A stretch of DNA of 64,000 nt from Bacteroidales bacterium (lineage in GTDB: Bacteria; Bacteroidota; Bacteroidia; Bacteroidales; VadinHA17). The DNA lies in assembly GCA_011620595.1 (NCBI GenBank), contig WOYX01000009.1, positions 2,069 to 66,068 of the forward strand, in the 5' to 3' direction. The notes under the pieces were generated by a model that saw only the letters and a list, made by a program, of their open reading frames with translations, searched no databases and was not told the DNA's origin. The position numbers and the translations under genes were made by a program. The first letter of the stretch is position 1; the number at the start of each line of letters is the position of its first letter. Shown in pieces: positions 1-64,000 of this stretch.

Positions 1-216
1 GCATGGGAGCAGTACAGGCTGCAAAAAGAGAACATAGAGATTGCATCACGCGTCCTCAAAAGCTTCGAGAACAAATACAACCAGGGGATGGCCTCGAGCC
101 TTGACCTGACCCAGGCCAACAACAACTACCTGACAGCGCAGAACAACTATCTCTCTGCCCTCATGAACCTTCTGCAGACCAGGGTGGCTTTCAACAAGCT
201 GATGAACAACCTTTAA
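1..216 (+). CDS. Outer-membrane efflux channel, TolC/OprM family (C-terminal fragment; 5' end off-window)
   Basis: Frame 1 is open from the window edge to TAA at 214-216. The translation ...NQGMASSLDLTQANNNYLTAQNNYLSALMNLLQTRVAFNKLMNNL looks like the C-terminal helices of TolC-type proteins. It lies directly upstream of the MFP and RND genes. Confidence 0.75.
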   Translation, partial: AWEQYRLQKENIEIASRVLKSFENKYNQGMASSLDLTQANNNYLTAQNNYLSALMNLLQTRVAFNKLMNNL

Positions 217-244
217 TGAGTAACTAATACAACAACATCATACA

Positions 245-1294
245 ATGAACCGAAACATTATTCCAATAATCCTTGCCGGTGCCATGATCATGGCATCGTG
301 CAACCGGCAGGGCCAGCCTGCCGCCGGTCAGGCAGAAGCAGACAGCCTGGCAGCAGCAATACCCGTCAGGGTCATGCCGGTCGCAAAGACAGCCATAACC
401 CGCACAATAGACTACACCGGCACCATACAGGCCTATGAGGAGGTCAACCTGGCACCCTCGACCCCCGGCCGGGTGGACAGGATCTACGTTGAAGTAGGTG
501 ACCGGGTACAGAAGGGACAGCAACTCTTTCTGATGGATCGTACGCAATATTATGCCAACAAGATACAGCTCGCCAACCTCGAGAAGGACCTGGCGCGCCT
601 CGACACGCTTCTGAAGGTGGGAAGCGTAAAAGAGCAGACCTATGATCAGACCAGGGCGCAGTATGAAGTGATGAAGGCCAATGTCGACTTCATGGAGGAG
701 AACACCCTTCTGGAGGCTCCGTTCAGCGGCCTGATCACCGGCAAGTACCTCGAAGACGGGGAACTTTATTCGGGTGCTCCGGGAATGTCAGGTAAGTCAG
801 CCGTTGTTACCCTGATGCAGATCAACCCGGTGAAGATAATAGTCAGTATCTCCGAAAGGTATTTTCCCCTCATCAGGAACGGCATGAAAGTGAGGGTGGT
901 GGCTGATGTCTATCCTGATAAAAATTTCGAGGGTACCATCTTCAGGGTGCATCCCACCATTGATGCAATGTCGCGTTCCTTCCGTGCCGAGGTGCGCATC
1001 AGCAACGGCAGCGAGTTGCTTCGCCCCGGGATGTTCGCAAGAGCCTTCATAGACATGGGCCGTGAGGAGGCCATCATGGTCCCGGCCAACGCCGTCCTGA
1101 TGCAGGAGGGCACCAATGAGAGGTTCATCTTTGTGGTAGAGAACGGCGTCGCTGTAAGAAGACCCATAATCCTGGGACAGAGGTTTGATGACAACTTTGA
1201 GATTGCCGACGGCGACCTTAAGGAAGGTGACCTCCTTGTCATTGACGGCCAGGCACGGCTCAACAATGGACAGAAGGTGGAAGTATCAAGATGA
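245..1294 (+). CDS. Efflux RND periplasmic adaptor (membrane-fusion protein, HlyD family), probable lipoprotein
   Basis: 349 aa. The N-terminal signal has a Cys (IMASC). It has a coiled-coil plus beta-barrel MFP-like sequence and sits between the TolC-like and RND genes. Confidence 0.9.
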   Translation: MNRNIIPIILAGAMIMASCNRQGQPAAGQAEADSLAAAIPVRVMPVAKTAITRTIDYTGTIQAYEEVNLAPSTPGRVDRIYVEVGDRVQKGQQLFLMDRTQYYANKIQLANLEKDLARLDTLLKVGSVKEQTYDQTRAQYEVMKANVDFMEENTLLEAPFSGLITGKYLEDGELYSGAPGMSGKSAVVTLMQINPVKIIVSISERYFPLIRNGMKVRVVADVYPDKNFEGTIFRVHPTIDAMSRSFRAEVRISNGSELLRPGMFARAFIDMGREEAIMVPANAVLMQEGTNERFIFVVENGVAVRRPIILGQRFDDNFEIADGDLKEGDLLVIDGQARLNNGQKVEVSR

Positions 1295-1320
1295 GTACAA
1301 ACAAGAGACAATTTTAGATT

Positions 1321-4300
1321 ATGAGTATATATGCCAGTGCAGTAAGGAGACCCGTAACCACCATCCTGATCTTCGTCATCACGATAGTCATAGGGCTTTA
1401 TTCCCTGACACAGCTGCCAATCGACCTCTTCCCTGAGGTTGAGCTCCCCTACCTGTCGGTTTTTACCAGCTACCCGGGTGCCAGTGCGGCAGATATTGAA
1501 ACGAATATAACCCGTCCCCTGGAGGACGCCCTCAACTCTGTCACAGATCTGAAGGAGATAACTTCCCGGTCCAGCGATAACATTTCGGTCATTTTTATGG
1601 AATTTGAATACGAAACTAACCTGGATGAGGCATCGAATGATGTGAGGAGTTCTCTTTCCTTGATCCAGAGCTTCCTTCCTGAAGATGCCGAGGACCCGAC
1701 AATCCTCAAGTTCAACTCGAGCATGATGCCTATCATCTTCTATGCCATCACCGCGGAGGAGAGCTACAGGGGACTTGAGAAGATACTTGACGAGAAACTG
1801 GTCAACCCTCTGAACCGCATCGACGGAGTGGGTAACGTTGTACTGGCAGGAGTACCGGGGAGAGAGATCTATGTTGAGGTAGACCCGCGGCGCATGGAAG
1901 CCTATAATCTTACCATAGAGCAGATAGGTAATGTGCTAAGGGCTGAGAACCTGAACATGCCCGTTGGATACCTGGAGATGGGAAGGATGGACTACCCGAT
2001 CAGGATCCAGGGCGAGTTTGCCGAAAGTAACCAGATTGCAGATGTAATCGTAGGCAACTATAACGGCAACAATGTTTTCCTGAGAGACGTCGCCACGGTC
2101 AATGACACAATCAGGGAGACCAAACTGGTGTCAAAAATCGACGGCAGCCAGGGAATGACCCTCTTCGTGATGAAGATGTCAGGTGCCAACAGTGTTCAGA
2201 TATGCCATGAGGTGGACAGAGAGATTAATAGGCTTCAGAAGAATCTGCCTCCGGATATCGGCATCAAAAAAATAATGGATACCTCAGAGTTCATCCAGGG
2301 ATCCATCAACAACCTGACTGAGACTCTGATGTATGCCGGGATCTTTGTGGTACTGGTGGTCCTCTTCTTCCTCGGCAGGTGGCGCGCGACGCTCATCGTC
2401 ATCCTTACAATACCCATATCGCTGCTGGTGGCCTTCATTTATATCTTCCTGACGGGAAGCTCAGTCAACGTCATCTCGCTTTCGTCACTCTCAATTGCCA
2501 TCGGCATGGTGGTTGATGACGCAATTGTGGTGCTCGAGAATATCACCAAGCATATAGAGCGCGGCAGCCGCCCGCGTGAGGCAGCAATCTACGCAAGCAA
2601 TGAGGTGTGGCTGGCAGTAATTGTCACTACCCTTACGGTTGTGGCGGTGTTCCTTCCCCTGACCTTCGTCAGTGGACTCACGGGAGTGCTCTTTGCACAG
2701 CTTGGGTGGATCGTTTCCATAACGATAATCACGTCAACCCTGGCCGCCATCACCCTTACTCCGACTCTCAGCTCACTGCTGCTCCGGGTCAGACCGATAA
2801 AGGAGAATGCCCCGCTCTGGACATGGGACGGTTCGATTCACAAGTTCCTGAAGTGGCTTGACGAATTTTATGTGAAGACCCTATCATGGGTGCTTTATCA
2901 CAAGAAATTCGTGATCGCTGTTGCAATTGTGATATTTGCAGGGTCCATGTTCCTGTTTAAATTTATCGGCACGGAATTCATGCCTGCTGCCGATGAGTCA
3001 CGGGTGTCTGCTACTGTCGAACTTCAGACCGGCACCAGGGTGACAGAAACGGAAAAGGTTGCTGACAGGATCGATTCAATCGTCAGGGCACAGATACCTG
3101 AAATTAAACTTGTTTCGATGTCCGTTGGTACCGATGACAACGGAGGGGTATCCTCGCTCTTCAGCCAGGGCGGTACCCATGTGGCAACATACACCTTTGC
3201 CCTTCTTGACGTGGGAGATAGAGACAAATCGGCTGAGGAGGTGGCCGAGGAGATACGCCGGATCATTGCCCCGATGCCCGAGGTGATTAACTTCTCGGTG
3301 CTGGCCGATGCCGGCGGTATGGGAGCCATGGGCGGAGGCAACACTGTTGACATTGAGATATACGGCTTCGACATAGCCCAGACGAACCTGCTGGCTGAAC
3401 AGTTGGCTGAAAGGGTAAAAAAGATCCCCGGTGCAACCAACGTGGATATAAGCCGCGACAAATCCAAACCGGAGCTACAGATCATCCTTGACCCGGACAA
3501 GCTCCTGAGGTACGGACTGACAACCGCGCAGGTGTCGACGATGATCAGGAACCGTGTTGACGGCCTCACCGCCACCCGTCTCCGCCAGTACGGCGATGAG
3601 TATGATGTCATCGTCAGATACAAGGAGTCGGCGCGAAACTCTATCACGGAAGTGCAGAACATTGGAGTGGCGCTTCCTTCAGGTCAGGTCATAAGGCTGG
3701 GTGAGATAGCGCAGGTCAGGGAATTCTGGTCTCCGCCCACTATAGAGCGAAAACGCAAGGAGCGCATCGTGACTGTGTCAGTGACTCCCTACAAGAGGGC
3801 GCTGAACCTTATCGTGGCTGACATCCAGAAGGAGCTTGACAGCCTGACTATCCCCTCCGGTGTGATGGTTGAGATATCAGGAGCCTTTGAAGATATGACA
3901 GAATCATTCATAGACATAGGGTTGCTGATGGTCGTTTCGCTGATACTGGTATACCTGGTAATGGCATCACAGTTTGAGTCGCTGAAGATGCCTGTGATCA
4001 TCATGCTCGCGATACCGTTTGCCTTCTCGGGAGTCGCTATAGCGCTCTTCCTGACCGGTACCAAGCTCAGTCTTATCGCCGGCATTGGCGCAATAATGCT
4101 GATAGGTATCGTGGTGAAGAATGCCATTGTACTGGTTGACTTCACCAACCTCACCCGAGACAGGGGTGTGGAGCTCTACCAGGCAGTGCTTGACTCGGGC
4201 CGTTCAAGGCTGAGACCTGTGCTGATGACCTCAATGACCACCATTCTGGCGATGCTTCCTCTGGCCATTAATCCCGGCGAAGGATCCGAGTTGTGGCAGC

Positions 4301-4482
4301 CGATGGGTATTGCAATAATAGGAGGACTGGTCTTCTCGACCATCGTAACGATGGTGCTGGTTCCAGTGGGCTATGTGCTCATGGCACGCCATGGCGAGAG
4401 AGATAAAAAACACAAGATGGCATTCAGGGATATGAAGTTTCTGGATGACATAAAGGCTAACCATCAAAATCCGGAAGCATGA
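1321..4482 (+). CDS. Efflux RND transporter permease (AcrB/HAE-like)
   Basis: 1053 aa. The N-terminus AVRRPVTTILIFVITIVIGLYSLTQLPIDLFPEVELP is typical of AcrB-family pumps, with a 12-TM layout and two large periplasmic loops. Confidence 0.95.
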   Translation: MSIYASAVRRPVTTILIFVITIVIGLYSLTQLPIDLFPEVELPYLSVFTSYPGASAADIETNITRPLEDALNSVTDLKEITSRSSDNISVIFMEFEYETNLDEASNDVRSSLSLIQSFLPEDAEDPTILKFNSSMMPIIFYAITAEESYRGLEKILDEKLVNPLNRIDGVGNVVLAGVPGREIYVEVDPRRMEAYNLTIEQIGNVLRAENLNMPVGYLEMGRMDYPIRIQGEFAESNQIADVIVGNYNGNNVFLRDVATVNDTIRETKLVSKIDGSQGMTLFVMKMSGANSVQICHEVDREINRLQKNLPPDIGIKKIMDTSEFIQGSINNLTETLMYAGIFVVLVVLFFLGRWRATLIVILTIPISLLVAFIYIFLTGSSVNVISLSSLSIAIGMVVDDAIVVLENITKHIERGSRPREAAIYASNEVWLAVIVTTLTVVAVFLPLTFVSGLTGVLFAQLGWIVSITIITSTLAAITLTPTLSSLLLRVRPIKENAPLWTWDGSIHKFLKWLDEFYVKTLSWVLYHKKFVIAVAIVIFAGSMFLFKFIGTEFMPAADESRVSATVELQTGTRVTETEKVADRIDSIVRAQIPEIKLVSMSVGTDDNGGVSSLFSQGGTHVATYTFALLDVGDRDKSAEEVAEEIRRIIAPMPEVINFSVLADAGGMGAMGGGNTVDIEIYGFDIAQTNLLAEQLAERVKKIPGATNVDISRDKSKPELQIILDPDKLLRYGLTTAQVSTMIRNRVDGLTATRLRQYGDEYDVIVRYKESARNSITEVQNIGVALPSGQVIRLGEIAQVREFWSPPTIERKRKERIVTVSVTPYKRALNLIVADIQKELDSLTIPSGVMVEISGAFEDMTESFIDIGLLMVVSLILVYLVMASQFESLKMPVIIMLAIPFAFSGVAIALFLTGTKLSLIAGIGAIMLIGIVVKNAIVLVDFTNLTRDRGVELYQAVLDSGRSRLRPVLMTSMTTILAMLPLAINPGEGSELWQPMGIAIIGGLVFSTIVTMVLVPVGYVLMARHGERDKKHKMAFRDMKFLDDIKANHQNPEA

Positions 4483-4546
4483 AACCAACATGTTATTCAA
4501 GCGCATACAAGTATGCAGTTGTTTACCAAACATGTGGGTTCTATTT

Positions 4547-4630
4547 GACCAATGAAACTTACATGAGCAATAACTCGCAAAAAACAAAGATTATATACTG
4601 CATGTAAGTTCCATTCGACCAATAAGATAA
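4547..4630 (+). promoter_or_regulatory. Conserved inverted-repeat element, copy A (arms ATGAAACTTACATGAGC and ATGTAAGTTCCATTCGACCAATAAGATAA)
   Basis: Arm 1 at 4552-4568 is 17/17 identical to 7315-7331. Arm 2 at 4602-4630 is 27/29 identical to 7366-7394. The arms are complementary in 12 of 13 nt. The arm-to-arm offset is 50 nt here and 51 nt in copy B, while the loops differ in sequence. Confidence 0.6.
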
Positions 4631-4669
4631 TAATCAAATAACCGAATGAAACAATAATAAAATAATCGG

Positions 4670-4963
4670 ATGAAAGCTGTAATGATAATATATAACCTTG
4701 CCCTGACTGAGAAGATTGAGTACGCCCTTGAACAGCTGGGCATCAGGGGCTATACACAGTGGGACAATGTTGAAGGAGTCGGCAGCCTTACCGGGGCGCC
4801 CCACCTCGGCACTCACACCTGGCCAGAGATCAACGGTGTCACCCTCACCTTTGTTGACGAAGAGAAGGTGTCCCAGCTGCTTGAGGCTGTAAAACGCATT
4901 GACGCCATAAACACCGAGGTGGGCATCAGGGCATTCGTCTGGGCGGTGGAGCAGGCAGTGTGA
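4670..4963 (+). CDS. Small P-II/GlnB-like protein of the kind that trails RND efflux operons (transporter-associated, function unknown)
   Basis: 97 aa. MKAVMIIYNLALTEKIEYALEQLGIRGYTQWDNVEGVG shows a beta-alpha-beta P-II-like pattern. It is located 188 nt after the RND gene. Confidence 0.65.
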   Translation: MKAVMIIYNLALTEKIEYALEQLGIRGYTQWDNVEGVGSLTGAPHLGTHTWPEINGVTLTFVDEEKVSQLLEAVKRIDAINTEVGIRAFVWAVEQAV

Positions 4964-5065
4964 AGTCTTTATAAACGGAAATAACTCCGGCCGATTATTT
5001 CATAGCGCCAGGCAGCCTGGGGTATACGTGAAGTCTGAGGCAGCCTGCCGCGACCAATTAAAATT

Positions 5066-5155
5066 AAAGAGTAACGACGCTCCCCGCGGGCTGATGTAAT
5101 TCGCTGAATAATAAGATGTAACGACGTCCCGCAAGGGCGTCGTTACTCTTTAATG
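5066..5155 (+). terminator. Hairpin set with mutually exclusive pairings (terminator-like GNRA hairpin 5118-5151 plus an upstream competing arm 5066-5080)
   Basis: aaagagtaacgacgc (5066-5080) is the perfect reverse complement of gcgtcgttactcttt (5137-5151). A second copy, gtaacgacg-tccc (5118-5130), pairs with the same 3' arm around a gcaa loop. A weak U-tract (tcttt) follows. Confidence 0.4.
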
Positions 5156-5252
5156 CACATTCCCGGCGTTATGTTTTGCAGCATTTTTATTTCCGAAAGG
5201 AATAATTTCTATTTTTATGGCGGAAGAATCACCAATCTTAAAACACAAAATC

Positions 5253-5690
5253 ATGTCGAAATTTATTTCTCTCTTTTCACTGCTCATTTTCCTGGTTTTG
5301 GCAACATCATGCACAAATACCAGGGGAGATCAGAAAGTCACAGCTTCTGAAGCTCCCGTTGCAATAAAATCAGATGCAAAGCTTAACCCCGACCTTGATG
5401 CCAAACTCGGTTCGTGGCTGAAAAAAGATGTTGAGTGCTACGGTATCGTTGTAGGCTATTTTGCTGACGGCAGCACACTGGGTAAATCGGTCAAATGTCG
5501 GGTAGTGGCCATCAAGCCTGACAAGATCAAGATGAAGACCATTGAGAGCGTCAGCCTCCTCCCGGGAGAGGGATGCGACAAGATGGGGCTGGCCTATGGC
5601 GACACCTGGTGGGAGGAAGAGGGAGATATCTTCCGTACCCGCGAAGAGGCAGAAACCTATATCAGGGAGAAGGGCTGGACTGCAAAGTAG
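5253..5690 (+). CDS. Small lipoprotein, function unknown
   Basis: The internal ATG gives MSKFISLFSLLIFLVLATSC, a signal peptide with a lipobox Cys. It sits upstream of the ECF sigma gene on the same strand. Confidence 0.6.
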   Translation: MSKFISLFSLLIFLVLATSCTNTRGDQKVTASEAPVAIKSDAKLNPDLDAKLGSWLKKDVECYGIVVGYFADGSTLGKSVKCRVVAIKPDKIKMKTIESVSLLPGEGCDKMGLAYGDTWWEEEGDIFRTREEAETYIREKGWTAK

Positions 5691-5755
5691 TCTTGGAAAG
5701 CAGCTTTTCATTATGTTAGTTATAATCCCGCTTCTTTATCTGTACACCATCTGGG

Positions 5756-6367
5756 ATGAGTGATCAGGAACTGGTAAAGGCCGTTATCAGGGGAGATAAC
5801 AGTGCCATGCGCGACCTGATATCCAAATATCAGGAGCTGGTGCTGAACACCTGTTATAAGGTCTTACAGTCACGGGAAGATGCCGAGGATATTGCCCAGG
5901 AGGTATTTATAGAGACATACCGCTCCGCTGCGGGTCTGCGGTACGAGGATGACATATCATTCTGGCTATACCGCATCTCACTTAACAAGTCGATAAATCA
6001 CCTCAAGCGATCGCAAAATATACTCTTCCGTTCGCTGATGCAGATAGAGTCTCTCTTCCATCATGATAATGCCAGGAACGTGTTTCCGGAACCGCATTCA
6101 GATGACCATCCGGGCGAAAGCCTGGAAGCAGCCGAGAGGGATGAGATTGTTAAAAAGGCTGTGGCAACCCTGCCGGCAAACCAGCAGAAAGCCTTTATCC
6201 TTTTTTACTACGAGGAGCTTTCCTATAAAGAGATAAGCAACGTGCTGGGACTGTCGGTAGCATCGGTTGAATCACTTCTTTTCCGTGCGCGTGAAAACCT
6301 GAAGAAAAGATGCTGTCCCGACCATCCGAAAAAAAAGGAATCTAAAACTTCAAATCATGATACCTGA
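5756..6367 (+). CDS. ECF (sigma-70 family, group 4) RNA polymerase sigma factor
   Basis: 203 aa. Region 2 is EDAEDIAQEVFIETYR...WLYRISLN. The region 4 HTH is SYKEISNVLGLSVASVESLLFRARENLKK. Confidence 0.9.
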   Translation: MSDQELVKAVIRGDNSAMRDLISKYQELVLNTCYKVLQSREDAEDIAQEVFIETYRSAAGLRYEDDISFWLYRISLNKSINHLKRSQNILFRSLMQIESLFHHDNARNVFPEPHSDDHPGESLEAAERDEIVKKAVATLPANQQKAFILFYYEELSYKEISNVLGLSVASVESLLFRARENLKKRCCPDHPKKKESKTSNHDT

Positions 6368-6881
6368 AAAAACCAACAGGATTTTGCTTTGGTTCAACCT
6401 GATCCTGATCCTGATCATCACATCGGCTGTAGTTACTTTCCTGGTAATGAAAAGCGCGGGTGAGAAGCAAACTAATAACCCGGGAGTGATCAATTCCATG
6501 GACATGCTCCGCAAGGAGCTCAGCCTTACTGATGAACAGTACCGGAAAGTTCTGTTGGAGAATGACCGGACAACCCGGACATACAATATTGTCTTTGACA
6601 TGATGTGCGAGACCAATGTGGCAATGATTGAGGAACTGGCAAAGGAGTATAGTGACCCGGCCGTACTTGACAGCCTCTCCAGGAAGGTGGGAACACTCAG
6701 TGCCTCACTCAGAAGGCACACCACCGACTATTTTATGAACCTGAAAAGCATCTGCAATGAGGATCAGCAAAAAGAGCTTACAGAGATCTTCAAGAGAATG
6801 ATGCAGCTCGATGAATTATGCGAGAGCTGCAACAAGAGAGATTGCCCCAGAAGAGAACGGATCAACAACATCGGAAAATAA
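6357..6881 (+). CDS. Membrane-anchored periplasmic LTXXQ protein (Spy/CpxP/CnrX-like, the periplasmic heavy metal sensor family)
   Basis: 174 aa. It has an N-terminal TM (ILLWFNLILILIITSAVVTFLVM), an LSLTDEQYRKV motif and a helical remainder. It overlaps the sigma stop by 11 nt. Confidence 0.6.
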   Translation: MIPEKTNRILLWFNLILILIITSAVVTFLVMKSAGEKQTNNPGVINSMDMLRKELSLTDEQYRKVLLENDRTTRTYNIVFDMMCETNVAMIEELAKEYSDPAVLDSLSRKVGTLSASLRRHTTDYFMNLKSICNEDQQKELTEIFKRMMQLDELCESCNKRDCPRRERINNIGK

Positions 6882-6957
6882 TTTTCTGTAGTGACCGCAG
6901 GTTTCAGGCTCCTCAATTGTCTTTTTATTGAGCGTTCATATTTATTCAAATCAAATC

Positions 6958-7290
6958 ATGACAGATTATTTTTCTGAGCTTGCCAATAACTATAAAGGCA
7001 AGCGAATAGATGTTCCCGACACATTCGCTGACGATGTCATGTCCAGAATTGAGCGACGGAGGGAGGGGGGATTCAGATCTCTGTCGGTGCCTTCGCGGAT
7101 ACTTCTCTCCACAGTGGTGCTGGCAATTTACTGTTCACTGGGAGTCCTGCTGGGATTAAAGTGCTACAGCGACCTTAAACCTGACGGTAACTCATCTTCC
7201 CACGAGGCCCTGGTTGAACTTATGGACTCACACTACATGAGTACAGACCTTCTTCACGATCCGTTCTTCAGAAATTTTGTCTGTAAATAA
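6958..7290 (+). CDS. Small single-pass membrane protein, putative anti-sigma factor
   Basis: ATG at 6958 (the ORF track starts at a TTG at 6928). It has a cytoplasmic N-terminus and a TM (ILLSTVVLAIYCSLGVLLGL). It is the third gene of the sigma module. Confidence 0.5.
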   Translation: MTDYFSELANNYKGKRIDVPDTFADDVMSRIERRREGGFRSLSVPSRILLSTVVLAIYCSLGVLLGLKCYSDLKPDGNSSSHEALVELMDSHYMSTDLLHDPFFRNFVCK

Positions 7291-7314
7291 TTCATTAATA
7301 CATGACTCAACCGG

Positions 7315-7394
7315 ATGAAACTTACATGAGCTGCAACCAACTACAGGATATGGTCACTTTATTATATGTAAGTTCCATTAGACCAATAAAATAA
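7315..7394 (+). promoter_or_regulatory. Conserved inverted-repeat element, copy B
   Basis: It has the same two arms as copy A (7315-7331 and 7366-7394). It lies in the 119-nt gap before the polyferredoxin gene, and arm 2 ends 15 nt before the ATG at 7410. Confidence 0.6.
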
Positions 7395-7409
7395 GAATTT
7401 ACTAATCTG

Positions 7410-9329
7410 ATGAAAAAGCAAAACTGGTACAAGCTCCTTTATCAATTTGCGATAATTGGTGTTCTCACATTTATGGGCTTCCGTCTGCTCTTTGACAAGG
7501 CTTATGCACCCGACTTCGAGGCTTACTGCCCGTTTGGAGGACTACAGGCACTGGGGAGCTACCTTACCATGGACTCCCTCTCATGCTCCATGACCAGCAC
7601 GCAGATTATGATGGGGGTGGTCCTCTTCATTGGTATAGTGCTCTTCTCCCGGCTCTTCTGCGGATACATATGTCCCCTCGGCACTGTGGGAGAGTGGATA
7701 GGCAAGCTGGGCGACAGGCTGAAAGTGAGAATAACCCCTAAGGGTTTTGTTGACTATGCCCTCCGCCTTCCAAAGTACGTCCTACTCTTTATAACATTCT
7801 ACTTCACCCTGAAGTCGAGTGAGCTTTTCTGCAAGAAGTTTGACCCTTACTATGCCGTTGTCTCCGGCTTTGACAGTGATGTTGTACTGCTGTGGGCTCT
7901 CCTGGCCATCGTTGCACTTGTAGTCGGATCGCTCTTTGTAAGGCTCTTCTGGTGCCGCTATCTGTGCCCCCTGGGAGCCCTGTCGGCGATATTAAAGTTC
8001 TCATGGTGGTTCCTGGGTGTGATGGCACTTTATGTAATACTGATCCTGGTAGGTCTTGATATATCATATGTATACCCGCTCCTGGTAATTACCGCCGGCG
8101 GATATATCCTTGAGGTGACACGGATGAAAAAGGTGTGGCCTGATCCGGTGCATATCACGCGTAACACGGAAACCTGCATTGACTGCGGTCTCTGCTCTGA
8201 AACCTGTCCCCAGGGTATTGACGTGGCACAGATGGAGAAGGTGACCCATACGGACTGCACACTTTGCGGCGACTGTCTCCATGCATGTCCCGAAAAGGAT
8301 ACGCTCCTGATCAACAAAAAGAATATGAAGTGGCTTCCCGCAGTAGTGCTGGGAGCACTTATCATCCTGGGCATTGCCGCAGGCAGCCTGTTCGAGCTGC
8401 CCACCATTGATCAGAAGTGGGGCACCACTGAACAGGTTAAGAGTGCCGGAGTCTTCGAGATGGAAGGATTGAAGAACATCAAGTGCTTTGGCAGCTCTAC
8501 GGCTTTTGCCAACCAGATGCGTAGGCACGAAGGCATCTACGGTGTCTCCACTTTCGTGGCAAACAATAAGGTGCGGGTGCTGTATGACACATCGCTTTAT
8601 GACGACGAGAAGCTGCAGCAGCTTATGTTTGTACCCGTGAAGCGGGTCATCAGACCGGTGACAAATGATGTTGACTCGGTGATACACTACACCCTCACCA
8701 TTGATAAGTTCTTCGATCCCCTAGATGCTACCTATCTGCAGCATCTGCTCAATCAGAAGACTGATGCCTGCGGTTTCCAGACTGAATTTGCCTGCCCGGT
8801 GATAGTGCGAATATACTTCCCGGCAGGGAAAGAGCCCGGCAGAGAAGCCCTGACGGAGGTTATTGAGTCAAAAAACCTGACTTTCACCTCCAATGATAAT
8901 GAGTTTCATGTCAAGCTGCCCTATAAGGTCATTACCTTCGATGAAAAGCCTCTGAAAATGTCAAAGAGAGAATATGCTTCAGCCATGTTCGTTCCGACAA
9001 TCTCACGCTTCAACGGATTCTCAAATTTCTCGGATGATGTTGTCTCTAAATATATCCTCATGATGGGCACAAACTCGTCACACAAGGCCAGGTATACATA
9101 CCTGGTCAGCCACCTCTCAAATGATGACGGCATAATAGCCTTCGAAACCGCCCTGGACTCATTGGGGGCGGAGATGGGTGTGATCCACTACGTTGACACG
9201 GTCACCGCTCCTGACAACATCTATGCGGCTGTCAATGCCGATACCCTTGTCTTCCATTACACTGACGGCCGTACAGGCAAGCTCGCAAATCCCTTCAGCT
9301 TCCCTGATCCCGGCACTGTCAAAAAATAG
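7410..9329 (+). CDS. Integral-membrane polyferredoxin (NapH/NosR/MauN-like 4Fe-4S protein) with a long C-terminal extracytoplasmic extension
   Basis: 639 aa. It carries CPFGG, CGYICPLG and CRYLCPLG motifs and two ferredoxin motifs, CIDCGLCSETCP and CTLCGDCLHACP. These are followed by a TM (LPAVVLGALIILGIAAG) and about 300 aa with three beta-alpha-beta-beta-alpha-beta-like repeats. Confidence 0.85.
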   Translation: MKKQNWYKLLYQFAIIGVLTFMGFRLLFDKAYAPDFEAYCPFGGLQALGSYLTMDSLSCSMTSTQIMMGVVLFIGIVLFSRLFCGYICPLGTVGEWIGKLGDRLKVRITPKGFVDYALRLPKYVLLFITFYFTLKSSELFCKKFDPYYAVVSGFDSDVVLLWALLAIVALVVGSLFVRLFWCRYLCPLGALSAILKFSWWFLGVMALYVILILVGLDISYVYPLLVITAGGYILEVTRMKKVWPDPVHITRNTETCIDCGLCSETCPQGIDVAQMEKVTHTDCTLCGDCLHACPEKDTLLINKKNMKWLPAVVLGALIILGIAAGSLFELPTIDQKWGTTEQVKSAGVFEMEGLKNIKCFGSSTAFANQMRRHEGIYGVSTFVANNKVRVLYDTSLYDDEKLQQLMFVPVKRVIRPVTNDVDSVIHYTLTIDKFFDPLDATYLQHLLNQKTDACGFQTEFACPVIVRIYFPAGKEPGREALTEVIESKNLTFTSNDNEFHVKLPYKVITFDEKPLKMSKREYASAMFVPTISRFNGFSNFSDDVVSKYILMMGTNSSHKARYTYLVSHLSNDDGIIAFETALDSLGAEMGVIHYVDTVTAPDNIYAAVNADTLVFHYTDGRTGKLANPFSFPDPGTVKK

Positions 9330-9386
9330 CCTCCGAAACCTGTAACCATATAACCCTGACAAAAACTGATAACTGACAAACGCCAT

Positions 9387-10271
9387 ATGTATGCAATAGA
9401 GTGCAAAAACCTCACCCACTATTACGGGAAGAAGCTGGTCTATGAAAACCTGAGCTTCAATGTCGAAGAGGGCAAGATACTAGGTCTTCTTGGCAAAAAC
9501 GGCACCGGGAAGTCAACCACTATTAACATCCTCAACGGGTTCCTGCAGCCCTTTTCAGGGGAGTGTCTCATCTATGGGGAGAATACCCAGACACTCACCC
9601 CGGAGACCAAGAGAAGGATAGGGTTCCTGATAGAGGGACATATCCAGTATTCCTTCATGAATATTCACCAGATAGAGAAGTTCTATTCCGGATTTTATCC
9701 TGACTGGAACAGCGCACCTTACTGGGAGCTGATGTCAAAGCTGAAGGTCACCCCGAAGCAAAGGATCTCAACCATGTCATGCGGTCAGCGCTCTCAGGTG
9801 GCACTGGGACTCATCCTGGCACAGAATCCGGACCTGCTGATACTTGACGACTTCTCCATGGGCCTCGACCCGGGATACAGGAGACTCTTCATTGATTATA
9901 TGCGTGAGTATGCCAAGGCTGAACATAAAACAGTCTTCGTCACCTCTCATATTATCCAGGATATGGAGCGGCTGATAGACGATGTGATGATCATGGATTA
10001 TAACAAGATACTGGCGCAGCAGCCCGTGGAACAGTTCATGAACACCTTCAGGCAGTTCAATATCACCCTCACCTCTCCTCAGCAGGAGGTTGACCTCGAC
10101 GGCATTGCAGTCAACATAGAAAAGGTCAAGGATAAGATTGAATTCTATACTTATTCCACGGAGGATGAGGTTAAGAACTATCTCGCATCAAAAGGTATTG
10201 ACTACAGCTCATTTGAGGAGAGAAAGATGTCACTCGAAGATGCATTTATAGGACTCACACGCAAGTATTAA
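9387..10271 (+). CDS. ABC transporter ATP-binding protein (ABC-2/NosF/GldA-like class)
   Basis: 294 aa. Walker A is GKNGTGKST, the signature variant is MSCGQRSQV, and Walker B is LLILDD. Confidence 0.9.
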   Translation: MYAIECKNLTHYYGKKLVYENLSFNVEEGKILGLLGKNGTGKSTTINILNGFLQPFSGECLIYGENTQTLTPETKRRIGFLIEGHIQYSFMNIHQIEKFYSGFYPDWNSAPYWELMSKLKVTPKQRISTMSCGQRSQVALGLILAQNPDLLILDDFSMGLDPGYRRLFIDYMREYAKAEHKTVFVTSHIIQDMERLIDDVMIMDYNKILAQQPVEQFMNTFRQFNITLTSPQQEVDLDGIAVNIEKVKDKIEFYTYSTEDEVKNYLASKGIDYSSFEERKMSLEDAFIGLTRKY

Positions 10272-10288
10272 CCCTGAATATAACACAC

Positions 10289-10957
10289 ATGCTTAAATCA
10301 ATATTGTATAAAGAGTGGATCAAGATCAGGCTGGTTGTCTGGATAGCATTGGGCCTCGGCCTGCTTGCCCTGATCAATATTTTCCTTAAGGTGCGTCATG
10401 ACATACTGTTTGTCGATGCCGCGAATTACTGGTATTCATTTCTTTTCAGGGGCTATACCTATTTCAGTATCCTGAAGTTCCTGCCTTTTGTCATTGGCCT
10501 TGCAGTAGCAATAGCACAATACTTCCCGGAGACAGTCAACAAGCGATTAAAGCTGACGTTTCATCTTCCCGTCTCCGAGAACGGCATACTGATCAAGATG
10601 CATGCATTCGGAGCGGTGATACTTCTGGCTCTTTTCCTGGTCCTGCTGGGGCTTTTCACTGCCGGCAGTGCCATCTTCTTTCCTTCAAACATCATCAGGG
10701 CATCCCTGCTGACCATCTTGCCCTGGTTTCTGGGCGGTATGGCTACCTATTTTCTGGTTGCACTGATACTGCTCGAGCCAATGTGGATCTTCAGGGGACT
10801 CTATACGGCAGTGGCTGCAGGGTTTGTGACAATCTTCTTCACCAGTGCATCAATCGGCGCCTTCAGTCCGGTGCTTCTGCCACTCACGCTGATCACACTT
10901 GTTCTTAGTTGTGTTGTTTTATTTTCAGGTTACAGGTTCAGGAAAGGAGAGATGTAA
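10289..10957 (+). CDS. Polytopic membrane protein, putative ABC-2-type permease partner
   Basis: 222 aa with about 6 hydrophobic segments. It lies 17 nt after the ATPase gene and 1 nt before the next gene. Confidence 0.65.
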   Translation: MLKSILYKEWIKIRLVVWIALGLGLLALINIFLKVRHDILFVDAANYWYSFLFRGYTYFSILKFLPFVIGLAVAIAQYFPETVNKRLKLTFHLPVSENGILIKMHAFGAVILLALFLVLLGLFTAGSAIFFPSNIIRASLLTILPWFLGGMATYFLVALILLEPMWIFRGLYTAVAAGFVTIFFTSASIGAFSPVLLPLTLITLVLSCVVLFSGYRFRKGEM

Positions 10958-10958
10958 G

Positions 10959-12206
10959 ATGATAAAGTTCAGCAGATATATATTAGTGGCAACAGGTATC
11001 CTGGTAGCATCGATAGTGCTGCCGTCACTGTTCTGGACAATCTTTGAGAAGGTTCCCAGGTCACCCAATATCTTCTACAGCACCATTACGGAAGACTTTG
11101 TGATTGTTGACGGCAGTAAGAAGAAAAATCCGAAAGGGGAGGAATACACCTCAGAAGAGTATGAAAAGATTCTTCCCTTCATGTTCTTCAGGCAGCTGAT
11201 GGCTGACGGTACGATGCCCGATTCCATCCACGGCGTGCTGATGGAGGCTCCCTCAATAAGCAGGGCCTCATCATTCTACAGGTATACACCGAAAAGATTC
11301 GACTCTCCGGTTCCCACCCTCTGGCCCATGTTTGAATCACAGAGCGGAAAGGTAAACCTCTCAATGCCGGAAGACTATTTCCGGATTGAAAAAAGGATGG
11401 AATTCATTGTGGCCAGAACAAACGAGGTCAACGAGGAGAAGAGCAGCCTCTTTACCGCTGCCCTTGCTGAAGAGGGATTCTCCTTCCCGGCAAAGATCAT
11501 AGCCGGCATTCCCACTACGAGGAAATCATGCGACGAGGGATATTTCATCACCGACAACGCAGGGGCACTCTTTCATGTAAAGATGATCAAGGGGCAGCCC
11601 TACGTTGTGCGGATTGAAACCCCGGAGGAGCTTGATATAGTTTATATTGAAGCTGTAGATATCAGAAGCAAAGAGTATTACTGTTATGTTTTTACACGTA
11701 ATAAGGGTATATTTGTGGTAATGGATGAGGTTTATGACCTCCAGCGCCTGCCGGTTGACGGGTTTAATCCTTCGCTTCATACATTCAAGCTTACCGCTGA
11801 TCTGTTCAATAAGTGCATCACCGTTATGGGAAGTAACTGGTATGAGGCAATAGCAATTGATGACATGTATAATGTTGTGGCCACTCACGGGGAGGAGTGG
11901 GAAGATCTGTATGATAGACCTGACGGCAAGATGTTTGCTTCACTCTTTCCGTTTGAGATACGGATGAGGGACGACAACTCTTCATTTGTAAGATTCTACT
12001 TCAAGCCTTCACCGGGCGTAAGGTGGCTCATTGTTAACCTGCTTGCCCTGATAGCGGCAGTGGTGCTGATCATCAGGCGCGGATGGCCGCTTAGATCCAA
12101 TATTCCCGATCTGCTGATTACGGCCGTTACAGGAGTGTACGGGCTGATTGCCACACAGTTCTTTCCGAACAAATTCAGTAAAGTGAAACCTCCAGCCAAA
12201 AACTGA
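10959..12206 (+). CDS. Bitopic membrane protein with a large periplasmic domain (DUF4857-like, from memory of Bacteroides annotations)
   Basis: ATG at 10959 gives MIKFSRYILVATGILVASIVLPSLFW (an N-terminal TM), then about 350 aa of soluble domain and C-terminal TMs (WLIVNLLALIAAVVLII, LLITAVTGVYGLIATQFF). The ORF-track start at 10899 overlaps the previous gene. Confidence 0.7.
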   Translation: MIKFSRYILVATGILVASIVLPSLFWTIFEKVPRSPNIFYSTITEDFVIVDGSKKKNPKGEEYTSEEYEKILPFMFFRQLMADGTMPDSIHGVLMEAPSISRASSFYRYTPKRFDSPVPTLWPMFESQSGKVNLSMPEDYFRIEKRMEFIVARTNEVNEEKSSLFTAALAEEGFSFPAKIIAGIPTTRKSCDEGYFITDNAGALFHVKMIKGQPYVVRIETPEELDIVYIEAVDIRSKEYYCYVFTRNKGIFVVMDEVYDLQRLPVDGFNPSLHTFKLTADLFNKCITVMGSNWYEAIAIDDMYNVVATHGEEWEDLYDRPDGKMFASLFPFEIRMRDDNSSFVRFYFKPSPGVRWLIVNLLALIAAVVLIIRRGWPLRSNIPDLLITAVTGVYGLIATQFFPNKFSKVKPPAKN

Positions 12207-12210
12207 CAGA

Positions 12211-15099
12211 TTGAAAAAGTTACTTTCAATAGTGGTATTGCTAGGCTTTGCCCTGGTGCTGACGGGACAGACACGGCCGTCGATGCAGGGCAAGGTCATC
12301 TGCCGGAATACAGGAGAGCCGGTTATGATGGCGACCGTAGTTGTCAAGGAGCTTAACATCTGGGCTACCACCAATGATTCCGGCGAATTTGTGCTGCGGA
12401 ATGTCCCTTCCGGGACATATACCCTGGTTGTCTCATGTCTGGGTTTTATTGAACATGAGCACCCGGTTACCTTCCCGGTTCGTGAAGAGAAGGTCACCGT
12501 CCTGATTGATGAGGCCACCCTCGCCATTGAGGATGTGGTGGTGACAGCCAAGGAGGGGCGGCGCATAGCCTCCGGGTCGGTGATAGAACAGTCGGCCATA
12601 CAGCATGTGCAGCCCACCGACTTGTCCGATGTGCTGCAGCTGTTGCCGGGCCAGACGGCACTAAACCCTGACCTTTCAAGACCCAAACAACTGACAATCA
12701 GGGAGATCATCAGAAAAGACGGCTATATAGGCGATAATATGGCCAGCCTGGGGACTCTGCTAATTGTTGACGGGGCACCGGTATCCAATGATGCCAATAT
12801 GCAGTTTCTCAAGACTACCGGTGCATCAACGGGCGTTACTGCCGGGTTTGCCACCACAGCATCAGGCGGAACGGATGTCAGACAGATAGCTGTTGACAAT
12901 ATTGAGACCATAGAAGTAGTAAGAGGTATTGCGGGTGTTGAGAACGGTGATATGCTCAGCGGTGCTGTCAAGGTAACCATGAAGAAGGGAAAGACCCCCT
13001 TCACCGCCAAAATTAAAACAGACCCCGGGATAAAGCAGTTCTATGCCGGAAAGGGTCTGGCACTTGGAGACAGGGCAGGTACACTAAACCTCGACTTTGA
13101 CTATACGCAGTCTTTTGATGACATAAGGGTAAAATATAAGACCTTCAACAGGTTCAACGGCGGTTTGATCTATAACAACACCCTGTTCAGGGAAAGCAGG
13201 CCGCTCACCCTGAGCCTTTCGGCACGTGGATCCCAGACCCTCGATGTCAGCAAGAACGATCCCGATATGCTTGATATCGAGGACTATGAGGCAAAGGATC
13301 AGGGTCTCTCCATAAACCTTAACGCAAAATGGGCCATGAACTCCGCGGTGCTGACAAACCTGAACCTGATGGTCTCAGGCAACATACAGCACCAGGTGGG
13401 CCATGAGGTCACCATGGAGGAGATACCCTCAGGTGCCCAGCCGCAGCCGATGGCTTATGAGCCGGGAGAGAACCAGGTACCCATACTGCCCTCCTCATAT
13501 ATCAGCGATCTCACCATCGACGGACGTCCCTATTATTACAATGCAAAGCTGTCAGGCAACCGGTCGTTCAATATCGGTAAAGTCCTCAACAACATTGTTG
13601 CCGGGGTTGAATACAGACTCATCGGAAACAACGGCCTGGGAAGGGTCTATGACCTGTCGCGGCCGCCGGTACCTGTCGGTGGAACGGATGCAAGACCGAG
13701 GTCATACAAGGATATTCCATCCCTGGGACAGCTGGCGTACTATGCCGAAGAGAACCTGGGTATACCGATTGGCAAGACAAGGCTCGACCTGCAGGCCGGC
13801 CTCAGATTCACCAATGTACAGCCCGAAGGCATCTTCAGGTCAAAGGAGCAGACCACCATGCTTGACCCCCGGTTTAATGCCAGGTATACTGTTATCGACA
13901 ACGGAAAGGGAGCTGTATCTCATCTGGCATTCAGGGGCGGCTACGGCCTCTTCTCCAAAGCCCCGTCACTGCTCTATCTTTACCCGGACAGGGCCTACTG
14001 GGACAAGACCGGTCTCAGCTATTACGATCCGGTTGCACAGAGGGGCCTGTTCGTAGTGACAACCAAGATATTTGAGAATCCACGCAACGAAAACCTGGTC
14101 CCGGCGGTAAACCGCAAAATTGAAGGCGGATTTGACCTGACAGTCGAAAATATTGACCTGAATATCACTCTCTATTCCGAGAAAATGGAGAACGGTTTCA
14201 GCTTCGAATCATACTATGAGAATTTTATTTTCAACAGGTACACACAACCGTTGGAGAACGGCCTGGAGCTCTACTTTGTACCCGGCTCGGGAGTATTCTA
14301 CGTCGACCCTGTCGCAGGTACCGAGGTGCAGCTGCCGGTGGTACAGGATACCGTGTTCGTCAGCTTCACCTATCCCGGGAATGGCACCATGACAACAAAA
14401 AAGGGTGTTGAGTTTACCCTCGACCTCGGCACGGTAAGAGCGTTACGTACCTCCTTCATCATTGACGGTGCCTGGATGACGGTGAAGAGGCAGACAACTG
14501 TGTGTGATCTCACCAAGCCCTCCTCGGGCAGCATCGGCGGGAAGGAGTTCCCCATGGTTGCACTCTATCCTGCCGGATACGGCAGCATTGACAAGCGCTT
14601 CAATACCAACATCAGGACCATCACACATATCAGGGAACTGCGCATGGTGGCATCTGTGACTACACAGATAATCTGGATGGACCGTGACCAGAGTGTCTGG
14701 GATGACCCTGACGGCAATCCACTGTTCTATACCAATCCTGCTGTTGATGACCCGTATGCCGATAAGCTCTACCCGAAATATGTTGACCCCCTGGGCTATT
14801 ATGACCGTCAGATGGTTTACCATGAGTTCGACCGTGCCCTGGCAGTCACCAAACCTTACTCTGACCTGATAAAACGGTATAATACCCCCTGGTACTTTGC
14901 CGAGACAGGCTACCCTCCGTACTTCGTTATAAACTTCAAGCTCACAAAGGAGATCACTGACAAGGCCAATTTCTCATTCTATGCAAATAATATTACCAAT
15001 CATAATCCCCTGATAAAACAGCGTGGGGGCGCTCCTGAAGTCTATGCACGCAGGAACCCTCCTCTCTATTTTGGTGCAGAGATAAAGATCAAATTCTAA
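12211..15099 (+). CDS. TonB-dependent receptor with an N-terminal carboxypeptidase-regulatory-like domain
   Basis: 962 aa with a TTG start and a signal peptide. The CarboxypepD_reg-like stretch is GKVICRNTGEPVMMATVVV...TNDSGEFVLRNVPSGTYTLVVSCLGF. The plug region is DLSDVLQLLPG. The C-terminus ends in Phe (EIKIKF). Confidence 0.9.
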   Translation: MKKLLSIVVLLGFALVLTGQTRPSMQGKVICRNTGEPVMMATVVVKELNIWATTNDSGEFVLRNVPSGTYTLVVSCLGFIEHEHPVTFPVREEKVTVLIDEATLAIEDVVVTAKEGRRIASGSVIEQSAIQHVQPTDLSDVLQLLPGQTALNPDLSRPKQLTIREIIRKDGYIGDNMASLGTLLIVDGAPVSNDANMQFLKTTGASTGVTAGFATTASGGTDVRQIAVDNIETIEVVRGIAGVENGDMLSGAVKVTMKKGKTPFTAKIKTDPGIKQFYAGKGLALGDRAGTLNLDFDYTQSFDDIRVKYKTFNRFNGGLIYNNTLFRESRPLTLSLSARGSQTLDVSKNDPDMLDIEDYEAKDQGLSINLNAKWAMNSAVLTNLNLMVSGNIQHQVGHEVTMEEIPSGAQPQPMAYEPGENQVPILPSSYISDLTIDGRPYYYNAKLSGNRSFNIGKVLNNIVAGVEYRLIGNNGLGRVYDLSRPPVPVGGTDARPRSYKDIPSLGQLAYYAEENLGIPIGKTRLDLQAGLRFTNVQPEGIFRSKEQTTMLDPRFNARYTVIDNGKGAVSHLAFRGGYGLFSKAPSLLYLYPDRAYWDKTGLSYYDPVAQRGLFVVTTKIFENPRNENLVPAVNRKIEGGFDLTVENIDLNITLYSEKMENGFSFESYYENFIFNRYTQPLENGLELYFVPGSGVFYVDPVAGTEVQLPVVQDTVFVSFTYPGNGTMTTKKGVEFTLDLGTVRALRTSFIIDGAWMTVKRQTTVCDLTKPSSGSIGGKEFPMVALYPAGYGSIDKRFNTNIRTITHIRELRMVASVTTQIIWMDRDQSVWDDPDGNPLFYTNPAVDDPYADKLYPKYVDPLGYYDRQMVYHEFDRALAVTKPYSDLIKRYNTPWYFAETGYPPYFVINFKLTKEITDKANFSFYANNITNHNPLIKQRGGAPEVYARRNPPLYFGAEIKIKF

Positions 15100-15115
15100 C
15101 CTTAAATCCAATATC

Positions 15116-16321
15116 ATGAAAAAATGTTCAATCTTTCTGGTTATCATTCTTGCGGGAGTGGCAGCACTTACCTCCTGCGAGAAGGGAGCACAACTCTATG
15201 ATGTAACCATCTCGGCTTACTATCCCGAGGGTTACGGCGATGATCTTGCCTCCGATGTTAATATTCTGATAGAGAATACCATCTCGGGCCAGAAGTTTAA
15301 CCTTGTGACCAACACTCTCGGCACTGCCTCAATAGCACTCGAAGAGGGGATGTATAAAATATCGGCCACCAAGGAGACAAGTGATTTCTACCTTAACGGA
15401 ATAACAGAGAATCTGACAGTACAGCCCACCGGGGCAAACAACTGGGATGTACACCTGGTGGCTACCTCAAAAAAGGGCGGTCTTGTCCTCAAGGAGATCT
15501 ACTACACGGGCTCCAAGACCGAGACAGGCAGCAATTACTATTCGGACCAGTTTCATGAGATCTACAACAACAGCGATGAGGTGGTCTATCTTGACGGTCT
15601 CTGCATCGGACTCACCTGGCCAGTATCATCATCTCCTACCGAGTTTGTAAATCCTGACGGGTCGATCATGGACCGGATACCGACTTACTTTCATGCCCTG
15701 ATGTTCCCGGGCACGGGTCAGCAGTACCCGCTGCAGCCCAGAACCAGCGTCGTACTGGCCATGGATGCCATAGACCACCAGACAGACCCGCTGGGCAATC
15801 CGCTCTCTCCTGTAAATCTTGGAAGTGCACAGTTTGAGGCTTTCATTGAGGCCCCCGGCAAGGATACAGACGCCCCGCAGGCTGCAAATATGATTGTGAT
15901 GTACACTACCTCTACGTCAATGTATGACTGGCTACATTCAGTCTTTGGCCAGGGAGTTATCATTTTCAGGTTGCCGACAGGACTCGACTGGCAGACCTTT
16001 GTTGCCAATCCCGACAACTTCATGACCAGGCCAGGCTCCACATCGACCACAGAGTATCTCATGGTTGATAAGGACTGGGTTATTGACGGCGTGGAATGCA
16101 ACCGCCCGGAAGAGGACAAGAGATTCAAGAGGCTGCCTACCTCTGTTGACGCCGGTATGGTCTGGAGCCTTGCCACCTACAACAGCAAGAGCGTAAGACG
16201 TAAGGTTGAAAAGATCCTTGACGGAAAGGTCATCTACAAGGACAGCAACAACTCTTACAACGACTTTATCAATGATCTGGATCCAACACCCTTTGTTCAT
16301 CCGACAACCGTTGACGACTAG
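15116..16321 (+). CDS. Surface/periplasmic lipoprotein with a lamin-tail-domain-like module (DUF4876-like)
   Basis: 401 aa. The lipobox is AALTSC. The N-terminal domain looks Ig/CarboxypepD-like. LVLKEIYYTGSKTETGSNYYSDQFHEIYNNSDEVVYLDGLCIG resembles the LTD core motif. Confidence 0.7.
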   Translation: MKKCSIFLVIILAGVAALTSCEKGAQLYDVTISAYYPEGYGDDLASDVNILIENTISGQKFNLVTNTLGTASIALEEGMYKISATKETSDFYLNGITENLTVQPTGANNWDVHLVATSKKGGLVLKEIYYTGSKTETGSNYYSDQFHEIYNNSDEVVYLDGLCIGLTWPVSSSPTEFVNPDGSIMDRIPTYFHALMFPGTGQQYPLQPRTSVVLAMDAIDHQTDPLGNPLSPVNLGSAQFEAFIEAPGKDTDAPQAANMIVMYTTSTSMYDWLHSVFGQGVIIFRLPTGLDWQTFVANPDNFMTRPGSTSTTEYLMVDKDWVIDGVECNRPEEDKRFKRLPTSVDAGMVWSLATYNSKSVRRKVEKILDGKVIYKDSNNSYNDFINDLDPTPFVHPTTVDD

Positions 16322-16401
16322 CTGACACAATAAAGCGAGTGTGCCGGGACAGGAATAAACAGCCTGTCCGGCACCCCGCTTTAATTAACTGAATAACCCG
16401 G

Positions 16402-17979
16402 GTGATGAAGAATCTGACAGTTTTGCGTTTACTGATATGTCTGATTATGGCCGGACTTGCCGGTACGGTATCTGCGGCAGACACTATTGCGGTGCCGCGG
16501 GGCAGCCGTGCCTTTGATATCATGCCCTTTGTCCTCCCCTGGACAGGCACTTCAAACCCGGCCGCACTGTCGGAGACCAGCTTCGGTAACATCAGTCTGG
16601 CACAGGCAGGATATACCAGCTCAGATGATGATATCAGGATGATACAGCAGCCAGTTCAATACTCCTCGTATCAAGCAGCTACCAGGGGATTTATGAAGCT
16701 CGGAAAGGTCTCCCTGTTCGGATCATTCGGATACTCCAACTCCGGTTACAAGGGTGTTAATTACAACGGCACCATGATGTTCGATACCTACAATCCATAC
16801 CTTGTAGGAGATTCGGTATCCGCAAGACAGACCAGGGAACAGTTCGGCATGGAGGGGAAACTGAGCTATACAGTGAATGACAGAATTAATGTGGCCGTTG
16901 GTGCAGAGTACATCTCTGCCGTCGGGGCCAGACAGAAGGATCCACGCAACAAGAACACCATCTCTATGCTGAGGGTCACTCCCGGGATAACCTATGACCT
17001 GGGTAAAACAAAAGTCGGTCTCTCAGGCTCGGTATATACAACCAGCAATGAGATGTCCTACAGGGTTGAAGGTAACTGGAACCAGAACCTGTTCGTTTTC
17101 CTGGGCCTCGGTTACTTCAGGCAGGAAATCAACATTTCATCCTATTCGCAATGGTACGTGGGCAATGGCTATGCCGGGGCACTCCAGGCTTCGCGTGAGG
17201 GCGATGACCTATACATGATAGCTGAGATAAGCTATGATCATTACACTGAAGAAGCCAGATCAGGCAGCTCTTTCAGATTGATTGACGGCATTACCGAGAC
17301 AAATGACATCTCACTGTCAGGGATGCTGAGGATAGAACGGGGCCAGGCTTTTCATATCCTCACCGTCAAGGGATCACTGAAGGCAGTGAGCGGTGACGAG
17401 ATACTGCAGCGATCATACAAAATCAATGCGGGGACCTATTCATATGACTCGCTTGCAACGGTAAGCTGGATAGAGAATAAACAGATGATAACCGACCTGG
17501 GCGGTGAGGTGAAATATACACGGATAGTTTATGACAGCGATTTCAATATCGACCTGGAGTTTGGGGGAGCTCTGCTGGCCAGCTACTACTCCACCGAGCA
17601 TTTCCCGGTACAGAGCTACGGATTTTATAATACATTTAACCTTGGCGGATCACTCTTTGCAAGGAAGCTACTGAAAACGAGCCGGCTGCTCATAACCCCG
17701 GGACTGGAGGCCGGTTACCGGATGAACATCGGATACGATATATCATATATCATTCAGCCACTGAGCATCCCGGCCATGGTATATCATGACTACTATGTCG
17801 CTAAAGCAAATATTATCAGTGCATCAGCATCCGTCAGGATTGAGATGCCCTTAAGTCAGAACAAATTTGTAAAATCATTGTTCCTTATTCCGCAGGGCCG
17901 GTATGCTGCGGCTCCGGGTTCTGAGGCCGGAGATCTGTCAGGGTATATGATAGATGTTGTGGCCGGGCTCACATTCTGA
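16402..17979 (+). CDS. Putative outer-membrane beta-barrel protein (DUF6850-like)
   Basis: 525 aa. The start is GTG at 16402 or ATG at 16405. It has a signal peptide ending VSAAD, alternating Y/G/S-rich amphipathic strands, and a terminal ...VVAGLTF. Confidence 0.65.
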   Translation: MMKNLTVLRLLICLIMAGLAGTVSAADTIAVPRGSRAFDIMPFVLPWTGTSNPAALSETSFGNISLAQAGYTSSDDDIRMIQQPVQYSSYQAATRGFMKLGKVSLFGSFGYSNSGYKGVNYNGTMMFDTYNPYLVGDSVSARQTREQFGMEGKLSYTVNDRINVAVGAEYISAVGARQKDPRNKNTISMLRVTPGITYDLGKTKVGLSGSVYTTSNEMSYRVEGNWNQNLFVFLGLGYFRQEINISSYSQWYVGNGYAGALQASREGDDLYMIAEISYDHYTEEARSGSSFRLIDGITETNDISLSGMLRIERGQAFHILTVKGSLKAVSGDEILQRSYKINAGTYSYDSLATVSWIENKQMITDLGGEVKYTRIVYDSDFNIDLEFGGALLASYYSTEHFPVQSYGFYNTFNLGGSLFARKLLKTSRLLITPGLEAGYRMNIGYDISYIIQPLSIPAMVYHDYYVAKANIISASASVRIEMPLSQNKFVKSLFLIPQGRYAAAPGSEAGDLSGYMIDVVAGLTF

Positions 17980-17983
17980 AACT

Positions 17984-20134
17984 ATGAAGAGATCAATCAT
18001 ATCAGCAGTGTTGGCGTTAACCCTGTTAACGCCAACATTTTCTCAGTCCCTTAAGGGCGAGTTTGCAATCGTAGCCGACAGCAAATCACTGACTGTGGCA
18101 GGTAATGAGATAAGCGAATATGCAGCCGTGCTTCAGGCAGAAGGCCTTGATGCGGTTATCATAGAGGACCGCTGGAAGCATGCCGACTCAATAAGGCATT
18201 TACTGCATGAGATGTATGTCTCAAGCCGGGGATTGGAGGGAGCGGTGTTCATCGGCGAGATCCCCGTGCCCATGCTCCGTGATGCACAGCACCTCACCTC
18301 GGCCTTCAAGATGGACCAGCAGCGATACCCGTGGAACAGGTCGTCAGTGCCTTCTGACAGGTTCTATGAGGACTTTGACCTTGAGTTTACATTTCTGAAG
18401 CCTGACACAAACGGGCTCTATTTTTACTACAGCCTGAACCCCTCATCAGTGCAGGTGCTCACCCCGGACATCTACAGCGGACGTATCCGGATTCCTGACG
18501 ACAGTGACGGGTCAAAACTGCAGGCATACCTGCGGAAAGTAATTGAAGCACACAGGAACCCGGATATCGTTGATGAGCTTCTTTTCTTTGCCGGTCATGG
18601 ATACAATTCCAATTCCATGACAGCCCGTATCGATGAGAAGGCCGCCCTCCTGCAGCAGTTCCCGCAGCTCAACAGGCAGGACAATGGGCTGGAATACATT
18701 GACTATACCTTTGACGAACATATCAAAAACCGTCTTCTTTCAACCATGACCCTTGAGATGATCGACATTGCTCTTCTGCATCATCATGGATCAACCGACG
18801 CTCAGCTGGCCGGTTCTGAGCAGGCCGCCAACGGCGTTCAGCAGAATATTGAGAGCATTAAATTCTACCTCCGTTCAAAGGTAAGGGGTGCAAAAGACAC
18901 CGTGGAGGCCAAGAATAAATACATGGAGTGGCTGGGAGTCCCCGATGAATGGTTCAGGGGAGCAAACGAGAAGGAACAGACTGAGATAGATTCAGCCTGG
19001 TTTGCGGATATGGACATCATTGCTCAGGATGTGGCAGAATATGATATCAAGACCAGGTTCATCATGTTCGATGCCTGCTTCAACGGTTCATTCCACCGTG
19101 ATGAATTCATCTCGGGAGCATATGTCTTCGGAGACGGAAGAACAGTGGCGGCACAGGCCAACACTGTCAACTCGCTTCAGGACAAATACCCCAATGAGAT
19201 GGTCGGCCTGCTCTCATACGGCATGAGGGTGGGAGAGTGGAACCGGATGGTATGCTTCCTGGAGTCCCACATTATCGGCGACCCCACCTTCAGGTTCGCT
19301 TCATCGGACCCGAAGCTTGACGCGGACAGGATGATGAAGAACGCAGGCAAGAACGGCAGGCTGCTGAAGCTGGCTGACTACCCGCATCCTGATGTGCAGA
19401 GCTGGGCTCTCTGGCACCTGAAATCGAACGGTTACCCGGGCATAAGCGATCTGCTTAGTGAAAAGTACTTCAGCTCGCCTTACGCCGTAACCCGCATGTC
19501 GGCACTGAAACTGCTTGCAGAGATAAAGGATGATAATTTCGTTAAAGTTACTGCCGCTGCGCTTGACGACTCGTATGAGCTTGTTCGCAGGTTCGCCGCC
19601 ATATACTGCCAGGAGTCGGGCGACCCGCGGCTGGCACCGGCACTGATAAGGCTGGTTACTGACCCCAATGTCTCAAAGAGGGTGAACTACCAGGCTGTGG
19701 ATGCGCTGGCATATTTCGACAGCACACTTCTTATGCGGGAGCTTGATAAAAGATTTGAGGGTATTGATACGGCAAATCACCTCGGAACCATATACAGACA
19801 GACTGCGGCAAACATAAGTAAAAGAGCCGGTTATCCGCGCGAGAGCATTGAGACTGTAACAGGAGCGAATGTCACCGAGAAGAACAGGCTCTTTGAAATC
19901 AGGTCACTGCGCAACCTGACATACCACACCCTCATTGAGCCATTGTGTGAATATGTTCTCACCGCTCCCGGAGAGAATCTGGAAGTTGCACTTATCGAGG
20001 CTCTCGGCTGGTTTAACTATAGCTATAACAGGCAGCATATAATTGACACCTGCAACACCATCATGGCTGACAGTGAAAGGTTCCCGGAGCCGGTGCGTCT
20101 TGAGGCACAGCGGACGATTAATCGCCTTAGATAA
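17984..20134 (+). CDS. Secreted protein: N-terminal alpha/beta domain with His-Gly...Ala-Cys motifs fused to C-terminal HEAT repeats
   Basis: ATG at 17984 gives MKRSIISAVLALTLLTPTFSQS (a signal peptide). It contains LFFAGHGYNS, IALLHHHGST and RFIMFDACFNGSF. The C-terminal third has HEAT-like repeats (ALKLLAEIKDDNFVKVTAAALDDSYELVRRFAAIYC..., LIRLVTDPNVSKRVNYQAVDALAYF). Confidence 0.7.
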   Translation: MKRSIISAVLALTLLTPTFSQSLKGEFAIVADSKSLTVAGNEISEYAAVLQAEGLDAVIIEDRWKHADSIRHLLHEMYVSSRGLEGAVFIGEIPVPMLRDAQHLTSAFKMDQQRYPWNRSSVPSDRFYEDFDLEFTFLKPDTNGLYFYYSLNPSSVQVLTPDIYSGRIRIPDDSDGSKLQAYLRKVIEAHRNPDIVDELLFFAGHGYNSNSMTARIDEKAALLQQFPQLNRQDNGLEYIDYTFDEHIKNRLLSTMTLEMIDIALLHHHGSTDAQLAGSEQAANGVQQNIESIKFYLRSKVRGAKDTVEAKNKYMEWLGVPDEWFRGANEKEQTEIDSAWFADMDIIAQDVAEYDIKTRFIMFDACFNGSFHRDEFISGAYVFGDGRTVAAQANTVNSLQDKYPNEMVGLLSYGMRVGEWNRMVCFLESHIIGDPTFRFASSDPKLDADRMMKNAGKNGRLLKLADYPHPDVQSWALWHLKSNGYPGISDLLSEKYFSSPYAVTRMSALKLLAEIKDDNFVKVTAAALDDSYELVRRFAAIYCQESGDPRLAPALIRLVTDPNVSKRVNYQAVDALAYFDSTLLMRELDKRFEGIDTANHLGTIYRQTAANISKRAGYPRESIETVTGANVTEKNRLFEIRSLRNLTYHTLIEPLCEYVLTAPGENLEVALIEALGWFNYSYNRQHIIDTCNTIMADSERFPEPVRLEAQRTINRLR

Positions 20135-20220
20135 TCTCTTATTGACACATAGTCAACATTTGGACGACGTATAGCCAGGTCTCAGACCTTGCTCCGTGTG
20201 CCATATAACAGATCGTGTTG

Positions 20221-20256
20221 AAAAAAAGAGGCAAGTCCTGAGACCTGCCTCTTTCG
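20221..20256 (-). terminator. Rho-independent terminator for the EF-G paralog (possibly bidirectional)
   Basis: The stem agaggca (20227-20233) / tgcctct (20246-20252) has a 12-nt loop. Read on the minus strand it is followed by seven T; on the plus strand only by ttt. Confidence 0.7.
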
Positions 20257-20285
20257 TATCATTGACCGGACGTTCTGTGTACCGG

Positions 20286-22442
20286 TTATTCCTCTTCCTC
20301 TTCGGCTTCGTAGGCCTTGATGACGGCATCCTGGACCTCGCCGGGGACCTGGGCGTACTCGGCGAACTTCATGGTGTACATGGCGCGGCCGCCGGTGAGC
20401 GAGCTGAGAGCGGTAGAGTACTTGTTCATCTCAGCCAGGGGAACCCTTGCCTTGATGACCTCGAAACCCTTGTCGCTGGTCATGCCAAGCACCATGCCAC
20501 GGCGCCCCTGCAGGTCGCTGATGACATCACCCATGCGGTCGGAGGGAACCATGATCTCCACATCATAGACCGGCTCAAGGATCTTGGGACCGGCATTCTT
20601 GAAGGCGGTGCTGAAGGCATTGCGCCCTGCCAGACGGAAGGATATCTCGTTTGAATCAACCGGGTGCATCTTACCGTCATATACATATACCCTGATGTCA
20701 CGGGCGTAGGAGCCCGTGAGAGGACCTACCTCCATCTTCTCCATGATGCCCTTCAGGATGGCCGGCATGAAACGCGCGTCAATAGAGCCGCCAACGATGC
20801 AGTTGACATAGACAAGCTTGCCACCCCACGGGAGATCAATCTCCTCCTTGTCGCGGTTGGCCAGCTTGATCTCCTTGCCGGCGATCTTCATCATCGGCTT
20901 CTCTGTTGAGCCCTCCTCAAACGGCTCGATGATCAAATGAACCTCACCGAACTGACCGGCGCCACCCGACTGCTTCTTGTGACGGTAGTCGGCCTGTGCG
21001 GTCTTCGTGATGGTCTCACGATACGGTATCTTGGGTGCAATGTACTGGGTCTCGATCTTGAATATGTTGTCAAGATGCCACTTCAGTATGTTGAGATGAT
21101 ACTCGCCCTGGCCATGGATGATGATCTGCTTCAGCTCCTTGGAATACTCGACGATGATGGTCGGGTCCTCCTGGTGCATGCGGCTCAGCGCCTCGCCCAG
21201 CTTCTCCTCGTCGCTCTCATTGACCGGCTTGATGGCCGTGCGGTACTTGGGCTCGGGGAACTGCATGGTCTCATAGGTCCAGTCGTTGCCCACAACATTG
21301 AGAGTATGGTTTGTCTTGGTGTTCTTCAGTTTGACAAATCCGCCGATGTCACCGGCATGTATCTCCGGAACACGGGTGCGGTTCTTACCGGCACAGATGA
21401 AAATCTGGGAGAGTCTTTCCCTGGTGCCGTTGCTGGTGTTGACCACGTCGAGGTTTTCGTTGATCTTGCCTGACATGACCCTGAAGTAGTTGATCTCGCC
21501 GATGTGCTCCTCGATGGTGGTCTTGAAGACGAAGACAGAAGCAGCACCGGAAGCATCACACTTGACCTCACTGCCCTTCGAGTTCTTCACTGCCGGCATG
21601 TCAGATGGCGACGGTGCGGCAGCAGAGATGAACTGCAAAAGCCTGTCGACACCCACATTGCCTTTCGCAGAGACACAGAAGACCGGAAAGATGCCTCTCT
21701 TGAGAAGCCCCTCACGTATGCCCCTGCTGATCTCCTCCTCGGTAAGTTTGTCGTTGGCGAAAAAGAGCTCCATCAGCTCCTCGTCGCTCTCGGCCACCTT
21801 CTCTGTGAGCGCGGCATGAAGCTCCGCTGCCCTCGACTGATGTTCGGCGGGAATATCAAGAACCTCCGCCTTGCCTCCCTCCTTGCCGTAACGCAGCATC
21901 TTCATGCTGACGACGTCAATGACGGTGTTGAAGCCCAGACCCTCATTCACCGGGAACTGTGCCAGGGTGACATCACTGCCGAACCTCTCATGGAGCATCT
22001 CAACCGTCTTCTCAAAGTTGGACTTCTCGTGATCGAGACCGTTGACGACGATGATGAGCGGCTTGTGAAACTTGTCGGCATGCCTGAACTGGATCTCCGT
22101 CCCCACCTCAACGCCGTTCTGAACGTTGACGACCAGCATGACGGTGTCAGCAGCATACAAGGATGATATTACTCCGCCGGAGAAGTCATCCAGACCCGGG
22201 GTGTCAAGTATGTTTATCTTCTTGTCGCTGTACTCGGCATAGAGCACTGTGGAAAATACTGAGTTCCGGTTCTCCTGCTCTATAGGCTTATAGTCAGAGA
22301 CGGTATTTCTGGCTTCCACTGAACCCCGTCTCTCAATGACCCCCCCGTTGAACAGCATCGCTTCTGCAAGGGTTGTCTTTCCTGAGCCCGAGTTTCCCAG
22401 CAGAGCAATGTTTCTGAGGTGGTCTGTTGAGTAAATCTTCAT
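20286..22442 (-). CDS. Elongation factor G paralog with degenerate GTPase motifs (EF-G2-like)
   Basis: 718 aa with full EF-G domain architecture. G1 is GNSGSGKTT, G3 is DTPGLDDF (canonical DTPGHVDF) and G4 is VNGLDH (canonical NKMD). Confidence 0.9.
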   Translation of the reverse strand: MKIYSTDHLRNIALLGNSGSGKTTLAEAMLFNGGVIERRGSVEARNTVSDYKPIEQENRNSVFSTVLYAEYSDKKINILDTPGLDDFSGGVISSLYAADTVMLVVNVQNGVEVGTEIQFRHADKFHKPLIIVVNGLDHEKSNFEKTVEMLHERFGSDVTLAQFPVNEGLGFNTVIDVVSMKMLRYGKEGGKAEVLDIPAEHQSRAAELHAALTEKVAESDEELMELFFANDKLTEEEISRGIREGLLKRGIFPVFCVSAKGNVGVDRLLQFISAAAPSPSDMPAVKNSKGSEVKCDASGAASVFVFKTTIEEHIGEINYFRVMSGKINENLDVVNTSNGTRERLSQIFICAGKNRTRVPEIHAGDIGGFVKLKNTKTNHTLNVVGNDWTYETMQFPEPKYRTAIKPVNESDEEKLGEALSRMHQEDPTIIVEYSKELKQIIIHGQGEYHLNILKWHLDNIFKIETQYIAPKIPYRETITKTAQADYRHKKQSGGAGQFGEVHLIIEPFEEGSTEKPMMKIAGKEIKLANRDKEEIDLPWGGKLVYVNCIVGGSIDARFMPAILKGIMEKMEVGPLTGSYARDIRVYVYDGKMHPVDSNEISFRLAGRNAFSTAFKNAGPKILEPVYDVEIMVPSDRMGDVISDLQGRRGMVLGMTSDKGFEVIKARVPLAEMNKYSTALSSLTGGRAMYTMKFAEYAQVPGEVQDAVIKAYEAEEEEE

Positions 22443-22492
22443 CTTCGGCTTTAATTATTTTATTATATGTGTGTTGATCTCGTAGGGAGCGC

Positions 22493-22500
22493 AAAAATAA
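22493..22500 (-). promoter_or_regulatory. Bacteroidota -7 promoter box (TATTTTTG on the minus strand) for the EF-G paralog
   Basis: The plus-strand sequence caaaaata is TATTTTTG on the minus strand, matching TAnnTTTG. It lies about 50 nt upstream of the ATG at 22442. Confidence 0.55.
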
Positions 22501-22552
22501 CAAATTTTCAAAAGAGATCATAAAAGTAGCTGTTGTTTGAAAAATATTTCTT

Positions 22553-22560
22553 TATCTTTG
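22553..22560 (+). promoter_or_regulatory. Bacteroidota -7 promoter box (TATCTTTG), candidate str-operon promoter
   Basis: It matches TAnnTTTG and has a TTTG 15 nt upstream. It implies a leader of about 285 nt before rpsL. Confidence 0.5.
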
Positions 22561-22851
22561 CACCGGTTTTTTGAAAAACAGGAGTACCGGTCACTTCTTC
22601 AGAGTGTAAGTTTAGAAAAGAGGTCGATGGGAGCGGTCGGGAAGAAATTCCTGTAAATAACTTACAAACCATAAGTTACATCTTCAGAAAACTTTGCCCC
22701 CGCAGCACTGCGCCGACGGACTGCCATTGACGCATCAGGGGGGAGCAGCGTGCGTAACGGGAGGCAATGAAGATTGCCTGTTGTGACGGTGAAGAATGAT
22801 TTTTTTGCAGACCAGTATTATAGAAAAGAGAAAATTAATTTAAAGAGAATT

Positions 22852-23226
22852 ATGCCAACAATTCAGCAGTTAGTAAGAAAAGGCCGCAAGAAGCTGGTAG
22901 ACAAGAGCAAGGCACCTGCTCTTGACTCATGCCCGCAGCGCAGGGGAGTATGTGTTCGCGTATACACTACCACGCCAAAGAAACCTAACTCAGCCATGAG
23001 AAAAGTAGCCAGGGTAAGGCTGACCAACCAGAAGGAGGTCAACGCCTATATTCCGGGTGAAGGACACAATCTCCAGGAGCACTCCATCGTGCTCATCAGG
23101 GGCGGCAGGGTCAAAGACCTGCCGGGCGTCCGCTATCACCTTATCCGTGGCGCACTTGACACCTCAGGTGTCGATGGCCGTAAGCAGAGAAGGTCAAAAT
23201 ACGGTGCAAAAAGACCAAAGAAGTAA
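22852..23226 (+). CDS. rpsL: 30S ribosomal protein S12
   Basis: The internal ATG gives [14 protein letters not shown]...[16 protein letters not shown], a canonical S12. The ORF-track start at 22774 is an upstream extension. Confidence 0.97.
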
Positions 23227-23247
23227 CAGTTAAAGGATTCACACGAT

Positions 23248-23724
23248 ATGAGAAAGGCAAAACCAAAGAAGAGGATCCTCTTACCGGACCCGAAATTCAA
23301 CGATCCGTACGTTACCCGTTTCATCAACAACCTGATGTACAGTGGTAAAAAGAGCGTTGCCTTCAGGATATTTTACGACTCACTGGATATAGTGGCCGAC
23401 AAGATGAAGAATGAGGAGAAGAGCCCTCTCGAGATATGGAAGCAGGCTCTCGACAATATCACTCCCCACGTTGAGGTCAAAAGCCGCAGGGTCGGTGGCG
23501 CCACTTTCCAGGTGCCGCTTGAGATTCGTCCCGACCGAAAGGTGAGCATAAGCATGAAGAACCTCATACTCTTCGCCCGCAAGCGCAGCGGCCACAGTAT
23601 GGCCGAGAAGCTTGCCGCCGAGGTCATGGCTGCCTATAACCAGGAGGGCGGAGCCTATAAGAGGAAAGAGGATACACACCGCATGGCCGAGGCCAACAAA
23701 GCCTTCGCCCATTTCAGATTCTGA
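23248..23724 (+). CDS. rpsG: 30S ribosomal protein S7
   Basis: 158 aa. The sequence is canonical S7 and the gene follows rpsL. Confidence 0.97.
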
Positions 23725-23753
23725 TCTGACCTCGGGAAAACAACCAGCAACAG

Positions 23754-25856
23754 ATGAGCAACGATCTCAAACATACCAGAAACATTGGCATTATGGCCCA
23801 CATCGATGCCGGGAAGACAACCACTTCCGAGCGCATCCTCTATTATACGGGCCGTGTGCACCGCATCGGGGAAGTCGATGACGGTAATGCCACCATGGAC
23901 TGGATGGTACAGGAGCAGGAGCGGGGCATCACCATCACCTCTGCTGCCACCACCACCTTCTGGAAATACAGGGATCAGCTCTACAAGATCAACCTTATCG
24001 ATACCCCGGGGCATGTCGACTTCACCGTGGAGGTGGAGCGGGCACTAAGGGTGCTTGACGGGGCTGTGGCGATCTTCTGCGCCGTGGGAGGCGTGGAACC
24101 GCAGTCGGAGACCGTCTGGCGGCAGGCCAACAAATACAACGTGCCACGCATAGCCTTCGTCAACAAGATGGACCGTGCCGGGGCCGACTTCCACGGAGTG
24201 GTGCAGCAGATGATTGATAAGCTGGGAGCACATCCCGTGCCCGTTCAGATACCCATCGGTGCCGAGGAGAACTTTGAGGGCCTGATAGACCTTATTGAGA
24301 TGCAGGCCGTCATCTTCGAGGACGGAGTTGATCCGCTGACAAACTTCACCGTCGGGCCCATCCCGGAAGAGATGGCAGAGGAGGCTGAAGAGTGGCGCAT
24401 GAAGCTCGTGGAGGCATGTGCCGAAATGGATGACTCAATACTGGAGAGATACCTGGAAGATCATCGCAGCATCACCTCCGAAGAGCTGATGACGGTACTC
24501 CGCCGTGAGACCATCGAAGGAGTAATAGTCCCTGTCTTCTGCGGTGCCGCCTTCAAGAACAAGGGGGTGCAGCGACTGCTGAACGGTGTGGTGGCCTATC
24601 TTCCCTCACCCATTGACGTGGGAGCCATAAAAGGCAAAGACCCGCGCGACGGCAGTGAGATAATACTGGAGCCCAGGGCTGACGAGCCCTTCTCGGCTCT
24701 CGCCTTCAAGATAGCAACTGACCCGTATGTCGGCCGTCTGGTCTTCATGAGGGTCTATTCAGGTACAATAAATGCGGGCGATACCGTACTGAATGCACGT
24801 ACCGGCAAGAGGGAGCGCATCAACCGCCTCTTCCAGATGCATGCAAACAAACAGAACCCAGTGCCGTCAGTCTCAGCAGGAGACATATGTGCCGGCGTGG
24901 GTTTCAAGGATCTTCAGACAGGTGATACCCTCTGTGCCATTCACAAGCCTGTGCTGCTTGAGTCAATGGAGTTCCCGGAACCGGTGATATGGATAGCCGT
25001 GGAACCCAAAACGCAGACTGACATGGACAGGCTGGGACAGGCACTCGGCAAGCTGGCTGAAGAGGATCCCACCTTCAAGGTCAGAACCGATCCCGACAGC
25101 GGACAGACTATCATCAGCGGTATGGGAGAGCTTCATCTCGAGATTCTTATTGACCGACTGAAGCGGGAATTCAACGTAGAATGCAACCAGGGAAGGCCGC
25201 AGGTTGCATATAAGGAGGCCATAACAAAATCATACACCCACAGGGAGCTGTTCAGGAAACAGACCGGCGGCAAGGGCAAATTTGCGGATATCACCGTGGA
25301 GCTGATGCCTGCCGAAGATTCTATTCCGGGACTCACCTTTGTAAATGAGATCAGGGGAGGCAATGTGCCCAAGGAGTTTATACCCTCAGTTGAGAAGGGT
25401 TTCCGCGAAGCGATGCTCAACGGCCCATTGGCCGGCTTCCCTCTCGACAGCCTTAAGGTTATTCTCAAGGACGGTTCCTACCATCCCGTCGACTCCGACT
25501 CGCTCTCGTTCGAGATAGCAGCCAGGCAGGCATTCCGCCACGCGGCGCCGAAATGCAGCCCTGTGCTCCTTGAACCGGTTATGAATGCCGAAGTGGTTAC
25601 CCCGGAAGAGTTCGTGGGTGACGTCATCGGCGACTTCAACAAGCGCAGGGGTAAGGTGGAAGGTATGGAATCGAAAGCAGGTGCAAGAGTTATAAAGGCA
25701 AAAGTACCTCTGGCAGAAAACTTCGGATACGTTACAGTACTGCGTACTCTTACCTCGGGCAGGGCGACATCCACAATGGAGTTCTCCCATTTTGAAGAGG
25801 TGCCTGCAGAATTAGCGAAGAAAATTATTGAAGTAACAACAGGAAAAAGTTTTTAG
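23754..25856 (+). CDS. fusA: Elongation factor G (canonical)
   Basis: 700 aa with [17 protein letters not shown] and NKMD all intact. It occupies the str operon position. Confidence 0.97.
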
Positions 25857-25861
25857 GAAAG

Positions 25862-26167
25862 ATGAGTCAGAAAATTCGCATCAAACTCAAGTCTTACGAT
25901 CATAACCTGGTCGATAAATCGGCAGAAAAGATCGTCAAGACCGTCAAATCGACGGGTGCAGTGGTCAGCGGCCCAATTCCGCTGCCTACCCACAAAAGGA
26001 TATATACGGTGCTCCGCTCCCCGTTCGTGAACAAGAAATCGAGAGAGCAGTTTGAGCTGTCATCATACAAGCGTCTGCTTGACATATACAGCTCCACACC
26101 AAAAACCATCGATGCTCTCATGAAGCTTGAACTGCCCAGCGGGGTAGAGGTGGAAATAAAAGTGTGA
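25862..26167 (+). CDS. rpsJ: 30S ribosomal protein S10
   Basis: 101 aa, [14 protein letters not shown]... is canonical. Confidence 0.97.
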
Positions 26168-26189
26168 TAACCGGAAAATATACTGAATT

Positions 26190-26807
26190 ATGCAGGGATT
26201 AATAGGAAAAAAGGTTGGGATGACCTCCGTCTTCGATGAGAACGGAAGGAACATCCCATGCACAGTCCTGGAGGTAGGCCCTTGTGTCGTCTCCCAGGTG
26301 AAGACTGTGGAGAACGACGGTTATGCGGCATTACAGCTCAGTTTTGACGATAAGAGGGAGAAATCGAGCAACAAGGCTGAGATAGGCCATTTCAAAAAGG
26401 CCGGCACCGGCCCCAAAAGAAAGATAGCCGAGTTCGTCGGGTTCGAAAACGACAAATACAAGATAGGTGATGTCATCACCGTGGATCTGTTTGATGAAGA
26501 TTTATACCTTGATGTCAGAGGATGGACCAAGGGCAAGGGCTTCCAGGGTGTCGTCAAGCGTCACGGCTTCGGCGGCGTGGGAGGCACAACGCACGGCCAG
26601 CACAACAGGCTCAGGGCTCCCGGTTCCATCGGCGCCTCATCATGGCCCTCAAGGGTAATGAAGGGCATGCGCATGGCAGGCCGCACCGGCGGCAGGCAGC
26701 AGGAGACCGAGCTGCGTAAGATAAAGATCATCCCCGAATCAAACATTCTCCTTGTCAAAGGAGCCGTACCGGGCCCCAAGGGTGGTTACGTAATAATTAC
26801 AAAGTAA
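26190..26807 (+). CDS. rplC: 50S ribosomal protein L3
   Basis: 205 aa, [15 protein letters not shown]... is canonical. Confidence 0.97.
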
Positions 26808-27430
26808 TGGAAGCAGCAGTATTCAACATAGACGGAAAAGAGACCGGAAGAAAGGTTACTCTCAACGAGACCATCTTCGGCATTGAACCCAATGACCATG
26901 CTATCTACCTCGATACGAAACAGTACCTGGCAGGTCAGAGACAGGGTACTCACAAGGCCAGGGAACGGGGCGAGGTCATGGGCAGCACACGCAAGCTCAA
27001 GAGACAGAAGGGCACCGGAACAGCACGCGTCGGCAGCATCAAAAACCCGCTGTTCCGGGGCGGCGGCCGTGTCTTCGGCCCCAGACCCAGGTTCTACGGC
27101 TTCAAGCTCAATAAAAAGGTGAAACAGCTGGCCAGAAAATCAGCCCTTTCATACAAGGCAAAAGAGAACCGGATTATCATTCTTGAGGACTTCTCGCTGG
27201 AGACCCCGAAGACCGCTAAAATGGCCGGAGTGAGCGCAAACCTCAATATAATGAATAAAAAATCACTCTTTGTTTTACCGGAACAAAATAAAAATATATA
27301 TTTGTCATCTCGAAATTTGCGGGGAGTTGAAGTTATAACTATCAGTGACTTAAACACTTACAGTATAATGAAAGCCTCAACTCTGGTGCTTACGGAGAGC
27401 GCAGTTGATGTTTTGCAGTCAACATTATAA
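26807..27430 (+). CDS. rplD: 50S ribosomal protein L4
   Basis: 207 aa. It overlaps rplC through TAATG and is in S10 operon order. Confidence 0.95.
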
Positions 27431-27444
27431 ACCGGGAGATAGAT

Positions 27445-27735
27445 ATGGAAATTTTACTTAAACCCATAGTGACCGAAAAGATGACCAGCCAGGGCGAGAA
27501 GTTCAACAGGTATGGTTTTCTGGTTGCACGCAAGGCCAACAAGCTCGAGATAAAGAAGGCGGTTGAGGATCTTTACGGCGTCAATGTTGAATCGGTGAAC
27601 ACCATCAACTATGCCGGCAAGAGCAAGACCCGCTATACTAAGTCGGGCATGATGAAGGGACGCACAACAGCAACGAAGAAGGCTGTTGTCACTCTCGCCA
27701 AAGGAGAGACGATTGATTTTTACAGCAATATTTAA
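27445..27735 (+). CDS. rplW: 50S ribosomal protein L23
   Basis: 96 aa. Sequence and position fit L23. Confidence 0.95.
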   Translation: MEILLKPIVTEKMTSQGEKFNRYGFLVARKANKLEIKKAVEDLYGVNVESVNTINYAGKSKTRYTKSGMMKGRTTATKKAVVTLAKGETIDFYSNI

Positions 27736-27741
27736 CACTAT

Positions 27742-28566
27742 ATGGCAGTCAGAAAGATTAATCCTGTAACACCAGGTCAGAGACATAAGATCGCGAGTAC
27801 CTTTGCCGAGGTGACCCGCGAGACGCCGGAGAAATCCTTGCTCGCGCCGCTGAAGAAGTCAGGGGGAAGGAATGTTAACGGCAGACGCACCATGAGGTAT
27901 CTGGGTGGCGGTCACAAGAGGATGTACCGTGTGATCGATTTCCGCAGAGACAAGGATGGCATTGCCGCCAGGGTCACCTCCGTGGAATATGATCCGAACC
28001 GTTCGGCCCGTATAGCCCTTCTGACCTATGCTGACGGTGAGAAGAGGTATATCATTGCTCCCAACGGACTCAGGGTGGGACAGGAGGTGATGTCGGGCAA
28101 GACCGCCACGCCTGACCTGGGCAATACTCTCTTCCTTGAGAACATACCCCTGGGAACGATAGTGCACAATATAGAGCTCAAACCCGGCAAGGGTGCAGCC
28201 CTGGCACGCAGTGCCGGCACCTTTGCGCAGCTGACTGCCCGTGAGGGCAAGTATGCCACCATCAAGCTCCCCTCGGGAGAGACCAGGATGGTGCTCACGG
28301 TATGCCGTGCCACGATAGGAACAGTATCCAACACCGACCACAACCAGGAGAGATCGGGCAAGGCGGGACGCAGCCGCTGGCTGGGACGCAGACCCAGGAC
28401 CAGGGGTGTGGCCATGAACCCCGTTGATCACCCCATGGGCGGTGGTGAAGGAAGAGCCTCGGGAGGCCATCCGCGGTCACGCAACGGCGTGCCCGCCAAA
28501 GGGTACAAGACCAGGAGCCGTACCAAGTATTCGAACAGGCATATTATTGAAAGAAGGAAAAAATAG
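27742..28566 (+). CDS. rplB: 50S ribosomal protein L2
   Basis: 274 aa, ...HPMGGGEGR... is canonical. Confidence 0.97.
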
Positions 28567-28574
28567 TTGATACG

Positions 28575-28841
28575 ATGAGCAGATCCATTAAAAAAGGCCC
28601 CTTCATTGACCTTCACCTTGGCAAAAAGGTTGACGCAATGAATGATGGCGGAAAGAAGACCGTGATCAAGACCTGGTCAAGAAGATCGGTTATCTCCCCC
28701 GACTTTGTGGGACACACCCTGGCAGTGCACAACGGAAACAAATTCATACCTGTATACATTACCGAAAATATGGTTGGTCATAAGCTGGGTGAGTTTGCCC
28801 CTACCCGTACCTTCCGCGGTCATGGCGGGAAACAGAAATAG
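28575..28841 (+). CDS. rpsS: 30S ribosomal protein S19
   Basis: 88 aa, [12 protein letters not shown] is canonical. Confidence 0.97.
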
Positions 28842-28886
28842 AACAGAAATAGGTAATGTATCTAAAAAATTGAAAAAGAATTAGAT

Positions 28887-29306
28887 ATGGGTGCAAGAAA
28901 AAGAATAAGCGCTGAAACGAGGAAGGAAGCCGCAAAAGAGAGGACCAGGGCCGTATTGAAAAACGTCCCCACCTCACCGCGCAAGATGAGACTGGTAACT
29001 GATCTTATCAGGGGTCAGGAGGTCAACAGGGCCCTTGACATACTGAAGTTCAGCAAGCAGGAAGCTTCGCGCAGGGTTGAGAAACTGCTTCTCTCGGCCA
29101 TTGCCAACTGGCAGGCCAAGAACGAAGGGTTGCGTCTTGAGGAGAGCGACCTCTACGTCAAGGAGGTGCAGGTCGACGGCGGCCGCATACTCCGCAGGAT
29201 CCGTCCCGCCCCCCAGGGAAGGGCTTACCGCATACGCAAGAGATCAAACCATGTAACCCTTGTGCTGGGTAGCAGGAAACAGGAAACAGCAAACATTTCA
29301 GAGTAA
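28887..29306 (+). CDS. rplV: 50S ribosomal protein L22
   Basis: 139 aa. Sequence and position fit L22. Confidence 0.95.
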
Positions 29307-29309
29307 AAG

Positions 29310-30044
29310 ATGGGACAGAAAGTAAATCCGATAGGCAACAGAGTAGGAATCATCAAGGGATGGGACTCCAACTGGTACGGTGGCAGTGACTTTTCAAGCA
29401 AGCTTATTGAGGACACCAGAATCAGGGAATACCTGAATGCCAGGCTTGCAAAGGCAAGCATCTCAAAGATCATCATTGAGCGTACCCTCAAGCTCATCAC
29501 CGTCACCGTCAACACGGCACGCCCCGGCATCATCATCGGCAAGGGAGGCCAGGAGGTTGACAAACTGAAGGAGGAGCTCAAGAAGATCACCAGGAAGGAG
29601 GTTCAGATAAACATCTTCGAGGTGAAGCGTCCTGAGCTTGATGCTGCAATAGTTGCCGGGAACATAGCCCGCCAGGTGGAAGGTAAGATATCCTACCGCC
29701 GCGCCATCAAGATGGCCGTTGCCTCAACGATGCGCATGGGTGCCGAAGGCATCAAGGTGGTGATCTCCGGAAGGCTCGGCGGCGCCGAAATGGCACGCAA
29801 CGAGACCTACAAGGACGGCAGGATTCCTCTGCACACCTTCCGTGCTGACATCGACTATGCTCTTGCCGAGGCCCTCACAAAGGTGGGGCTGATAGGTGTC
29901 AAAGTATGGATATGCAATGGCGAAGTCTATGGCAAGCGTGATCTCAGTCCCAATATCGGAGCCAAGAACCTCAAGGGAGCAAAGGGCGGCCCCCCGGCCG
30001 GAGGCTTCAGGAAAAGAGGCGGCAATAAAAGGGATTCCAGGTAA
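29310..30044 (+). CDS. rpsC: 30S ribosomal protein S3
   Basis: 244 aa, [14 protein letters not shown] is canonical. Confidence 0.97.
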
Positions 30045-30078
30045 CTGAATTATACAATATATTAATAACAACTGAGCG

Positions 30079-30501
30079 ATGTTACAACCGAAGAAGACCA
30101 AATACAGGAGGAGCCAGAAGGGCATGATGAAAGGCAATGCCCAGAGAGGCAATCAGCTGGCATTCGGGTCATTTGGCATCAAAACCCTCGAGGAGGCATG
30201 GATCACCGGCCGTCAGCTTGAGGCCGCACGACAGGCTGTCACCCGTCACATGAAACGTGAGGGACAGATATGGATCCGCGTTTTCCCTGACAAACCCATA
30301 ACCAAGAAGCCTGCAGAGGTGAGAATGGGTAAAGGGAAAGGTGCTCCTGAAGGCTTTGTCGTTCCGGTAACCCCCGGACGCATAATCATAGAGGCCGAGG
30401 GCGTTCCCTTTGATGTGGCCAGGGAGGCACTCCGTCTTGCAGCGCAGAAACTGCCCGTAGCAACAAAATTCGTGGTACGCCGTGATTACGCCGAGGAATA
30501 A
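30079..30501 (+). CDS. rplP: 50S ribosomal protein L16
   Basis: 140 aa, [15 protein letters not shown] is canonical. Confidence 0.97.
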
Positions 30502-30513
30502 AAAATAAGAGCA

Positions 30514-30717
30514 ATGAAGAGTTCAGAGATAAGAGAATTAAGCAACCAGGAGCTTCTCGAGCGCATTGACAACGAGAAGTCCGCACTTGTGCGTATGAAG
30601 CTGAACCATGCCATCTCCCCGCTGGATAATCCCCAGAAGATCAAGGAGAGCAGGAAGTCGATTGCCAGGCTCATGACTGAGAAGCGCAAGAGAGAGATGA
30701 ATGACAAAACAAAATAG
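30514..30717 (+). CDS. rpmC: 50S ribosomal protein L29
   Basis: 67 aa. Sequence and position fit L29. Confidence 0.93.
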
Positions 30718-30728
30718 CCGCTATCACA

Positions 30729-30986
30729 ATGGAAGAAAGGAAACTTAGAAAAGAGCGTACGGGTGTTGTCGTCAGCAACAAGATGGACAAATCCATCGTC
30801 GTTGCCATCCGCAGAAAGGTCAAGCACCCCATCTACGGCAAGTTCGTCAACCGGACCAGGAAGCTGATGGCTCATGATGAGGAGAACACCTGCAATATTG
30901 GTGATACGGTACGCATAATGGAGACCAGGCCTCTCAGCAAGAACAAAGCCTGGAGATTGGTTGAAATAATTGAAAGAGCTAAGTAA
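30729..30986 (+). CDS. rpsQ: 30S ribosomal protein S17
   Basis: 85 aa. Sequence and position fit S17. Confidence 0.95.
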
Positions 30987-30988
30987 TT

Positions 30989-31354
30989 ATGATACAGCAG
31001 GAAAGCAGGTTGACTGTTGCCGATAACACAGGTGCCAAGGAGGTTCTTTGCATCAGGGTACTCGGCGGGAGCAAGAAGAGGTATGCAAGCGTGGGAGACA
31101 AGATTGTTGTCTCTGTAAAAAGCGCCATGCCCTCAGGTGAAGCAAAGAAGGGATCGGTAAGCAAGGCTGTGGTGGTGAGAACAAAAAAGGAGATACGCCG
31201 CGCTGACGGATCATATATACGCTTTGATGACAATGCCGTGGTGCTTCTCACCAACCAGGATGAGGTGCGCGGTACCCGTATCTTCGGTCCTGTTGCCAGG
31301 GAACTGCGCGACAAGTACATGAAGATAGTCTCACTTGCACCTGAAGTGTTATAA
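30989..31354 (+). CDS. rplN: 50S ribosomal protein L14
   Basis: 121 aa, [18 protein letters not shown] is canonical. Confidence 0.97.
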
Positions 31355-31372
31355 TTTTTAAACGGACACCCG

Positions 31373-31696
31373 ATGCAGAAGAAACTACATATCAAGAAAG
31401 GAGACACAGTGGCTGTCATTGCCGGTGAATCAAAAGGACAGAAGGGACGTGTCCTTGAGGTTAACAGGGACAAAAGCAAAGCCCTGGTCGAAGGAGTGAA
31501 CCTGGTATCCAGGCATACCAAGCCCAACGCCAAGGCACCACAGGGAGGCATCATCAAGAAGGAGGCTCCCGTGCACATTTCCAACCTCATGGTCATTGAC
31601 CCGGCCAGTGGCAAGCCCACACGCATTGGCCGCAGACTGAACGAGAAGAACAAACTGGTGCGCTTTGCCAAAAAATCAGGAGAGGAGATCAAGTAA
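31373..31696 (+). CDS. rplX: 50S ribosomal protein L24
   Basis: 107 aa with a KOW motif ([19 protein letters not shown]). Confidence 0.95.
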
Positions 31697-32241
31697 TGTA
31701 TACGCCAGCTTTAAAAACAAAATACAAGAGTGAGATCACACCTGAGCTGATGAAACAGTTCAACTACAAGAGTGTGATGCAGGTACCGCGTCTTGAAAAG
31801 ATAGTCATCAACCAGGGGCTCGGTCAGGCTATTGCCGACAAGAAGCTGCTGGAGATGGGAGTGAAGGAGGTGAGTGACATTGCCGGGCAGAAGGCCGTGC
31901 AGACAGTTTCGAAGAAGGACATATCCAACTTCAAACTTCGCAAGGCGATGCCTATCGGCGTTATGGTCACACTCCGCAAAGACCGCATGTATGAGTTCCT
32001 CGAGAGGCTGATAGCCGTGGCCCTGCCGCGGATACGCGACTTCAAGGGTGTCGGTGCCAAACTCGACGGCCGCGGCAACTACACCCTGGGGATCACGGAA
32101 CAGATTATCTTCCCGGAGATCGATATAGACAAGATCGCCAAGATCATGGGACTGCAGATAACCTTTGTCACCACCGCCCGGAGCGATGAAGAGGCCTATG
32201 CCCTGCTCAAACAATTCGGAATACCCTTTAAAAACAAGTAA
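31696..32241 (+). CDS. rplE: 50S ribosomal protein L5
   Basis: 181 aa. Sequence and position fit L5. Confidence 0.96.
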
Positions 32242-32253
32242 ACAGATCGGAAT

Positions 32254-32523
32254 ATGGCTAAAGAATCAATGAAAGCCCGCGAGGTCAAACGCGCCAAACT
32301 TGCAAAAAGATATGCCGCCAGAAGGGCAGCCCTCAAAGCAGAAGGAGACTACATCGCTCTGAGTGCATTGCCGCGCGACTCAAACCCCATCAGGCAGCGC
32401 AACAGGTGCAAGATCACAGGGAGACCGAGAGGCTACATGAGACAGTTTGGCATTAGCAGGATCACATTCAGGGAAATGGCCTCCAAAGGACTCATCCCGG
32501 GCGTAAGAAAGGCAAGCTGGTAA
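32254..32523 (+). CDS. rpsN: 30S ribosomal protein S14 (long form)
   Basis: 89 aa, with ...[26 protein letters not shown]. Confidence 0.95.
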
Positions 32524-32560
32524 CAACCCGACAGAGATATAAACTTTTAACTACAATAAG

Positions 32561-32956
32561 ATGACAGATCCAATAGCAGATTTTCTTACCAGAGTGAGAA
32601 ATGCCGTAAAAGCCGGACACAAGGTTGTTGAGACCCCGGCTTCCGGTCTGACGAAGGATATCACCAGGATACTCTACGAAAAAGGATACATCCTCAGCTA
32701 TAAGTTCATTGATGATAACCTCCAGGGCAAGATCAAGATCGCCCTCAAGTATCATCCCAAGAGCAAGCTGCCCGCAATCAAATCGATACGCAGGGTGAGC
32801 CGTCCCGGTCTCAGGAAGTACGTAGGCGTTGACAAACTCCCGAGGGTCCTCAACGGACTGGGAATAGCCATTCTCTCAACCTCTGCCGGTGTGATGACCG
32901 AGAAGGAGGCCAAAAAGGAGAATGTCGGGGGTGAAGTAATTTGTTATGTTTATTAA
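32561..32956 (+). CDS. rpsH: 30S ribosomal protein S8
   Basis: 131 aa, MTDPIADFLTRVRNA is canonical. Confidence 0.97.
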   Translation: MTDPIADFLTRVRNAVKAGHKVVETPASGLTKDITRILYEKGYILSYKFIDDNLQGKIKIALKYHPKSKLPAIKSIRRVSRPGLRKYVGVDKLPRVLNGLGIAILSTSAGVMTEKEAKKENVGGEVICYVY

Positions 32957-32973
32957 ACAGGAGGAGGATTCAA

Positions 32974-33528
32974 ATGTCACGAATAGGAAAAATGCCGGTA
33001 TCCCTCCCATCAGGTGTCACTGCTACAGTTGATGATGCCAACGTGGTGACTGTCAGGGGACCGCTGGGAACGCTGTCACAGAAGATTGACGGTGACATAA
33101 GGGTTGAGATTGAAAACAGTGAGCTGGTGCTCTCAAGACCGAATGACGAGAAGAGGCTCAAGTCGCTCCATGGCCTGTACAGAGCCCTGATAGCCAATAT
33201 GGTTGTGGGTGTCTCAAAAGGATACAGGAAGGACCTGGAGCTTGTGGGTGTCGGCTACCGTGCCGAGGCCAACGGTCAGCGTCTGGAGATGAACCTTGGC
33301 TATTCACATGATATTGTATTTGAACTGCCGCAGGAGATAAAGGTCGAAACCAGGACCGAGAAGAGGAGCAACCCCATCATTACCCTGTCGAGCATTGACA
33401 AGCAGCTCATAGGGCATGTGGCAGCAAAGATCAGGTCGCTGCGTCCGCCGGAACCTTACAAAGGCAAAGGGATTAAGTTCGTGGGTGAAAGACTCAGGAG
33501 AAAAGCCGGCAAATCGGCTGGTGTATAA
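32974..33528 (+). CDS. rplF: 50S ribosomal protein L6
   Basis: The internal ATG gives MSRIGKMPVSLPSGV. The ORF-track start at 32941 overlaps rpsH. Confidence 0.95.
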   Translation: MSRIGKMPVSLPSGVTATVDDANVVTVRGPLGTLSQKIDGDIRVEIENSELVLSRPNDEKRLKSLHGLYRALIANMVVGVSKGYRKDLELVGVGYRAEANGQRLEMNLGYSHDIVFELPQEIKVETRTEKRSNPIITLSSIDKQLIGHVAAKIRSLRPPEPYKGKGIKFVGERLRRKAGKSAGV

Positions 33529-33548
33529 CATGATTAAACAGTGATGTC

Positions 33549-33908
33549 ATGGCTTTAACAAAGACAGAAAAGAGAGAAAAGATCAAACTGAGGATCCGCA
33601 GGAGCATAAAGGGCACCCCGGCGAAACCAAGGATTACTGTATACCGCAGTAACAAGCAGATATATATTCAGGCTGTTGATGATGTCAATCGTGTGACACT
33701 TGCTTCGGCATGTTCGAGGGAGAAGGAGATAGCCTCCGTCACGGGCAAGAAGAAGAGTGAGGTAGCTGCGCTGGTGGGCAAGCATTTTGCTGAGGTCTGC
33801 AAGGCCAAAGGCATTGAGAACGTTGTCTTTGACAGAAACGGTTACCAGTATCATGGCAGAGTGAAATCATTAGCTGACGGAGCACGTGAAGGCGGCTTAA
33901 AATTTTAA
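33549..33908 (+). CDS. rplR: 50S ribosomal protein L18
   Basis: 119 aa. Sequence and position fit L18. Confidence 0.95.
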
Positions 33909-33913
33909 ACAGT

Positions 33914-34429
33914 ATGGCATACGGAACAAAGCGAATTAAGAACAGTGATCTTGAACTTACCGACAGACTGGTAAGCATCCAGAGGGTAACCAAGGTGACA
34001 AAGGGAGGCCGCACATTCAGCTTCTCGGCCATCGTCGTTGTAGGCGATGAGAAAGGTATAGTGGGTCACGGCCTGGGTAAGGCAAGCGAGGTTACCACTG
34101 CCATTGCCAAGGGCATAGAAGATGCCAAGAAGAACCTCATCAAGGTGCCGGTTTTCAAGGGAACGATACCTCATGAGCAGTACGGCAAATTCGGCGGGGC
34201 ATACGTCTTCATCAAGCCCGCATCGGAAGGAACCGGTGTCAAGGCAGGAGGCGCCATGCGTGCCGTCCTTGAGAGTGTCGGCGTAAGAAACGTGCTGGCC
34301 AAGTCAAAGGGCTCATCAAACCCCCACAACCTTGTAAAAGCCACCATCGCTGCACTGCTTGAGATGCGTGATGCCAGCACTGTGGCTGACCACAGGGGAG
34401 TAACAATGGAAAAAGTATTTAACGGTTAG
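33914..34429 (+). CDS. rpsE: 30S ribosomal protein S5
   Basis: 171 aa, with ...[21 protein letters not shown]. Confidence 0.97.
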
Positions 34430-34440
34430 AAATATCTGCA

Positions 34441-34620
34441 ATGGCAAGAATAAGGATAACCCAGGTAAAAAGCAGGATAGGCCAGCCCGAGAGACAGAAG
34501 AGAATACTCGATGCACTGGGCCTGAAGAAGATGCATCAGACTGTTGAGCATGACGACTCCCCGCAGGTAATGGGTATGGTCAGGAAGCTGGAACACCTGG
34601 TCAGGACTGAGAAAGTATAA
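34441..34620 (+). CDS. rpmD: 50S ribosomal protein L30
   Basis: This 59-aa ORF is not in the track (below its cutoff): MARIRITQVKSRIGQPERQKRILDALGLKKMHQTVEHDDSPQVMGMVRKLEHLVRTEKV. It sits between rpsE and rplO. Confidence 0.9.
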   Translation: MARIRITQVKSRIGQPERQKRILDALGLKKMHQTVEHDDSPQVMGMVRKLEHLVRTEKV

Positions 34621-34649
34621 GGTATTAACTGCATTACATATATTGTACA

Positions 34650-35096
34650 ATGGATTTAAGCAATTTAAAACCGGCACCAGGGTCGGTGAAAAGAGAGAAG
34701 CGCATTGGCCGCGGTGAAGGATCGGGTCGGGGCGGTACCTCAACACGCGGTCACAAGGGTGCCAAATCACGTTCGGGCTATAGCAGGAAAGTCGGCTTTG
34801 AAGGCGGCCAGATGCCGTTGCAGAGACGCGTGCCCAAGTCGGGATTCAAAAACATCAACCGTGTTGAATACAAGGGCATCAATCTGAGTACACTGGAAAA
34901 ACTGGCTGAGAAGCTCAAGAGTGACCGTATAGATATACAGACGATGCTCACCGCCGGTCTTATCAACAAGAACTCACTGGTTAAGATACTCGGCAACGGT
35001 ACGCTGACGAAGAAGCTCGAGGTGCATGCCCATGCTTTCAGCAGGTCAGCCCAGGCAGCAATAGAAGCTAATCAGGGAACCGCAGTTAAACTGTAA
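34650..35096 (+). CDS. rplO: 50S ribosomal protein L15
   Basis: 148 aa. Sequence and position fit L15. Confidence 0.95.
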   Translation: MDLSNLKPAPGSVKREKRIGRGEGSGRGGTSTRGHKGAKSRSGYSRKVGFEGGQMPLQRRVPKSGFKNINRVEYKGINLSTLEKLAEKLKSDRIDIQTMLTAGLINKNSLVKILGNGTLTKKLEVHAHAFSRSAQAAIEANQGTAVKL

Positions 35097-35099
35097 GGC

Positions 35100-36428
35100 A
35101 TGAAATTCATACAGACCATAAAAAACATTTTCAAGATTGAGGATCTGAGAGCAAGGATACTCTACACCCTTGGCATCGTGGCCCTCTACCGTCTGGGTAA
35201 ATATATCACCCTGCCGGGCGTAGACCCGTCAATGCTTGAGAACCTGCAGAGTCAGACATCAAGCGGGATTATGGGACTGCTTGACATGTTCTCCGGCGGA
35301 GCCTTCTCACAGGCATCCATCTTTGCCCTGGGTATCATGCCATATATCTCTGCCTCAATTGTTATACAGCTGCTCGGCATTGTCTTCCCCTACTTCCAGA
35401 AACTGCAGAAGGAGGGTGAGAGCGGCAGACGCAAGATGAACCAGTACACACGGTATCTCACCGTGGCCATACTTATCCTGCAGGCGCCCACATACCTGGC
35501 TAACCTGCATGCCATACTGCCACCGGAGGCCTTTGTGCTCGAGGGGATGTTCTTCAAGGTCTCCTCGGTGATCATTCTCACGGCCGGCACCATATTTGTC
35601 ATGTGGCTTGGCGAAAGAATAACGGATAAAGGTATAGGTAACGGAATTTCACTTATAATCATGGTGGGCATTATTGCCCGCTTCCCCGTCGCATTCGTGT
35701 TTGAGACTGGTACCCGGATCAACGGTTCGGGCGGACTCATCGCATTGCTGATAGAGATAGTATTCCTCTTCATGGTGATACTGGGTTCAGTGCTGCTGGT
35801 ACAGGGCACAAGGAGGATTCCCGTGCAGTATGCCAGGCGCATCGTAGGCAATAAGCAGTACGGCGGCGTCAGACAGTATATACCCCTTAAGGTCAACGCA
35901 GCAGGCGTTATGCCCATCATCTTCGCCCAGGCGATAATGATGCTCCCGATTATCCTCGCCGGATTCAGCGAATCGGGGTCGGGATTCGTGATGGCCTTTA
36001 CCAATATGTACGGATTCTGGTACAACCTGGTCACCGCCCTGCTCATAATACTCTTCACCTACTTCTATACAGCGGTTACAATCAACCCGGTACAGATGGC
36101 TGAAGACATGAAGAAGAACGGCGGTTTTATTCCGGGCATCAAACCCGGGCGCAAGACCGTTGAGTTCATTGACACCATCATGTCAAGGATCACCCTTCCG
36201 GGGTCTATTTTCCTGGCTATCATAGCCATTCTCCCCGCCTTTGCCGTCAACTTTGGCGTCAGCGGTGAGTTCGCACAGTTCTTCGGAGGCACCTCGCTCC
36301 TCATTCTCGTGGGCGTCGTCCTTGATACTCTGCAGCAGATAGAAAGTCATCTGCTTATGCGCCACTATGACGGCCTGATGAAGTCGGGCCGTATCAAGGG
36401 CAGGACCGGAGCCGTAACGGCTATCTGA
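35100..36428 (+). CDS. secY: Preprotein translocase subunit SecY
   Basis: 442 aa with 10 TMs. The sequence is canonical and the gene follows rplO. Confidence 0.97.
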   Translation: MKFIQTIKNIFKIEDLRARILYTLGIVALYRLGKYITLPGVDPSMLENLQSQTSSGIMGLLDMFSGGAFSQASIFALGIMPYISASIVIQLLGIVFPYFQKLQKEGESGRRKMNQYTRYLTVAILILQAPTYLANLHAILPPEAFVLEGMFFKVSSVIILTAGTIFVMWLGERITDKGIGNGISLIIMVGIIARFPVAFVFETGTRINGSGGLIALLIEIVFLFMVILGSVLLVQGTRRIPVQYARRIVGNKQYGGVRQYIPLKVNAAGVMPIIFAQAIMMLPIILAGFSESGSGFVMAFTNMYGFWYNLVTALLIILFTYFYTAVTINPVQMAEDMKKNGGFIPGIKPGRKTVEFIDTIMSRITLPGSIFLAIIAILPAFAVNFGVSGEFAQFFGGTSLLILVGVVLDTLQQIESHLLMRHYDGLMKSGRIKGRTGAVTAI

Positions 36429-36445
36429 TTCCTTTATGTTCTCTG

Positions 36446-37222
36446 ATGATTTATATTAAGACAGATGAGGAGGTAGAGCTCCTGCGACAGAGCAACCTGC
36501 TCGTCTCTCAGACGCTGGCAGAGCTGGCACGGCACATCAGGCCGGGAGTGACAACACTCTATCTTGATGGCATCGCCGAGACCTTTATACGAGATCACGG
36601 CGCCCTGCCCGGTTTCAAGGGATACGCCGGCTTCCCCAATACCCTCTGCACGTCTGTCAATGAAAAGGTGGTTCACGGAATACCGAGTGACTATACCCTG
36701 GAGGAGGGAGACATCATCTCAGTAGACTGCGGTGTGATACTCAACGGCTTCTACGGCGACAGTGCCTATACCTTCCCGGTGGGAGAGGTGAAACCTGAGA
36801 TCATGCGCCTGCTGGAATATACCCGCGCCTCCCTGGAGGCAGGAGTAAAGGAAGCAGTGGTCGGTAATCGCGTGGGGGACATATCCCATGCAGTGCAGAA
36901 AAAGGCCGAAAGCGGAGGCTACTCGGTGGTGCGCACGCTGGTGGGACACGGCCTGGGCAGAAACATGCACGAGGGACCCGAGGTGCCTAACTTCGGTAAA
37001 CGCGGCAGCGGCCCAAGACTGGAAAGGAACCTGGTCATCTGTATAGAGCCGATGATCAACATGGGAACCAAGAACACAAGGATGGCAGCCGACGGATGGA
37101 CAGTAAGTACAGGCGACGGGAAACCGTCAGCCCATTTTGAATATGCTGTCGCGGTCAGGGAGGGTAAAGCTGACCAGCTGACAACATTTGAATTTATAGA
37201 AGAAGTATTAACAAAGAGGTAA
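36446..37222 (+). CDS. map: Type I methionyl aminopeptidase
   Basis: 258 aa. The metal ligand context is DIISVDCGV...GDSAYTF...VGHGLG...EPM. Confidence 0.95.
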
Positions 37223-37226
37223 CAAT

Positions 37227-37445
37227 ATGGCCAAACAACCATCAATAGAGATTGACGGAACGATCATCGAGGCGTTGTCAAACGCGATGTTCAGGGTCAG
37301 GCTCGAAAACGGACATATAATAACCGCACACATCTCAGGCAAGATGAGAATGCATTATATCAAGATCCTGCCCGGAGACAAAGTCAAGGTGGAGATGTCT
37401 CCCTATGACCTTACTAAAGGAAGAATAACATTCAGATTTAAATAG
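37227..37445 (+). CDS. infA: Translation initiation factor IF-1
   Basis: 72 aa with a canonical S1-like fold sequence. Confidence 0.96.
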
Positions 37446-37458
37446 AAAGAAAAGAGCG

Positions 37459-37575
37459 ATGAAAGTAAGAGCATCAGTTAAAAAACGCTCAGCCAACTGC
37501 AAGATAGTGAGGCGTAACGGGCGTCTGTATGTGATAAATAAGAAAAATCCCAAGTTCAAGCAGAGGCAGGGATAA
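37459..37575 (+). CDS. rpmJ: 50S ribosomal protein L36
   Basis: This 38-aa ORF is not in the track: [38 protein letters not shown]. Confidence 0.92.
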
Positions 37576-37582
37576 ATTTAAT

Positions 37583-37590
37583 TAACTTTG
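37583..37590 (+). promoter_or_regulatory. Candidate internal -7 promoter box (TAACTTTG) ahead of rpsM
   Basis: It matches TAnnTTTG and lies 23 nt upstream of the rpsM ATG, in the rpmJ-rpsM gap. Confidence 0.45.
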
Positions 37591-37612
37591 CACTTCAAAT
37601 TAAAAGAGGTAT

Positions 37613-37990
37613 ATGGCACGTATTAATGGGGTAGACCTACCGAGGAACAAGCAGGGCGAAATAGCTCTTACCTATATCTATGGCGTAGGACGCAGCACGG
37701 CACAGAAGGTGCTTGACAGTGCAGGCGTAGACCGTCACAAGAAGGTTGAAGAGTGGGATGACGATAACATCAACACCATCCGTCAGGTTTTGGCCGAAAA
37801 TTATAAACTGGAAGGCGAACTGCGCTCCGAAACACAGTTGAACATAAAAAGGCTGATGGACATCGGTTGCTACCGCGGTATCCGTCACCGTATAGGGCTT
37901 CCCGTGCGCGGTCAGAGCACCAAGAACAATGCCCGTACACGCAAGGGACGCAAGAAGACTGTTGCCAACAAGAAAAAAGCTACTAAATAA
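37613..37990 (+). CDS. rpsM: 30S ribosomal protein S13
   Basis: 125 aa, [10 protein letters not shown] is canonical. Confidence 0.97.
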
Positions 37991-37997
37991 TTAATAT

Positions 37998-38387
37998 ATG
38001 GCAAAGAAGACTGGTACACAGAAGAAGAAGGTCGTCAAGGTTGAACCGGTGGGGCAGGCTCACGTACATTCATCATTCAACAACATAATTATAAGCCTGA
38101 CAAACAGCTCAGGACAGGTTATATCATGGGCCTCAGCCGGTAAAATGGGCTTCAGGGGTTCCAAGAAAAATACTCCCTATGCTGCACAGATGGCAGCCGA
38201 AGAGTGCACCAAAGTCGCTTATGACCTGGGCCTTCGCAAGGTGAAGGTTTTTGTCAAGGGACCCGGATCAGGTCGCGAATCGGCTATCCGCTCCATAGCC
38301 AACAACGGAGTGGAGGTCACTGAGATCATTGATGTCACACCCATGCCTCATAACGGATGCCGCCCACCCTCACGCAGAAGAGTATAA
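37998..38387 (+). CDS. rpsK: 30S ribosomal protein S11
   Basis: 129 aa. The sequence is canonical. Confidence 0.97.
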
Positions 38388-38432
38388 AGGGCCCCAATTA
38401 TAATTTTTTATAACGAAAAACAGTTCAATTCA

Positions 38433-39041
38433 ATGGCAAGATACACAGGACCAAGATCAAAGATCGCCAGGAAATTCGGAGAGCCCATTTTCGGCCCTGA
38501 CAAAAACCTCGACAGGAAGAATTTTCCTCCCGGACAGCATGGCCTGACCAAGAAGAGAAAGAAGACCTCCGAGTATGGCGTGCAGCTTCGCGAAAAGCAG
38601 AAGGTGAAATATACCTACGGCCTGCTTGAACGTCAGTTCCGCAATTTTTTCGAGAAAGCCTCATCGGCTTCGGGCGTCACCGGCCTCTTGCTGCTCCAGA
38701 TGCTTGAATCACGCCTTGACAACGTGGTGTACCGCCTCGGCGTTGCCCCCACAAGAGCGGCAGCACGGCAGCTTGTGTCTCACCGTCACATAACCGTTAA
38801 CGGCAATGTGGTCAATATACCCTCTTACCAACTCCGCCCTGGTGATATCATAGGTGTGCGCGAGAAGTCAAAATCGCTCGAGACAATCATCCAGTCACTT
38901 GAGTCAAACCGCCGCTCAAGACTGGCATGGCTCGAATGGGATGATACACAGATGGCCGGAAAATTCATGAACGTCCCCGAACGTTCGGAGATACCCGAGG
39001 AGATCAAGGAACAGCTTATCGTTGAACTATATTCCAAGTAA
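38433..39041 (+). CDS. rpsD: 30S ribosomal protein S4
   Basis: 202 aa, [16 protein letters not shown] is canonical. Confidence 0.97.
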
Positions 39042-39059
39042 TAAAGTAATACTATTCAT

Positions 39060-40052
39060 ATGGCCATATTAGCATTCCAGAAACCTGACAAAGTAATATT
39101 ACTGGAAGCGGACGACCAGTACGGAAAATTTGAATTCCGCCCGCTTGAACCCGGCTATGGCATAACAGTAGGTAATGCCCTCCGGAGAATCCTCCTCTCA
39201 TCACTCGAAGGCTATGCCATCACCACCATCAAGATCGAAGGTGTTGACCATGAGTTCTCAACCATCACCGGTGTCATGGAAGATGTGACTGAGATAATAC
39301 TGAACCTCAAGCAGGTGCGATTCAGAAAGATGGTAGAGGATATCGACAACGAAAAGATAGTCGTCAAACTGTCTGACCAGGAACAGTTCAAAGCCGGTGA
39401 CCTGAACAACTCTCTGAGCAGCTTCGAGGTGCTTAACCCCGAACTGGTCATCTGCCGTATGGAACCCGATGTCAAGTTGCAGATAGAACTCAATATCGGC
39501 AAGGGCAGGGGATACGTCCCGGCCGAGGAAAACCAGCCCGAAGAGGCTGAATTCGGAGTCATAGCCATTGACTCCATCTTCACGCCTATCCGCAATGTGA
39601 AATATTCCATTGACAACTACAGGGTTGAACAGAAGACCGACTACGAAAAGCTGATCCTGGAGATCACCACTGACGGTTCCATTCACCCGAAAGATGCCCT
39701 CAAGGAGGCGGCAAAGATACTTATATACCACTTCATGCTCTTCTCCGAAGACAAGATCACCATTGATTATGAAGATAAAATGGCCAATGAGGAGTTCGAT
39801 GAAGAGATACTCCATATGCGCCAACTTCTGAAAACCAAACTCGTTGACCTTGACCTCTCGGTCAGGGCACTCAACTGCCTCAAGGCAGCCGAGGTGGAGT
39901 CACTGGGCGACCTCGTCAAATTCAACAAGAATGACCTGCTCAAGTTCCGCAACTTCGGCAAGAAGTCACTCACCGAACTCGACGAGCTGCTGGAGACAAT
40001 GAATCTCTCATTCGGGATGGATGTGGCGAAATATAAACTCGACAAAGATTAA
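39060..40052 (+). CDS. rpoA: DNA-directed RNA polymerase subunit alpha
   Basis: 330 aa with NTD and CTD ([23 protein letters not shown]). Confidence 0.97.
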
Positions 40053-40074
40053 TAACAGGTAAGCAGAGAGAGAA

Positions 40075-40752
40075 ATGCGACATTTAAATGCTATAAATCA
40101 CCTTGGAAGAAAAAGTGCAGACAGGAAGGCCCTGCTTGCCAACATGGCATCATCACTAATTCTTCACAAGCGTATTACAACCACCACTGCAAAGGCACGC
40201 GCACTGAGAAGATATGTTGAGCCCCTTATTACAAAGTCAAAGGATGACTCAACCCATTCCCGCAGGGTGGTATTCAGTTATCTTGAAGACAAAAATGCCG
40301 TCTCTGAACTCTTCAGGGAGGTTGCCCCGCGTATTGCTGCCCGCCCGGGCGGTTATACCCGTATCCTTAAGACAGGAAGCAGACTGGGTGACTCTGCAGA
40401 GATGTGCATCATAGAGCTGGTCGACTTCAACGAGAACATGCTTGCTGCAGAGGACGCCAAGGTCAAAACCACACGCCGCCGCCGCAGTACGAAGAAAAAG
40501 GGTGCCGAGACAGCCGCCGCTGCTGCTGCCGTGACAAAAACCGGCGCTAAGGCTGAGAATGCCAGGGAGACCGCAGCTGCTACAGTGCCTGAGGATGTGA
40601 CAATACAGGAGCCGGTAGCAGACCGGGAATCCGTGAAGGCTGAAGAGCTGGCAGATGAGCAGGTGACTGACAGTGCAGAGGAGAGCGGGAACAAACCGGA
40701 AGAGGGACCTGAAGAGAATGCAGAGGAAACTGAAAACGAAGAGAAGGAATAA
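40075..40752 (+). CDS. rplQ: 50S ribosomal protein L17 with a ~100-aa Ala/Glu-rich C-terminal extension
   Basis: 225 aa. The first ~125 aa are a canonical L17 core ([21 protein letters not shown]...). The low-complexity tail is [18 protein letters not shown]...[13 protein letters not shown]. Confidence 0.93.
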
Positions 40753-40772
40753 CATCATTTCATATAATGATT

Positions 40773-40809
40773 AAAGGGATACCGACTAACACTCATATCC
40801 CTTTTTTTT
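40773..40809 (+). terminator. Rho-independent terminator after rplQ
   Basis: A perfect 9-bp stem aaagggata / tatcccttt has a 14-nt loop and is followed by a T-run. Confidence 0.8.
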
Positions 40810-40841
40810 GTATCTTGCAAACCGATCATATTTAAACATAA

Positions 40842-42128
<1,287 letters not shown>

Positions 42129-42210
42129 CCCCCCATACGGCAGATGATACCGGTCGCTGCAGCAGCAGGGCTGACCCTACCTCAATGCCGGCGGTTGCTG
42201 AAACTGAGAC

Positions 42211-42244
42211 GAGGGTGGTATCTGACTTGCCACCTTCTTTTTTT
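42211..42244 (+). terminator. Rho-independent terminator after eno
   Basis: The stem gagggtgg / ccaccttc (one G-U pair) has an 11-nt loop and is followed by seven T. Confidence 0.7.
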
Positions 42245-42245
42245 A

Positions 42246-42253
42246 TATATTTG
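42246..42253 (+). promoter_or_regulatory. -7 promoter box TATATTTG for the UbiD-family gene
   Basis: An exact TAnnTTTG match 18 nt upstream of the ATG at 42271. Confidence 0.55.
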
Positions 42254-42270
42254 TGTAAACCTGTTTCTCA

Positions 42271-44160
42271 ATGTCCTTCAACGGTCTGGCCCAGTATGCA
42301 AGTTATCTCGATGACCGCGGTGACCTCACGCGAGTCCGTTGCCGTGTAAGTACGCTGCTTGAGATCACGGAGATTGCTGACCGGCTGGTGAAGAGCGGCG
42401 GAAAGGCGCTTTTTTTTGAGGATACCGGCACTGCCTTTCCACTGCTGATCAATGCCTTTGCCTCTGACAGCCGCATGGCCGCAGCCATGGGACGCAGTTC
42501 CCTCGATGATGCAGGTGAGGAGATCTTCTCACTCATAGATTCGGTGAGCGAGGCTCGCAGCCTCTACGGCAAGCTCTCAAAGCTGCCGCAGATGATGCGG
42601 CTCCTGCGGTTGGCTCCCGTCAGGAAGAGAGGGAGAGGCGAATGCCAGGAGGTGGTCGAAACGGTCCCTGACCTTGACACACTGCCTGTACTCAAATGCT
42701 GGCCGCATGATGCCGGCAGGTTTATCACACTGCCCCTGGTGCATACCAGGCACCCCGAGACGGGAAAGACCAATCTCGGGATGTACCGTATGCAGGTAAT
42801 GGGTAAGGATGTCACAGGCATGCACTGGCAACGGCACAAGACCGGCGCACGTCATTTTGAGGCGTGGAAGAAGAGGGGAGCGCGGATGCCTGTCACTGTC
42901 ACCCTGGGCGGTGACCCGGTGTATACCTATGCTTCCACGGCACCGCTACCGGAGGATATGAGCGAATATCTCCTGGCAGCCTTCCTGCGGCGCAGGAGGG
43001 TCACCCTCGTCAGATGCCTCACCAACGACCTCTGGGTACCGTCTGACTCTGATATTGTCATTGAAGGTTATGTAGACCCGGCGGAGCCCCCGGTGACGGA
43101 AGGACCTTTCGGTGACCACACAGGCTTCTATTCCCTCTCTGACCTCTATCCCCGGTTTCATGTCACCTGCATCACCCACCGCAGGAATGCCGTTTATCCC
43201 GCTACCGTCGTCGGCGTGCCTCCCATGGAAGATGCCTGGATGGGCAAGGCGACGGAGAAGATCTTCTTCGCCCCGATAAAGCTGGCCATAGCTCCCGAGA
43301 TCAGGGAGCTTCACATGCCGGTGGCAGGTGTGGCACATAACCTTGTGATTGTAAGTATAGAAAAGAGGTACCCGGGGCAGGGGATGAAGGTTCTCAGCGC
43401 CCTCTTCGGCGCCGGGCAGATGATGCTCAGCAAATACATCATTGTGGTCAGCAGCGGTGTCTCTGTCACTGACTACCTGGCGGTGGCCGAGGCTCTCTTC
43501 GGCAATGTGAGGTTTAATACAGACCTGCTGCTCACACGCGGTCCGCTTGATGTTCTCGATCACTCTTCCGACCGCTTCAGCATGGGAGGCAAGCTGGGTA
43601 TCGATGCAACTGTCAAACTCCCTGAGGAGCGCACCGGTGAGTACCACTCACTGCCCCTCTTTCCCCTGACCGATGACGATATCACCGGTGATATCATAAC
43701 CGGCATCAGGACTTTGGCAGAATATTCCCTGCCGGTAGCCGTGCTGACAATAAGAAAGCCGCCACAGGGTCTCGATATGCATCGCTTTGCAACCTCCCTG
43801 CCCCCCTCACTCACCATGTCCGGCACCGTCATTGTTGCCGTGGATGAGGGAGCAGATGCCGATGACCTCGGCATGGTCACCTGGCTTGTCACCGGCAACA
43901 GCGACCCCTCACGCGATCTCTACAGGCTCGACAGCGGGGCCCTCTTCATTGACGCCACCTTCAAAACACTCTCACTGCCGGCCTTCCCAAGAGAATGGCC
44001 CAACGTGGTCTGTTCCGACCAGGAGACCATAGAACTCGTTGACAGGAGATGGAGTGAATACGGTATCGGAGATTTTATTTCCTCTCCCTCACTGAGACTT
44101 CTGCCGCTGGTCAGGCCGGGCAAGGCATCTGTGGAGACAGTCAACAGCACGGCACGGTGA
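42271..44160 (+). CDS. UbiD-family (prenylated-FMN dependent) decarboxylase, long form; likely menaquinone biosynthesis decarboxylase
   Basis: 629 aa. Typical UbiD blocks are present: ALFFEDTG, TNLGMYRMQV, VTLGGDP and PFGDHTGFYS. An extra ~130 aa follows at the C-terminus. Confidence 0.85.
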   Translation: MSFNGLAQYASYLDDRGDLTRVRCRVSTLLEITEIADRLVKSGGKALFFEDTGTAFPLLINAFASDSRMAAAMGRSSLDDAGEEIFSLIDSVSEARSLYGKLSKLPQMMRLLRLAPVRKRGRGECQEVVETVPDLDTLPVLKCWPHDAGRFITLPLVHTRHPETGKTNLGMYRMQVMGKDVTGMHWQRHKTGARHFEAWKKRGARMPVTVTLGGDPVYTYASTAPLPEDMSEYLLAAFLRRRRVTLVRCLTNDLWVPSDSDIVIEGYVDPAEPPVTEGPFGDHTGFYSLSDLYPRFHVTCITHRRNAVYPATVVGVPPMEDAWMGKATEKIFFAPIKLAIAPEIRELHMPVAGVAHNLVIVSIEKRYPGQGMKVLSALFGAGQMMLSKYIIVVSSGVSVTDYLAVAEALFGNVRFNTDLLLTRGPLDVLDHSSDRFSMGGKLGIDATVKLPEERTGEYHSLPLFPLTDDDITGDIITGIRTLAEYSLPVAVLTIRKPPQGLDMHRFATSLPPSLTMSGTVIVAVDEGADADDLGMVTWLVTGNSDPSRDLYRLDSGALFIDATFKTLSLPAFPREWPNVVCSDQETIELVDRRWSEYGIGDFISSPSLRLLPLVRPGKASVETVNSTAR

Positions 44161-45137
44161 ACATCATGCTGCTCATAGCTGTCCTGCCTGCAATGGTACA
44201 GGGGGTGATGGATAACGCTGTCGTCAACTATCTTCTATGGGTCTTCATCGTGATAGCGGTCATCTACTTCGCTGTGCTTCAGTTCTGGGTGCTTGTGCGC
44301 ACCAGGAGGCACCTCAGTGAGATCAGCAAAGCATATGACGAGATTGATACTCAGAGGGCGGAGCTGCAACTGCGCAACAAGGACCTGACAGACAGTCTCA
44401 ACTATGCAAGGAGGATCCAGGCGGCACTGCTCCCCGCAGAGCATCATATCAACAAGATCTTCAGCGACTACTTCATCTATTACCGGCCCAAGCATATCGT
44501 CAGCGGCGATTTCTACTGGTTCAGTGAGAGAAACGGCAAATACTTCATCGCCGCTGCCGACTGTACGGGTCACGGTGTGCCGGGAGCACTGATGTCAATG
44601 ATAGGACTGGAACTGATACAGAAGATTATTACCGGGATGAAGGTTGACGACAGCGATCAGATTCTGCTGACCATGAACCGGGAGCTTGAGTCGGCCTTCT
44701 TCAGGGAGGAGAGCGGCAAGGCTCTGATACGTGACGGCATCGAGATGAGTATCTGTGTCATAGACCGCAGGACCAGGGAGATGGAGTTCTCCGGCGCCTT
44801 CCTGCCGGTTTATATTGTCCGTGATGACAAGCTCATCGAGATCAAGGGCGACAAGAAGAATGTTGTACAGTCGTTTGCCATGGTATCATTCAACCGCAGC
44901 ACCTTCAGGCTGCAGAAGGGTGACATACTGTACCTCTTCTCAGACGGCTATGCTGACCAGTTCGGTGGCCCGGAGAACAAGAAGTTCATGTACCGCAGGT
45001 TGAGGCACCTGTTGCTGACCATCAGCAAATACCCGCTGACCGACCAGGAGCGCATCATTGACGAGACCATAGTATCATGGATGGGCGACCATGATCAGAT
45101 TGATGACATGATGATCCTCGGGGTGAGGCCCTTCTGA
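44157..45137 (+). CDS. Membrane-anchored PP2C/SpoIIE-family serine phosphatase
   Basis: 326 aa. The GTG start overlaps the upstream stop (GTGA); the alternative start is ATG at 44166. It has an N-terminal TM, a coiled coil, SGDFYWF, ADCTGHGVPGALMSMIG and DGYADQFGG. Confidence 0.85.
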   Translation: MNIMLLIAVLPAMVQGVMDNAVVNYLLWVFIVIAVIYFAVLQFWVLVRTRRHLSEISKAYDEIDTQRAELQLRNKDLTDSLNYARRIQAALLPAEHHINKIFSDYFIYYRPKHIVSGDFYWFSERNGKYFIAAADCTGHGVPGALMSMIGLELIQKIITGMKVDDSDQILLTMNRELESAFFREESGKALIRDGIEMSICVIDRRTREMEFSGAFLPVYIVRDDKLIEIKGDKKNVVQSFAMVSFNRSTFRLQKGDILYLFSDGYADQFGGPENKKFMYRRLRHLLLTISKYPLTDQERIIDETIVSWMGDHDQIDDMMILGVRPF

Positions 45138-45139
45138 TT

Positions 45140-46498
45140 TCAGACCAGGGCAGTGATCTTCTCAATGAGCAACTCGGGGTCTATCGGCTTGCTGATGTAA
45201 TCATCCATGCCCACTGCCAGGCACTGCTCCCTGTCGCCCAGCATGGCATTGGCGGTGATGGCAATGATGGGAACATGCATGCGGGTGCTCATCTCCAGAC
45301 CCCTGATCTTGTCGGCAGCCACCAGCCCGTTCATCACAGGCATCTGTACATCCATAAGTATCAGGTCATATTTCGAGGTACCGAACATATCCAGCGCTTC
45401 CTTGCCGTTGCGGGCTGTCTCTAAGCGTCTGACCAGAGGTTCAAGCATCAGCTGGGTGATGCGCAGGTTGATGGGATTGTCCTCCACAAGCAGTATGGAG
45501 AGCTCCTTAAGCTCTTTCCTCTCCTTGACTCCCGACATTTCCTTCATCAGTGCGCTGGCAGCAGCAGGATGCTCTACCCTGTCTGCCCTCCGCAGGTTAA
45601 CGTAAAATACGAAATAGGATCCGGAGCCGGCGGTGGCCTCTTTCCAGCTGCCCCCGGACTCGCTTATAAGCTTTCCGGAGAGGGGCCACGGCTGGCGTCC
45701 CTCACCGATGAAGACCACCGGGTTGTTTGTTGACAGGGTAAATTCAACCTTCTGCATGCCGTCACGTTCACCCACCTCCCTGGCCTGTATCTTGACAGTG
45801 ACCTTGCCCGAGGATGCGGAGATGGCGGCACTGAGAAGATCTATCAGTATCTGCTTGATAATGATGGGATCACCGTTGTACTCCGTCTCCCCCTCACCCT
45901 TGTCATCATACAGTATGAGGCTCTGGTAATGCTTCCTGTTAAGCTTCATCAGCCCGATGGTATCATGGATGATCGGTCCCAGCCGGAAGCGTATGTCACC
46001 CTTCCTCTCAAAGGTGATGTTGCCTGCTGTCTCCATGGTCAGATCATTGACAACATCCACCATGGTCCCGGTGGAGGCAACAAAGGTCTCAACAAGCTCC
46101 TGCTGCCTGGCGGAGGCGGCTGTCTCACTGAGCATGCTACCCAGAAGTACAAGGTTGTTCAGCGGCTCTCTTATCTTGTGCGAAAATGAATTGATGACAT
46201 CCTCGTTCCTCTCGGCTATCGATGACATCTCATTGATGATCGACCGGCTGTCGGCTATCAGCCGACGTATCTCAAGAACAGAAAGTGCCAGCGGCACCAC
46301 AGCGAGAACGCCGGCTGCCATAGGTACCCAGACCAGCCCCGCAATGGCCGTGGAGATAGCTATGATCACCAGCAGCAGGGCCACGGCAACAGGAAACAGT
46401 ATCCTGTCCCTCGTCCTTCGCATCATCAGTTCAGAATGCGTAACCGACACAGGTTTTGATACTTTTGGCATAATGCGGGCACAGTAGGGATATGACAC
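45140..46498 (-). CDS. Hybrid sensor histidine kinase / response regulator with a divergent ATP-binding domain
   Basis: 452 aa with 2 TMs. The H-box is FSHKIREPLNNL. The N-box-like stretch is IKQILIDLLSAAISAS. The C-terminal REC domain has ILLVEDN...DLILMDVQMP...ISKP. Confidence 0.8.
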   Translation of the reverse strand: MSYPYCARIMPKVSKPVSVTHSELMMRRTRDRILFPVAVALLLVIIAISTAIAGLVWVPMAAGVLAVVPLALSVLEIRRLIADSRSIINEMSSIAERNEDVINSFSHKIREPLNNLVLLGSMLSETAASARQQELVETFVASTGTMVDVVNDLTMETAGNITFERKGDIRFRLGPIIHDTIGLMKLNRKHYQSLILYDDKGEGETEYNGDPIIIKQILIDLLSAAISASSGKVTVKIQAREVGERDGMQKVEFTLSTNNPVVFIGEGRQPWPLSGKLISESGGSWKEATAGSGSYFVFYVNLRRADRVEHPAAASALMKEMSGVKERKELKELSILLVEDNPINLRITQLMLEPLVRRLETARNGKEALDMFGTSKYDLILMDVQMPVMNGLVAADKIRGLEMSTRMHVPIIAITANAMLGDREQCLAVGMDDYISKPIDPELLIEKITALV

Positions 46499-46560
46499 TC
46501 AAATATACATGAATTTATATAAAGATAAAGCCGGGGTTGCTATCAGTATGCATAAAAGAT

Positions 46561-46568
46561 TATTTTTG
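46561..46568 (+). promoter_or_regulatory. -7 promoter box TATTTTTG
   Basis: An exact TAnnTTTG match 44 nt upstream of the ATG at 46612. Confidence 0.5.
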
Positions 46569-46611
46569 CCTTACGGTACAATTTTTGAGGAGGAATCCAA
46601 AAAGGAGTGTG

Positions 46612-47355
46612 ATGAAAAGGAGCATGATGACGCTGATTGCCGTACTTGTTGCCGCAGGCATTTCATGGGCACAGGAGAGGGATACCCTTGTTGCATATAC
46701 TCCCGACTTCAAATTCAGGGACGGCATCTACCTGAACTTCGACCAGGTCAAAAGTAACAGCCCCATACCCAAGGCCAAACTCTTCACATCGGTTGACTAC
46801 AATGACAAGGACTTCTTTGACAAGGTGCTTGCCTCCGAAAAGATATATTTCTATGACAACATGGGTGTCAGACAGGAGATCGCACAGGATGAGATATGGG
46901 GCTTTGCCCGTAACGGAGTCCTCTATGTGAGGGTGCAGGGCGCCTACAACCGCATAACATTTTTCGGGTCAATCATCCACTTTGTGGCTGATGTCACCAC
47001 CACCTCACCGGGAAACTACCCGTACAATTACTACGACCCCTACTACTCGCCTTACAGGTCATACTACTCACCTTACTACTACAGTCCCTACGGAAGCTAC
47101 TATGACCCCTACGGGTACGGATACCCATACAGCCGCAACACCACCAGGACGGACCTCCAGATGTATATGATAGATTTCGAGACCGGAAAGGTTTATGAAT
47201 ACGACCTGAAGAATCTTGAGGCACTGCTTATGCGTGACCCTGAGCTCTATGAGGAGTTCGTATCAATGCGAAACAAGAATCAGAAGAAGATGATGTTCGT
47301 TTACCTGAGGAAGTTCAATGAGAGAAATCCCGTTTTGCTTCCTTCCGGCAGATAG
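46612..47355 (+). CDS. Secreted protein with a Tyr/Pro-rich low-complexity segment, function unknown
   Basis: The internal ATG gives MKRSMMTLIAVLVAAGISWAQ (a signal peptide). The low-complexity segment is NYPYNYYDPYYSPYRSYYSPYYYSPYGSYYDPYGYGYPYS. Confidence 0.6.
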   Translation: MKRSMMTLIAVLVAAGISWAQERDTLVAYTPDFKFRDGIYLNFDQVKSNSPIPKAKLFTSVDYNDKDFFDKVLASEKIYFYDNMGVRQEIAQDEIWGFARNGVLYVRVQGAYNRITFFGSIIHFVADVTTTSPGNYPYNYYDPYYSPYRSYYSPYYYSPYGSYYDPYGYGYPYSRNTTRTDLQMYMIDFETGKVYEYDLKNLEALLMRDPELYEEFVSMRNKNQKKMMFVYLRKFNERNPVLLPSGR

Positions 47356-47420
47356 TGCAGTTTTTGATACAGAATCATGCATCATTTTTACTCAGCCCCC
47401 GTCTTTTAAAAAAAAGCCAG

Positions 47421-47777
47421 ATGGAAGAGATCAAAACATACACACAATCGGAACGCGACTGGGCAATGTTCTGCCACCTGTCGGCATTTGCCGGCTACTT
47501 TTTTCCCTTCGGCGGGATTATCGGCCCGATAATCTGCTGGATCTCCCGCAAGGATGAATCGGAATGGGTCAATGCCAACGGTAAGTCTTCACTGAACTTT
47601 CAGATATCAATTCTGCTCTATACCGTACTGGCAATACCTCTCTGCCTCATCATCGTGGGGATACCCATACTGCTGGCTCTCGTGGTGCTGGAGTTCATCT
47701 GCGTTATCATTGCCAGTATCAAGGCTGCAAAGGGAGAAGTCTTTAAATACCCGCTCTCCATACCTTTCATACAATAG
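47421..47777 (+). CDS. Small membrane protein, DUF4870-like
   Basis: The internal ATG gives MEEIKTYTQSERDWAMFCHLSAFAGYFFPFGGIIGPIICWISRKDES, followed by more TMs. That pattern is typical of this family. Confidence 0.65.
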   Translation: MEEIKTYTQSERDWAMFCHLSAFAGYFFPFGGIIGPIICWISRKDESEWVNANGKSSLNFQISILLYTVLAIPLCLIIVGIPILLALVVLEFICVIIASIKAAKGEVFKYPLSIPFIQ

Positions 47778-47976
47778 TTAATACTCAGCAGCCCGCCTCA
47801 TCATCATCCCGGCAGAGCATGCAGGGTCTTGGTGATTCTTACCCTGAAGCCAGGCACTTCTTTACACCCGGCCGACTGCCGTCTACAATACTATTTGGCC
47901 TACGGCCTATTATTAGCTGTCGTCTGTAATGCCTTAAGACCCCCATACGCCTACCTGCTATCGGGGCAGGATCTAC

Positions 47977-48018
47977 GACTGAGGACTGCTGACTGAAGAC
48001 TGCCGACTGAAGACTGCC
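47977..48018. repeat. 3 x 14-nt tandem repeat (gactgaRgactgcY)
   Basis: The units are 47977-47990 gactgaggactgct, 47991-48004 gactgaagactgcc and 48005-48018 gactgaagactgcc. They lie inside a ~330-nt non-coding spacer. Confidence 0.8.
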
Positions 48019-48083
48019 TGCCTGCAGCCCGCAACGCGGAGAAATGATACGAAGAATCATTTCCTATCATACGCACCTTTTTC

Positions 48084-48091
48084 TATTTTTG
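48084..48091 (+). promoter_or_regulatory. -7 promoter box TATTTTTG for hisS
   Basis: An exact TAnnTTTG match 19 nt upstream of the ATG at 48110. Confidence 0.55.
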
Positions 48092-48109
48092 TCGGGAAAT
48101 ATATCCGAC

Positions 48110-49486
48110 ATGGCCCAGAAACCGTCAGTTCCAAGGGGAACACGAGACTTCTCTCCGGCAGAGATGCTACGCCGAAATTACATCTTCGATATTATCAGGA
48201 GGACCTTCTCCATCTACGGCTATCTGCCCCTGGAGACACCTGCCATGGAGAACCTCTCCACACTCCTTGGAAAGTACGGCGAGGAGGGAGACAGGCTGAT
48301 ATTCCGAATACTCAACTCGGGAGACTTCCTCTCCGGCCTTGAACCATCCGCTCTTGCCGGTGCTGACAGCGCCTCCCTGGCATCCCGTTTTTCGGAAAAG
48401 GGACTGAGGTATGACCTTACGGTTCCCTTTGCCCGCTATGTGGTACAGCACCGCGATGAGATCAGCTTTCCCTTCAGGAGATACCAGATACAACCCGTAT
48501 GGAGGGCTGACAAGCCGCAGAAGGGAAGGTACAGGGAGTTCTTCCAGTGCGATGCGGATGTCATCGGCAGCGATTCGCTGCTGAATGAGTTTGAACTGAT
48601 ACGTATTATTGACCGTGTCTTCAGTGAGCTGAAGATCAATGTCTTAATCAATGTCAACAACCGCAAGATACTTGCCGGCATTGCGGCGACAGCCGGGGCA
48701 GGTGACAGGATCACCGATATCACCGTTGCCATTGACAAGCTCGAAAAGTTAGGCAGTGAGGGTGTCCGGCAGGAGCTGCTGCAACGTGGCATTACTCCTG
48801 ACGTCATCAGACGGCTTGACCCGTTCCTCAGCCTCAGGGGATCAGCAGAAGAGAAGATGACCGGACTGAAGCGTGAGATAGCAGCATCACAGGAAGGGCT
48901 GAAAGGTATCTCCGAGATGGAGGAGCTCTTCTCCTATCTGGGCATGGAGCCGTCACAGGCAAGGGTGGAACTAGATCTCTCACTTGCACGCGGACTGAAC
49001 TACTACACCGGAACCATAATCGAGGTAAAGGCAGCTGATATGGCCATCGGGAGCATATGCGGCGGAGGACGTTATGATGATCTTACCGGTATCTTCGGGC
49101 TGCCGGGCGTCTCAGGCGTGGGAGTGTCATTCGGTGCTGACAGGATATATGATGTGATGCTCCATCTGGGACTCTTCCCTGAGCAGACCGGCGCCTCTAC
49201 CGAAGCACTGGTCATCAACTTTGGAAGGGATGAGCTTCCGGAGCAGATAAAAATTACCGCAGCACTGCGTGAGGCAGGAATAGCCACGGAGCTTTTCCCC
49301 GATGCCGTCAGGCTGAAGAAGCAGTTCAGCTACGCTGACGCACAGCATATACCCCTGGTGATCATCGCCGGCAGCGAGGAGATAAAAGCCTCTCAGGCCA
49401 CGGTCCGCAACATGAAAACGGGAAAACAGACAACCGTGTCGCTGTCTGCCCTCCCGGAATTTATCAGCGAAGCGAAGAATCGCTGA
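48110..49486 (+). CDS. hisS: Histidine--tRNA ligase
   Basis: The internal ATG gives MAQKPSVPRGTRDF, a typical HisRS N-terminus. Class II motifs RYQIQPVWRADKPQKGRYREFFQCD and GGGRYD are present. The ORF-track start at 48044 is an extension. Confidence 0.95.
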   Translation: MAQKPSVPRGTRDFSPAEMLRRNYIFDIIRRTFSIYGYLPLETPAMENLSTLLGKYGEEGDRLIFRILNSGDFLSGLEPSALAGADSASLASRFSEKGLRYDLTVPFARYVVQHRDEISFPFRRYQIQPVWRADKPQKGRYREFFQCDADVIGSDSLLNEFELIRIIDRVFSELKINVLINVNNRKILAGIAATAGAGDRITDITVAIDKLEKLGSEGVRQELLQRGITPDVIRRLDPFLSLRGSAEEKMTGLKREIAASQEGLKGISEMEELFSYLGMEPSQARVELDLSLARGLNYYTGTIIEVKAADMAIGSICGGGRYDDLTGIFGLPGVSGVGVSFGADRIYDVMLHLGLFPEQTGASTEALVINFGRDELPEQIKITAALREAGIATELFPDAVRLKKQFSYADAQHIPLVIIAGSEEIKASQATVRNMKTGKQTTVSLSALPEFISEAKNR

Positions 49487-49503
49487 GATATTATTACCGA
49501 CCG

Positions 49504-50034
49504 TTAAAGGTCGGGGCTCTCGGTCTGGTTGAAACGTCCCCTGCCAGGCTGAACCCCTGTCTGTCCCTGTCTCCTCTGGTTAAGCTCCCTGAGCAGATGC
49601 TGCTTGTACAGGTTCTCAATCTGGAACAGCCTTATTACCTTCAGCGGAGGCAACACCTTCTTGATATCCCGGTTAAACGATGAGACCAGGGTGGCCTCGT
49701 CTGCATATGTCTGCACCAGCCTGTCAGCGGTAGCCGACAGTTCGGCATCACTCATCTTCGACTCATTCTGCGATGCATTACGCATCAGCGACAGCCTTTC
49801 AGCCTGCAGGCTGCTCTTATCGTCTGAGAATTTGTTGTACAGCGGCCAGAATTTCTCTGCCTCCGCCGGGGTGAGATCAAGACGCTGCGTGAAGAAGGCT
49901 ATCTTGTAGGCTGTGAGCCTCTCATTGTCAGCCTGGCCCTGGCCCTGGCCCTGGCCCATTCTCTGTCCCTGGGCGCTTGCTCCGGTGATTGCGGCAAGCA
50001 TGATAATGACCACCGCGTGTAAGGTTCTTTTCAT
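49504..50034 (-). CDS. Periplasmic Spy/CpxP-like helical protein with a GQ repeat
   Basis: The internal ATG gives MKRTLHAVVIIMLAAITGASAQ (a signal peptide) and then GQRMGQGQGQGQ. The helical LTPAEAEKFWPLYNKF is similar to LTXXQ family members. Confidence 0.6.
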   Translation of the reverse strand: MKRTLHAVVIIMLAAITGASAQGQRMGQGQGQGQADNERLTAYKIAFFTQRLDLTPAEAEKFWPLYNKFSDDKSSLQAERLSLMRNASQNESKMSDAELSATADRLVQTYADEATLVSSFNRDIKKVLPPLKVIRLFQIENLYKQHLLRELNQRRQGQTGVQPGRGRFNQTESPDL

Positions 50035-50041
50035 GATGTTA

Positions 50042-50545
50042 CTATAAAAGTTCATATATATCATTCAGGTCCACATCTTCCATCAGAAGATAATCAATAA
50101 TGGCGTCGGAGGATATCTCTTCTTCTGCCTGCTGCAGGTCCGATGAAGTAGCCGTTCCTTCTGATCCCGTCACACCCGTTTCCGGGGTTAACTCTTCGGT
50201 AACCACCTCCATCAGCTCATTTTCAAGCATATATATTTCGAACTGCTCTGCCTCAAGATCGGCAAAGAGGCTGCCGTTAAGCTCATCTGCGCCCCTCTCC
50301 ATCCCGCCTGATACCAGCCTCACCGTGAAAGTGGCCAGCAGGGCGAAGCCTGCGACGGCTGCTGCCAGGGCAAGGAAAGGCCTGAGATTCATGCGTCTGA
50401 CAGGCGTCTCCGCTGCCCCGTTGCCCTTCTCCTCCTCCATGCTCCCGCTGATGGCTGACATCGTTCTCTCTGTCAGTGTCTCAAAGTAGCCTTCCGGTAC
50501 CCTGAAGGGATTGTTCTTTTTTATTTCATCATTGAGTTTCATCAC
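50042..50545 (-). CDS. Putative anti-sigma factor (single-pass membrane protein)
   Basis: 167 aa with a central TM (LRPFLALAAAVAGFALLATFTV). It lies between the ECF sigma gene and the Spy-like gene. Confidence 0.5.
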   Translation of the reverse strand: MMKLNDEIKKNNPFRVPEGYFETLTERTMSAISGSMEEEKGNGAAETPVRRMNLRPFLALAAAVAGFALLATFTVRLVSGGMERGADELNGSLFADLEAEQFEIYMLENELMEVVTEELTPETGVTGSEGTATSSDLQQAEEEISSDAIIDYLLMEDVDLNDIYELL

Positions 50546-50669
50546 TCTCTCTTTTCTTCTCTCAGCTTCGGCCGAAACCCTTTAGTCAAATGTATTGTTT
50601 ATAACTGTTTGTCTTTCGTTTGCCTGTGGCTCTCATAACATTTCTTTGACGTCAGTCAGCCTCATTGGT

Positions 50670-51212
50670 TTAATCGTCCTGCAAAAACTGCTCTATTTTT
50701 TTTACGGCATGGTGATATGAGGCCTTCAGTGCCCCCACCGAGGTGCCTGTCACTCCGCTCATATCCTCATAGCTCATGTCGTCGAAGTATTTCATGTTGA
50801 AGACTGCACGCTGTTTGTCCGGCAGCTTCATGATGGCATTCTGCAATTTTGCGGATGCCTCGTCGCCGTCGAAATAACTGCTGCCTTCCGCCGACCATGC
50901 AAAGAGACTTTCAAGATCGTCAAGCGCGATGCCGCTCTCTTTCTCCCTCATTCTCAGCAGGGTCAGCGCCTCATTGGTGGCGATGGAATAGAGCCATGTA
51001 TAGATGGAGCTCTCATACCGGAATGACCCGATATTCTTCCAGGCGTTGAGAAAGGTGTTCTGCAGCACATCGTCGGCATCGTCATGGGTTATGACAATCC
51101 TGCGGATATGCCAGTAGAGCTTTGATCCGTACTTATCGACAATCAAACGGAAAGCCTTCTCGCCATCCGTATGGATGATCTTCTTTATATCCTCTTCGGT
51201 GATCTGTAACAT
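50670..51212 (-). CDS. ECF RNA polymerase sigma factor
   Basis: 180 aa. Region 2 is DDADDVLQNTFLNAW...WLYSIATN. The region 4 HTH is SYEDMSGVTGTSVGALKASYHHAVKKIE. Confidence 0.9.
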   Translation of the reverse strand: MLQITEEDIKKIIHTDGEKAFRLIVDKYGSKLYWHIRRIVITHDDADDVLQNTFLNAWKNIGSFRYESSIYTWLYSIATNEALTLLRMREKESGIALDDLESLFAWSAEGSSYFDGDEASAKLQNAIMKLPDKQRAVFNMKYFDDMSYEDMSGVTGTSVGALKASYHHAVKKIEQFLQDD

Positions 51213-51336
51213 TACACTGGCCGGAGCCGTTTAACAGTAAGACGTACCGTAGCATCATTGGTTTAAAACAGATGTCAAAAATAGCAAAATCTATCGGCCC
51301 CGGTGATGCGGCTTGTGGCTGCTTGTCGCTTTTTGG

Positions 51337-51344
51337 TACCTTTG
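51337..51344 (+). promoter_or_regulatory. -7 promoter box TACCTTTG for ychF
   Basis: It matches TAnnTTTG and lies 23 nt upstream of the ATG at 51367. Confidence 0.5.
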
Positions 51345-51366
51345 CAGCAACAAAAATTCAGAAGGA

Positions 51367-52455
51367 ATGGCACTGAAATGCGGCATTATAGGAATTATGA
51401 GCGTAGGCAAAACCACGATCTTCAATTGCATATCCAACACCCGCGGTGAGACCGACACCTACGGTACGGGTGTGAAGGCAAACCTCGGCGTGATACAGGT
51501 ACCTGACCAGAGGCTGTATGAGCTTGAGAAGCTTCAGCCAACAGAGCGGGTGGTACACACTACGGTGGATATTGTGGATATACCGGGGCTGGCCCGGGGG
51601 CAGGGTGACAGCTCCGGCGCCAGGCTGCTGGGAGAGATAAGGAACACCGACGCCCTGATACATGTCCTGCGATGCTTTGATGACGACAGGCTGCCTCACA
51701 TCAACGGTTCCGTCGATCCTGTCAGGGACCTTGAGAATGTTGAATTCGAGCTGCAGGTTAAGGATGTGGAGTCAGTGAAGAAAAAGATACAGCGCCTTGA
51801 GCGTGCCGCCAAGACAGGTGATAAGGATGCCCGGCACGGTATAGAGGTGCTCAACCGCTACAGGGAGCACCTGGAGGGATTCCGTAGCGCCTCCTCGATG
51901 GAGGTGAAGCCTGAGGATAAGAGATATGTCGACGACATCTTCCTTCTCACGATGAAGCCGGTGCTCTATGTATGCAATGTTGATGAGGCCTCTGCCGTTA
52001 ACGGTAACGGATATGTCTCGGCCGTCAGGGAGTATCTTGCCGCCAGGGGAGCAGCACCGCTGGTGATTGCCGGCGCCCTGGAGGCGGAGATAGCCAACCT
52101 GAGCGAGGCGGCTGACAGGATGGAGTTTCTGCGTGATGCCGGGCTCGACGAACCGGGAGTCAACAAGCTCGTCAGGGCTGCCTATGAGATGCTTGACCTG
52201 CTCACCTTCTTTACTGTCGGCCCCAGGGAGATAAGGGCCTGGACCATTACATCGGGGATGACAGCCCCGCAGGCTGCCGGGGTGATACACTCCGACCTGG
52301 AAAGGGGTTTCATCAGGGCCGAGGTGATGAAATATGCCGACTTCATTGCACTGGGGTCGGAGCATGCCTGCCGCGAGGCCGGAAAACTGTCGGTGGAAGG
52401 AAAAAACTACGTGGTTGATGACGGTGATATACTGCATATACGGTTTAATGTATAA
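51367..52455 (+). CDS. ychF: Redox-regulated ATPase YchF
   Basis: The internal ATG gives MALKCGIIGIMSVGKTTIFNC. It has a TGS-like C-terminus (ERGFIRAEV...DGDILHIRFNV). Confidence 0.9.
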   Translation: MALKCGIIGIMSVGKTTIFNCISNTRGETDTYGTGVKANLGVIQVPDQRLYELEKLQPTERVVHTTVDIVDIPGLARGQGDSSGARLLGEIRNTDALIHVLRCFDDDRLPHINGSVDPVRDLENVEFELQVKDVESVKKKIQRLERAAKTGDKDARHGIEVLNRYREHLEGFRSASSMEVKPEDKRYVDDIFLLTMKPVLYVCNVDEASAVNGNGYVSAVREYLAARGAAPLVIAGALEAEIANLSEAADRMEFLRDAGLDEPGVNKLVRAAYEMLDLLTFFTVGPREIRAWTITSGMTAPQAAGVIHSDLERGFIRAEVMKYADFIALGSEHACREAGKLSVEGKNYVVDDGDILHIRFNV

Positions 52456-52464
52456 CAGTTACCG

Positions 52465-54171
52465 GTGAGATACCTGCTGCTCATATGGTTATTCCTTCTC
52501 TTTGCAGTTGGTGTCAACGGGTACGGCCAGAACCCTTCCCGGGGAGATGATATACTCAAAGCCATCGAACAGTACGGACAGGCTGAGGTGATAATTGCCT
52601 ACCCCGGCTTCGACGCCATGACAGCGCTTGCCTCACGGTTTTCCGTATCATATTGCGACGGCACCTCAGCAATACTCTGCCTATCACCGTTAACTGCCCG
52701 CGAGTTTATCATCTCGGGCACGCAATACAGACTTGTCCCGCCCGCGGATAGCAAGGGCTTCTTCACCGCCGGTTCTGCAGCTGAGGCAATGATGTGGCAG
52801 TCCTATCCCACCTGGCAGCACTATGATACCATCATGCACAAGATCGCCGACAAGTGGCCCGGTCTGTGCACCCTGGACACCATCGGGTTCAGCATCATGG
52901 GAAGGGCCATCCTGGTCATGAAAATATCAGGTAACTCCTCTGATGATGAGCCCAGGCCGAAGGTGATGCTCAGCTCAACAATCCACGGTGATGAGCCCGC
53001 CGGGTTTGTGATGCTCATGAGGCTGGCGGAGTATCTCGCCTGTGAGAGCGAAAATGAAGGCCTCGTCTCAGAACTCACCTCGCGGCTCGAGATATGGATC
53101 AATCCACTGGCGAACCCTGACGGGATGTACCGTAACAATGACACCATGATCTATCCCGTCAGGGCCAACAGCAACGGGTATGACCTCAACCGCAATTTCC
53201 CGGATCCCGGGGTGGCCTCACCGCCGCCGCTGCAGAAGGAGACGCTTGACATGATCAGATTCATGGAGGAGAAAAGATTTGTGCTCTCTGCCAACCTCCA
53301 CTCCGGCGCTGAGGTGGTCAATTATCCCTGGGACAAATGGACGAGGCTTCATGCTGATGACGACTGGTTCGGTCAGATCAGCAGACGGTATGCAGATACA
53401 GTACACAGGTACGCCGAGAAGGGCTACATGACCTTCCTTGATAACGGCGTAACGCGAGGGTGGGAGTGGTATACCGTCAGGGGCGGAAGACAGGATTTCG
53501 TGACCTGGGGCCTCGGGGGACGCGAGGTAACCATCGAGATCGATGACATAAAGATGACTCAGGGCTCTAACCTTGAGGCACTCTGGCAATGGAACCACAG
53601 GTCACTGCTGCGCTTTTTGGCCGAAGCACTCCATGGTATCAGGGGCAGGGTCACCGATGCCGAAACGGGGGACCCGCTTCCTGCCAGGATATTTATCGAA
53701 GACCACGACTTCGACTCATCCCACGTTTATGCCGACACCCTCACGGGTTATTACTGCAGGTACCCGGCACCGGGTGAGTACAGCATCATTTTTTCCTGCC
53801 CGGGATACGAGCCATACTGGCTGGAAGCAGAACTTTCCGCCTGGGATGCAGGTCTTACAGTGGATATACAGCTGCCGAAACAGGATGAGAGATGGCCTGA
53901 CCCTCCCGTCTCCGAGCTGCTCATCTGGCCCAATCCTTCCGACGGAAGATTCCGCATCATGCCACCGCAGCTCCTGGCCGGAGAGGTGACAATCACCCTC
54001 AGCACCACCTTGGGGTCCGTCGCCGGAAGCTACCGTACCACAGCCTACTCCGGCCTGCCGTTGCAGTGCGACTTCAGCGGCCTCTCCACGGGAGTATATA
54101 TTGTGTCTGTGAGAAAAGAGCCGTATGGCCCCACGGTACGCGGCAGGGCAGTGATCATCAGGCAGCAGTAG
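52465..54171 (+). CDS. M14-family zinc carboxypeptidase with a T9SS C-terminal sorting domain
   Basis: 568 aa with a GTG start and a signal peptide. The HxxE zinc motif is IHGDEPAG, followed by a CarboxypepD_reg-like stretch (IRGRVTDAETGDPL). The C-terminus LLIWPNPSDGRF...GVYIVSV is a Por secretion tail. Confidence 0.8.
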   Translation: MRYLLLIWLFLLFAVGVNGYGQNPSRGDDILKAIEQYGQAEVIIAYPGFDAMTALASRFSVSYCDGTSAILCLSPLTAREFIISGTQYRLVPPADSKGFFTAGSAAEAMMWQSYPTWQHYDTIMHKIADKWPGLCTLDTIGFSIMGRAILVMKISGNSSDDEPRPKVMLSSTIHGDEPAGFVMLMRLAEYLACESENEGLVSELTSRLEIWINPLANPDGMYRNNDTMIYPVRANSNGYDLNRNFPDPGVASPPPLQKETLDMIRFMEEKRFVLSANLHSGAEVVNYPWDKWTRLHADDDWFGQISRRYADTVHRYAEKGYMTFLDNGVTRGWEWYTVRGGRQDFVTWGLGGREVTIEIDDIKMTQGSNLEALWQWNHRSLLRFLAEALHGIRGRVTDAETGDPLPARIFIEDHDFDSSHVYADTLTGYYCRYPAPGEYSIIFSCPGYEPYWLEAELSAWDAGLTVDIQLPKQDERWPDPPVSELLIWPNPSDGRFRIMPPQLLAGEVTITLSTTLGSVAGSYRTTAYSGLPLQCDFSGLSTGVYIVSVRKEPYGPTVRGRAVIIRQQ

Positions 54172-54229
54172 AAGTGACCCGGAGTTGACATCTTTGTGAC
54201 AATCTTGTTGCAGTTAAAGCCAAAACTGA

Positions 54230-54237
54230 TATTTTTG
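54230..54237 (+). promoter_or_regulatory. -7 promoter box TATTTTTG
   Basis: An exact TAnnTTTG match 32 nt upstream of the ATG at 54269. Confidence 0.5.
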
Positions 54238-54268
54238 GGGCTTATTTCCTGCATTTTACTCTTTGAAC

Positions 54269-55918
54269 ATGAAAAAAGTACTTACGGTCTTGTCCCTGTC
54301 TCTCCTCTCTGCTTTCGCCATAGCACAGTCTGCCTATATACCTCCCGAGAAACCCAGGCTGGTGATTGGCATTGTCGTTGAGCAGCTTCGTTTCGATCAG
54401 CTGGAGCGTATATGGAATACTCTGCCCGACGACGGACTGAAGAGGCTGGTCAGCGAGGGTACCTATTACCGCAATGTCTCGCTCGACTATGTCTCCACAC
54501 AGGCAGGACCGGGATTTGCGACCATCTCCACCGGCGCCACCCCATCGCAGCACGGCATCACCTCGGACTCATGGTTCCATCCCTTCAATGACCAGATAAT
54601 ATACTGCGTGCAGGACCCCGACGCTGCAGCCGTGGGAGGCACCTTTGAGACAGGACTCTTCTCCCCGGCGAATCTTCTCTCATCGACCTTTGCAGATGAG
54701 CTGGAGATGTCATCCTGCGGAGTGTCAAAGGTCTACGGCATCGGCATGAAGGAGATGGGAGCCATACTTACGGCAGGTCATGCTGCCGACGGCGCCTTCT
54801 GGTATGATGACCGCACCGGAACGTGGATGAGCAGCGATTATTACGGTCCGCAGTTGCCGGGGTGGCTCATGGACCTCAACGCAATGATGATGCCCGGCCA
54901 GTATCTGAACCAGCCATGGACCCCGCTGATGGACCCGGTGCTCTACCCGGGCTGCCAGCCTGACTCCAGTGACCTGGAAAAAGGGTTTAACGGCCAAAGC
55001 TGGTTTCCCTATGACCTCAGGAAACTCTCAACAAACGGCAGGCTGCTCAGGACAGAGAGGGATTACTCCATCCTCCGCGAAACCCCCTTCGCTGATGACT
55101 TCACTACCGAGCTGGCACTGAGACTCATCAGCAATGAGCAGATGGGACAGGATGAGGTGACGGATTATCTGGCAATTACATACTCGGCCACAGAACAGAT
55201 CGGACACCGCTTTGGCCCCTCATCAGTAGAGAGCTCGGATGCCCTGGTGAGACTCGACAGAAACATCAGCAGGCTTCTGGGGGAGATAGACAAATCACTT
55301 GGCAAAAAGAATGTGCTTGTCTATTTCGTCTCAGCCCACGGCATCTCGGAGATACCGGCCCTGCTGGCTGCCAGCCGTATACCGTCAGGATACTTCAGGA
55401 TCAATCAGTCGCTACAGCTCCTTCGCAGCTATCTCAATGCCATCTACGGCACGGGCGACTGGGTCAGGGGATTCTTTGACAACCAGATATATCTCAACAG
55501 GCCGCTGATCGAAGATGCAAAGATAAGCCTGGGCGAGATTCAGAGACGTGTGGCGCGATTCATGGTTCAGTTCTCGGGTATAGCAGCTGCGGTGCCTACC
55601 TCATCGTTCGAGATGAGTGACTTCTCCGCAGGTCTGCTGCTCAAGATGAGCAACAACTTCAGCCAGCAGCGGTCGGGCGATGTTATGATTGCCCTCAATC
55701 CGGGCTGGGTGGAGAAGACTGACCATGTTACCGGGCACAACTCCCCCTATGAATATGACAGCCATGTGCCGCTGATATGGTTCGGATGGACAGCCAGCAA
55801 GGCCTCCGTCACCCGCAGTGTCAGCACCAGGGATATTGCCGTCACCCTATCGATACTGTGCAGGATACCGCGGCCGAATGCAGCCAGCGGCGACCCGCTG
55901 CATGAACTGTTCAGGTAG
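54269..55918 (+). CDS. Alkaline-phosphatase superfamily phosphatase/phosphodiesterase (PafA/NPP-like)
   Basis: ATG at 54269 gives MKKVLTVLSLSLLSAFAIAQ (a signal peptide). VIGIVVEQLRFDQL and FATISTGATPSQHGI match the metal-site and nucleophile-Thr regions of this superfamily. Confidence 0.75.
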   Translation: MKKVLTVLSLSLLSAFAIAQSAYIPPEKPRLVIGIVVEQLRFDQLERIWNTLPDDGLKRLVSEGTYYRNVSLDYVSTQAGPGFATISTGATPSQHGITSDSWFHPFNDQIIYCVQDPDAAAVGGTFETGLFSPANLLSSTFADELEMSSCGVSKVYGIGMKEMGAILTAGHAADGAFWYDDRTGTWMSSDYYGPQLPGWLMDLNAMMMPGQYLNQPWTPLMDPVLYPGCQPDSSDLEKGFNGQSWFPYDLRKLSTNGRLLRTERDYSILRETPFADDFTTELALRLISNEQMGQDEVTDYLAITYSATEQIGHRFGPSSVESSDALVRLDRNISRLLGEIDKSLGKKNVLVYFVSAHGISEIPALLAASRIPSGYFRINQSLQLLRSYLNAIYGTGDWVRGFFDNQIYLNRPLIEDAKISLGEIQRRVARFMVQFSGIAAAVPTSSFEMSDFSAGLLLKMSNNFSQQRSGDVMIALNPGWVEKTDHVTGHNSPYEYDSHVPLIWFGWTASKASVTRSVSTRDIAVTLSILCRIPRPNAASGDPLHELFR

Positions 55919-55986
55919 AGCCGGCGGCAGCAACCATCGGAGAACTTATGCGCGGATTTTCATGGAAATCAACCTGACAGTGCAGG

Positions 55987-56727
55987 TCAGACAGTCACCG
56001 TCCGGTGGTTTAGCCGGTCTCTGACGCGGCATGCCTCATTTATAAGCATTGGATCCTGTTCGCATCCGTTACCTGTCACCACCATATCCGCCCCGGCAAC
56101 AAAGGCGTCCTCTATTTTTCCGGGTGTGTCAAGCCCTCCGCCGGTGATGATCGGTATTCGCAACTCTGACCGCACAGCCCTTATCATGGCAGGGGCCACC
56201 GGCCTGGCAGCACCGCTGCCGCCCTCAAGATAGATGGCCGACATACCCAGCATCTCACCGGCAAGAGCTGTTGCAACGGCGATGTCATGCTTGTCATACG
56301 GCAGGGGAGAGGTCTGGCTCATGTATTCAACGGAGGTCCTGCTGCCGCAGTCGACGAGTATGTAGCCCACAGGAATGACCCTCTCACGCATATGTCTCAG
56401 ATGCGGGGCGGCAATGACATGATTGCCGATAAGCAACTCTGGATTGCGGCCGCTGATGAGCGACAGCAGAAAGACAGCGTCTGCCTCGTCAGTCAGCTGC
56501 GTCAGGTCGCCAGGGAAGAGTATGACTGGCTTCTCTGAGAGCTCTTTCAGCCTCCTGATCACACTGCTGACACTGACAGAGGTCAGACTCCCGCCGACAA
56601 GGAACAGATCTGCACCGGCTTCTGCAGCATGTCCTGCCACCGCCACCAGCGTCTCCTCCCCGGCCCTGTCAGGGTCAATGAGCTGCGCAACTACCTTTCT
56701 GTCCCTCCATGGGATTTCAACTCTCAT
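55987..56727 (-). CDS. Geranylgeranylglyceryl / heptaprenylglyceryl phosphate synthase family (PcrB/GGGPS)
   Basis: The internal ATG (MRVEIPWRDRKVVAQLIDPD) fits the family N-terminus. YLEGGSGA and PIITGGGL phosphate-binding motifs are present. The ORF-track start at 56805 would overlap the upstream gene by 89 nt. Confidence 0.8.
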   Translation of the reverse strand: MRVEIPWRDRKVVAQLIDPDRAGEETLVAVAGHAAEAGADLFLVGGSLTSVSVSSVIRRLKELSEKPVILFPGDLTQLTDEADAVFLLSLISGRNPELLIGNHVIAAPHLRHMRERVIPVGYILVDCGSRTSVEYMSQTSPLPYDKHDIAVATALAGEMLGMSAIYLEGGSGAARPVAPAMIRAVRSELRIPIITGGGLDTPGKIEDAFVAGADMVVTGNGCEQDPMLINEACRVRDRLNHRTVTV

Positions 56728-57361
56728 GCTTCTTCCTGGTCCAGACAATCGTGTAATTGTCATATTTCGAATAAAAGAGCGTAAACTGATCATTGATCCG
56801 CTCATTCTTTACATATCCCCGGATCTCACCCGACTCCTTCACGTCGAAGGGTTCAATGGTAATGTCATTGACAATATTTATTCCCTCCTTGTCGCATATC
56901 TTGTAGATGGTCTCCTTGGCACACCAGTGGATATAGAGATGGTAGGTTCTGTCTGCCCAGCGCCGTGTGATCTTCTCCCTCTTATTGAGAAACCGTGATG
57001 CAAAGGCGTTGATATTCACCCTCATGTACTCCAGGTCAATGCCAACCCTCTCATTGGTGCTGAGAATTATTGCTGTCAGCTCGTTGGAGTGTGATATGCT
57101 TATGAAGTGAGACCCGTCCTTTAGGAAGGGCTTGTTGTTCTTGTTATAGACTATACGGGCGTTTTTGTCAAGCATCTCGGCCAGCAGGGCCCTGACGCTC
57201 AGGAACTCCACCTTCCTGGATGTACTGCGGAACAGTGAGTATCTCTTTTTGTCTTCCGGACTCAGCTCCACCATCTCAAGAAGGGTTTGCAGATCCTCCT
57301 CGATCTTCCAGACACCCAACATGGTCTCCCTGTTCAGATAGTGTTTGGTGATGCAGCCCAT
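56717..57361 (-). CDS. 4'-phosphopantetheinyl transferase superfamily protein
   Basis: 214 aa. The motifs RVGIDLEYM and HWCAKETIYK match GxD and W/FxxKE(A/S)xxK. Confidence 0.85.
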   Translation of the reverse strand: MGCITKHYLNRETMLGVWKIEEDLQTLLEMVELSPEDKKRYSLFRSTSRKVEFLSVRALLAEMLDKNARIVYNKNNKPFLKDGSHFISISHSNELTAIILSTNERVGIDLEYMRVNINAFASRFLNKREKITRRWADRTYHLYIHWCAKETIYKICDKEGINIVNDITIEPFDVKESGEIRGYVKNERINDQFTLFYSKYDNYTIVWTRKKHES

Positions 57362-57363
57362 AG

Positions 57364-57936
57364 TTACCTCCAGTTCAGGGTCTCAATAAGGTGGATAATA
57401 TCCTCACGGAGGAAGCTGATAACCGGCATCAGTGAATCTTCATTGGGCTGAGCCATGAAGTAGAGAGACCCCCGCAGGTAATGCTTCGTGCTGTCGGTGA
57501 CGAAGAACTGCACCGCAGAGGCGGTATTGCCCTTAAGGTCGTACAGCATGCCGTATACACGTGATGAGTCGTCTGACCAGAGCCTCTCTTCTATTGCATC
57601 AGCCCTGATGGTGTGCTTGTAGGCCAGCTCGCGCGACATCTCGGTGAGGGTGGCAAGGTTGCCCGAGAGGTCGAAGTAGGTGAGGTGGATCATGGCCCTG
57701 AAACCGGGAAACTCGATGTCCATCCAGCAGGTGTCGGAGGCATCTGTGGGCCTGGGATTGACATTGCCGTAGGCAGGGTACTCAATGGAATAGGAGCAGG
57801 GAGAATCAAAACGGATATAACTCTTCTCCGGCAGATCGATGCGGAAATATCCTGCCGGACGTGGTACGGAAGCTTGGCGGCAGCCACCCAGGAACAGTGC
57901 GGCAATAAGCATGAATGATGCAACGGTCTGTCTCAT
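57364..57936 (-). CDS. gldD: Gliding motility lipoprotein GldD
   Basis: 190 aa. The lipobox is LFLGGC. PRPAGYFRIDLPEKSY...IEYPAYG is typical of GldD. It overlaps gldE by 4 nt. Confidence 0.8.
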   Translation of the reverse strand: MRQTVASFMLIAALFLGGCRQASVPRPAGYFRIDLPEKSYIRFDSPCSYSIEYPAYGNVNPRPTDASDTCWMDIEFPGFRAMIHLTYFDLSGNLATLTEMSRELAYKHTIRADAIEERLWSDDSSRVYGMLYDLKGNTASAVQFFVTDSTKHYLRGSLYFMAQPNEDSLMPVISFLREDIIHLIETLNWR

Positions 57937-59261
57937 AGATCTTCACCTGTTTTTTCAACACCTATCTCTCTTATCCTGCGCTTTTCCACTTTCTCAATGG
58001 TAAATCTGAAGCCCTCCGCGGTGATGACCCTTCCCCTGAGAGGTATCTCCTTCATAAGCTCAAGGAGAAGACCGGCCAGAGTCTCGGAGTCACCCCTGAT
58101 GTCGGAGAAGAGTCCGTCATTCGCGCCGGTGATCCTGTAGAAGTCGTTCAGCAGTATCTTTCCGTCGAATGTCCATTTCCCTTCACCTGTCTCCCTGTAA
58201 AGAGGCATCTCCTCGTCAGTCTCGTCGGTGATGTCACCCACTATCTCCTCAAGCACATCCTCAAGGGTGACGATGCCGCTTGTGCCCCCGTACTCATCGA
58301 CCACAATGGCCATGTGTATCTTCTTCTCCTGGAACTCCTTGAGCAATTCGCTGATCTTCTTTGTCTCAGGTATCATGTAGGGAGGCCTTATCAGGGTCTG
58401 CCACCTGAAGGTGTCAGGCTTGCCCAGGTGTGGCAGGAGATCCTTGACAAAGAGTATTCCCTTTACGTTGTCAAATGACCCCGAGTATACGGGAATGCGA
58501 GAGAATCCTGATTCAATCACCTCCGACATGACGGAGGTGAACCCCCTGGTAATGTCGAGGGCTGTCACGTCAATACGCGGGCACATCACCGCGCTGACGC
58601 TTATGTTCCCAAACCGCACAACTCCCTTCAGCAGTTCCCTGTCATCCTTTATCTCCGAGGAGGTGAGCTCCAGGGCAGTGGAGAGATCGCTGATGTCCAT
58701 GCTGCTGTTCCTGGGGCGCGATCTCTTTTTTACAAAAAAGGAGGAGAACGAGAGGGCAGAGGCCAGCGGACTGACTATCCGTGATGCCAGCGCCAGCGTG
58801 GGAGCCATGGTAAGTGCGAAGCTGAGCTGATTGCGTGATGCATAGACCTTGGGCATCACCTCACAGAAGAGCAGCAGCAGGAAGGTGATCACCACCACCT
58901 CGATGATGAATGAAAGAACAGGGTTGTTGCTCAGGTCAAAGAGCCGTGAACTGATAAATGCCGCGAGAATTATCAATGCGATGTTGATGATGTTGTTGGT
59001 CACCAGGATACTGCTCAGCAGCTTCTCAGGTCTGGAGAGCAGTTTCATGGCTGTCGATGCCCTCCTGCTCCTGCTGTGTTCCAGCTCCTCAATGTCAGTC
59101 GGCGTAAGCGAAAAATAAGCCACCTCCGATCCGGATACAAAGGCTGAGGCAATCATGAGCAGAATCAGCAGGACTATCTGCAGGGCCAGCGTAAAAATGC
59201 TTCCGGTGAAAGCCACAGGCGGCATGAAACCGCAAACAAAACCTGACACCAGTGTCTTCAA
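57933..59261 (-). CDS. gldE: Gliding motility-associated protein GldE (DUF21-CBS-CorC/HlyC family)
   Basis: 442 aa with an N-terminal 4-TM DUF21 domain, a CBS pair and a CorC_HlyC C-terminus. It is in synteny with gldD. Confidence 0.8.
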
Positions 59262-59279
59262 AATCAGGGTTTTGGTTTA

Positions 59280-59744
59280 CTAGAAAGGAAGATCATCAGC
59301 AGGGTCACGGGTTGTGAGATCATCGCTGATCTCATCCCCGGACTGGGAGGGCTTGTTGTAACTGCCGGTGCCGCCCTGGCTGTTCTGTCCGCCTGACGAC
59401 TGCTGGTTTCCGCCATCGGGTTTGCGGCCGAGGAGTTGTATCACATCAGCCTCAACCTCAACGACATACCTCTTAACGCCCTCGCGGTCGTCATAGGAAC
59501 GGTAGCGTAGCTTGCCCTCAACGAGTATCTGGGAGCCTTTGTGGATATAGTTCTCAGCCAGATCCGCAAGCCTCCGCCATGCTACAATATTGTGCCATTC
59601 GGTTTGCGTAACCCTGTCGCCGCCCTTGGGAGTATAGGTCTCACTGGTGGCCAGGGAGAACGAAGCCTTGCTATTATTCTCAAAACGCCTGATCTCGGGA
59701 TCTTTCCCGACATTGCCAACAAGTATTACTTTATTGAATGACAT
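59280..59744 (-). CDS. ssb: Single-stranded DNA-binding protein
   Basis: 154 aa. MSFNKVILVGNVGKDPEIR is followed by a Gly/Gln-rich linker and an acidic tail ending DDLPF. Confidence 0.96.
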   Translation of the reverse strand: MSFNKVILVGNVGKDPEIRRFENNSKASFSLATSETYTPKGGDRVTQTEWHNIVAWRRLADLAENYIHKGSQILVEGKLRYRSYDDREGVKRYVVEVEADVIQLLGRKPDGGNQQSSGGQNSQGGTGSYNKPSQSGDEISDDLTTRDPADDLPF

Positions 59745-59953
59745 ATCTCTTATTATTTTATTTTTTGATGCAGATTGTAAAGTTACAAAAAAAATCAGAG
59801 GGTGAGCTTTGTCGCTGAAGAGAGCCCTTCCTGCAGACCCCGGGAAGGGTAAAGAATCGCCTGCTTTAGGGCGGCTGATTTTATAGATATCAAAAAATCA
59901 GCATTTTCGGAGCGAAAAAAATCTTTATCAATTATATTTGACAAATAATATTT

Positions 59954-59961
59954 TATATTTG
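59954..59961 (+). promoter_or_regulatory. -7 promoter box TATATTTG for the HU gene (a second copy lies at 59933-59940)
   Basis: Two exact TAnnTTTG matches lie 21 nt apart in the AT-rich spacer upstream of the ATG at 60017. Confidence 0.5.
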
Positions 59962-60016
59962 CACATTGAAAAAAACAGAACATCAAAATAATTTGTTGAA
60001 TCTAAATTCGTGCAAA

Positions 60017-60304
60017 ATGACAAAAGCAGACATTGTTAACGAAATTGCCAAGAACACCGGTATTGAGAAGGTGACCGTACAGAAGGCCGTTGAAGCTTTT
60101 ATGGAATCGGTGAAAGACTCCATGGTTGCCGGCAATAATGTGTATCTCAGGGGCTTTGGCAGCTTTATCGTAAAGAAACGTGCAAAGAAGACGGCCAGGA
60201 ACATCTCCAAGAATACCACGATTATTATTCCTGCACACAATATCCCGGCATTCAAGCCTGCCAAGACATTTGTGAACAAAGTCAAATCAAACGCTAAGAA
60301 GTAA
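60017..60304 (+). CDS. HU-family DNA-binding protein
   Basis: The internal ATG gives MTKADIVNEIAKNTGIEKVTVQKAVEAF...LRGFGSF...ARN...IPA, canonical for HU/IHF. Confidence 0.9.
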   Translation: MTKADIVNEIAKNTGIEKVTVQKAVEAFMESVKDSMVAGNNVYLRGFGSFIVKKRAKKTARNISKNTTIIIPAHNIPAFKPAKTFVNKVKSNAKK

Positions 60305-60308
60305 AACT

Positions 60309-60401
60309 ATGCCAAGCGGAAAGAAGAGAAAAAGGCATAAGATGGCGACGCACAAGCGCAAGAAGCGCTTGCGCAAAGACAGGCATAAGAAGAAGAAATA
60401 G
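60309..60401 (+). CDS. 30-aa highly basic peptide, bS22 / AURKAIP1-COX24-like small ribosomal protein candidate
   Basis: Not in the ORF track. ATG at 60309 to TAG at 60399-60401 gives MPSGKKRKRHKMATHKRKKRLRKDRHKKKK. It starts 5 nt after the HU stop. Confidence 0.6.
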   Translation: MPSGKKRKRHKMATHKRKKRLRKDRHKKKK

Positions 60402-60481
60402 CATATAATGCACAGTCTGTATTTTGAGACCTAACCTAAGAATCATCTGATTTTTAGGTTAGTTGCTATTAAAAAGGCTGT

Positions 60482-62062
60482 TTGCAAACAAACAAATTCC
60501 GGAATGTGAGCAAGGATTTAATAATCAGCGTAAGCGATTCTGAGATATCCATAGCACTTCTTGAGGAAAAGCAGCTTGTCGAGTTAAACAGGGAAAAGCG
60601 CAACGTCAAATTCTCCGTAGGAGATATTTACCTTGGAAAGGTAAAGAAGATAATGCCGGGACTGAATGCAGCGTTTGTCAATGTAGGTTTCGAAAAGGAT
60701 GCGTTTCTGCACTATCTGGATCTGGGGGCACAGTTTAAAACCCTTCATAAATATTATACTCAGGCCACTCAGGGGAAGTTGAGATCGACACCTGTGTCAA
60801 AGTTCAGGCCTGAGCCTGACATTGACAAGGACGGCAAGATTGCCGATGTGCTGACTGTAGGTCAGACAGTAATAGTTCAGATTACCAAGGAACCCATCTC
60901 AACCAAGGGTCCCAGGCTGGCATCGGAAGTGAGCATCGCGGGAAGAAACCTGGTGCTCATGCCCTTCGGCGACAAGGTGTCAGTATCATCCAAGATAGAG
61001 AACAACGATGAGCGCAATCGCCTCAGGATGCTTATACAGAGCATCAAGCCGAAAAACTATGGTGTCATTGTACGCACCGTGGCCGAGGGAAAGAAGGTTG
61101 CCGCCCTGGACGCAGAACTCAGGGAGCTGGTAAACAGATGGGAGACGGCTCTCTATGCCGTGCGCCGTGATGTCAAATCGCCCCGCCTGCTGTTGGGCGA
61201 GATGAACCGGACAACCACCATCCTCAGGGATATTCTCAGTACCGACTTCAACAGCATCATCGTTGATGATGAGGTGATAGCCGGCGAAGTAAGAAGCTAT
61301 ATCAGGGAGATAGCCCCTGAAAAGGAAAAGATAGTAAGGGTATACAGGGAGAAACTGCCGATCTTTGACTATTTTGGAGTCAGCAGGCAGATTAAGGGAC
61401 TCTTTGGCCGGACCATCTCCTTCAGGGGAGGGTCATACCTTATCATAGAGCACACCGAAGCACTCCACGTCATCGATGTCAACAGCGGCAACAGGTCAAA
61501 ATCAGGCACCGACCAGGAATCAAATGCCCTCTCGGTAAACATGGAGGCAGCCAGGGAGATCTCACGCCAGTTGCGACTGAGGGATATGGGGGGAATAATC
61601 GTCGTCGATTTCATCGACATGCTGTCAGGCGAAAACCGCCAGGCTCTCTTCGATAGAATGAAGGAGCTGATGAGCGAAGACAGGGCCAAACACAATATAC
61701 TTCCCCTCAGTAAGTTCGGATTGATGCAGATAACACGCCAGCGTGTCAGGCCCGAGATGAGCATCAGTACCGATGAGAAGTGCCCTGTTTGCAGAGGTGA
61801 GGGAAGAGTAGCCCCTCCGATACTGCTGACCGACGAGATAGAACGTACACTGTCCAGCATCATTGAGAAGGTCAAAACCCGCAGGTTTCTTCTGCGGACC
61901 CACCCGTTCGTTGCAGCTTACCTGAGAGAGGGTTTCTTCTCGGAGATAGGCAAGATAAACAAGAAATACGCCGTAAGCATAAAGGTACAACCACTACCAT
62001 CATACCATTTCCTCCAGTATGAGTTTTTCGACCGCGACGGCAATGAGATTGACCTGACCTGA
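60482..62062 (+). CDS. rng: Ribonuclease E/G family endoribonuclease (RNase G-like)
   Basis: 526 aa from the TTG at 60482; GTG at 60506 (MSKDLIISV) is an alternative start. It has an S1 domain (GDIYLGKVKKIMPGLNAAFVNVG), the catalytic core (HVIDVNSG...GGIIVVDFIDM) and a Zn-link (CPVCRGEG). Confidence 0.9.
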   Translation: MQTNKFRNVSKDLIISVSDSEISIALLEEKQLVELNREKRNVKFSVGDIYLGKVKKIMPGLNAAFVNVGFEKDAFLHYLDLGAQFKTLHKYYTQATQGKLRSTPVSKFRPEPDIDKDGKIADVLTVGQTVIVQITKEPISTKGPRLASEVSIAGRNLVLMPFGDKVSVSSKIENNDERNRLRMLIQSIKPKNYGVIVRTVAEGKKVAALDAELRELVNRWETALYAVRRDVKSPRLLLGEMNRTTTILRDILSTDFNSIIVDDEVIAGEVRSYIREIAPEKEKIVRVYREKLPIFDYFGVSRQIKGLFGRTISFRGGSYLIIEHTEALHVIDVNSGNRSKSGTDQESNALSVNMEAAREISRQLRLRDMGGIIVVDFIDMLSGENRQALFDRMKELMSEDRAKHNILPLSKFGLMQITRQRVRPEMSISTDEKCPVCRGEGRVAPPILLTDEIERTLSSIIEKVKTRRFLLRTHPFVAAYLREGFFSEIGKINKKYAVSIKVQPLPSYHFLQYEFFDRDGNEIDLT

Positions 62063-62092
62063 CCTTACGAATTTCCCGTTAATGAGATAATT

Positions 62093-62124
62093 GAAGGGAC
62101 CCGGATTACCGAATCCCTTTTTTT
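62093..62124 (+). terminator. Rho-independent terminator after rng
   Basis: The stem gaaggga / tcccttt (one G-U pair) has a 14-nt loop and is followed by a T-run. Confidence 0.7.
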
Positions 62125-62206
62125 GTGCTTTGACTGGCTGGCTGACGGCCTACAGATTGATGATCCGTCCCGATCCTGTACGGGTTTTGCGCAGATACCG
62201 AAAAAA

Positions 62207-63298
62207 TTATTTCTGAATAATCCGTATCTCCCCCCTGGTGGCATCTATTTTAATCCTGGCACGGCCCGGATCAGTACCTACTGAAGCCGTGGTCATGAAG
62301 ATCTTGTCCTCGGCACTGATCTCCGTTCTCTCAGGCTGCGGCTCGAAGCCGGGCAGTGAGACAAAGGCGTTTGTATGCTTTATCTCAAGATCACAGGACA
62401 ATCCGGCCCCCAGCGCAATGTCTGTGTCGGCATATGATGTCCGTAGGTCGATGAGCGTAAACTCCGGGGTTATCCTTTCAAAGGAGAGGTTGCCGTACTT
62501 GACGGACATATTGATCTCACCTGTGACCACTTCGGCTATGATGTCGCTGAAATGGCTGGTGCCGGTCAGCACCTCAACGGCGCCGATATTCAGGTCGTCG
62601 CGCTTTGAGTCCAGGTCGAGATGACCGCACCGGTCGATCCATACTTTGGATGATACTGAAGCCAGCCTGATATTTCCTGTCTCCCTTGACCTCAGTTCAC
62701 TGAAGGAGAGGGTCATTTTTCCCTCTGCAATGCTCCTCACGTTTGCCTTGCAGAAAGTGAGCTCCATCAGCTTTGCTTTTTCCACTGCCGCCGCATCGAG
62801 GTTGCCGTTTGAGAGCTTAAGTGTCAGCTCAGGGATCTCATCACCAATATAAACGTCTCCGTAACTGTTTGTCAGCCGCAGCTCGGTATGGGGAGGACAT
62901 TCGATATAGTAATCTATCTTAAGCCTGCTGTCAAAGTTTATCAGGTTTTTGGTCAGTCCCTTCAGGCTTTCGAAGAGAGGGGTTATCCCTTTCGTAAAGG
63001 ATGTCACTGCTCTGACTGTTTCACCGGCCATCGAGAAGTTGATCTCCACATCCGACATTATGGCGTCAAGCTTCTCTCCGGTGTTGGAGGAGGCTGTCAC
63101 CTCAGCCCTGATGGTAATCGAGTCGTTGAGCGAATGAGTGACATGAATGTCTCCGTACTTATTGGTTACCTCCAGGACAGCATCGTCACCTGCCCTAAAC
63201 GATTTCATCAGAGTCTTGGAGTCAGATATCTGCTGGCCCCGGAGGCTCACCACTGCGGGCAGCAGCAGCAATGCAGTGAGAAGGTTCCTATATTTCAT
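62207..63298 (-). CDS. Secreted beta-strand-repeat protein (DUF4097 / putative adhesin-like)
   Basis: 363 aa with a signal peptide and repeated ...GD(I/V)x(V/I) strand motifs. It overlaps the upstream anti-sigma-like gene by 11 nt. Confidence 0.55.
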   Translation of the reverse strand: MKYRNLLTALLLLPAVVSLRGQQISDSKTLMKSFRAGDDAVLEVTNKYGDIHVTHSLNDSITIRAEVTASSNTGEKLDAIMSDVEINFSMAGETVRAVTSFTKGITPLFESLKGLTKNLINFDSRLKIDYYIECPPHTELRLTNSYGDVYIGDEIPELTLKLSNGNLDAAAVEKAKLMELTFCKANVRSIAEGKMTLSFSELRSRETGNIRLASVSSKVWIDRCGHLDLDSKRDDLNIGAVEVLTGTSHFSDIIAEVVTGEINMSVKYGNLSFERITPEFTLIDLRTSYADTDIALGAGLSCDLEIKHTNAFVSLPGFEPQPERTEISAEDKIFMTTASVGTDPGRARIKIDATRGEIRIIQK

Positions 63299-63812
63299 CT
63301 GTTGGACTCTTACCTGGTTCTGTCTGATTCTCTTTCATCAGAAATAGCATATCTTCAAGAAGCTCTATCCTGAGCCTGTAATTTTTTATCAGCGCCTCCA
63401 CAACCTCGCTGCTGGCGATGTTGTCACTGAGGTCACTTATTATCTCTTCGGAGATACTGTCAAGCTCATCCATTCCGGCCGTAAGCTCCCTGCCGATCTC
63501 CGGGTTGGATGTCAGAAGAGGCTCAGCCTCCCGGTAGAGCGACTGTATCCGGCTGTCGTAGTATTGCCGGGTCTCTCTCACCTCCGTAACCTGCGGGTCA
63601 TTGAGATTTCCGGCCGCCCTGATGGCCGTCAGTATCGCTGCCGTGCAAAGAGCAGCGACGATTAGTGCCGCGGCAGCAGGCAACAAGTAGCTTTGCAGCG
63701 GTCTGCGCTCATGCGGCAGCTTCTCACCTATCCTGTTCCAGAGGCCGGGATCAGGGTCATGGATATCCATACCCTCCCTGTTGTTCAGTATGTGTCTCTC
63801 GAGCTTATCCAT
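63288..63812 (-). CDS. Putative anti-sigma factor (single-pass membrane protein)
   Basis: 174 aa with a TM (LLPAAAALIVAALCTAAILTAI). It overlaps the sigma gene stop by 8 nt. Confidence 0.55.
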   Translation of the reverse strand: MDKLERHILNNREGMDIHDPDPGLWNRIGEKLPHERRPLQSYLLPAAAALIVAALCTAAILTAIRAAGNLNDPQVTEVRETRQYYDSRIQSLYREAEPLLTSNPEIGRELTAGMDELDSISEEIISDLSDNIASSEVVEALIKNYRLRIELLEDMLFLMKENQTEPGKSPTDEI

Positions 63813-64000
63813 AACTCTTCATTTCAGCAAGTATATTTTTCAGTTTTTCCTTTGCCCTGGAATACTGTGTCTTGGAGGTCGACTCCGAGATCCCCAGTAT
63901 CTGTGCTATCTCTGTATGATCATATCCTTCAAGCAGGTAGAGACTAAATACCATCCTGTAACCGTCGGGAAGCTTCTCCACCGCCCTGGCTATCACCGAA
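63805..64000 (-). CDS. ECF RNA polymerase sigma factor (C-terminal part; start off-window)
   Basis: The reading frame is open to the window edge. The region 4 HTH is LPDGYRMVFSLYLLEGYDHTEIAQILGISESTSKTQYSRAKEKLK. Confidence 0.8.
   Translation of the reverse strand, partial: SVIARAVEKLPDGYRMVFSLYLLEGYDHTEIAQILGISESTSKTQYSRAKEKLKNILAEMKSYG

Follow-up and report, generated by a model that had tools for sequence, protein, structure and literature searches.

The repeats REP2 (CREN) of Neisseria and IR-A/IR-B of Borrelia plasmids are dispersed elements of 120–180 nt which lack terminal inverted repeats (Delihas 2011, PMC3184786). They are located directly upstream of genes, end in the ATG start codon, contain two internal stem-loops and supply the 5′ leader, and their origin and mode of spread are not known (PMC3184786). 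REP2 provides its own promoter and ribosome-binding site, exists in about 25 copies and tags a contact-regulated set of genes (PMC3184786); Morelle et al. 2003 is cited there. The element described here occurs in the window, the whole 64,000-nucleotide stretch of Bacteroidales DNA that was analysed, and throughout its source genome (G000), and is referred to as the ATGAAA repeat. Such a repeat resembles REP2 in ending in the ATG of the downstream gene, in its internal stem-loops and in having no terminal inverted repeats. It differs in lacking a canonical −7 promoter box and a Shine-Dalgarno sequence, the latter not known to be used by Bacteroidota, and in preceding unrelated genes in 70–80 or more copies. 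It also goes beyond REP2 in its defined target, its filled and empty sites, its insertions of one copy within another and an internal strand that matches each of its ends by complementarity; the two share no sequence similarity and belong to different phyla. No description of this start-codon-targeting Bacteroidota repeat was found in the literature.

A second group of counterparts consists of the IS200/IS605 elements and their protein-free derivatives (PATEs), which have asymmetric ends, internal or subterminal hairpins, a strict short target and a fixed orientation. Selection acts there on the hairpin structure, not on the sequence, and in the guide logic of the IS608 TnpA, a sequence inside the element is the complement of the target flank as well as of the end of the element itself. 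The ATGAAA repeat is PATE-like in lying beside a fixed target in one orientation, in its helices (P1, P1a and P2) and in the lack of terminal inverted repeats, but no ends common with an autonomous TnpA (Y1)-encoding element were found: G000 has no orphan arms, and no neighbouring gene recurs at 120 loci. It departs from IS200/IS605 in that no cognate TnpA was found, one segment would guide both ends, and the 6-nt target, which is a start codon, recurs at the far end with the look of a target-site duplication.

REPINs, or REP-BIMEs with their RAYT, combine two inverted arms into a hairpin of about 100 nt with many non-coding copies, subfamilies set apart by compensatory changes and a patchy copy number. 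REPs carry GTAG or CGTC tags, lie mostly downstream of genes with no start-codon register, and a REPIN family flanks its own RAYT. The two inverted arms, the compensatory changes between subfamilies and the patchy copy number are shared by the ATGAAA repeat; unlike a REPIN, it does not flank the Y1 genes inspected, these RAYT-like genes have other REPs, and PF01797 has 0 matches in G000. With DDE-type MITEs it shares the small size, the non-coding and multicopy character (79 copies), the polymorphism of occupied and unoccupied sites and the target repeated directly as a short sequence, but not the terminal inverted repeats. Integron attC sites are imperfect hairpins of 60–140 nt with an outer 7-bp box ending AAC / GTT, an unpaired internal spacer, an inner box and a variable loop; the boxes read RYYYAAC / GTTRRRY, structure is conserved over sequence, and the sites lie just upstream of the next ORF in arrays of promoterless cassettes close to an IntI integrase. 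The ATGAAA repeat shows the AAC / GTT triplets and the box-spacer-box-loop layout, but ATGAAAC / GTTCCAT is off the attC consensus at two positions per box, and its copies stand solitary before housekeeping genes, not in arrays. Finally, the mycobacterial MIRUs are oriented repeats of about 50–100 nt within operons, whose small ORFs overlap the upstream stop and the downstream start; they are tandem minisatellites with no hairpin/anti-ATG architecture and no shown hexamer target.

Layout of the repeat unit and its copies in the window

The repeat unit is about 104 nt long and has two arms, arm 1 (ATGAAAC..CATG) and arm 2 (CATG..GTTCCAT), with a loop between them; an A-rich tail leading to ATGAAA follows arm 2. 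The inserted unit has the layout ATGAAAC – stem – loop – stem – GTTCCAT – NNN – A-rich tail – N′N′N′ – ATGAAA. The hexamer flanks the unit on the left and on the right after insertion, so the gene retains a start codon and gains an A-rich leader. Both ends of the unit have their complement in the central GTTCCAT-NNN, the left one (ATGAAAC) through helix P1 and the right one (N′N′N′ATG) through helix P2. The termini, ATGAAAC and the tail with ATGAAA, are not inverted copies of each other, the inverted arms being internal, and the orientation of the repeat is always that of the gene.

A covariance model built from the genomic copies and run on the window identifies exactly two full copies, at 4549–4651 (100.8 bits) and 7312–7415 (97.2 bits). 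The arm sequence ATGWAASTTWCAT, with at most one mismatch, occurs at four sites of the window (4552, 4602, 7315 and 7366) with 0.23 expected; four sites are reached in 0 of 100 shuffles. The first-pass annotation had described the flagged element as an inverted repeat of about 85 nt, present twice. Its sequence strings were located at the positions it gave, the arms are complementary at 12 of 13 nt, and the arm-to-arm offsets are 50 and 51 nt. The length has to be revised, since the unit continues through the A-rich tail to ATGAAA (4646–4651; 7410–7415). Presence in two copies holds for full copies within the window, but the genome holds 79, and a third, older and split copy lies beside copy 1. 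The features, all on the + strand, are as follows.

4479–4551, +: copy 0, the older copy, 5′ part, of the CCAACATG/CATGTGGG subfamily, recognized by the oriented arm pattern
4479–4492 and 4531–4544, +: arm 1 and arm 2 of copy 0, followed by the first 7 tail nt, TTGACCA
4552–4651, +: copy 1, the flagged element, from ATGAAAC to ATGAAA (nhmmer match C16:6619-6720)
4552–4565, +: arm 1 of copy 1, ATGAAACTTACATG, which holds the mini-ORF
4601–4614, +: arm 2 of copy 1, CATGTAAGTTCCAT, pairing with arm 1 save for an A.C mismatch (A4555 / C4611)
4612–4617, +: 5′ strand of helix P2 in copy 1 ("anti-ATG"), CATTCG, paired with 4643–4648 in the predicted fold
4643–4648, +: 3′ strand of helix P2 in copy 1, CGAATG, in the predicted fold
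4652–4669, +: remainder of the copy 0 tail, CAATAATAAAATAATCGG, from the tail reconstruction
7315–7415, +: copy 2, with arm 1 at 7315–7328, arm 2 at 7365–7378, the tail at 7379–7409 and the terminal ATGAAA
7376–7382, +: 5′ strand of helix P2 in copy 2, CATTAGA, paired with 7406–7412 in the predicted fold
7406–7412, +: 3′ strand of helix P2 in copy 2, TCTGATG, which takes in the start codon of the leading gene in the 8-gene cluster

Copy 1 is nested at an internal ATGAAA of the copy 0 tail and splits copy 0 into 4479–4551 and 4652–4669. Removal of the copy 1 insert restores a full-length unit of 103 nt, whose tail is identical to the family consensus at 28 of 31 positions and ends flush with the true start (ATG 4670) of a P-II-like gene of the PG0541 family. 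The TGA stop codon of the upstream RND pump gene lies within the ATGA of copy 0 (4479–4482). The terminal ATGAAA of copy 1 is a pseudo-start (ATG AAA CAA TAA), and that of copy 2 is the start of a gene for a NapH-like 4Fe-4S membrane protein, the first of the 8-gene cluster. An ECF sigma gene is situated between copies 1 and 2.

The mini-ORF pointed out in the first-pass annotation, ATG AAA CTT ACA TGA, is present in both window copies; it arises because ATGAAAC is combined with CATGA, and as a conserved frame it fails, since other subfamilies do not keep it. The loop had been taken to be unrelated between copies. Across the family it nevertheless contains ATGATTAT and the motif CACA(A/C)A together with a hairpin of small size, and CACACA and AUGAUUAU are conserved unpaired motifs. 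The remark that the element is no named RNA motif is borne out by an Rfam 15 cmscan of window positions 4000–8000 on both strands (E ≤ 10), which placed no family on it and gave three weak unrelated hits elsewhere. The canonical Bacteroidota −7 box TAnnTTTG was found in 0 of 52 G000 copies on the sense strand and in 1 of 52 on the antisense strand; in the phylum-wide set of copies the counts are 0/72 and 2/72.

Copies, insertion sites and pairing across genomes

The source genome contains 79 non-overlapping oriented copies by nhmmer, and the arm 13-mer occurs in it 73 times versus 6 for a control pattern. Nearly all of the copies abut a gene's start codon; for about 50 of the 79, the register with the ATG is exact and the ORF is long, the functions of these ORFs being unrelated. 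A repeat unit stands before about 70 genes that are unrelated to one another, cysS, gcvP, fhs, ddl, gnd and lptB among them. Nested and tandem insertions at ATGAAA lie within other copies or at their ends. The first-pass annotation had said that numerous copies, scattered over unrelated contexts and with their interiors conserved, would speak for a MITE/REP-type repeat and against its own regulatory proposal; this is what the genome shows, and the element is regarded as such a repeat. An example of recent spread is the burst in G036, a genome of another family with 26 copies, in which 13 copies at 13 different loci are identical over 104/104 nt. These have ATGAAA at both sides, and the identity begins exactly at ATGAAAC and stops exactly after ATGAAA; five of the 13 are followed by an in-frame ORF of only 2–9 codons, and three more by another copy of the element.

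The counts per genome are 71 in the source genome, 81 in G017 and 0–10 in other species of the genus. In the order, 30 of 201 genomes are positive, and the genomes compared are mostly MAGs. An exact pattern scan gave at least 120 matches with about one expected by chance, among them Bacteroidales, Marinilabiliales-type taxa, Chitinophagaceae and Cyclobacteriaceae. Cultured carriers among these matches are Labilibaculum manganireducens 59.10-2M, Niabella ginsengisoli GR10-1, Niastella vici DJ57 and Chitinophaga filiformis ZLX-1. The same pattern had 0 matches in 2.9 million viral contigs, and the element is therefore not phage-borne.

Comparison of orthologous loci reveals both filled and empty sites. 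At the P-II gene, G000 and G017 have the insertion, and the site is empty in G041, whose P-II protein is 95% identical, and in about 15 other genomes. In the empty site of close relatives the RND stop overlaps the P-II start (ATGA), and G041 and others read '..ggaagcATGAAGGCTGTAATG'. G018, another species, carries an independent insertion of a different subfamily at the same P-II ATGAAA, its relatives G015, G016 and G008 being empty. The NapH site is filled in four close relatives, G017, G041 and G004 among them, and empty in G019, G003 and G014; the orthologous copies in G041 and G004 are decayed. Of 40 G017 copies that were sampled, 19 occupy sites filled in G000 too and at least five correspond to cleanly empty G000 sites with flanks 81–97% identical, e.g., the pair cagatATGAAAAAG versus cagatATGAAAC...CGGATGAAAAAG. 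The window hairpins are not a regulator common to the two operons. The proposed coupling of the P-II-like gene to the 8-gene cluster does not agree with some 70 unrelated tagged genes, with the emptiness of both sites in close relatives or with a range of 0–81 copies in the genus.

An immunity of AAG-bearing starts to insertion was also considered and set aside. The empty allele is ATGAAG at three of four informative polymorphic sites and at the G041 P-II site, numbers which are too small, and many empty alleles read ATGAAA.

The helices P1, P1a and P2 covary across the phylum. Covariation is strongest in P2, where the start codon, as NNN-AUG, is paired with the CAU-NNN that directly follows arm 2: its column pairs show TA 37, CG 32, GC 22 and AT 13 in one case and TA 46, CG 44 and AT 14 in another, and of 333 cases at the three variable pairs, 288 are Watson-Crick, the complementary triplets being of eight types or more. 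Between the arms, column pair 13/61 alternates between GC (23) and AU (19), and P1 stems in other genomes are fully compensated, in line with the selected hairpin that the first-pass annotation had suspected. The stem sequences are wholly different among subfamilies, with the ends and the pairing retained. When two subfamily-defining polymorphisms are set aside, one double change is counted versus about 65 disruptive changes in P1, and one versus about 58 in P2. The structure is thus probably kept for mobility and not for local regulation, because individual copies decay without compensation. A third, candidate pairing, of the loop ATGATTAT with the tail ATAA(T/A)CA, is suggested by a single GACTA/TAGAC subfamily; the two paired segments vary very little.

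The G000 copies alone give RNAalifold a consensus of only 6 bp because the A.C mismatch, which is family-wide, breaks the stem (A4555 / C4611 in copy 1). When the sense RNA is folded to its minimum free energy, the AUG is paired in the two copies of the window as well as in one copy of a distant subfamily (Z of −3.9, −1.0 and −3.2). As regards the folding strand, the wobble-type cases comprise 75 A.C pairs (G.T on the antisense strand), plus one invariant A.C, versus 40 G.U pairs, counts which are not phylogenetically independent. This excess leans to the antisense strand, but the commonest subfamily has a purine-rich internal loop with tandem G.A on the sense strand, which argues for the sense. 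The place of the start codon in the strongest covariation, the purine-rich loop of the sense strand and the orientation that follows the gene are also compatible with a functional RNA.

Mobility of the repeat and competing readings

In all likelihood, the window hairpins are copies of a small (about 104 nt), gene-less, oriented mobile repeat of Bacteroidota that targets ATGAAA, mostly the Met-Lys start codon of a gene. The older copy 0 landed on the overlapping RND stop and P-II start (ATGA), copy 1 next in the ATGAAA within the copy 0 tail, and copy 2 on the start codon of the NapH-like gene. The hairpins would be kept because they are needed for mobility, probably via a folded single strand, and the central segment may act as a guide for both ends, by analogy with the logic of IS200/IS605-type HUH transposition, with a mobilising enzyme presumably acting in trans. 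As a side effect, each copy would leave a structured leader in whose predicted fold the start codon is paired; how well the P-II-like gene and the 8-gene cluster are translated may be damped or modulated by such a leader, without making the two operons one regulon.

For the window, a false lead is removed: no riboregulator or operator common to the two operons links them, and insertion scars account for the long spacer between RND and P-II genes and for the leader in front of the 8-gene uptake cluster. For the phylum, a small element of wide occurrence lands on start codons, leaves the gene a start codon and splits translationally coupled genes, placing a predicted start-codon-pairing helix before up to about 3% of the genes of a genome. 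This bears on operon evolution and on translation start in bacteria without Shine-Dalgarno pairing. It also bears on the annotation of Bacteroidota, where intergenic gaps come out long and "structured", mini-ORFs are spurious and starts are called wrongly, and on MAG assembly, because identical copies break contigs. Once identified, the mobilising enzyme could reveal a new mode of target recognition via a short programmable guide.

The search for a mobilising enzyme covered the Y1 (PF01797), Y2 (PF04986), RVT_1 (PF00078) and IS110 (PF01548) families, none of which has a match in G000. In G036, with its recent burst, PF00078 and PF01548 are absent and PF04986 is represented by a fragment only; G017 lacks PF01548 and PF04986. 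Across 20 genomes, none of the four families correlates with copy number. No orphan arms were found in G000, and no gene family recurs beside the copies at 120 loci beyond SusC-like receptors and similar genes. MAGs lose repeated genes, so the absence of an enzyme is weak evidence. Two origins find no support in these results: a retro-element derivative mobilised by RT, with 0 matches to PF00078 in G000 and G036 (both MAGs), and derivatives of IS110 or IS91, as PF01548 and PF04986 are lacking in the genomes with active copies save for the G036 fragment of PF04986.

A more specific form of the mobile reading is possible, though doubtful. Here, a non-coding DNA of about 100 nt, or its RNA copy, would carry an anti-ATG guide that pairs with its own ends and with the target ATGAAA. 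The enzyme would stand outside the known transposase families of small elements, possibly as a housekeeping recombinase or a replication-linked function, and the inserted repeat would be a portable module of translation, able both to conceal the start codon and to present it. If this is true, bursts would rewire the translation of dozens of genes at once in a phylum without Shine-Dalgarno initiation.

It is unlikely that the element is first of all a cis-acting RNA leader whose spread was secondary. In such a leader, CAU-NNN of arm 2 would hide the AUG by pairing with NNN-AUG, and the AUGAAAC decoy of arm 1 would compete for the same strand, which would result in a two-state translational switch, a thermometer or a device for ribosome landing or shunting. 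Its state would depend on how ribosomes move over the mini-ORF, on temperature or on an RNA-binding factor of global action. The start codon within the most strongly covarying helix, the predicted sense folds that pair it in the window copies and in the distant one, the tandem G.A loop of the commonest subfamily and the unpaired CACACA and AUGAUUAU are consistent with it, and the element has no promoter of its own and would therefore be read as part of a leader. Against this, the tagged genes have no common function, the copy number runs from 0 to 81 within the genus, close relatives with the same operon have empty sites, and copies decay without compensation. Moreover, eight of the 13 identical G036 copies precede either a 2–9-codon ORF (five) or another copy (three), and the wobble asymmetry leans antisense.

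Assignment of the mobile repeat to an ordinary known class, either a DDE-type MITE with terminal inverted repeats or a REPIN or PATE moved by a resident Y1 (RAYT or IS200/IS605 TnpA), is improbable. The small size, the lack of genes, the multiple copies, the hairpins and the insertion polymorphism would fit, the complementarity of one internal segment to both ends recalls the guide of IS608, and Y1 genes are present in five of six high-copy genomes. They are, however, as common in low-copy genomes (7 of 14), G000 holds 71–79 copies without any Y1 gene, and the inverted repeats are internal, not terminal. The inspected Y1 genes of G017, G036 and G082 are flanked by unrelated, GC-rich REP-like hairpins, and the covariance model gave one weak match only near Y1 genes, beside one gene of G082.

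It is very improbable that the arms serve as a pair of operators for a dimeric regulator, the alternative raised in the first-pass annotation, or as promoter elements of the adjacent ECF sigma, and so co-regulate the P-II-like gene and the 8-gene uptake cluster. In its favour, the sequence of each arm is partly palindromic (ATGnAAnTTnCAT), copies 1 and 2 have an ECF sigma gene between them, and GGAAC on the antisense strand resembles an ECF −35 box. Palindromy within the arms nevertheless finds no support, as the variable arm position covaries with the other arm and not with its partner inside one arm. The same arms precede the unrelated genes listed above and are missing from relatives that have these operons, neither arm is followed by a conserved −10-like element, and the subfamilies share no stem sequence.

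Copies of the repeat in the window and in its genome

The flagged sequences are a pair of copies, together with an older third copy, of a start-codon-targeting mobile hairpin repeat. The family is apparently undescribed, as no description of it was found in the literature. The strings quoted in the first-pass annotation are located at their window positions, and four sites in the window (4552, 4602, 7315 and 7366) match the arm motif ATGWAASTTWCAT with no more than one mismatch, against 0.23 expected. The arms are complementary at 12 of 13 positions, and the arm-to-arm distance is 50 and 51 nt in the two copies, neither of which has a match in Rfam at E <= 10. The observation itself is real, but the element is not "present twice": in a profile search the genome yields 79 non-overlapping copies, with two full ones in the window. 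A covariance model built from 47 copies places exactly these two, at 4549-4651 and 7312-7415. The features concerned are the following.

CusB/HlyD-type adaptor, neighbouring gene
1321-4482, RND pump gene
4479-4551, copy 0, the older copy, split by copy 1; CCAACATG/CATGTGGG subfamily
4552-4651, copy 1, before the P-II-like gene
4670-4963, PG0541-family P-II-like protein gene
5756-6367, ECF sigma factor gene
7315-7415, copy 2, before the NapH-like gene
from 7410, gene cluster: NapH-like 4Fe-4S membrane protein, ABC ATPase, DUF4857, TonB-dependent receptor, DUF4876, DUF6850, HEAT-repeat protein

The arm 13-mer occurs 73 times in the genome of the window (G000; 3.08 Mb, 63 contigs), compared with 6 occurrences of a control pattern. 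The 13-mers are typically paired at a spacing of 50-51 nt, and their asymmetry is fixed: arm 1 reads ATGAAAC.. and arm 2 reads ..GTTCCAT. The consensus unit of ~104 nt is ATGAAACTTRCATGAGCAG.AACTCACAAAAGG..ATGATTAT...TTCATGYAAGTTCCAT, then TCGACCAATRAAATAATAAT.AAATAATCGA, then ATGAAA, and there is no conservation 5′ of arm 1. In ~50 copies a long ORF begins at the terminal ATG. These ORFs have no common function, and include cysS, gcvP, fhs, ddl, gnd, uxaC, lptB, glucokinase, xylulokinase, purine nucleoside phosphorylase, the 2-oxoacid oxidoreductase gamma subunit, biotin carrier protein, response regulators and many lipoproteins. Copies lie behind a co-directional gene in 46 cases and in divergent gaps in 22, and in many the TGA stop of the upstream gene falls inside the ATGA of arm 1. 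In the copy before a trpB-like gene (contig C15, 21174-21279), only a short ORF (MKQFTLYVW...) starts at the terminal ATGAAA, and the start of the gene lies 145 nt further downstream; the short ORF may be a leader peptide, or the copy may be inserted at an ATGAAA which is not a gene start.

Filled and empty sites

The comparison of filled and empty sites settles the question of mobility for both window copies. The P-II site is empty in G041 (protein 95% identical) and in ~15 other species of the genus, where it reads ..ggaagcATGAAGGCTGTAATG with the RND stop overlapping the P-II start, and G000 and its congener G017 carry ~190 additional bases exactly at that ATGAA. In a further species, G018, a different subfamily (ATGAAACCCACATG...CATGTGAGTTCCAT) has independently inserted at this ATGAAA, and the site is empty in its relatives G015, G016 and G008. 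The NapH-like site is filled in G000, G017, G041 and G004; in G019, G003 and G014 just ~22 nt separate the upstream stop codon from ATGAAAAA.

Copy 0 landed on the overlap of the RND stop and P-II start. Many element tails contain an internal ATGAAA (..GACCAATGAAATAAT..), and copy 1 occupies exactly this position in the tail of copy 0. Excision of copy 1 in silico restores a 103-nt copy 0, whose tail is identical to the consensus at 28 of 31 positions and directly abuts the true start at 4670. The "24-nt duplication" before the P-II-like gene exists because of this nesting, which is also observed at other loci, along with head-to-tail arrays at terminal ATGAAA sites. At the NapH-like site, the G000 and G017 copies diverge far more than their flanks, and the G017 copy is a hybrid (arm 1 TTACATG, arm 2 CATGCAAG). 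We read this as turnover in which copies were re-inserted and adjacent copies then recombined.

Among 40 sampled G017 copies, 19 occupy sites which are filled in G000 too, and at least five sites are cleanly empty there, with flanks 81-97% identical. An example is cagatATGAAAAAGataaat against cagatATGAAAC[..]CGGATGAAAAAGataaat. A recent burst is seen in G036, a genome of another family, where 13 copies, each at a different locus, share all 104 nt, from the A of ATGAAAC to the end of ATGAAA. Downstream of them are an in-frame ORF with 82 or more codons (4 copies), another element copy (3) or an ORF of 2-9 codons (5). Because these contexts are mixed, the primary specificity is for the hexamer ATGAAA; the surviving insertions are presumably filtered by selection. 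The identical copies (L233-L246) lie on contigs C225, C72, C287, C360, C367 and others, several of them a few hundred bases or less from a contig end, and three subfamilies occur side by side in this genome, forming mixed tandems.

Helices and their possible bearing on gene expression

P1, the helix formed by the two arms, is 86% paired in G000 copies, with one position split between GC (23) and AU (19) and one invariant A.C mismatch. Its middle is fully compensated in other genomes (CACCCATG/CATGGGTG, CCCACATG/CATGTGGG, CCTAGCATG/CATGCTAGG), and the commonest subfamily has a tandem G.A internal loop, GAGCCATG/CATGGCGA, in its place. In P2, the CAT-NNN immediately 3′ of GTTC pairs with the N'N'N'-ATG of the start codon. 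An unbiased mutual-information scan of 119 sequences puts the two variable columns of this helix in the top two places (TA 37, CG 32, GC 22, AT 13; and TA 46, CG 44, AT 14). The variable pairs are Watson-Crick in 288 of 333 cases, and the complementary triplets are of at least eight types. Both ends of the element are therefore complementary to one central segment, GTTCCAT-NNN. A small hairpin 3′ of arm 1, P1a, also covaries (GC 48, CG 21). In the predicted fold of the sense RNA, inner P1 and P2 form, the start codon is paired and the AUGA of arm 1 is free; the antisense strand has the more stable predicted fold.

The reading of the window hairpins as a local regulator is unsupported, as the downstream genes of the family are unrelated and both sites are empty in relatives. 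Without the two subfamily-defining polymorphisms, the G000 copies contain 1 compensatory against ~65 disruptive changes in P1, and 1 against ~58 in P2, and the orthologous copies in G041 and G004 are decayed. The pairing is therefore kept among subfamily founders, not at individual loci, which is what would be expected if the fold were needed for propagation and not for host-gene regulation. Neither strand of the element contains a canonical Bacteroidota -7 box; transcription must therefore enter it from upstream. The predicted fold, with its paired start codon, makes an effect on the expression of the P-II-like gene and the uptake cluster plausible.

The NapH-like cluster directly follows the P-II gene in most species of the genus (window 5217-7290 compared with L035-L044). 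The ECF sigma gene and ORFs of 174 and 120 aa stand between the two in the clade of G000 (with G017, G041, G004, G019, G003 and G014); the uptake cluster has therefore received the sigma module as a lineage-specific addition. A perfect 18-nt inverted repeat (5063-5080/5137-5154) lies downstream of the P-II-like gene and surrounds a GTAACGACG..CGTCGTTAC hairpin. Relatives (G005, G015, G016, G018, G022 and others) have a similar GC-rich hairpin there, followed by a TAnnTTTG-type box (gatatatttgg) ~25 nt 5′ of the NapH-like gene; these look like the native terminator and promoter of the uptake cluster. A weak Rfam match to flpD RNA inside the ECF sigma gene (6098-6144; 21.8 bits, gathering score 40, E = 0.14) is most likely due to chance.

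Distribution, relatives and putative mode of movement

The element is mobile and its copy number patchy: 71 in G000, 81 in G017, 0-10 in the other 23 sampled species of the genus and 26 in G036. Across the order it is present in 30 of 201 genomes and 28 of 168 genera, with 19 candidates scored per genome. The exact pattern ATGAAAC-N4-CATG-N28-45-CATG-N4-GTTCCAT has at least 120 matches in 185,579 species genomes, where ~1 is expected by chance by our own arithmetic, and is absent from 2.9 million viral contigs. Among the matches listed are Bacteroidales MAGs, Tannerella, Prolixibacteraceae, Mariniphaga, Sunxiuqinia, Labilibaculum, Chitinophagaceae (Niabella, Niastella, Chitinophaga) and Cyclobacteriaceae, and about three outside the phylum which look like chance.

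By behavior, the closest described analogues are the Neisseria REP2 (CREN) and Borrelia IR sequences, which lack terminal inverted repeats, form two internal stem-loops and terminate with the ATG of the gene that follows (PMC3184786). They differ from the present element in having their own promoter and ribosome-binding site, ~25 copies and no demonstrated target. The layout suggests that the element would move by single-strand, HUH-type-like transposition, which it resembles (IS200/IS605, PATEs, REPINs) in four respects. First, its ends are asymmetric. Second, the target is strict and recurs at the far end of the element. Third, an internal guide is complementary to the flank and to one end of the element itself. 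Fourth, selection acts on hairpins and not on sequence. The likeness to folded attC recombination is less close.

The search for a mobilising enzyme gave no candidate. Y1, Y2, RVT_1 and IS110 have no match in G000 and none follows the element copy number, RT and IS110 are absent from G036 despite its identical copies, and neither orphan arms nor recurrent neighbouring genes of the element were found, all of these negatives being weakened by MAG incompleteness. The Y1 genes present are RAYT-like, each with its own REPs unrelated to the element. Those (PF01797) of G082 (L185), G017 (L186) and G036 (L189) have short GC-rich REP-like hairpins on their flanks, e.g., CCCCGTAGGGG, GTCCCGTACGGGAC and AGCCCTGAAGGGGCG, and are separate REP/RAYT systems. 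The near-complete genome G082 (5 contigs, 4.0 Mb) carries 19 IS110-type transposase matches, 5 Y1 genes and at least 19 element copies.

Follow-up and report, generated by a model that had tools for sequence, protein, structure and literature searches.

A conserved envelope-spanning gene cluster of Bacteroidota with a possible role in TonB-dependent metal acquisition

The window analysed here is a 64,000-nt stretch of contig WOYX01000009.1 from a Bacteroidales bacterium, and eight of its genes (g1 to g8, numbered in window order from the polyferredoxin gene to the HEAT protein gene, 7410-20134) lie close together on the + strand (Table 1). ORF calling confirmed the gaps of 57, 17, 1, 4, 16, 80 and 4 nt given in an earlier note on this DNA, with TTG as the start codon of g5 and GTG as that of g7, and topology prediction (transmembrane segments, lipobox, signal peptides) agreed with the envelope locations proposed there for the gene products. 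Our own results concern gene content, its conservation and co-occurrence, the domain families and topology of the products, and two structural models; the iron/heme regulation of homologous loci and the prediction of a transporter lid are taken from the literature. The eight-gene cluster is real, is conserved across Bacteroidota and spans both membranes and the periplasm.

Table 1 Features of the cluster and its flanks, with positions in the window
Feature	Position	Strand	Characteristics
Terminator-like hairpin 3' of P-II-like gene	5118-5146	+	12-bp stem, 7 GC pairs, then T-rich tail
Candidate operon promoter region (tentative)	5165-5225	+	block aligned across relatives upstream of lipoprotein gene
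Small lipoprotein, 145 aa	5253-5690	+	lipobox LATSC; family not recognised
ECF-type sigma factor	5756-6367	+	Sigma70_r2, Sigma70_r4_2
Membrane-anchored periplasmic Cys-rich protein, 174 aa, candidate ECF-module sensor	6357-6881	+	one N-terminal TM
Small single-TM protein, 110 aa, candidate anti-sigma factor	6958-7290	+	TM residues 48-66
Lineage-specific spacer, 119 nt	7291-7409	+	13-nt inverted repeat, 7315-7327 / 7366-7378
g1, inner-membrane polyferredoxin, 639 aa	7410-9329	+	Fer4_5 + Fer4_10
g2, ABC ATPase, exporter-type (ABC-2/ABCA-like) subclass	9387-10271	+	ABC_tran
g3, polytopic membrane protein, 222 aa, undescribed family	10289-10957	+	about 6 TM
g4, DUF4857 protein	10959-12206	+	PF16149, E 6e-83
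g5, TonB-dependent transporter (TBDT), N-terminal CarboxypepD_reg-like domain	12211-15099	+	CarbopepD_reg_2 + Plug
g6, DUF4876 lipoprotein	15116-16321	+	PF16215, E 6e-44; lipobox LTSC
g7, DUF6850 protein	16402-17979	+	PF21012, E 7e-70; signal peptide
g8, secreted protein, 716 aa	17984-20134	+	N-terminal gingipain-like (Peptidase_C25, clan CD) domain, C-terminal HEAT repeats
Hairpin between convergent genes, bidirectional terminator-like	20225-20254	.	13-nt arms, 92% complementary

The cluster recurred, far above chance, in 80 loci from different Bacteroidota species. For co-occurrence analysis we used those related loci, 43 in all, that are 19 kb or longer. ABC ATPase, 6-TM protein, DUF4857 and DUF4876 were each found in 43/43, the TBDT in 41 and DUF6850 in 39, so co-occurrence outside the source genome is strong. 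A polyferredoxin homolog leads nearly every locus that extends far enough. The gene order was g1-g2-g3-g4-g5-g6-g7-g8 in the window's lineage and g1-(propeller)-g5-g6-g7-(g8)-g2-g3-g4 in Prolixibacteraceae, Draconibacterium and Maribellus. The genes stay together although their order is permuted between lineages, which means that the linkage has outlasted rearrangement.

The ECF module had been regarded as upstream context, but it travels with the cluster in relatives and belongs to the unit: in most relatives the ECF genes lie directly 5' of g1, about 20-30 nt apart, and the sigma factor (TIGR02937, 107.7 bits vs a cut-off of 42.9) accompanies the cluster even in distant loci. Because the ECF genes abut g1 in most relatives and the RND operon stops at a strong hairpin (5118-5146), which separates it from the cluster, the unit probably consists of 12 genes (5253-20134) on a single transcript. 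The small lipoprotein at its start had no Pfam or NCBIfam match, and its homologs adjoin the cluster in 19 of the 43 long loci, some of them without ECF genes. In the candidate sensor, C84, C133, C155, C158 and C163 were invariant among 12 homologs, and Metal_resist (PF13801) matched over the full length, but weakly (E 0.11). The small single-TM protein, for which Pfam and NCBIfam gave no family match, adjoins the sensor in 16 loci and is a candidate anti-sigma factor by its position and topology only.

The candidate promoter region contains a -7-like box, TATTTTTA, at 5210-5217, and the block aligned across relatives reads TACTTTTG in L014; the strict TTTG-N18-22-TAnnTTTG promoter had no match anywhere in the cluster. 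The spacer before g1, previously taken for a conserved regulatory element, is common only to the window and its four closest relatives (L001-L004), had no Rfam match, folded as RNA just like shuffled sequence (z = -0.03) and was not homologous to the region that holds the promoter where a polyferredoxin gene stands alone. The "metal-flavoured" genomic context was also weaker than claimed: the upstream RND pump scored 758 bits with NF033617 vs 470 with CusA/CzcA, so a heavy-metal type was rejected in favour of the multidrug type, and the P-II-like protein belongs to the PG0541 family of transporter-associated proteins. In the downstream gap, where a terminator of the convergent gene that is weak for the cluster had been described, the hairpin at 20225-20254 was found; it has an A-run on its upstream side and a weak T-run (TTTCGT) on its downstream side, and thus suits the convergent gene better than the cluster.

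The expected matches to DUF4857, DUF4876 and DUF6850 were all obtained (Table 1), and the expected NapH/NosR-type matches of the polyferredoxin are present in NCBIfam but far under their cut-offs (NapH 53.5 bits; NosR 43 bits, cut-off 1000). The polyferredoxin has five predicted hydrophobic segments and consists of a NapH/NosR-type CX3CP membrane region, a cytoplasmic 2x[4Fe-4S] ferredoxin domain, one further TM C-terminal to the Fe-S domain and a periplasmic tail of 310 aa with tandem ferredoxin-like modules. Every Cys motif was invariant among 30 homologs, and so were C359, C462, H568 and H616 of the tail. In the AF2 model the tail was well modelled (pLDDT about 85-90), with the pattern beta-alpha-beta-beta-alpha-beta, and the N-terminal half poorly (pLDDT about 40-55); no PDB fold matched the tail at E < 1e-3.

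For the ABC ATPase the best NCBIfam matches were PmtA, GldA, DrrA and NodI, all under cut-off, and the nearest solved nucleotide-binding domains were those of ABCA3, ABCA1 and ABCA4. The 6-TM protein, which gave nothing in Pfam even at E <= 10 or in a PDB profile search, sits between the ATPase and DUF4857 in all 74 loci that have it and is presumed to be the permease partner of the ATPase. The DUF4857 protein has one TM at its N-terminus and two to three TM helices at its C-terminus, with a beta-rich, propeller-like domain in the periplasm; a PDB sequence search gave no match, and Foldseek with the AF2 model (pLDDT 87, pTM 0.79) returned generic WD40-type propellers only (E about 1e-3, TM about 0.26).

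At the outer membrane, the TBDT has a predicted signal peptide, and its homologs bear the TonB_dep_Rec_b-barrel domain; a SusC-type identity was rejected (44 bits vs a cut-off of 368), and no PDB sequence matched at E < 0.01. The DUF4876 lipoprotein is homologous to PDB 4q1z (E 7e-40) and is predicted to be the surface lid of the transporter, because AlphaFold-Multimer placed the DUF4876 proteins BT1938 and BT3632 as TBDT lids, in complexes that keep an opening of ~20 Angstrom (bioRxiv 10.1101/2023.03.17.533168). The DUF6850 protein, without a match in the PDB search, is probably an outer-membrane beta-barrel by its inferred fold; it ends in ...GLTF, and G522 and F525 are invariant among homologs. 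The last gene encodes a newly recognised fusion of a gingipain-like domain, a predicted peptidase, to HEAT repeats (HEAT_2, E 1e-11) behind a signal peptide. Its Peptidase_C25 match is weak in the window (17-18.7 bits vs a cut-off of 23) and was obtained for 4/14 homologs (best E 3.5e-6), and H205 and C365 in the conserved motifs GHGYNS (204-209) and DACFNGS (363-369) are invariant. A T9SS tail was looked for and none was found. The protein occurs in 20/43 long loci, and non-peptidase propellers take its place elsewhere.

The system, proposed earlier as a candidate novel one, is not wholly novel, since homologous loci are reported to be induced by iron or heme starvation and the DUF4876 protein is already described as a predicted TBDT lid. 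The same families are borne by BT3625-33 of B. thetaiotaomicron (DUF4857, a hypothetical protein, an ABC ATPase, two PepSY_TM proteins in the equivalent place of the polyferredoxin, fimbrillin, two DUF4876 proteins and a TBDT) and by PG1019-22 of P. gingivalis; all nine genes BT3625-33 rose 37- to 128-fold on iron depletion and were also raised in colitis, and PG1019-22 rose 21- to 214-fold (PMC10434189), so the induction of both loci by iron or heme limitation spans 21- to 214-fold. The P. gingivalis DUF4876 gene showed a log2 fold change of -5.4 when hemin conditions were compared, with HmuY changing in the same direction (PMC10470040), and was raised in a hemH mutant cultured without heme (PMC13096392). 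Such conditions (iron chelation, colitis) specify neither metal nor cargo. A published functional characterisation of a homologous cluster, which would have refuted the earlier proposal, was not found in the literature, and these loci were still termed uncharacterised in 2026.

The best explanation, to which we give about an even chance, is a Bacteroidota-specific, starvation-type TonB-dependent uptake of a scarce metal, with the polyferredoxin as a periplasm-directed reductase and with an exporter-fold ABC module and its propeller-like partner. Among scarce metals the most likely cargo is iron, bound in some form. The DUF4876 lipoprotein would cap the TBDT at the cell surface and aid cargo capture, and the DUF6850 barrel may be a third outer-membrane partner that either offers a second conduit or helps to assemble the surface lipoprotein. 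The gingipain-like/HEAT protein may hold or process the cargo within the periplasm. The polyferredoxin would draw electrons, either cytoplasmic or from the quinol pool, via its 2x[4Fe-4S] and CX3CP sites and pass them to its periplasmic ferredoxin-like tail, where the metal would be reduced and released. ATPase, 6-TM protein and DUF4857 would spend ATP to move the released product or an emptied carrier across the inner membrane, or alternatively to drive a NosDFY-like conformational hand-over in the periplasm; import is not the default expectation for this module, because the ATPase is of the exporter class and a periplasmic substrate-binding protein is absent. Control of expression would fall to the ECF module, with its sigma factor, its Cys-rich sensor in the periplasm and its small anti-sigma-like protein. 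Members of the NapH family carry electrons for reactions in the periplasm, and CcoG acts as a cupric (metal) reductase. The reductase role is suggested by the invariant NapH-type Cys motifs, by the position of the tail one further TM beyond the Fe-S domain and by the equivalence with PepSY_TM. The redox-assisted, TonB-gated metal pathway proposed earlier is therefore still the best reading, but its cargo and electron direction, together with the roles of the ABC module, barrel and peptidase, are what we infer. Several points count against metal acquisition: no Fur-type site was identified, B. thetaiotaomicron TBDT/lid pairs gave no phenotype in 519 fitness experiments (bioRxiv 10.1101/2023.03.17.533168), BT1933-39 and PG1019-22 have the outer-membrane module but lack the ABC module (PMC10434189), and the polyferredoxin stands alone in sister genomes, which means that it has a function not requiring the cluster.

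The last two observations also favour the first-ranked alternative, which we consider unlikely: that there is not one pathway but two or three neighbouring independent modules, namely a housekeeping polyferredoxin (with RND/P-II), ABC/DUF4857 and TBDT/DUF4876/DUF6850. The polyferredoxin also occurs outside the cluster, and its retention alone is a new observation: in sister genomes a lone copy, 73-76% identical, occupies the same chromosomal position beside the RND/P-II genes and has a canonical promoter of its own, while the other cluster genes are absent nearby, and in locus L087 the slot 3' of it is occupied by unrelated TPR and SusC/SusD genes. However, the window polyferredoxin has lost the stand-alone-type promoter, the same strand and short gaps are kept across orders of Bacteroidota despite the permuted gene order, and the nine genes BT3625-33 respond together.

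Ranked second, and improbable, is secretion and recapture or carrier recycling, in which the ABC module would export a metallophore, peptide or hemophore-like factor as a small carrier, or would return the carrier emptied by reductive release, and transporter and lid would reimport the loaded form. This would suit an ATPase nearest to PmtA, DrrA, NodI and ABCA-type exporters, the missing substrate-binding protein and an uptake gate that is always co-encoded with the exporter, and pyoverdine is known to be recycled after reduction in the periplasm. But the window and the loci examined contain no carrier biosynthesis genes in or beside the cluster, and simple export leaves the large propeller-like periplasmic domain of DUF4857 unexplained.

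The third-ranked alternative, also doubtful, is a Nos-like assembly machine, an ATP-driven device for hand-over in the periplasm, which would build or repair a metal centre (Cu, Fe or S) in some client of the periplasm or surface instead of feeding the cytoplasm. The topology fits subunit by subunit (exporter-type ATPase, 6-TM protein and anchored DUF4857 partner as NosFYD, polyferredoxin as NosR/NosH, TBDT as NosA, lipoprotein as NosL), a substrate-binding protein is absent here too, and the variable accessory proteins (the HEAT/C25-like protein, T9SS-secreted propellers, fimbrillin-like BT3630) could be clients. However, these candidate clients vary by lineage while the core is constant, domain search bore out the earlier statement that nosZ or another obvious client is absent, cupredoxin is likewise missing from the cluster, and the induction of homologs by starvation alongside known uptake loci suits acquisition better. 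Least likely, and to be regarded as a long shot, is a protein or peptide cargo handled as by Pectobacterium FusA/FusC/FusD (in which a TBDT works with a protease of the periplasm and with an ABC transporter to take iron from ferredoxin). Here the transporter would bring in a metal-bearing protein or peptide, the gingipain-like peptidase would degrade it in the periplasm, and the cofactor set free would be dealt with by polyferredoxin and ABC module. The clan-CD peptidase-like domain, whose His and Cys motifs are conserved, the opening of the predicted lid complexes and two S46 peptidase genes directly 5' of the cluster in L031 and L033 speak for this reading, but the protein is missing from more than half of the long loci, its C25 match in the window is under the Pfam cut-off, and its location (periplasm or surface) and activity are predicted only.

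Of the earlier interpretation, the unit, the family predictions and the metal-pathway reading have held, and Nos/Gld membership, context, regulatory element and novelty have not. Compared with known systems, B. thetaiotaomicron would use PepSY_TM (FoxB/XusC-type) reductases for the job proposed here for the polyferredoxin. The parallel with NosR/H + NosF + NosY + NosD and with GldAFG holds as a likeness in topology, but membership in the Nos or Gld families was rejected, since all specific profile models were far under cut-off (NosR) or without any match (NosD, NosY), and the periplasmic partner differs: DUF4857 is modelled as propeller-like, nearest to WD40-type propellers and not to NosD.

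A cluster type that has been noticed before in Bacteroides and Porphyromonas, but never explained, is found in the window in a version with polyferredoxin, C25-like/HEAT protein and ECF module. The earlier note had put it forward as its main candidate for a novel system; it is not a wholly unknown one. In Bacteroides thetaiotaomicron, BT3625-33 encodes DUF4857, a hypothetical protein, an ABC ATPase, two PepSY_TM proteins, a fimbrillin, two DUF4876 proteins and a TonB-dependent receptor. Iron depletion raised the expression of this locus 37- to 128-fold, and it was likewise induced in a colitis model (PMC10434189). BT1933-39 (HEAT-repeat protein, DUF4876 and receptor) was up 3.5- to 7-fold and PG1019-22 of Porphyromonas gingivalis 21- to 214-fold (PMC10434189). 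The P. gingivalis DUF4876 gene changed with the hemin conditions the same way as HmuY, by log2 -5.4 (PMC10470040), and PG1019/PG1020 were still named "uncharacterized transport system" in March 2026 (PMC13096392). Pairs of transporter and lid (the DUF4876 lipoprotein that is predicted to cap it) are adjacent in 59-81 genera and gave no phenotype across 519 fitness experiments (bioRxiv 10.1101/2023.03.17.533168). In the literature we found no functional study of the cluster, DUF4857, DUF6850 or this polyferredoxin, just expression tables and the lid-prediction preprint.

Taken together, BT3625-33, BT1933-39 and PG1019-22 share with the window DUF4857, the adjoining hypothetical membrane protein, the ABC ATPase, DUF4876 and a non-SusC TonB-dependent transporter (TBDT), and the HEAT-repeat protein is common to the window cluster and BT1933-39. 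As in BT3625-33, DUF4857 in the window stands beside an ABC ATPase and a small polytopic protein (a trio also found as BT3625-27), and a non-SusC transporter is followed by a DUF4876 lipoprotein with a lipobox. The window differs in gene order, in having an ECF sigma/sensor module and in the accessory slot (a C25-like/HEAT protein instead of the fimbrillin-like protein of B. thetaiotaomicron). A NapH/NosR-type polyferredoxin also stands in for the two PepSY_TM proteins of BT3625-33. This shows that the same functional slot holds a polyferredoxin in some clusters and a PepSY_TM reductase in others. The PepSY_TM side of the comparison comes from the published annotation of BT3628-29; PepSY_TM matched none of the 12 proteins of the cluster with its upstream genes and none of the ORFs scanned in the fetched relative loci.

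The best-supported model is a starvation-type TonB-dependent acquisition system, and we give it about an even chance of being right. The lid lipoprotein and the transporter would bring in the cargo, the polyferredoxin would feed electrons to the periplasm so that metal is reduced and released, the exporter-fold ABC module with its propeller-like partner would spend ATP to move the product or the emptied carrier or to drive a periplasmic hand-over, and the ECF module would control expression. The reductase role is suggested by the PepSY_TM reductases in the same slot of BT3625-33 and by the NapH-like family background. Proteins of that family pass electrons to reactions in the periplasm, and CcoG, which is one of them, reduces metal. 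We infer the cargo, the metal, the direction of the electrons and the roles of DUF6850 and of the peptidase-like protein.

Features of the cluster and its surroundings (window positions)
Feature	Position	Strand	Remark
Terminator-like hairpin, strong	5118-5146	+	End of preceding RND operon
Lipoprotein, 145 aa	5253-5690	+	Accompanies cluster in relatives
ECF sigma factor	5756-6367	+	Accompanies cluster in relatives
Membrane-anchored periplasmic protein, 174 aa	6357-6881	+	Candidate sensor of ECF module
Single-TM protein, 110 aa	6958-7290	+	Putative anti-sigma, from topology
Spacer, 119 nt	7291-7409	+	Lineage-specific, 5' of polyferredoxin gene
Polyferredoxin	7410-9329	+	Pfam Fer4_5 and dicluster ferredoxin
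ABC ATPase	9387-10271	+	Pfam ABC_tran
6-TM protein, 222 aa	10289-10957	+	No Pfam match
DUF4857 protein	10959-12206	+	Pfam DUF4857, E 6e-83
TonB-dependent transporter	12211-15099 (TTG start)	+	Pfam CarbopepD_reg_2 and Plug
DUF4876 lipoprotein	15116-16321	+	Pfam DUF4876, 6e-44
DUF6850 protein	16402-17979 (GTG start)	+	Pfam DUF6850, 7e-70
C25-like/HEAT protein	17984-20134	+	Pfam HEAT_2 and weak Peptidase_C25
Hairpin, 13-nt arms	20225-20254	.	Between cluster and convergent EF-G-like gene
EF-G-like paralog, 718 aa	20286-22442	-	Convergent with cluster
ORF at fusA position, 700 aa	23754-25856	+	Homologs in relative loci L086 and L088 with EF-G domains

The eight plus-strand genes were recovered at the same coordinates as in the earlier note, with intergenic gaps of 57, 17, 1, 4, 16, 80 and 4 nt when these starts were used, and the foreseen DUF4857, DUF4876 and DUF6850 profile matches were all obtained. 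The locations predicted from hydropathy and N-terminal sequences agreed with the envelope-spanning layout it had proposed (signal peptides on the transporter, the DUF6850 protein and the HEAT protein; lipobox on DUF4876). The unit is probably larger than the eight genes it had named: the four upstream genes accompany the cluster in many loci, distant ones included (35-50% identity), and the last of them, for the 110-aa protein, ends only about 20-30 nt before the polyferredoxin gene in most relatives. The most economical reading is a transcription unit of 12 genes from 5253 to 20134. Upstream of the lipoprotein gene, a block with a -7-like box (TATTTTTA, 5210-5217) was kept among relatives; a bipartite ECF-like motif there is tentative at most, and its spacing varied among relatives (17 versus 19 nt, read by eye). 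The strict Bacteroidetes promoter pattern TTTG-N18-22-TAnnTTTG had no match inside the cluster. The hairpin behind the last gene has an A-run before it and a weak T-run after it, so it is a better terminator for the minus-strand gene than for the cluster, which bears out the weak terminator described before.

A conserved regulatory element upstream of the eight genes had also been proposed, and this did not hold up. The spacer 5' of the polyferredoxin gene is common only to the window and its four closest relatives, and it folded no better than shuffled sequence (z = -0.03). A riboswitch or other structured RNA 5' of 7410 was rejected, since the whole window gave no Rfam match at gathering thresholds and the spacer is missing in most relatives. 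The spacer contains a 13-nt inverted repeat (7315-7327 and 7366-7378, ATGAAACTTACAT / ATGTAAGTTCCAT), and by eye its arms seem less complementary in two relative loci (L002 and L004).

To follow the cluster across genomes, species-representative genomes were searched with the DUF4857 profile, which gave 80 loci, all but one of them from Bacteroidota; Bacteroidales bacterium UBA4772 has about 97% identity to the window. The exception was one 2.5-kb contig (L037, PWGL01000007.1) binned as "Candidatus Pacearchaeota archaeon", which carries a Bacteroidota-type 6-TM protein and DUF4857 and is probably mis-binned. Co-occurrence was counted by tblastn of the window proteins on the loci that reach 19 kb or more, of which there are 43. 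Each of these had the ATPase, 6-TM protein, DUF4857 and DUF4876 (43/43), with the ATPase, 6-TM and DUF4857 trio adjacent every time, and the transporter was found in 41, DUF6850 in 39 and the HEAT protein in 20 of the 43. The polyferredoxin was counted in at least 32/43, which is a lower bound, because its C-terminal end often lies at the very edge of loci cut at the 10-kb flank. The cluster genes in these long loci were all on the same strand. The gene order of the window was kept in the Rikenellaceae-labelled group; Prolixibacteraceae, Draconibacterium, Maribellus and Tangfeifania have the transporter module ahead of the ABC module, which stands at the end. Both arrangements open with a polyferredoxin homolog as long as that of the window (about 640 aa). 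We define here a conserved core of seven families, and its linkage outlasted the permutation of gene order and is good evidence for a functional unit. As to copy number, the MAG MFD04716.bin.1.420 has the whole cluster twice on separate contigs (L009 and L017), locus L033 has two DUF4857 paralogs, and L042 and L068 have two DUF4876 matches each, like BT3631-32.

The polyferredoxin also occurs alone. In sister genomes, polyferredoxins with 73-76% identity lie at the same chromosomal position (one was seen on more than 90 contigs), and these stand-alone copies have no ECF module and none of the other seven cluster genes. Their backbone is TetR-OEP-MFP-RND-P-II (PG0541 family)-polyferredoxin-(convergent EF-G-like gene)-rpsL-rpsG-fusA (window 245-4963; L084-L088). 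Behind the polyferredoxin, this backbone has a slot that behaves as a hot-spot for insertion, and in L087 the slot is occupied by TPR, SusC/SusD and Ank/metallophos genes. The stand-alone genes have a canonical Bacteroidetes promoter, TTTG-N19-TATATTTG, about 35 nt 5' of the ATG (L086:7140-7186, L087 and L088). It has no counterpart in the window spacer, which is consistent with read-through from the ECF genes. These copies indicate that the polyferredoxin can work without the rest of the cluster, and in the window lineage the other genes look like accessory insertions flanking it on both sides. It is a complication that distant lineages again have a polyferredoxin homolog as the first gene of the cluster. 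So we read the polyferredoxin as a reductase that serves the cluster where it is present and is not exclusive to it. That the modules are independent and mere neighbours would suit the stand-alone copies, but with linkage kept through rearrangement we consider it unlikely.

Within the ABC module, the NCBIfam matches of the ATPase were of PmtA, GldA, DrrA and NodI types, all far under their curated cut-offs, and its nearest solved nucleotide-binding domains were those of ABCA3, ABCA1 and ABCA4, so it is closest to the exporter type. The 222-aa protein has about six TM segments and no Pfam match even at E <= 10; it is in no described family, the NosY/ABC-2 permease families included. DUF4857 has one TM helix at its N-terminus and two to three at its C-terminus, and the periplasmic domain between them is rich in beta structure. 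The AF2 model of DUF4857 (pLDDT 87, pTM 0.79) gave nothing at E < 1e-3 in Foldseek against the PDB, the nearest being generic WD40-type propellers (E about 1e-3, TM about 0.26), and the periplasmic domain is modelled as propeller-like. Sequence profiles of DUF4857, DUF6850, the 6-TM protein and the Cys-rich sensor had no meaningful matches in the PDB. An exporter-type ATPase would also suit a secrete-and-recapture or carrier-recycling system, a reading that we hold to be improbable beside the acquisition model.

The polyferredoxin belongs to the broad NapH/MauN/NosR/CcoG family (Fer4_5 E 2.5e-12) and to none of its named subfamilies. Two CX3CP motifs (C84-x3-C88-P89 and C182-x3-C186-P187) and two CX2CX2CX3CP clusters (C256/259/262/266-P267 and C283/286/289/293-P294) were invariant in 30 homologs. 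The NapH/NosR-type matches that had been foreseen did appear in NCBIfam, but all far under their cut-offs: NapH proper scored 53.5 bits with TIGR02163 (cut-off 213) and 43.5 with PRK09477 (234), CcoG proper 30.8 with TIGR02745 (316.7), and NosR 43 with NF046105 (1000), in a match restricted to residues 73-194. Five segments of the protein are hydrophobic; one of these lies C-terminal to the Fe-S domain and leads into a 310-aa tail. As an Fe-S domain has to be in the cytoplasm, the tail is predicted to lie in the periplasm. In the AF2 model the N-terminal half was poor and the tail good (pLDDT about 85-90), modelled as a string of ferredoxin-like beta-alpha-beta-beta-alpha-beta modules. Foldseek of this model against the PDB gave nothing at E < 1e-3, only weak generic tandem ABM, HMA and ACT folds. 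C359, C462, H568 and H616 of the tail were invariant among the 30 homologs, and the tail was not seen except in fusion with a polyferredoxin of this kind. A shorter variant (P0270-P0313, about 533 aa) covers only about 63% of the tail and takes the stand-alone backbone position in L084 and L085.

These features bear on a Nos-like machine that assembles a metallocentre. The parallel with the Nos and Gld systems drawn in the earlier note stood for architecture and failed for every specific model, each being below cut-off or unmatched, so membership in NosDFY/NosR, GldAFG, NapH proper, CcoG and SusC was rejected. NosR/NosH with NosDFY (plus NosL and NosA), which serve the Cu centre of N2O reductase, resemble the window in a membrane polyferredoxin with CX3CP and 2x[4Fe-4S] motifs, an exporter-type ABC ATPase, a 6-TM partner, a periplasmic partner, a lipoprotein and a TBDT. 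The NosR periplasmic domain is an N-terminal flavin domain. In the window, the polyferredoxin has the CX3CP and ferredoxin motifs and no N-terminal periplasmic domain such as NosR requires; its periplasmic domain is C-terminal, and the periplasmic partner is modelled as propeller-like, with no match to the NosD models of Pfam or NCBIfam. As already noted, NosZ was absent, here from the 8 cluster and 10 flanking proteins scanned. We therefore regard a Nos-like machine as quite improbable.

In the outer-membrane module, the transporter is of a non-SusC type (SusC model 44 bits, cut-off 368), and its sequence had no meaningful match or close solved relative in the PDB. The DUF4876 lipoprotein is homologous to PDB 4q1z (E 7e-40), which we take to be BT_1938. 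DUF6850 has an invariant C-terminal G..F typical of outer-membrane barrels, and is predicted to be an outer-membrane beta-barrel. The C-terminal third of the last-gene protein consists of HEAT repeats. Its N-terminal 450 residues keep FFAGHGYNS and IMFDACFNGS, with H205 and C365 invariant, which is the His-Gly / Ala-Cys pattern of clan CD peptidases. The Cys motif is closely like that of gingipain R, and the His-Cys spacing of about 160 residues far exceeds that of the gingipains. Peptidase_C25 (PF01364) scored 17-18.7 bits on the window protein, below the Pfam threshold of 23, and matched 4/14 homologs, with a best E of 3.5e-6. Given this score and the long spacing, we take the protein as a candidate member of family C25.

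In Prolixibacteraceae-type loci, the accessory slot is taken by a 780-800-aa BNR/sortilin/Ycf48-like propeller with a T9SS sorting tail, and one locus has there an SBBP propeller that ends in such a tail. Of the propellers scanned, 3/4 had a C-terminal sorting domain for T9SS (L036:381-2729; L053:4431-6827 and 6883-8196; L030:6603-8324), the one without it being the 437-aa protein of L053, so the propellers with this domain should be surface or secreted proteins. If the protein in this slot is the one that meets the cargo, a secreted protein that changes beside a core that stays the same would be expected. In L031 (1882-6368), the ECF-lipoprotein-sensor-ABC part is directly preceded by two Peptidase_S46 (DPP7/DPP11-like) genes, and L033 (85-2328) has a gene that is S46-like by its N-terminal sequence and apparently split into two ORFs; these may be a coincidence or a hint of peptide cargo. 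The FusABCD system for ferredoxin piracy combines a TBDT with an ABC transporter and a peptidase of the periplasm, and the window genes resemble that set. Slam-dependent loci likewise have a TBDT with a surface lipoprotein and an extra outer-membrane barrel; we know of no sequence relationship of the window proteins to FusC (M16) or the Slam barrel (DUF560), and a Fus-like pathway for protein or peptide cargo is the least probable of these alternatives to the acquisition model.

The ECF sigma assignment was clear from family models. The 174-aa protein has five invariant Cys (C84, C133 and C155-x2-C158-x4-C163, a CxxC-x4-C motif), to our knowledge not a feature of CnrX, and this suggests a metal or redox sensor that differs from CnrX. 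It showed a weak full-length resemblance to Metal_resist (PF13801, CnrX/ZraP-like; E 0.11), and its profile found no CnrX, ZraP or Spy structure in the PDB. CnrYXH-type modules combine an ECF sigma factor with a small single-TM protein and a helical periplasmic sensor anchored in the membrane, and the module in the window may be built alike, but it has another gene order and adjoins an uptake, not an efflux, cluster. The metal-flavoured context proposed earlier was weaker than thought, and heavy-metal efflux was rejected as evidence on the metal. For the RND permease, multidrug was clearly the better fit (NF033617 758 bits versus 470 for CusA/CzcA TIGR00914, both under their own cut-offs), and the P-II-like protein is a PG0541-family transporter-associated protein. 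Further downstream, two EF-G-like genes flank rpsL-rpsG, a pairing kept in L086 and L088.

A more far-reaching form of the acquisition model is possible but doubtful. The cluster would then be a new class of TonB-dependent pathway in which exporter-fold ATPase, 6-TM protein and DUF4857 replace the binding protein and importer and, with the polyferredoxin, ATP and electrons jointly strip metal from its carrier in the periplasm; the gingipain-like peptidase might in some lineages cut a carrier that is a protein or peptide, and DUF6850 would be a dedicated partner of the lid or a device that exports it to the surface. Should the ABC/DUF4857/polyferredoxin module indeed free metal with ATP and electrons in the periplasm, this would be a mode of nutrient metal uptake so far undescribed, with a bearing on how gut and oral Bacteroidota resist host nutritional immunity. 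Two things make the cluster worth pursuing. Its relatives rank at the top of the iron-starvation genes of important gut and oral bacteria, being among the genes most strongly induced under iron or heme scarcity in B. thetaiotaomicron and P. gingivalis and also induced in the colitis model, and at least five of its families have no known function. Cultured hosts of the system are Maribellus luteus (XSD2), Draconibacterium species (D. mangrovi and D. aestuarii) and B. thetaiotaomicron.

Compared with other named systems, GldAFG has a similar ABC-2-type ATPase, 6-TM permease and auxiliary protein with N- and C-terminal TMs around a large periplasmic domain, and both it and the window cluster are Bacteroidota-specific. 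However, GldA scored 129 bits (cut-off 402.6), there was no match to the GldF or GldG models, and Gld has no TBDT link, unlike the window cluster. The NapH/MauN/CcoG polyferredoxins have the same two CX3CP and two CX2CX2CX3CP motifs, but the window protein has an extra TM and the periplasmic tail, which are particular to its subfamily. The xenosiderophore system XusABC (BT2063-65), which is in the low-iron regulon, combines a TBDT with a lipoprotein lid at the surface and a reductase in the inner membrane, as the window cluster is proposed to do. Its lid is DUF4374 and its reductase PepSY_TM, and it is without the ABC module, the DUF6850 barrel and the peptidase/HEAT protein.
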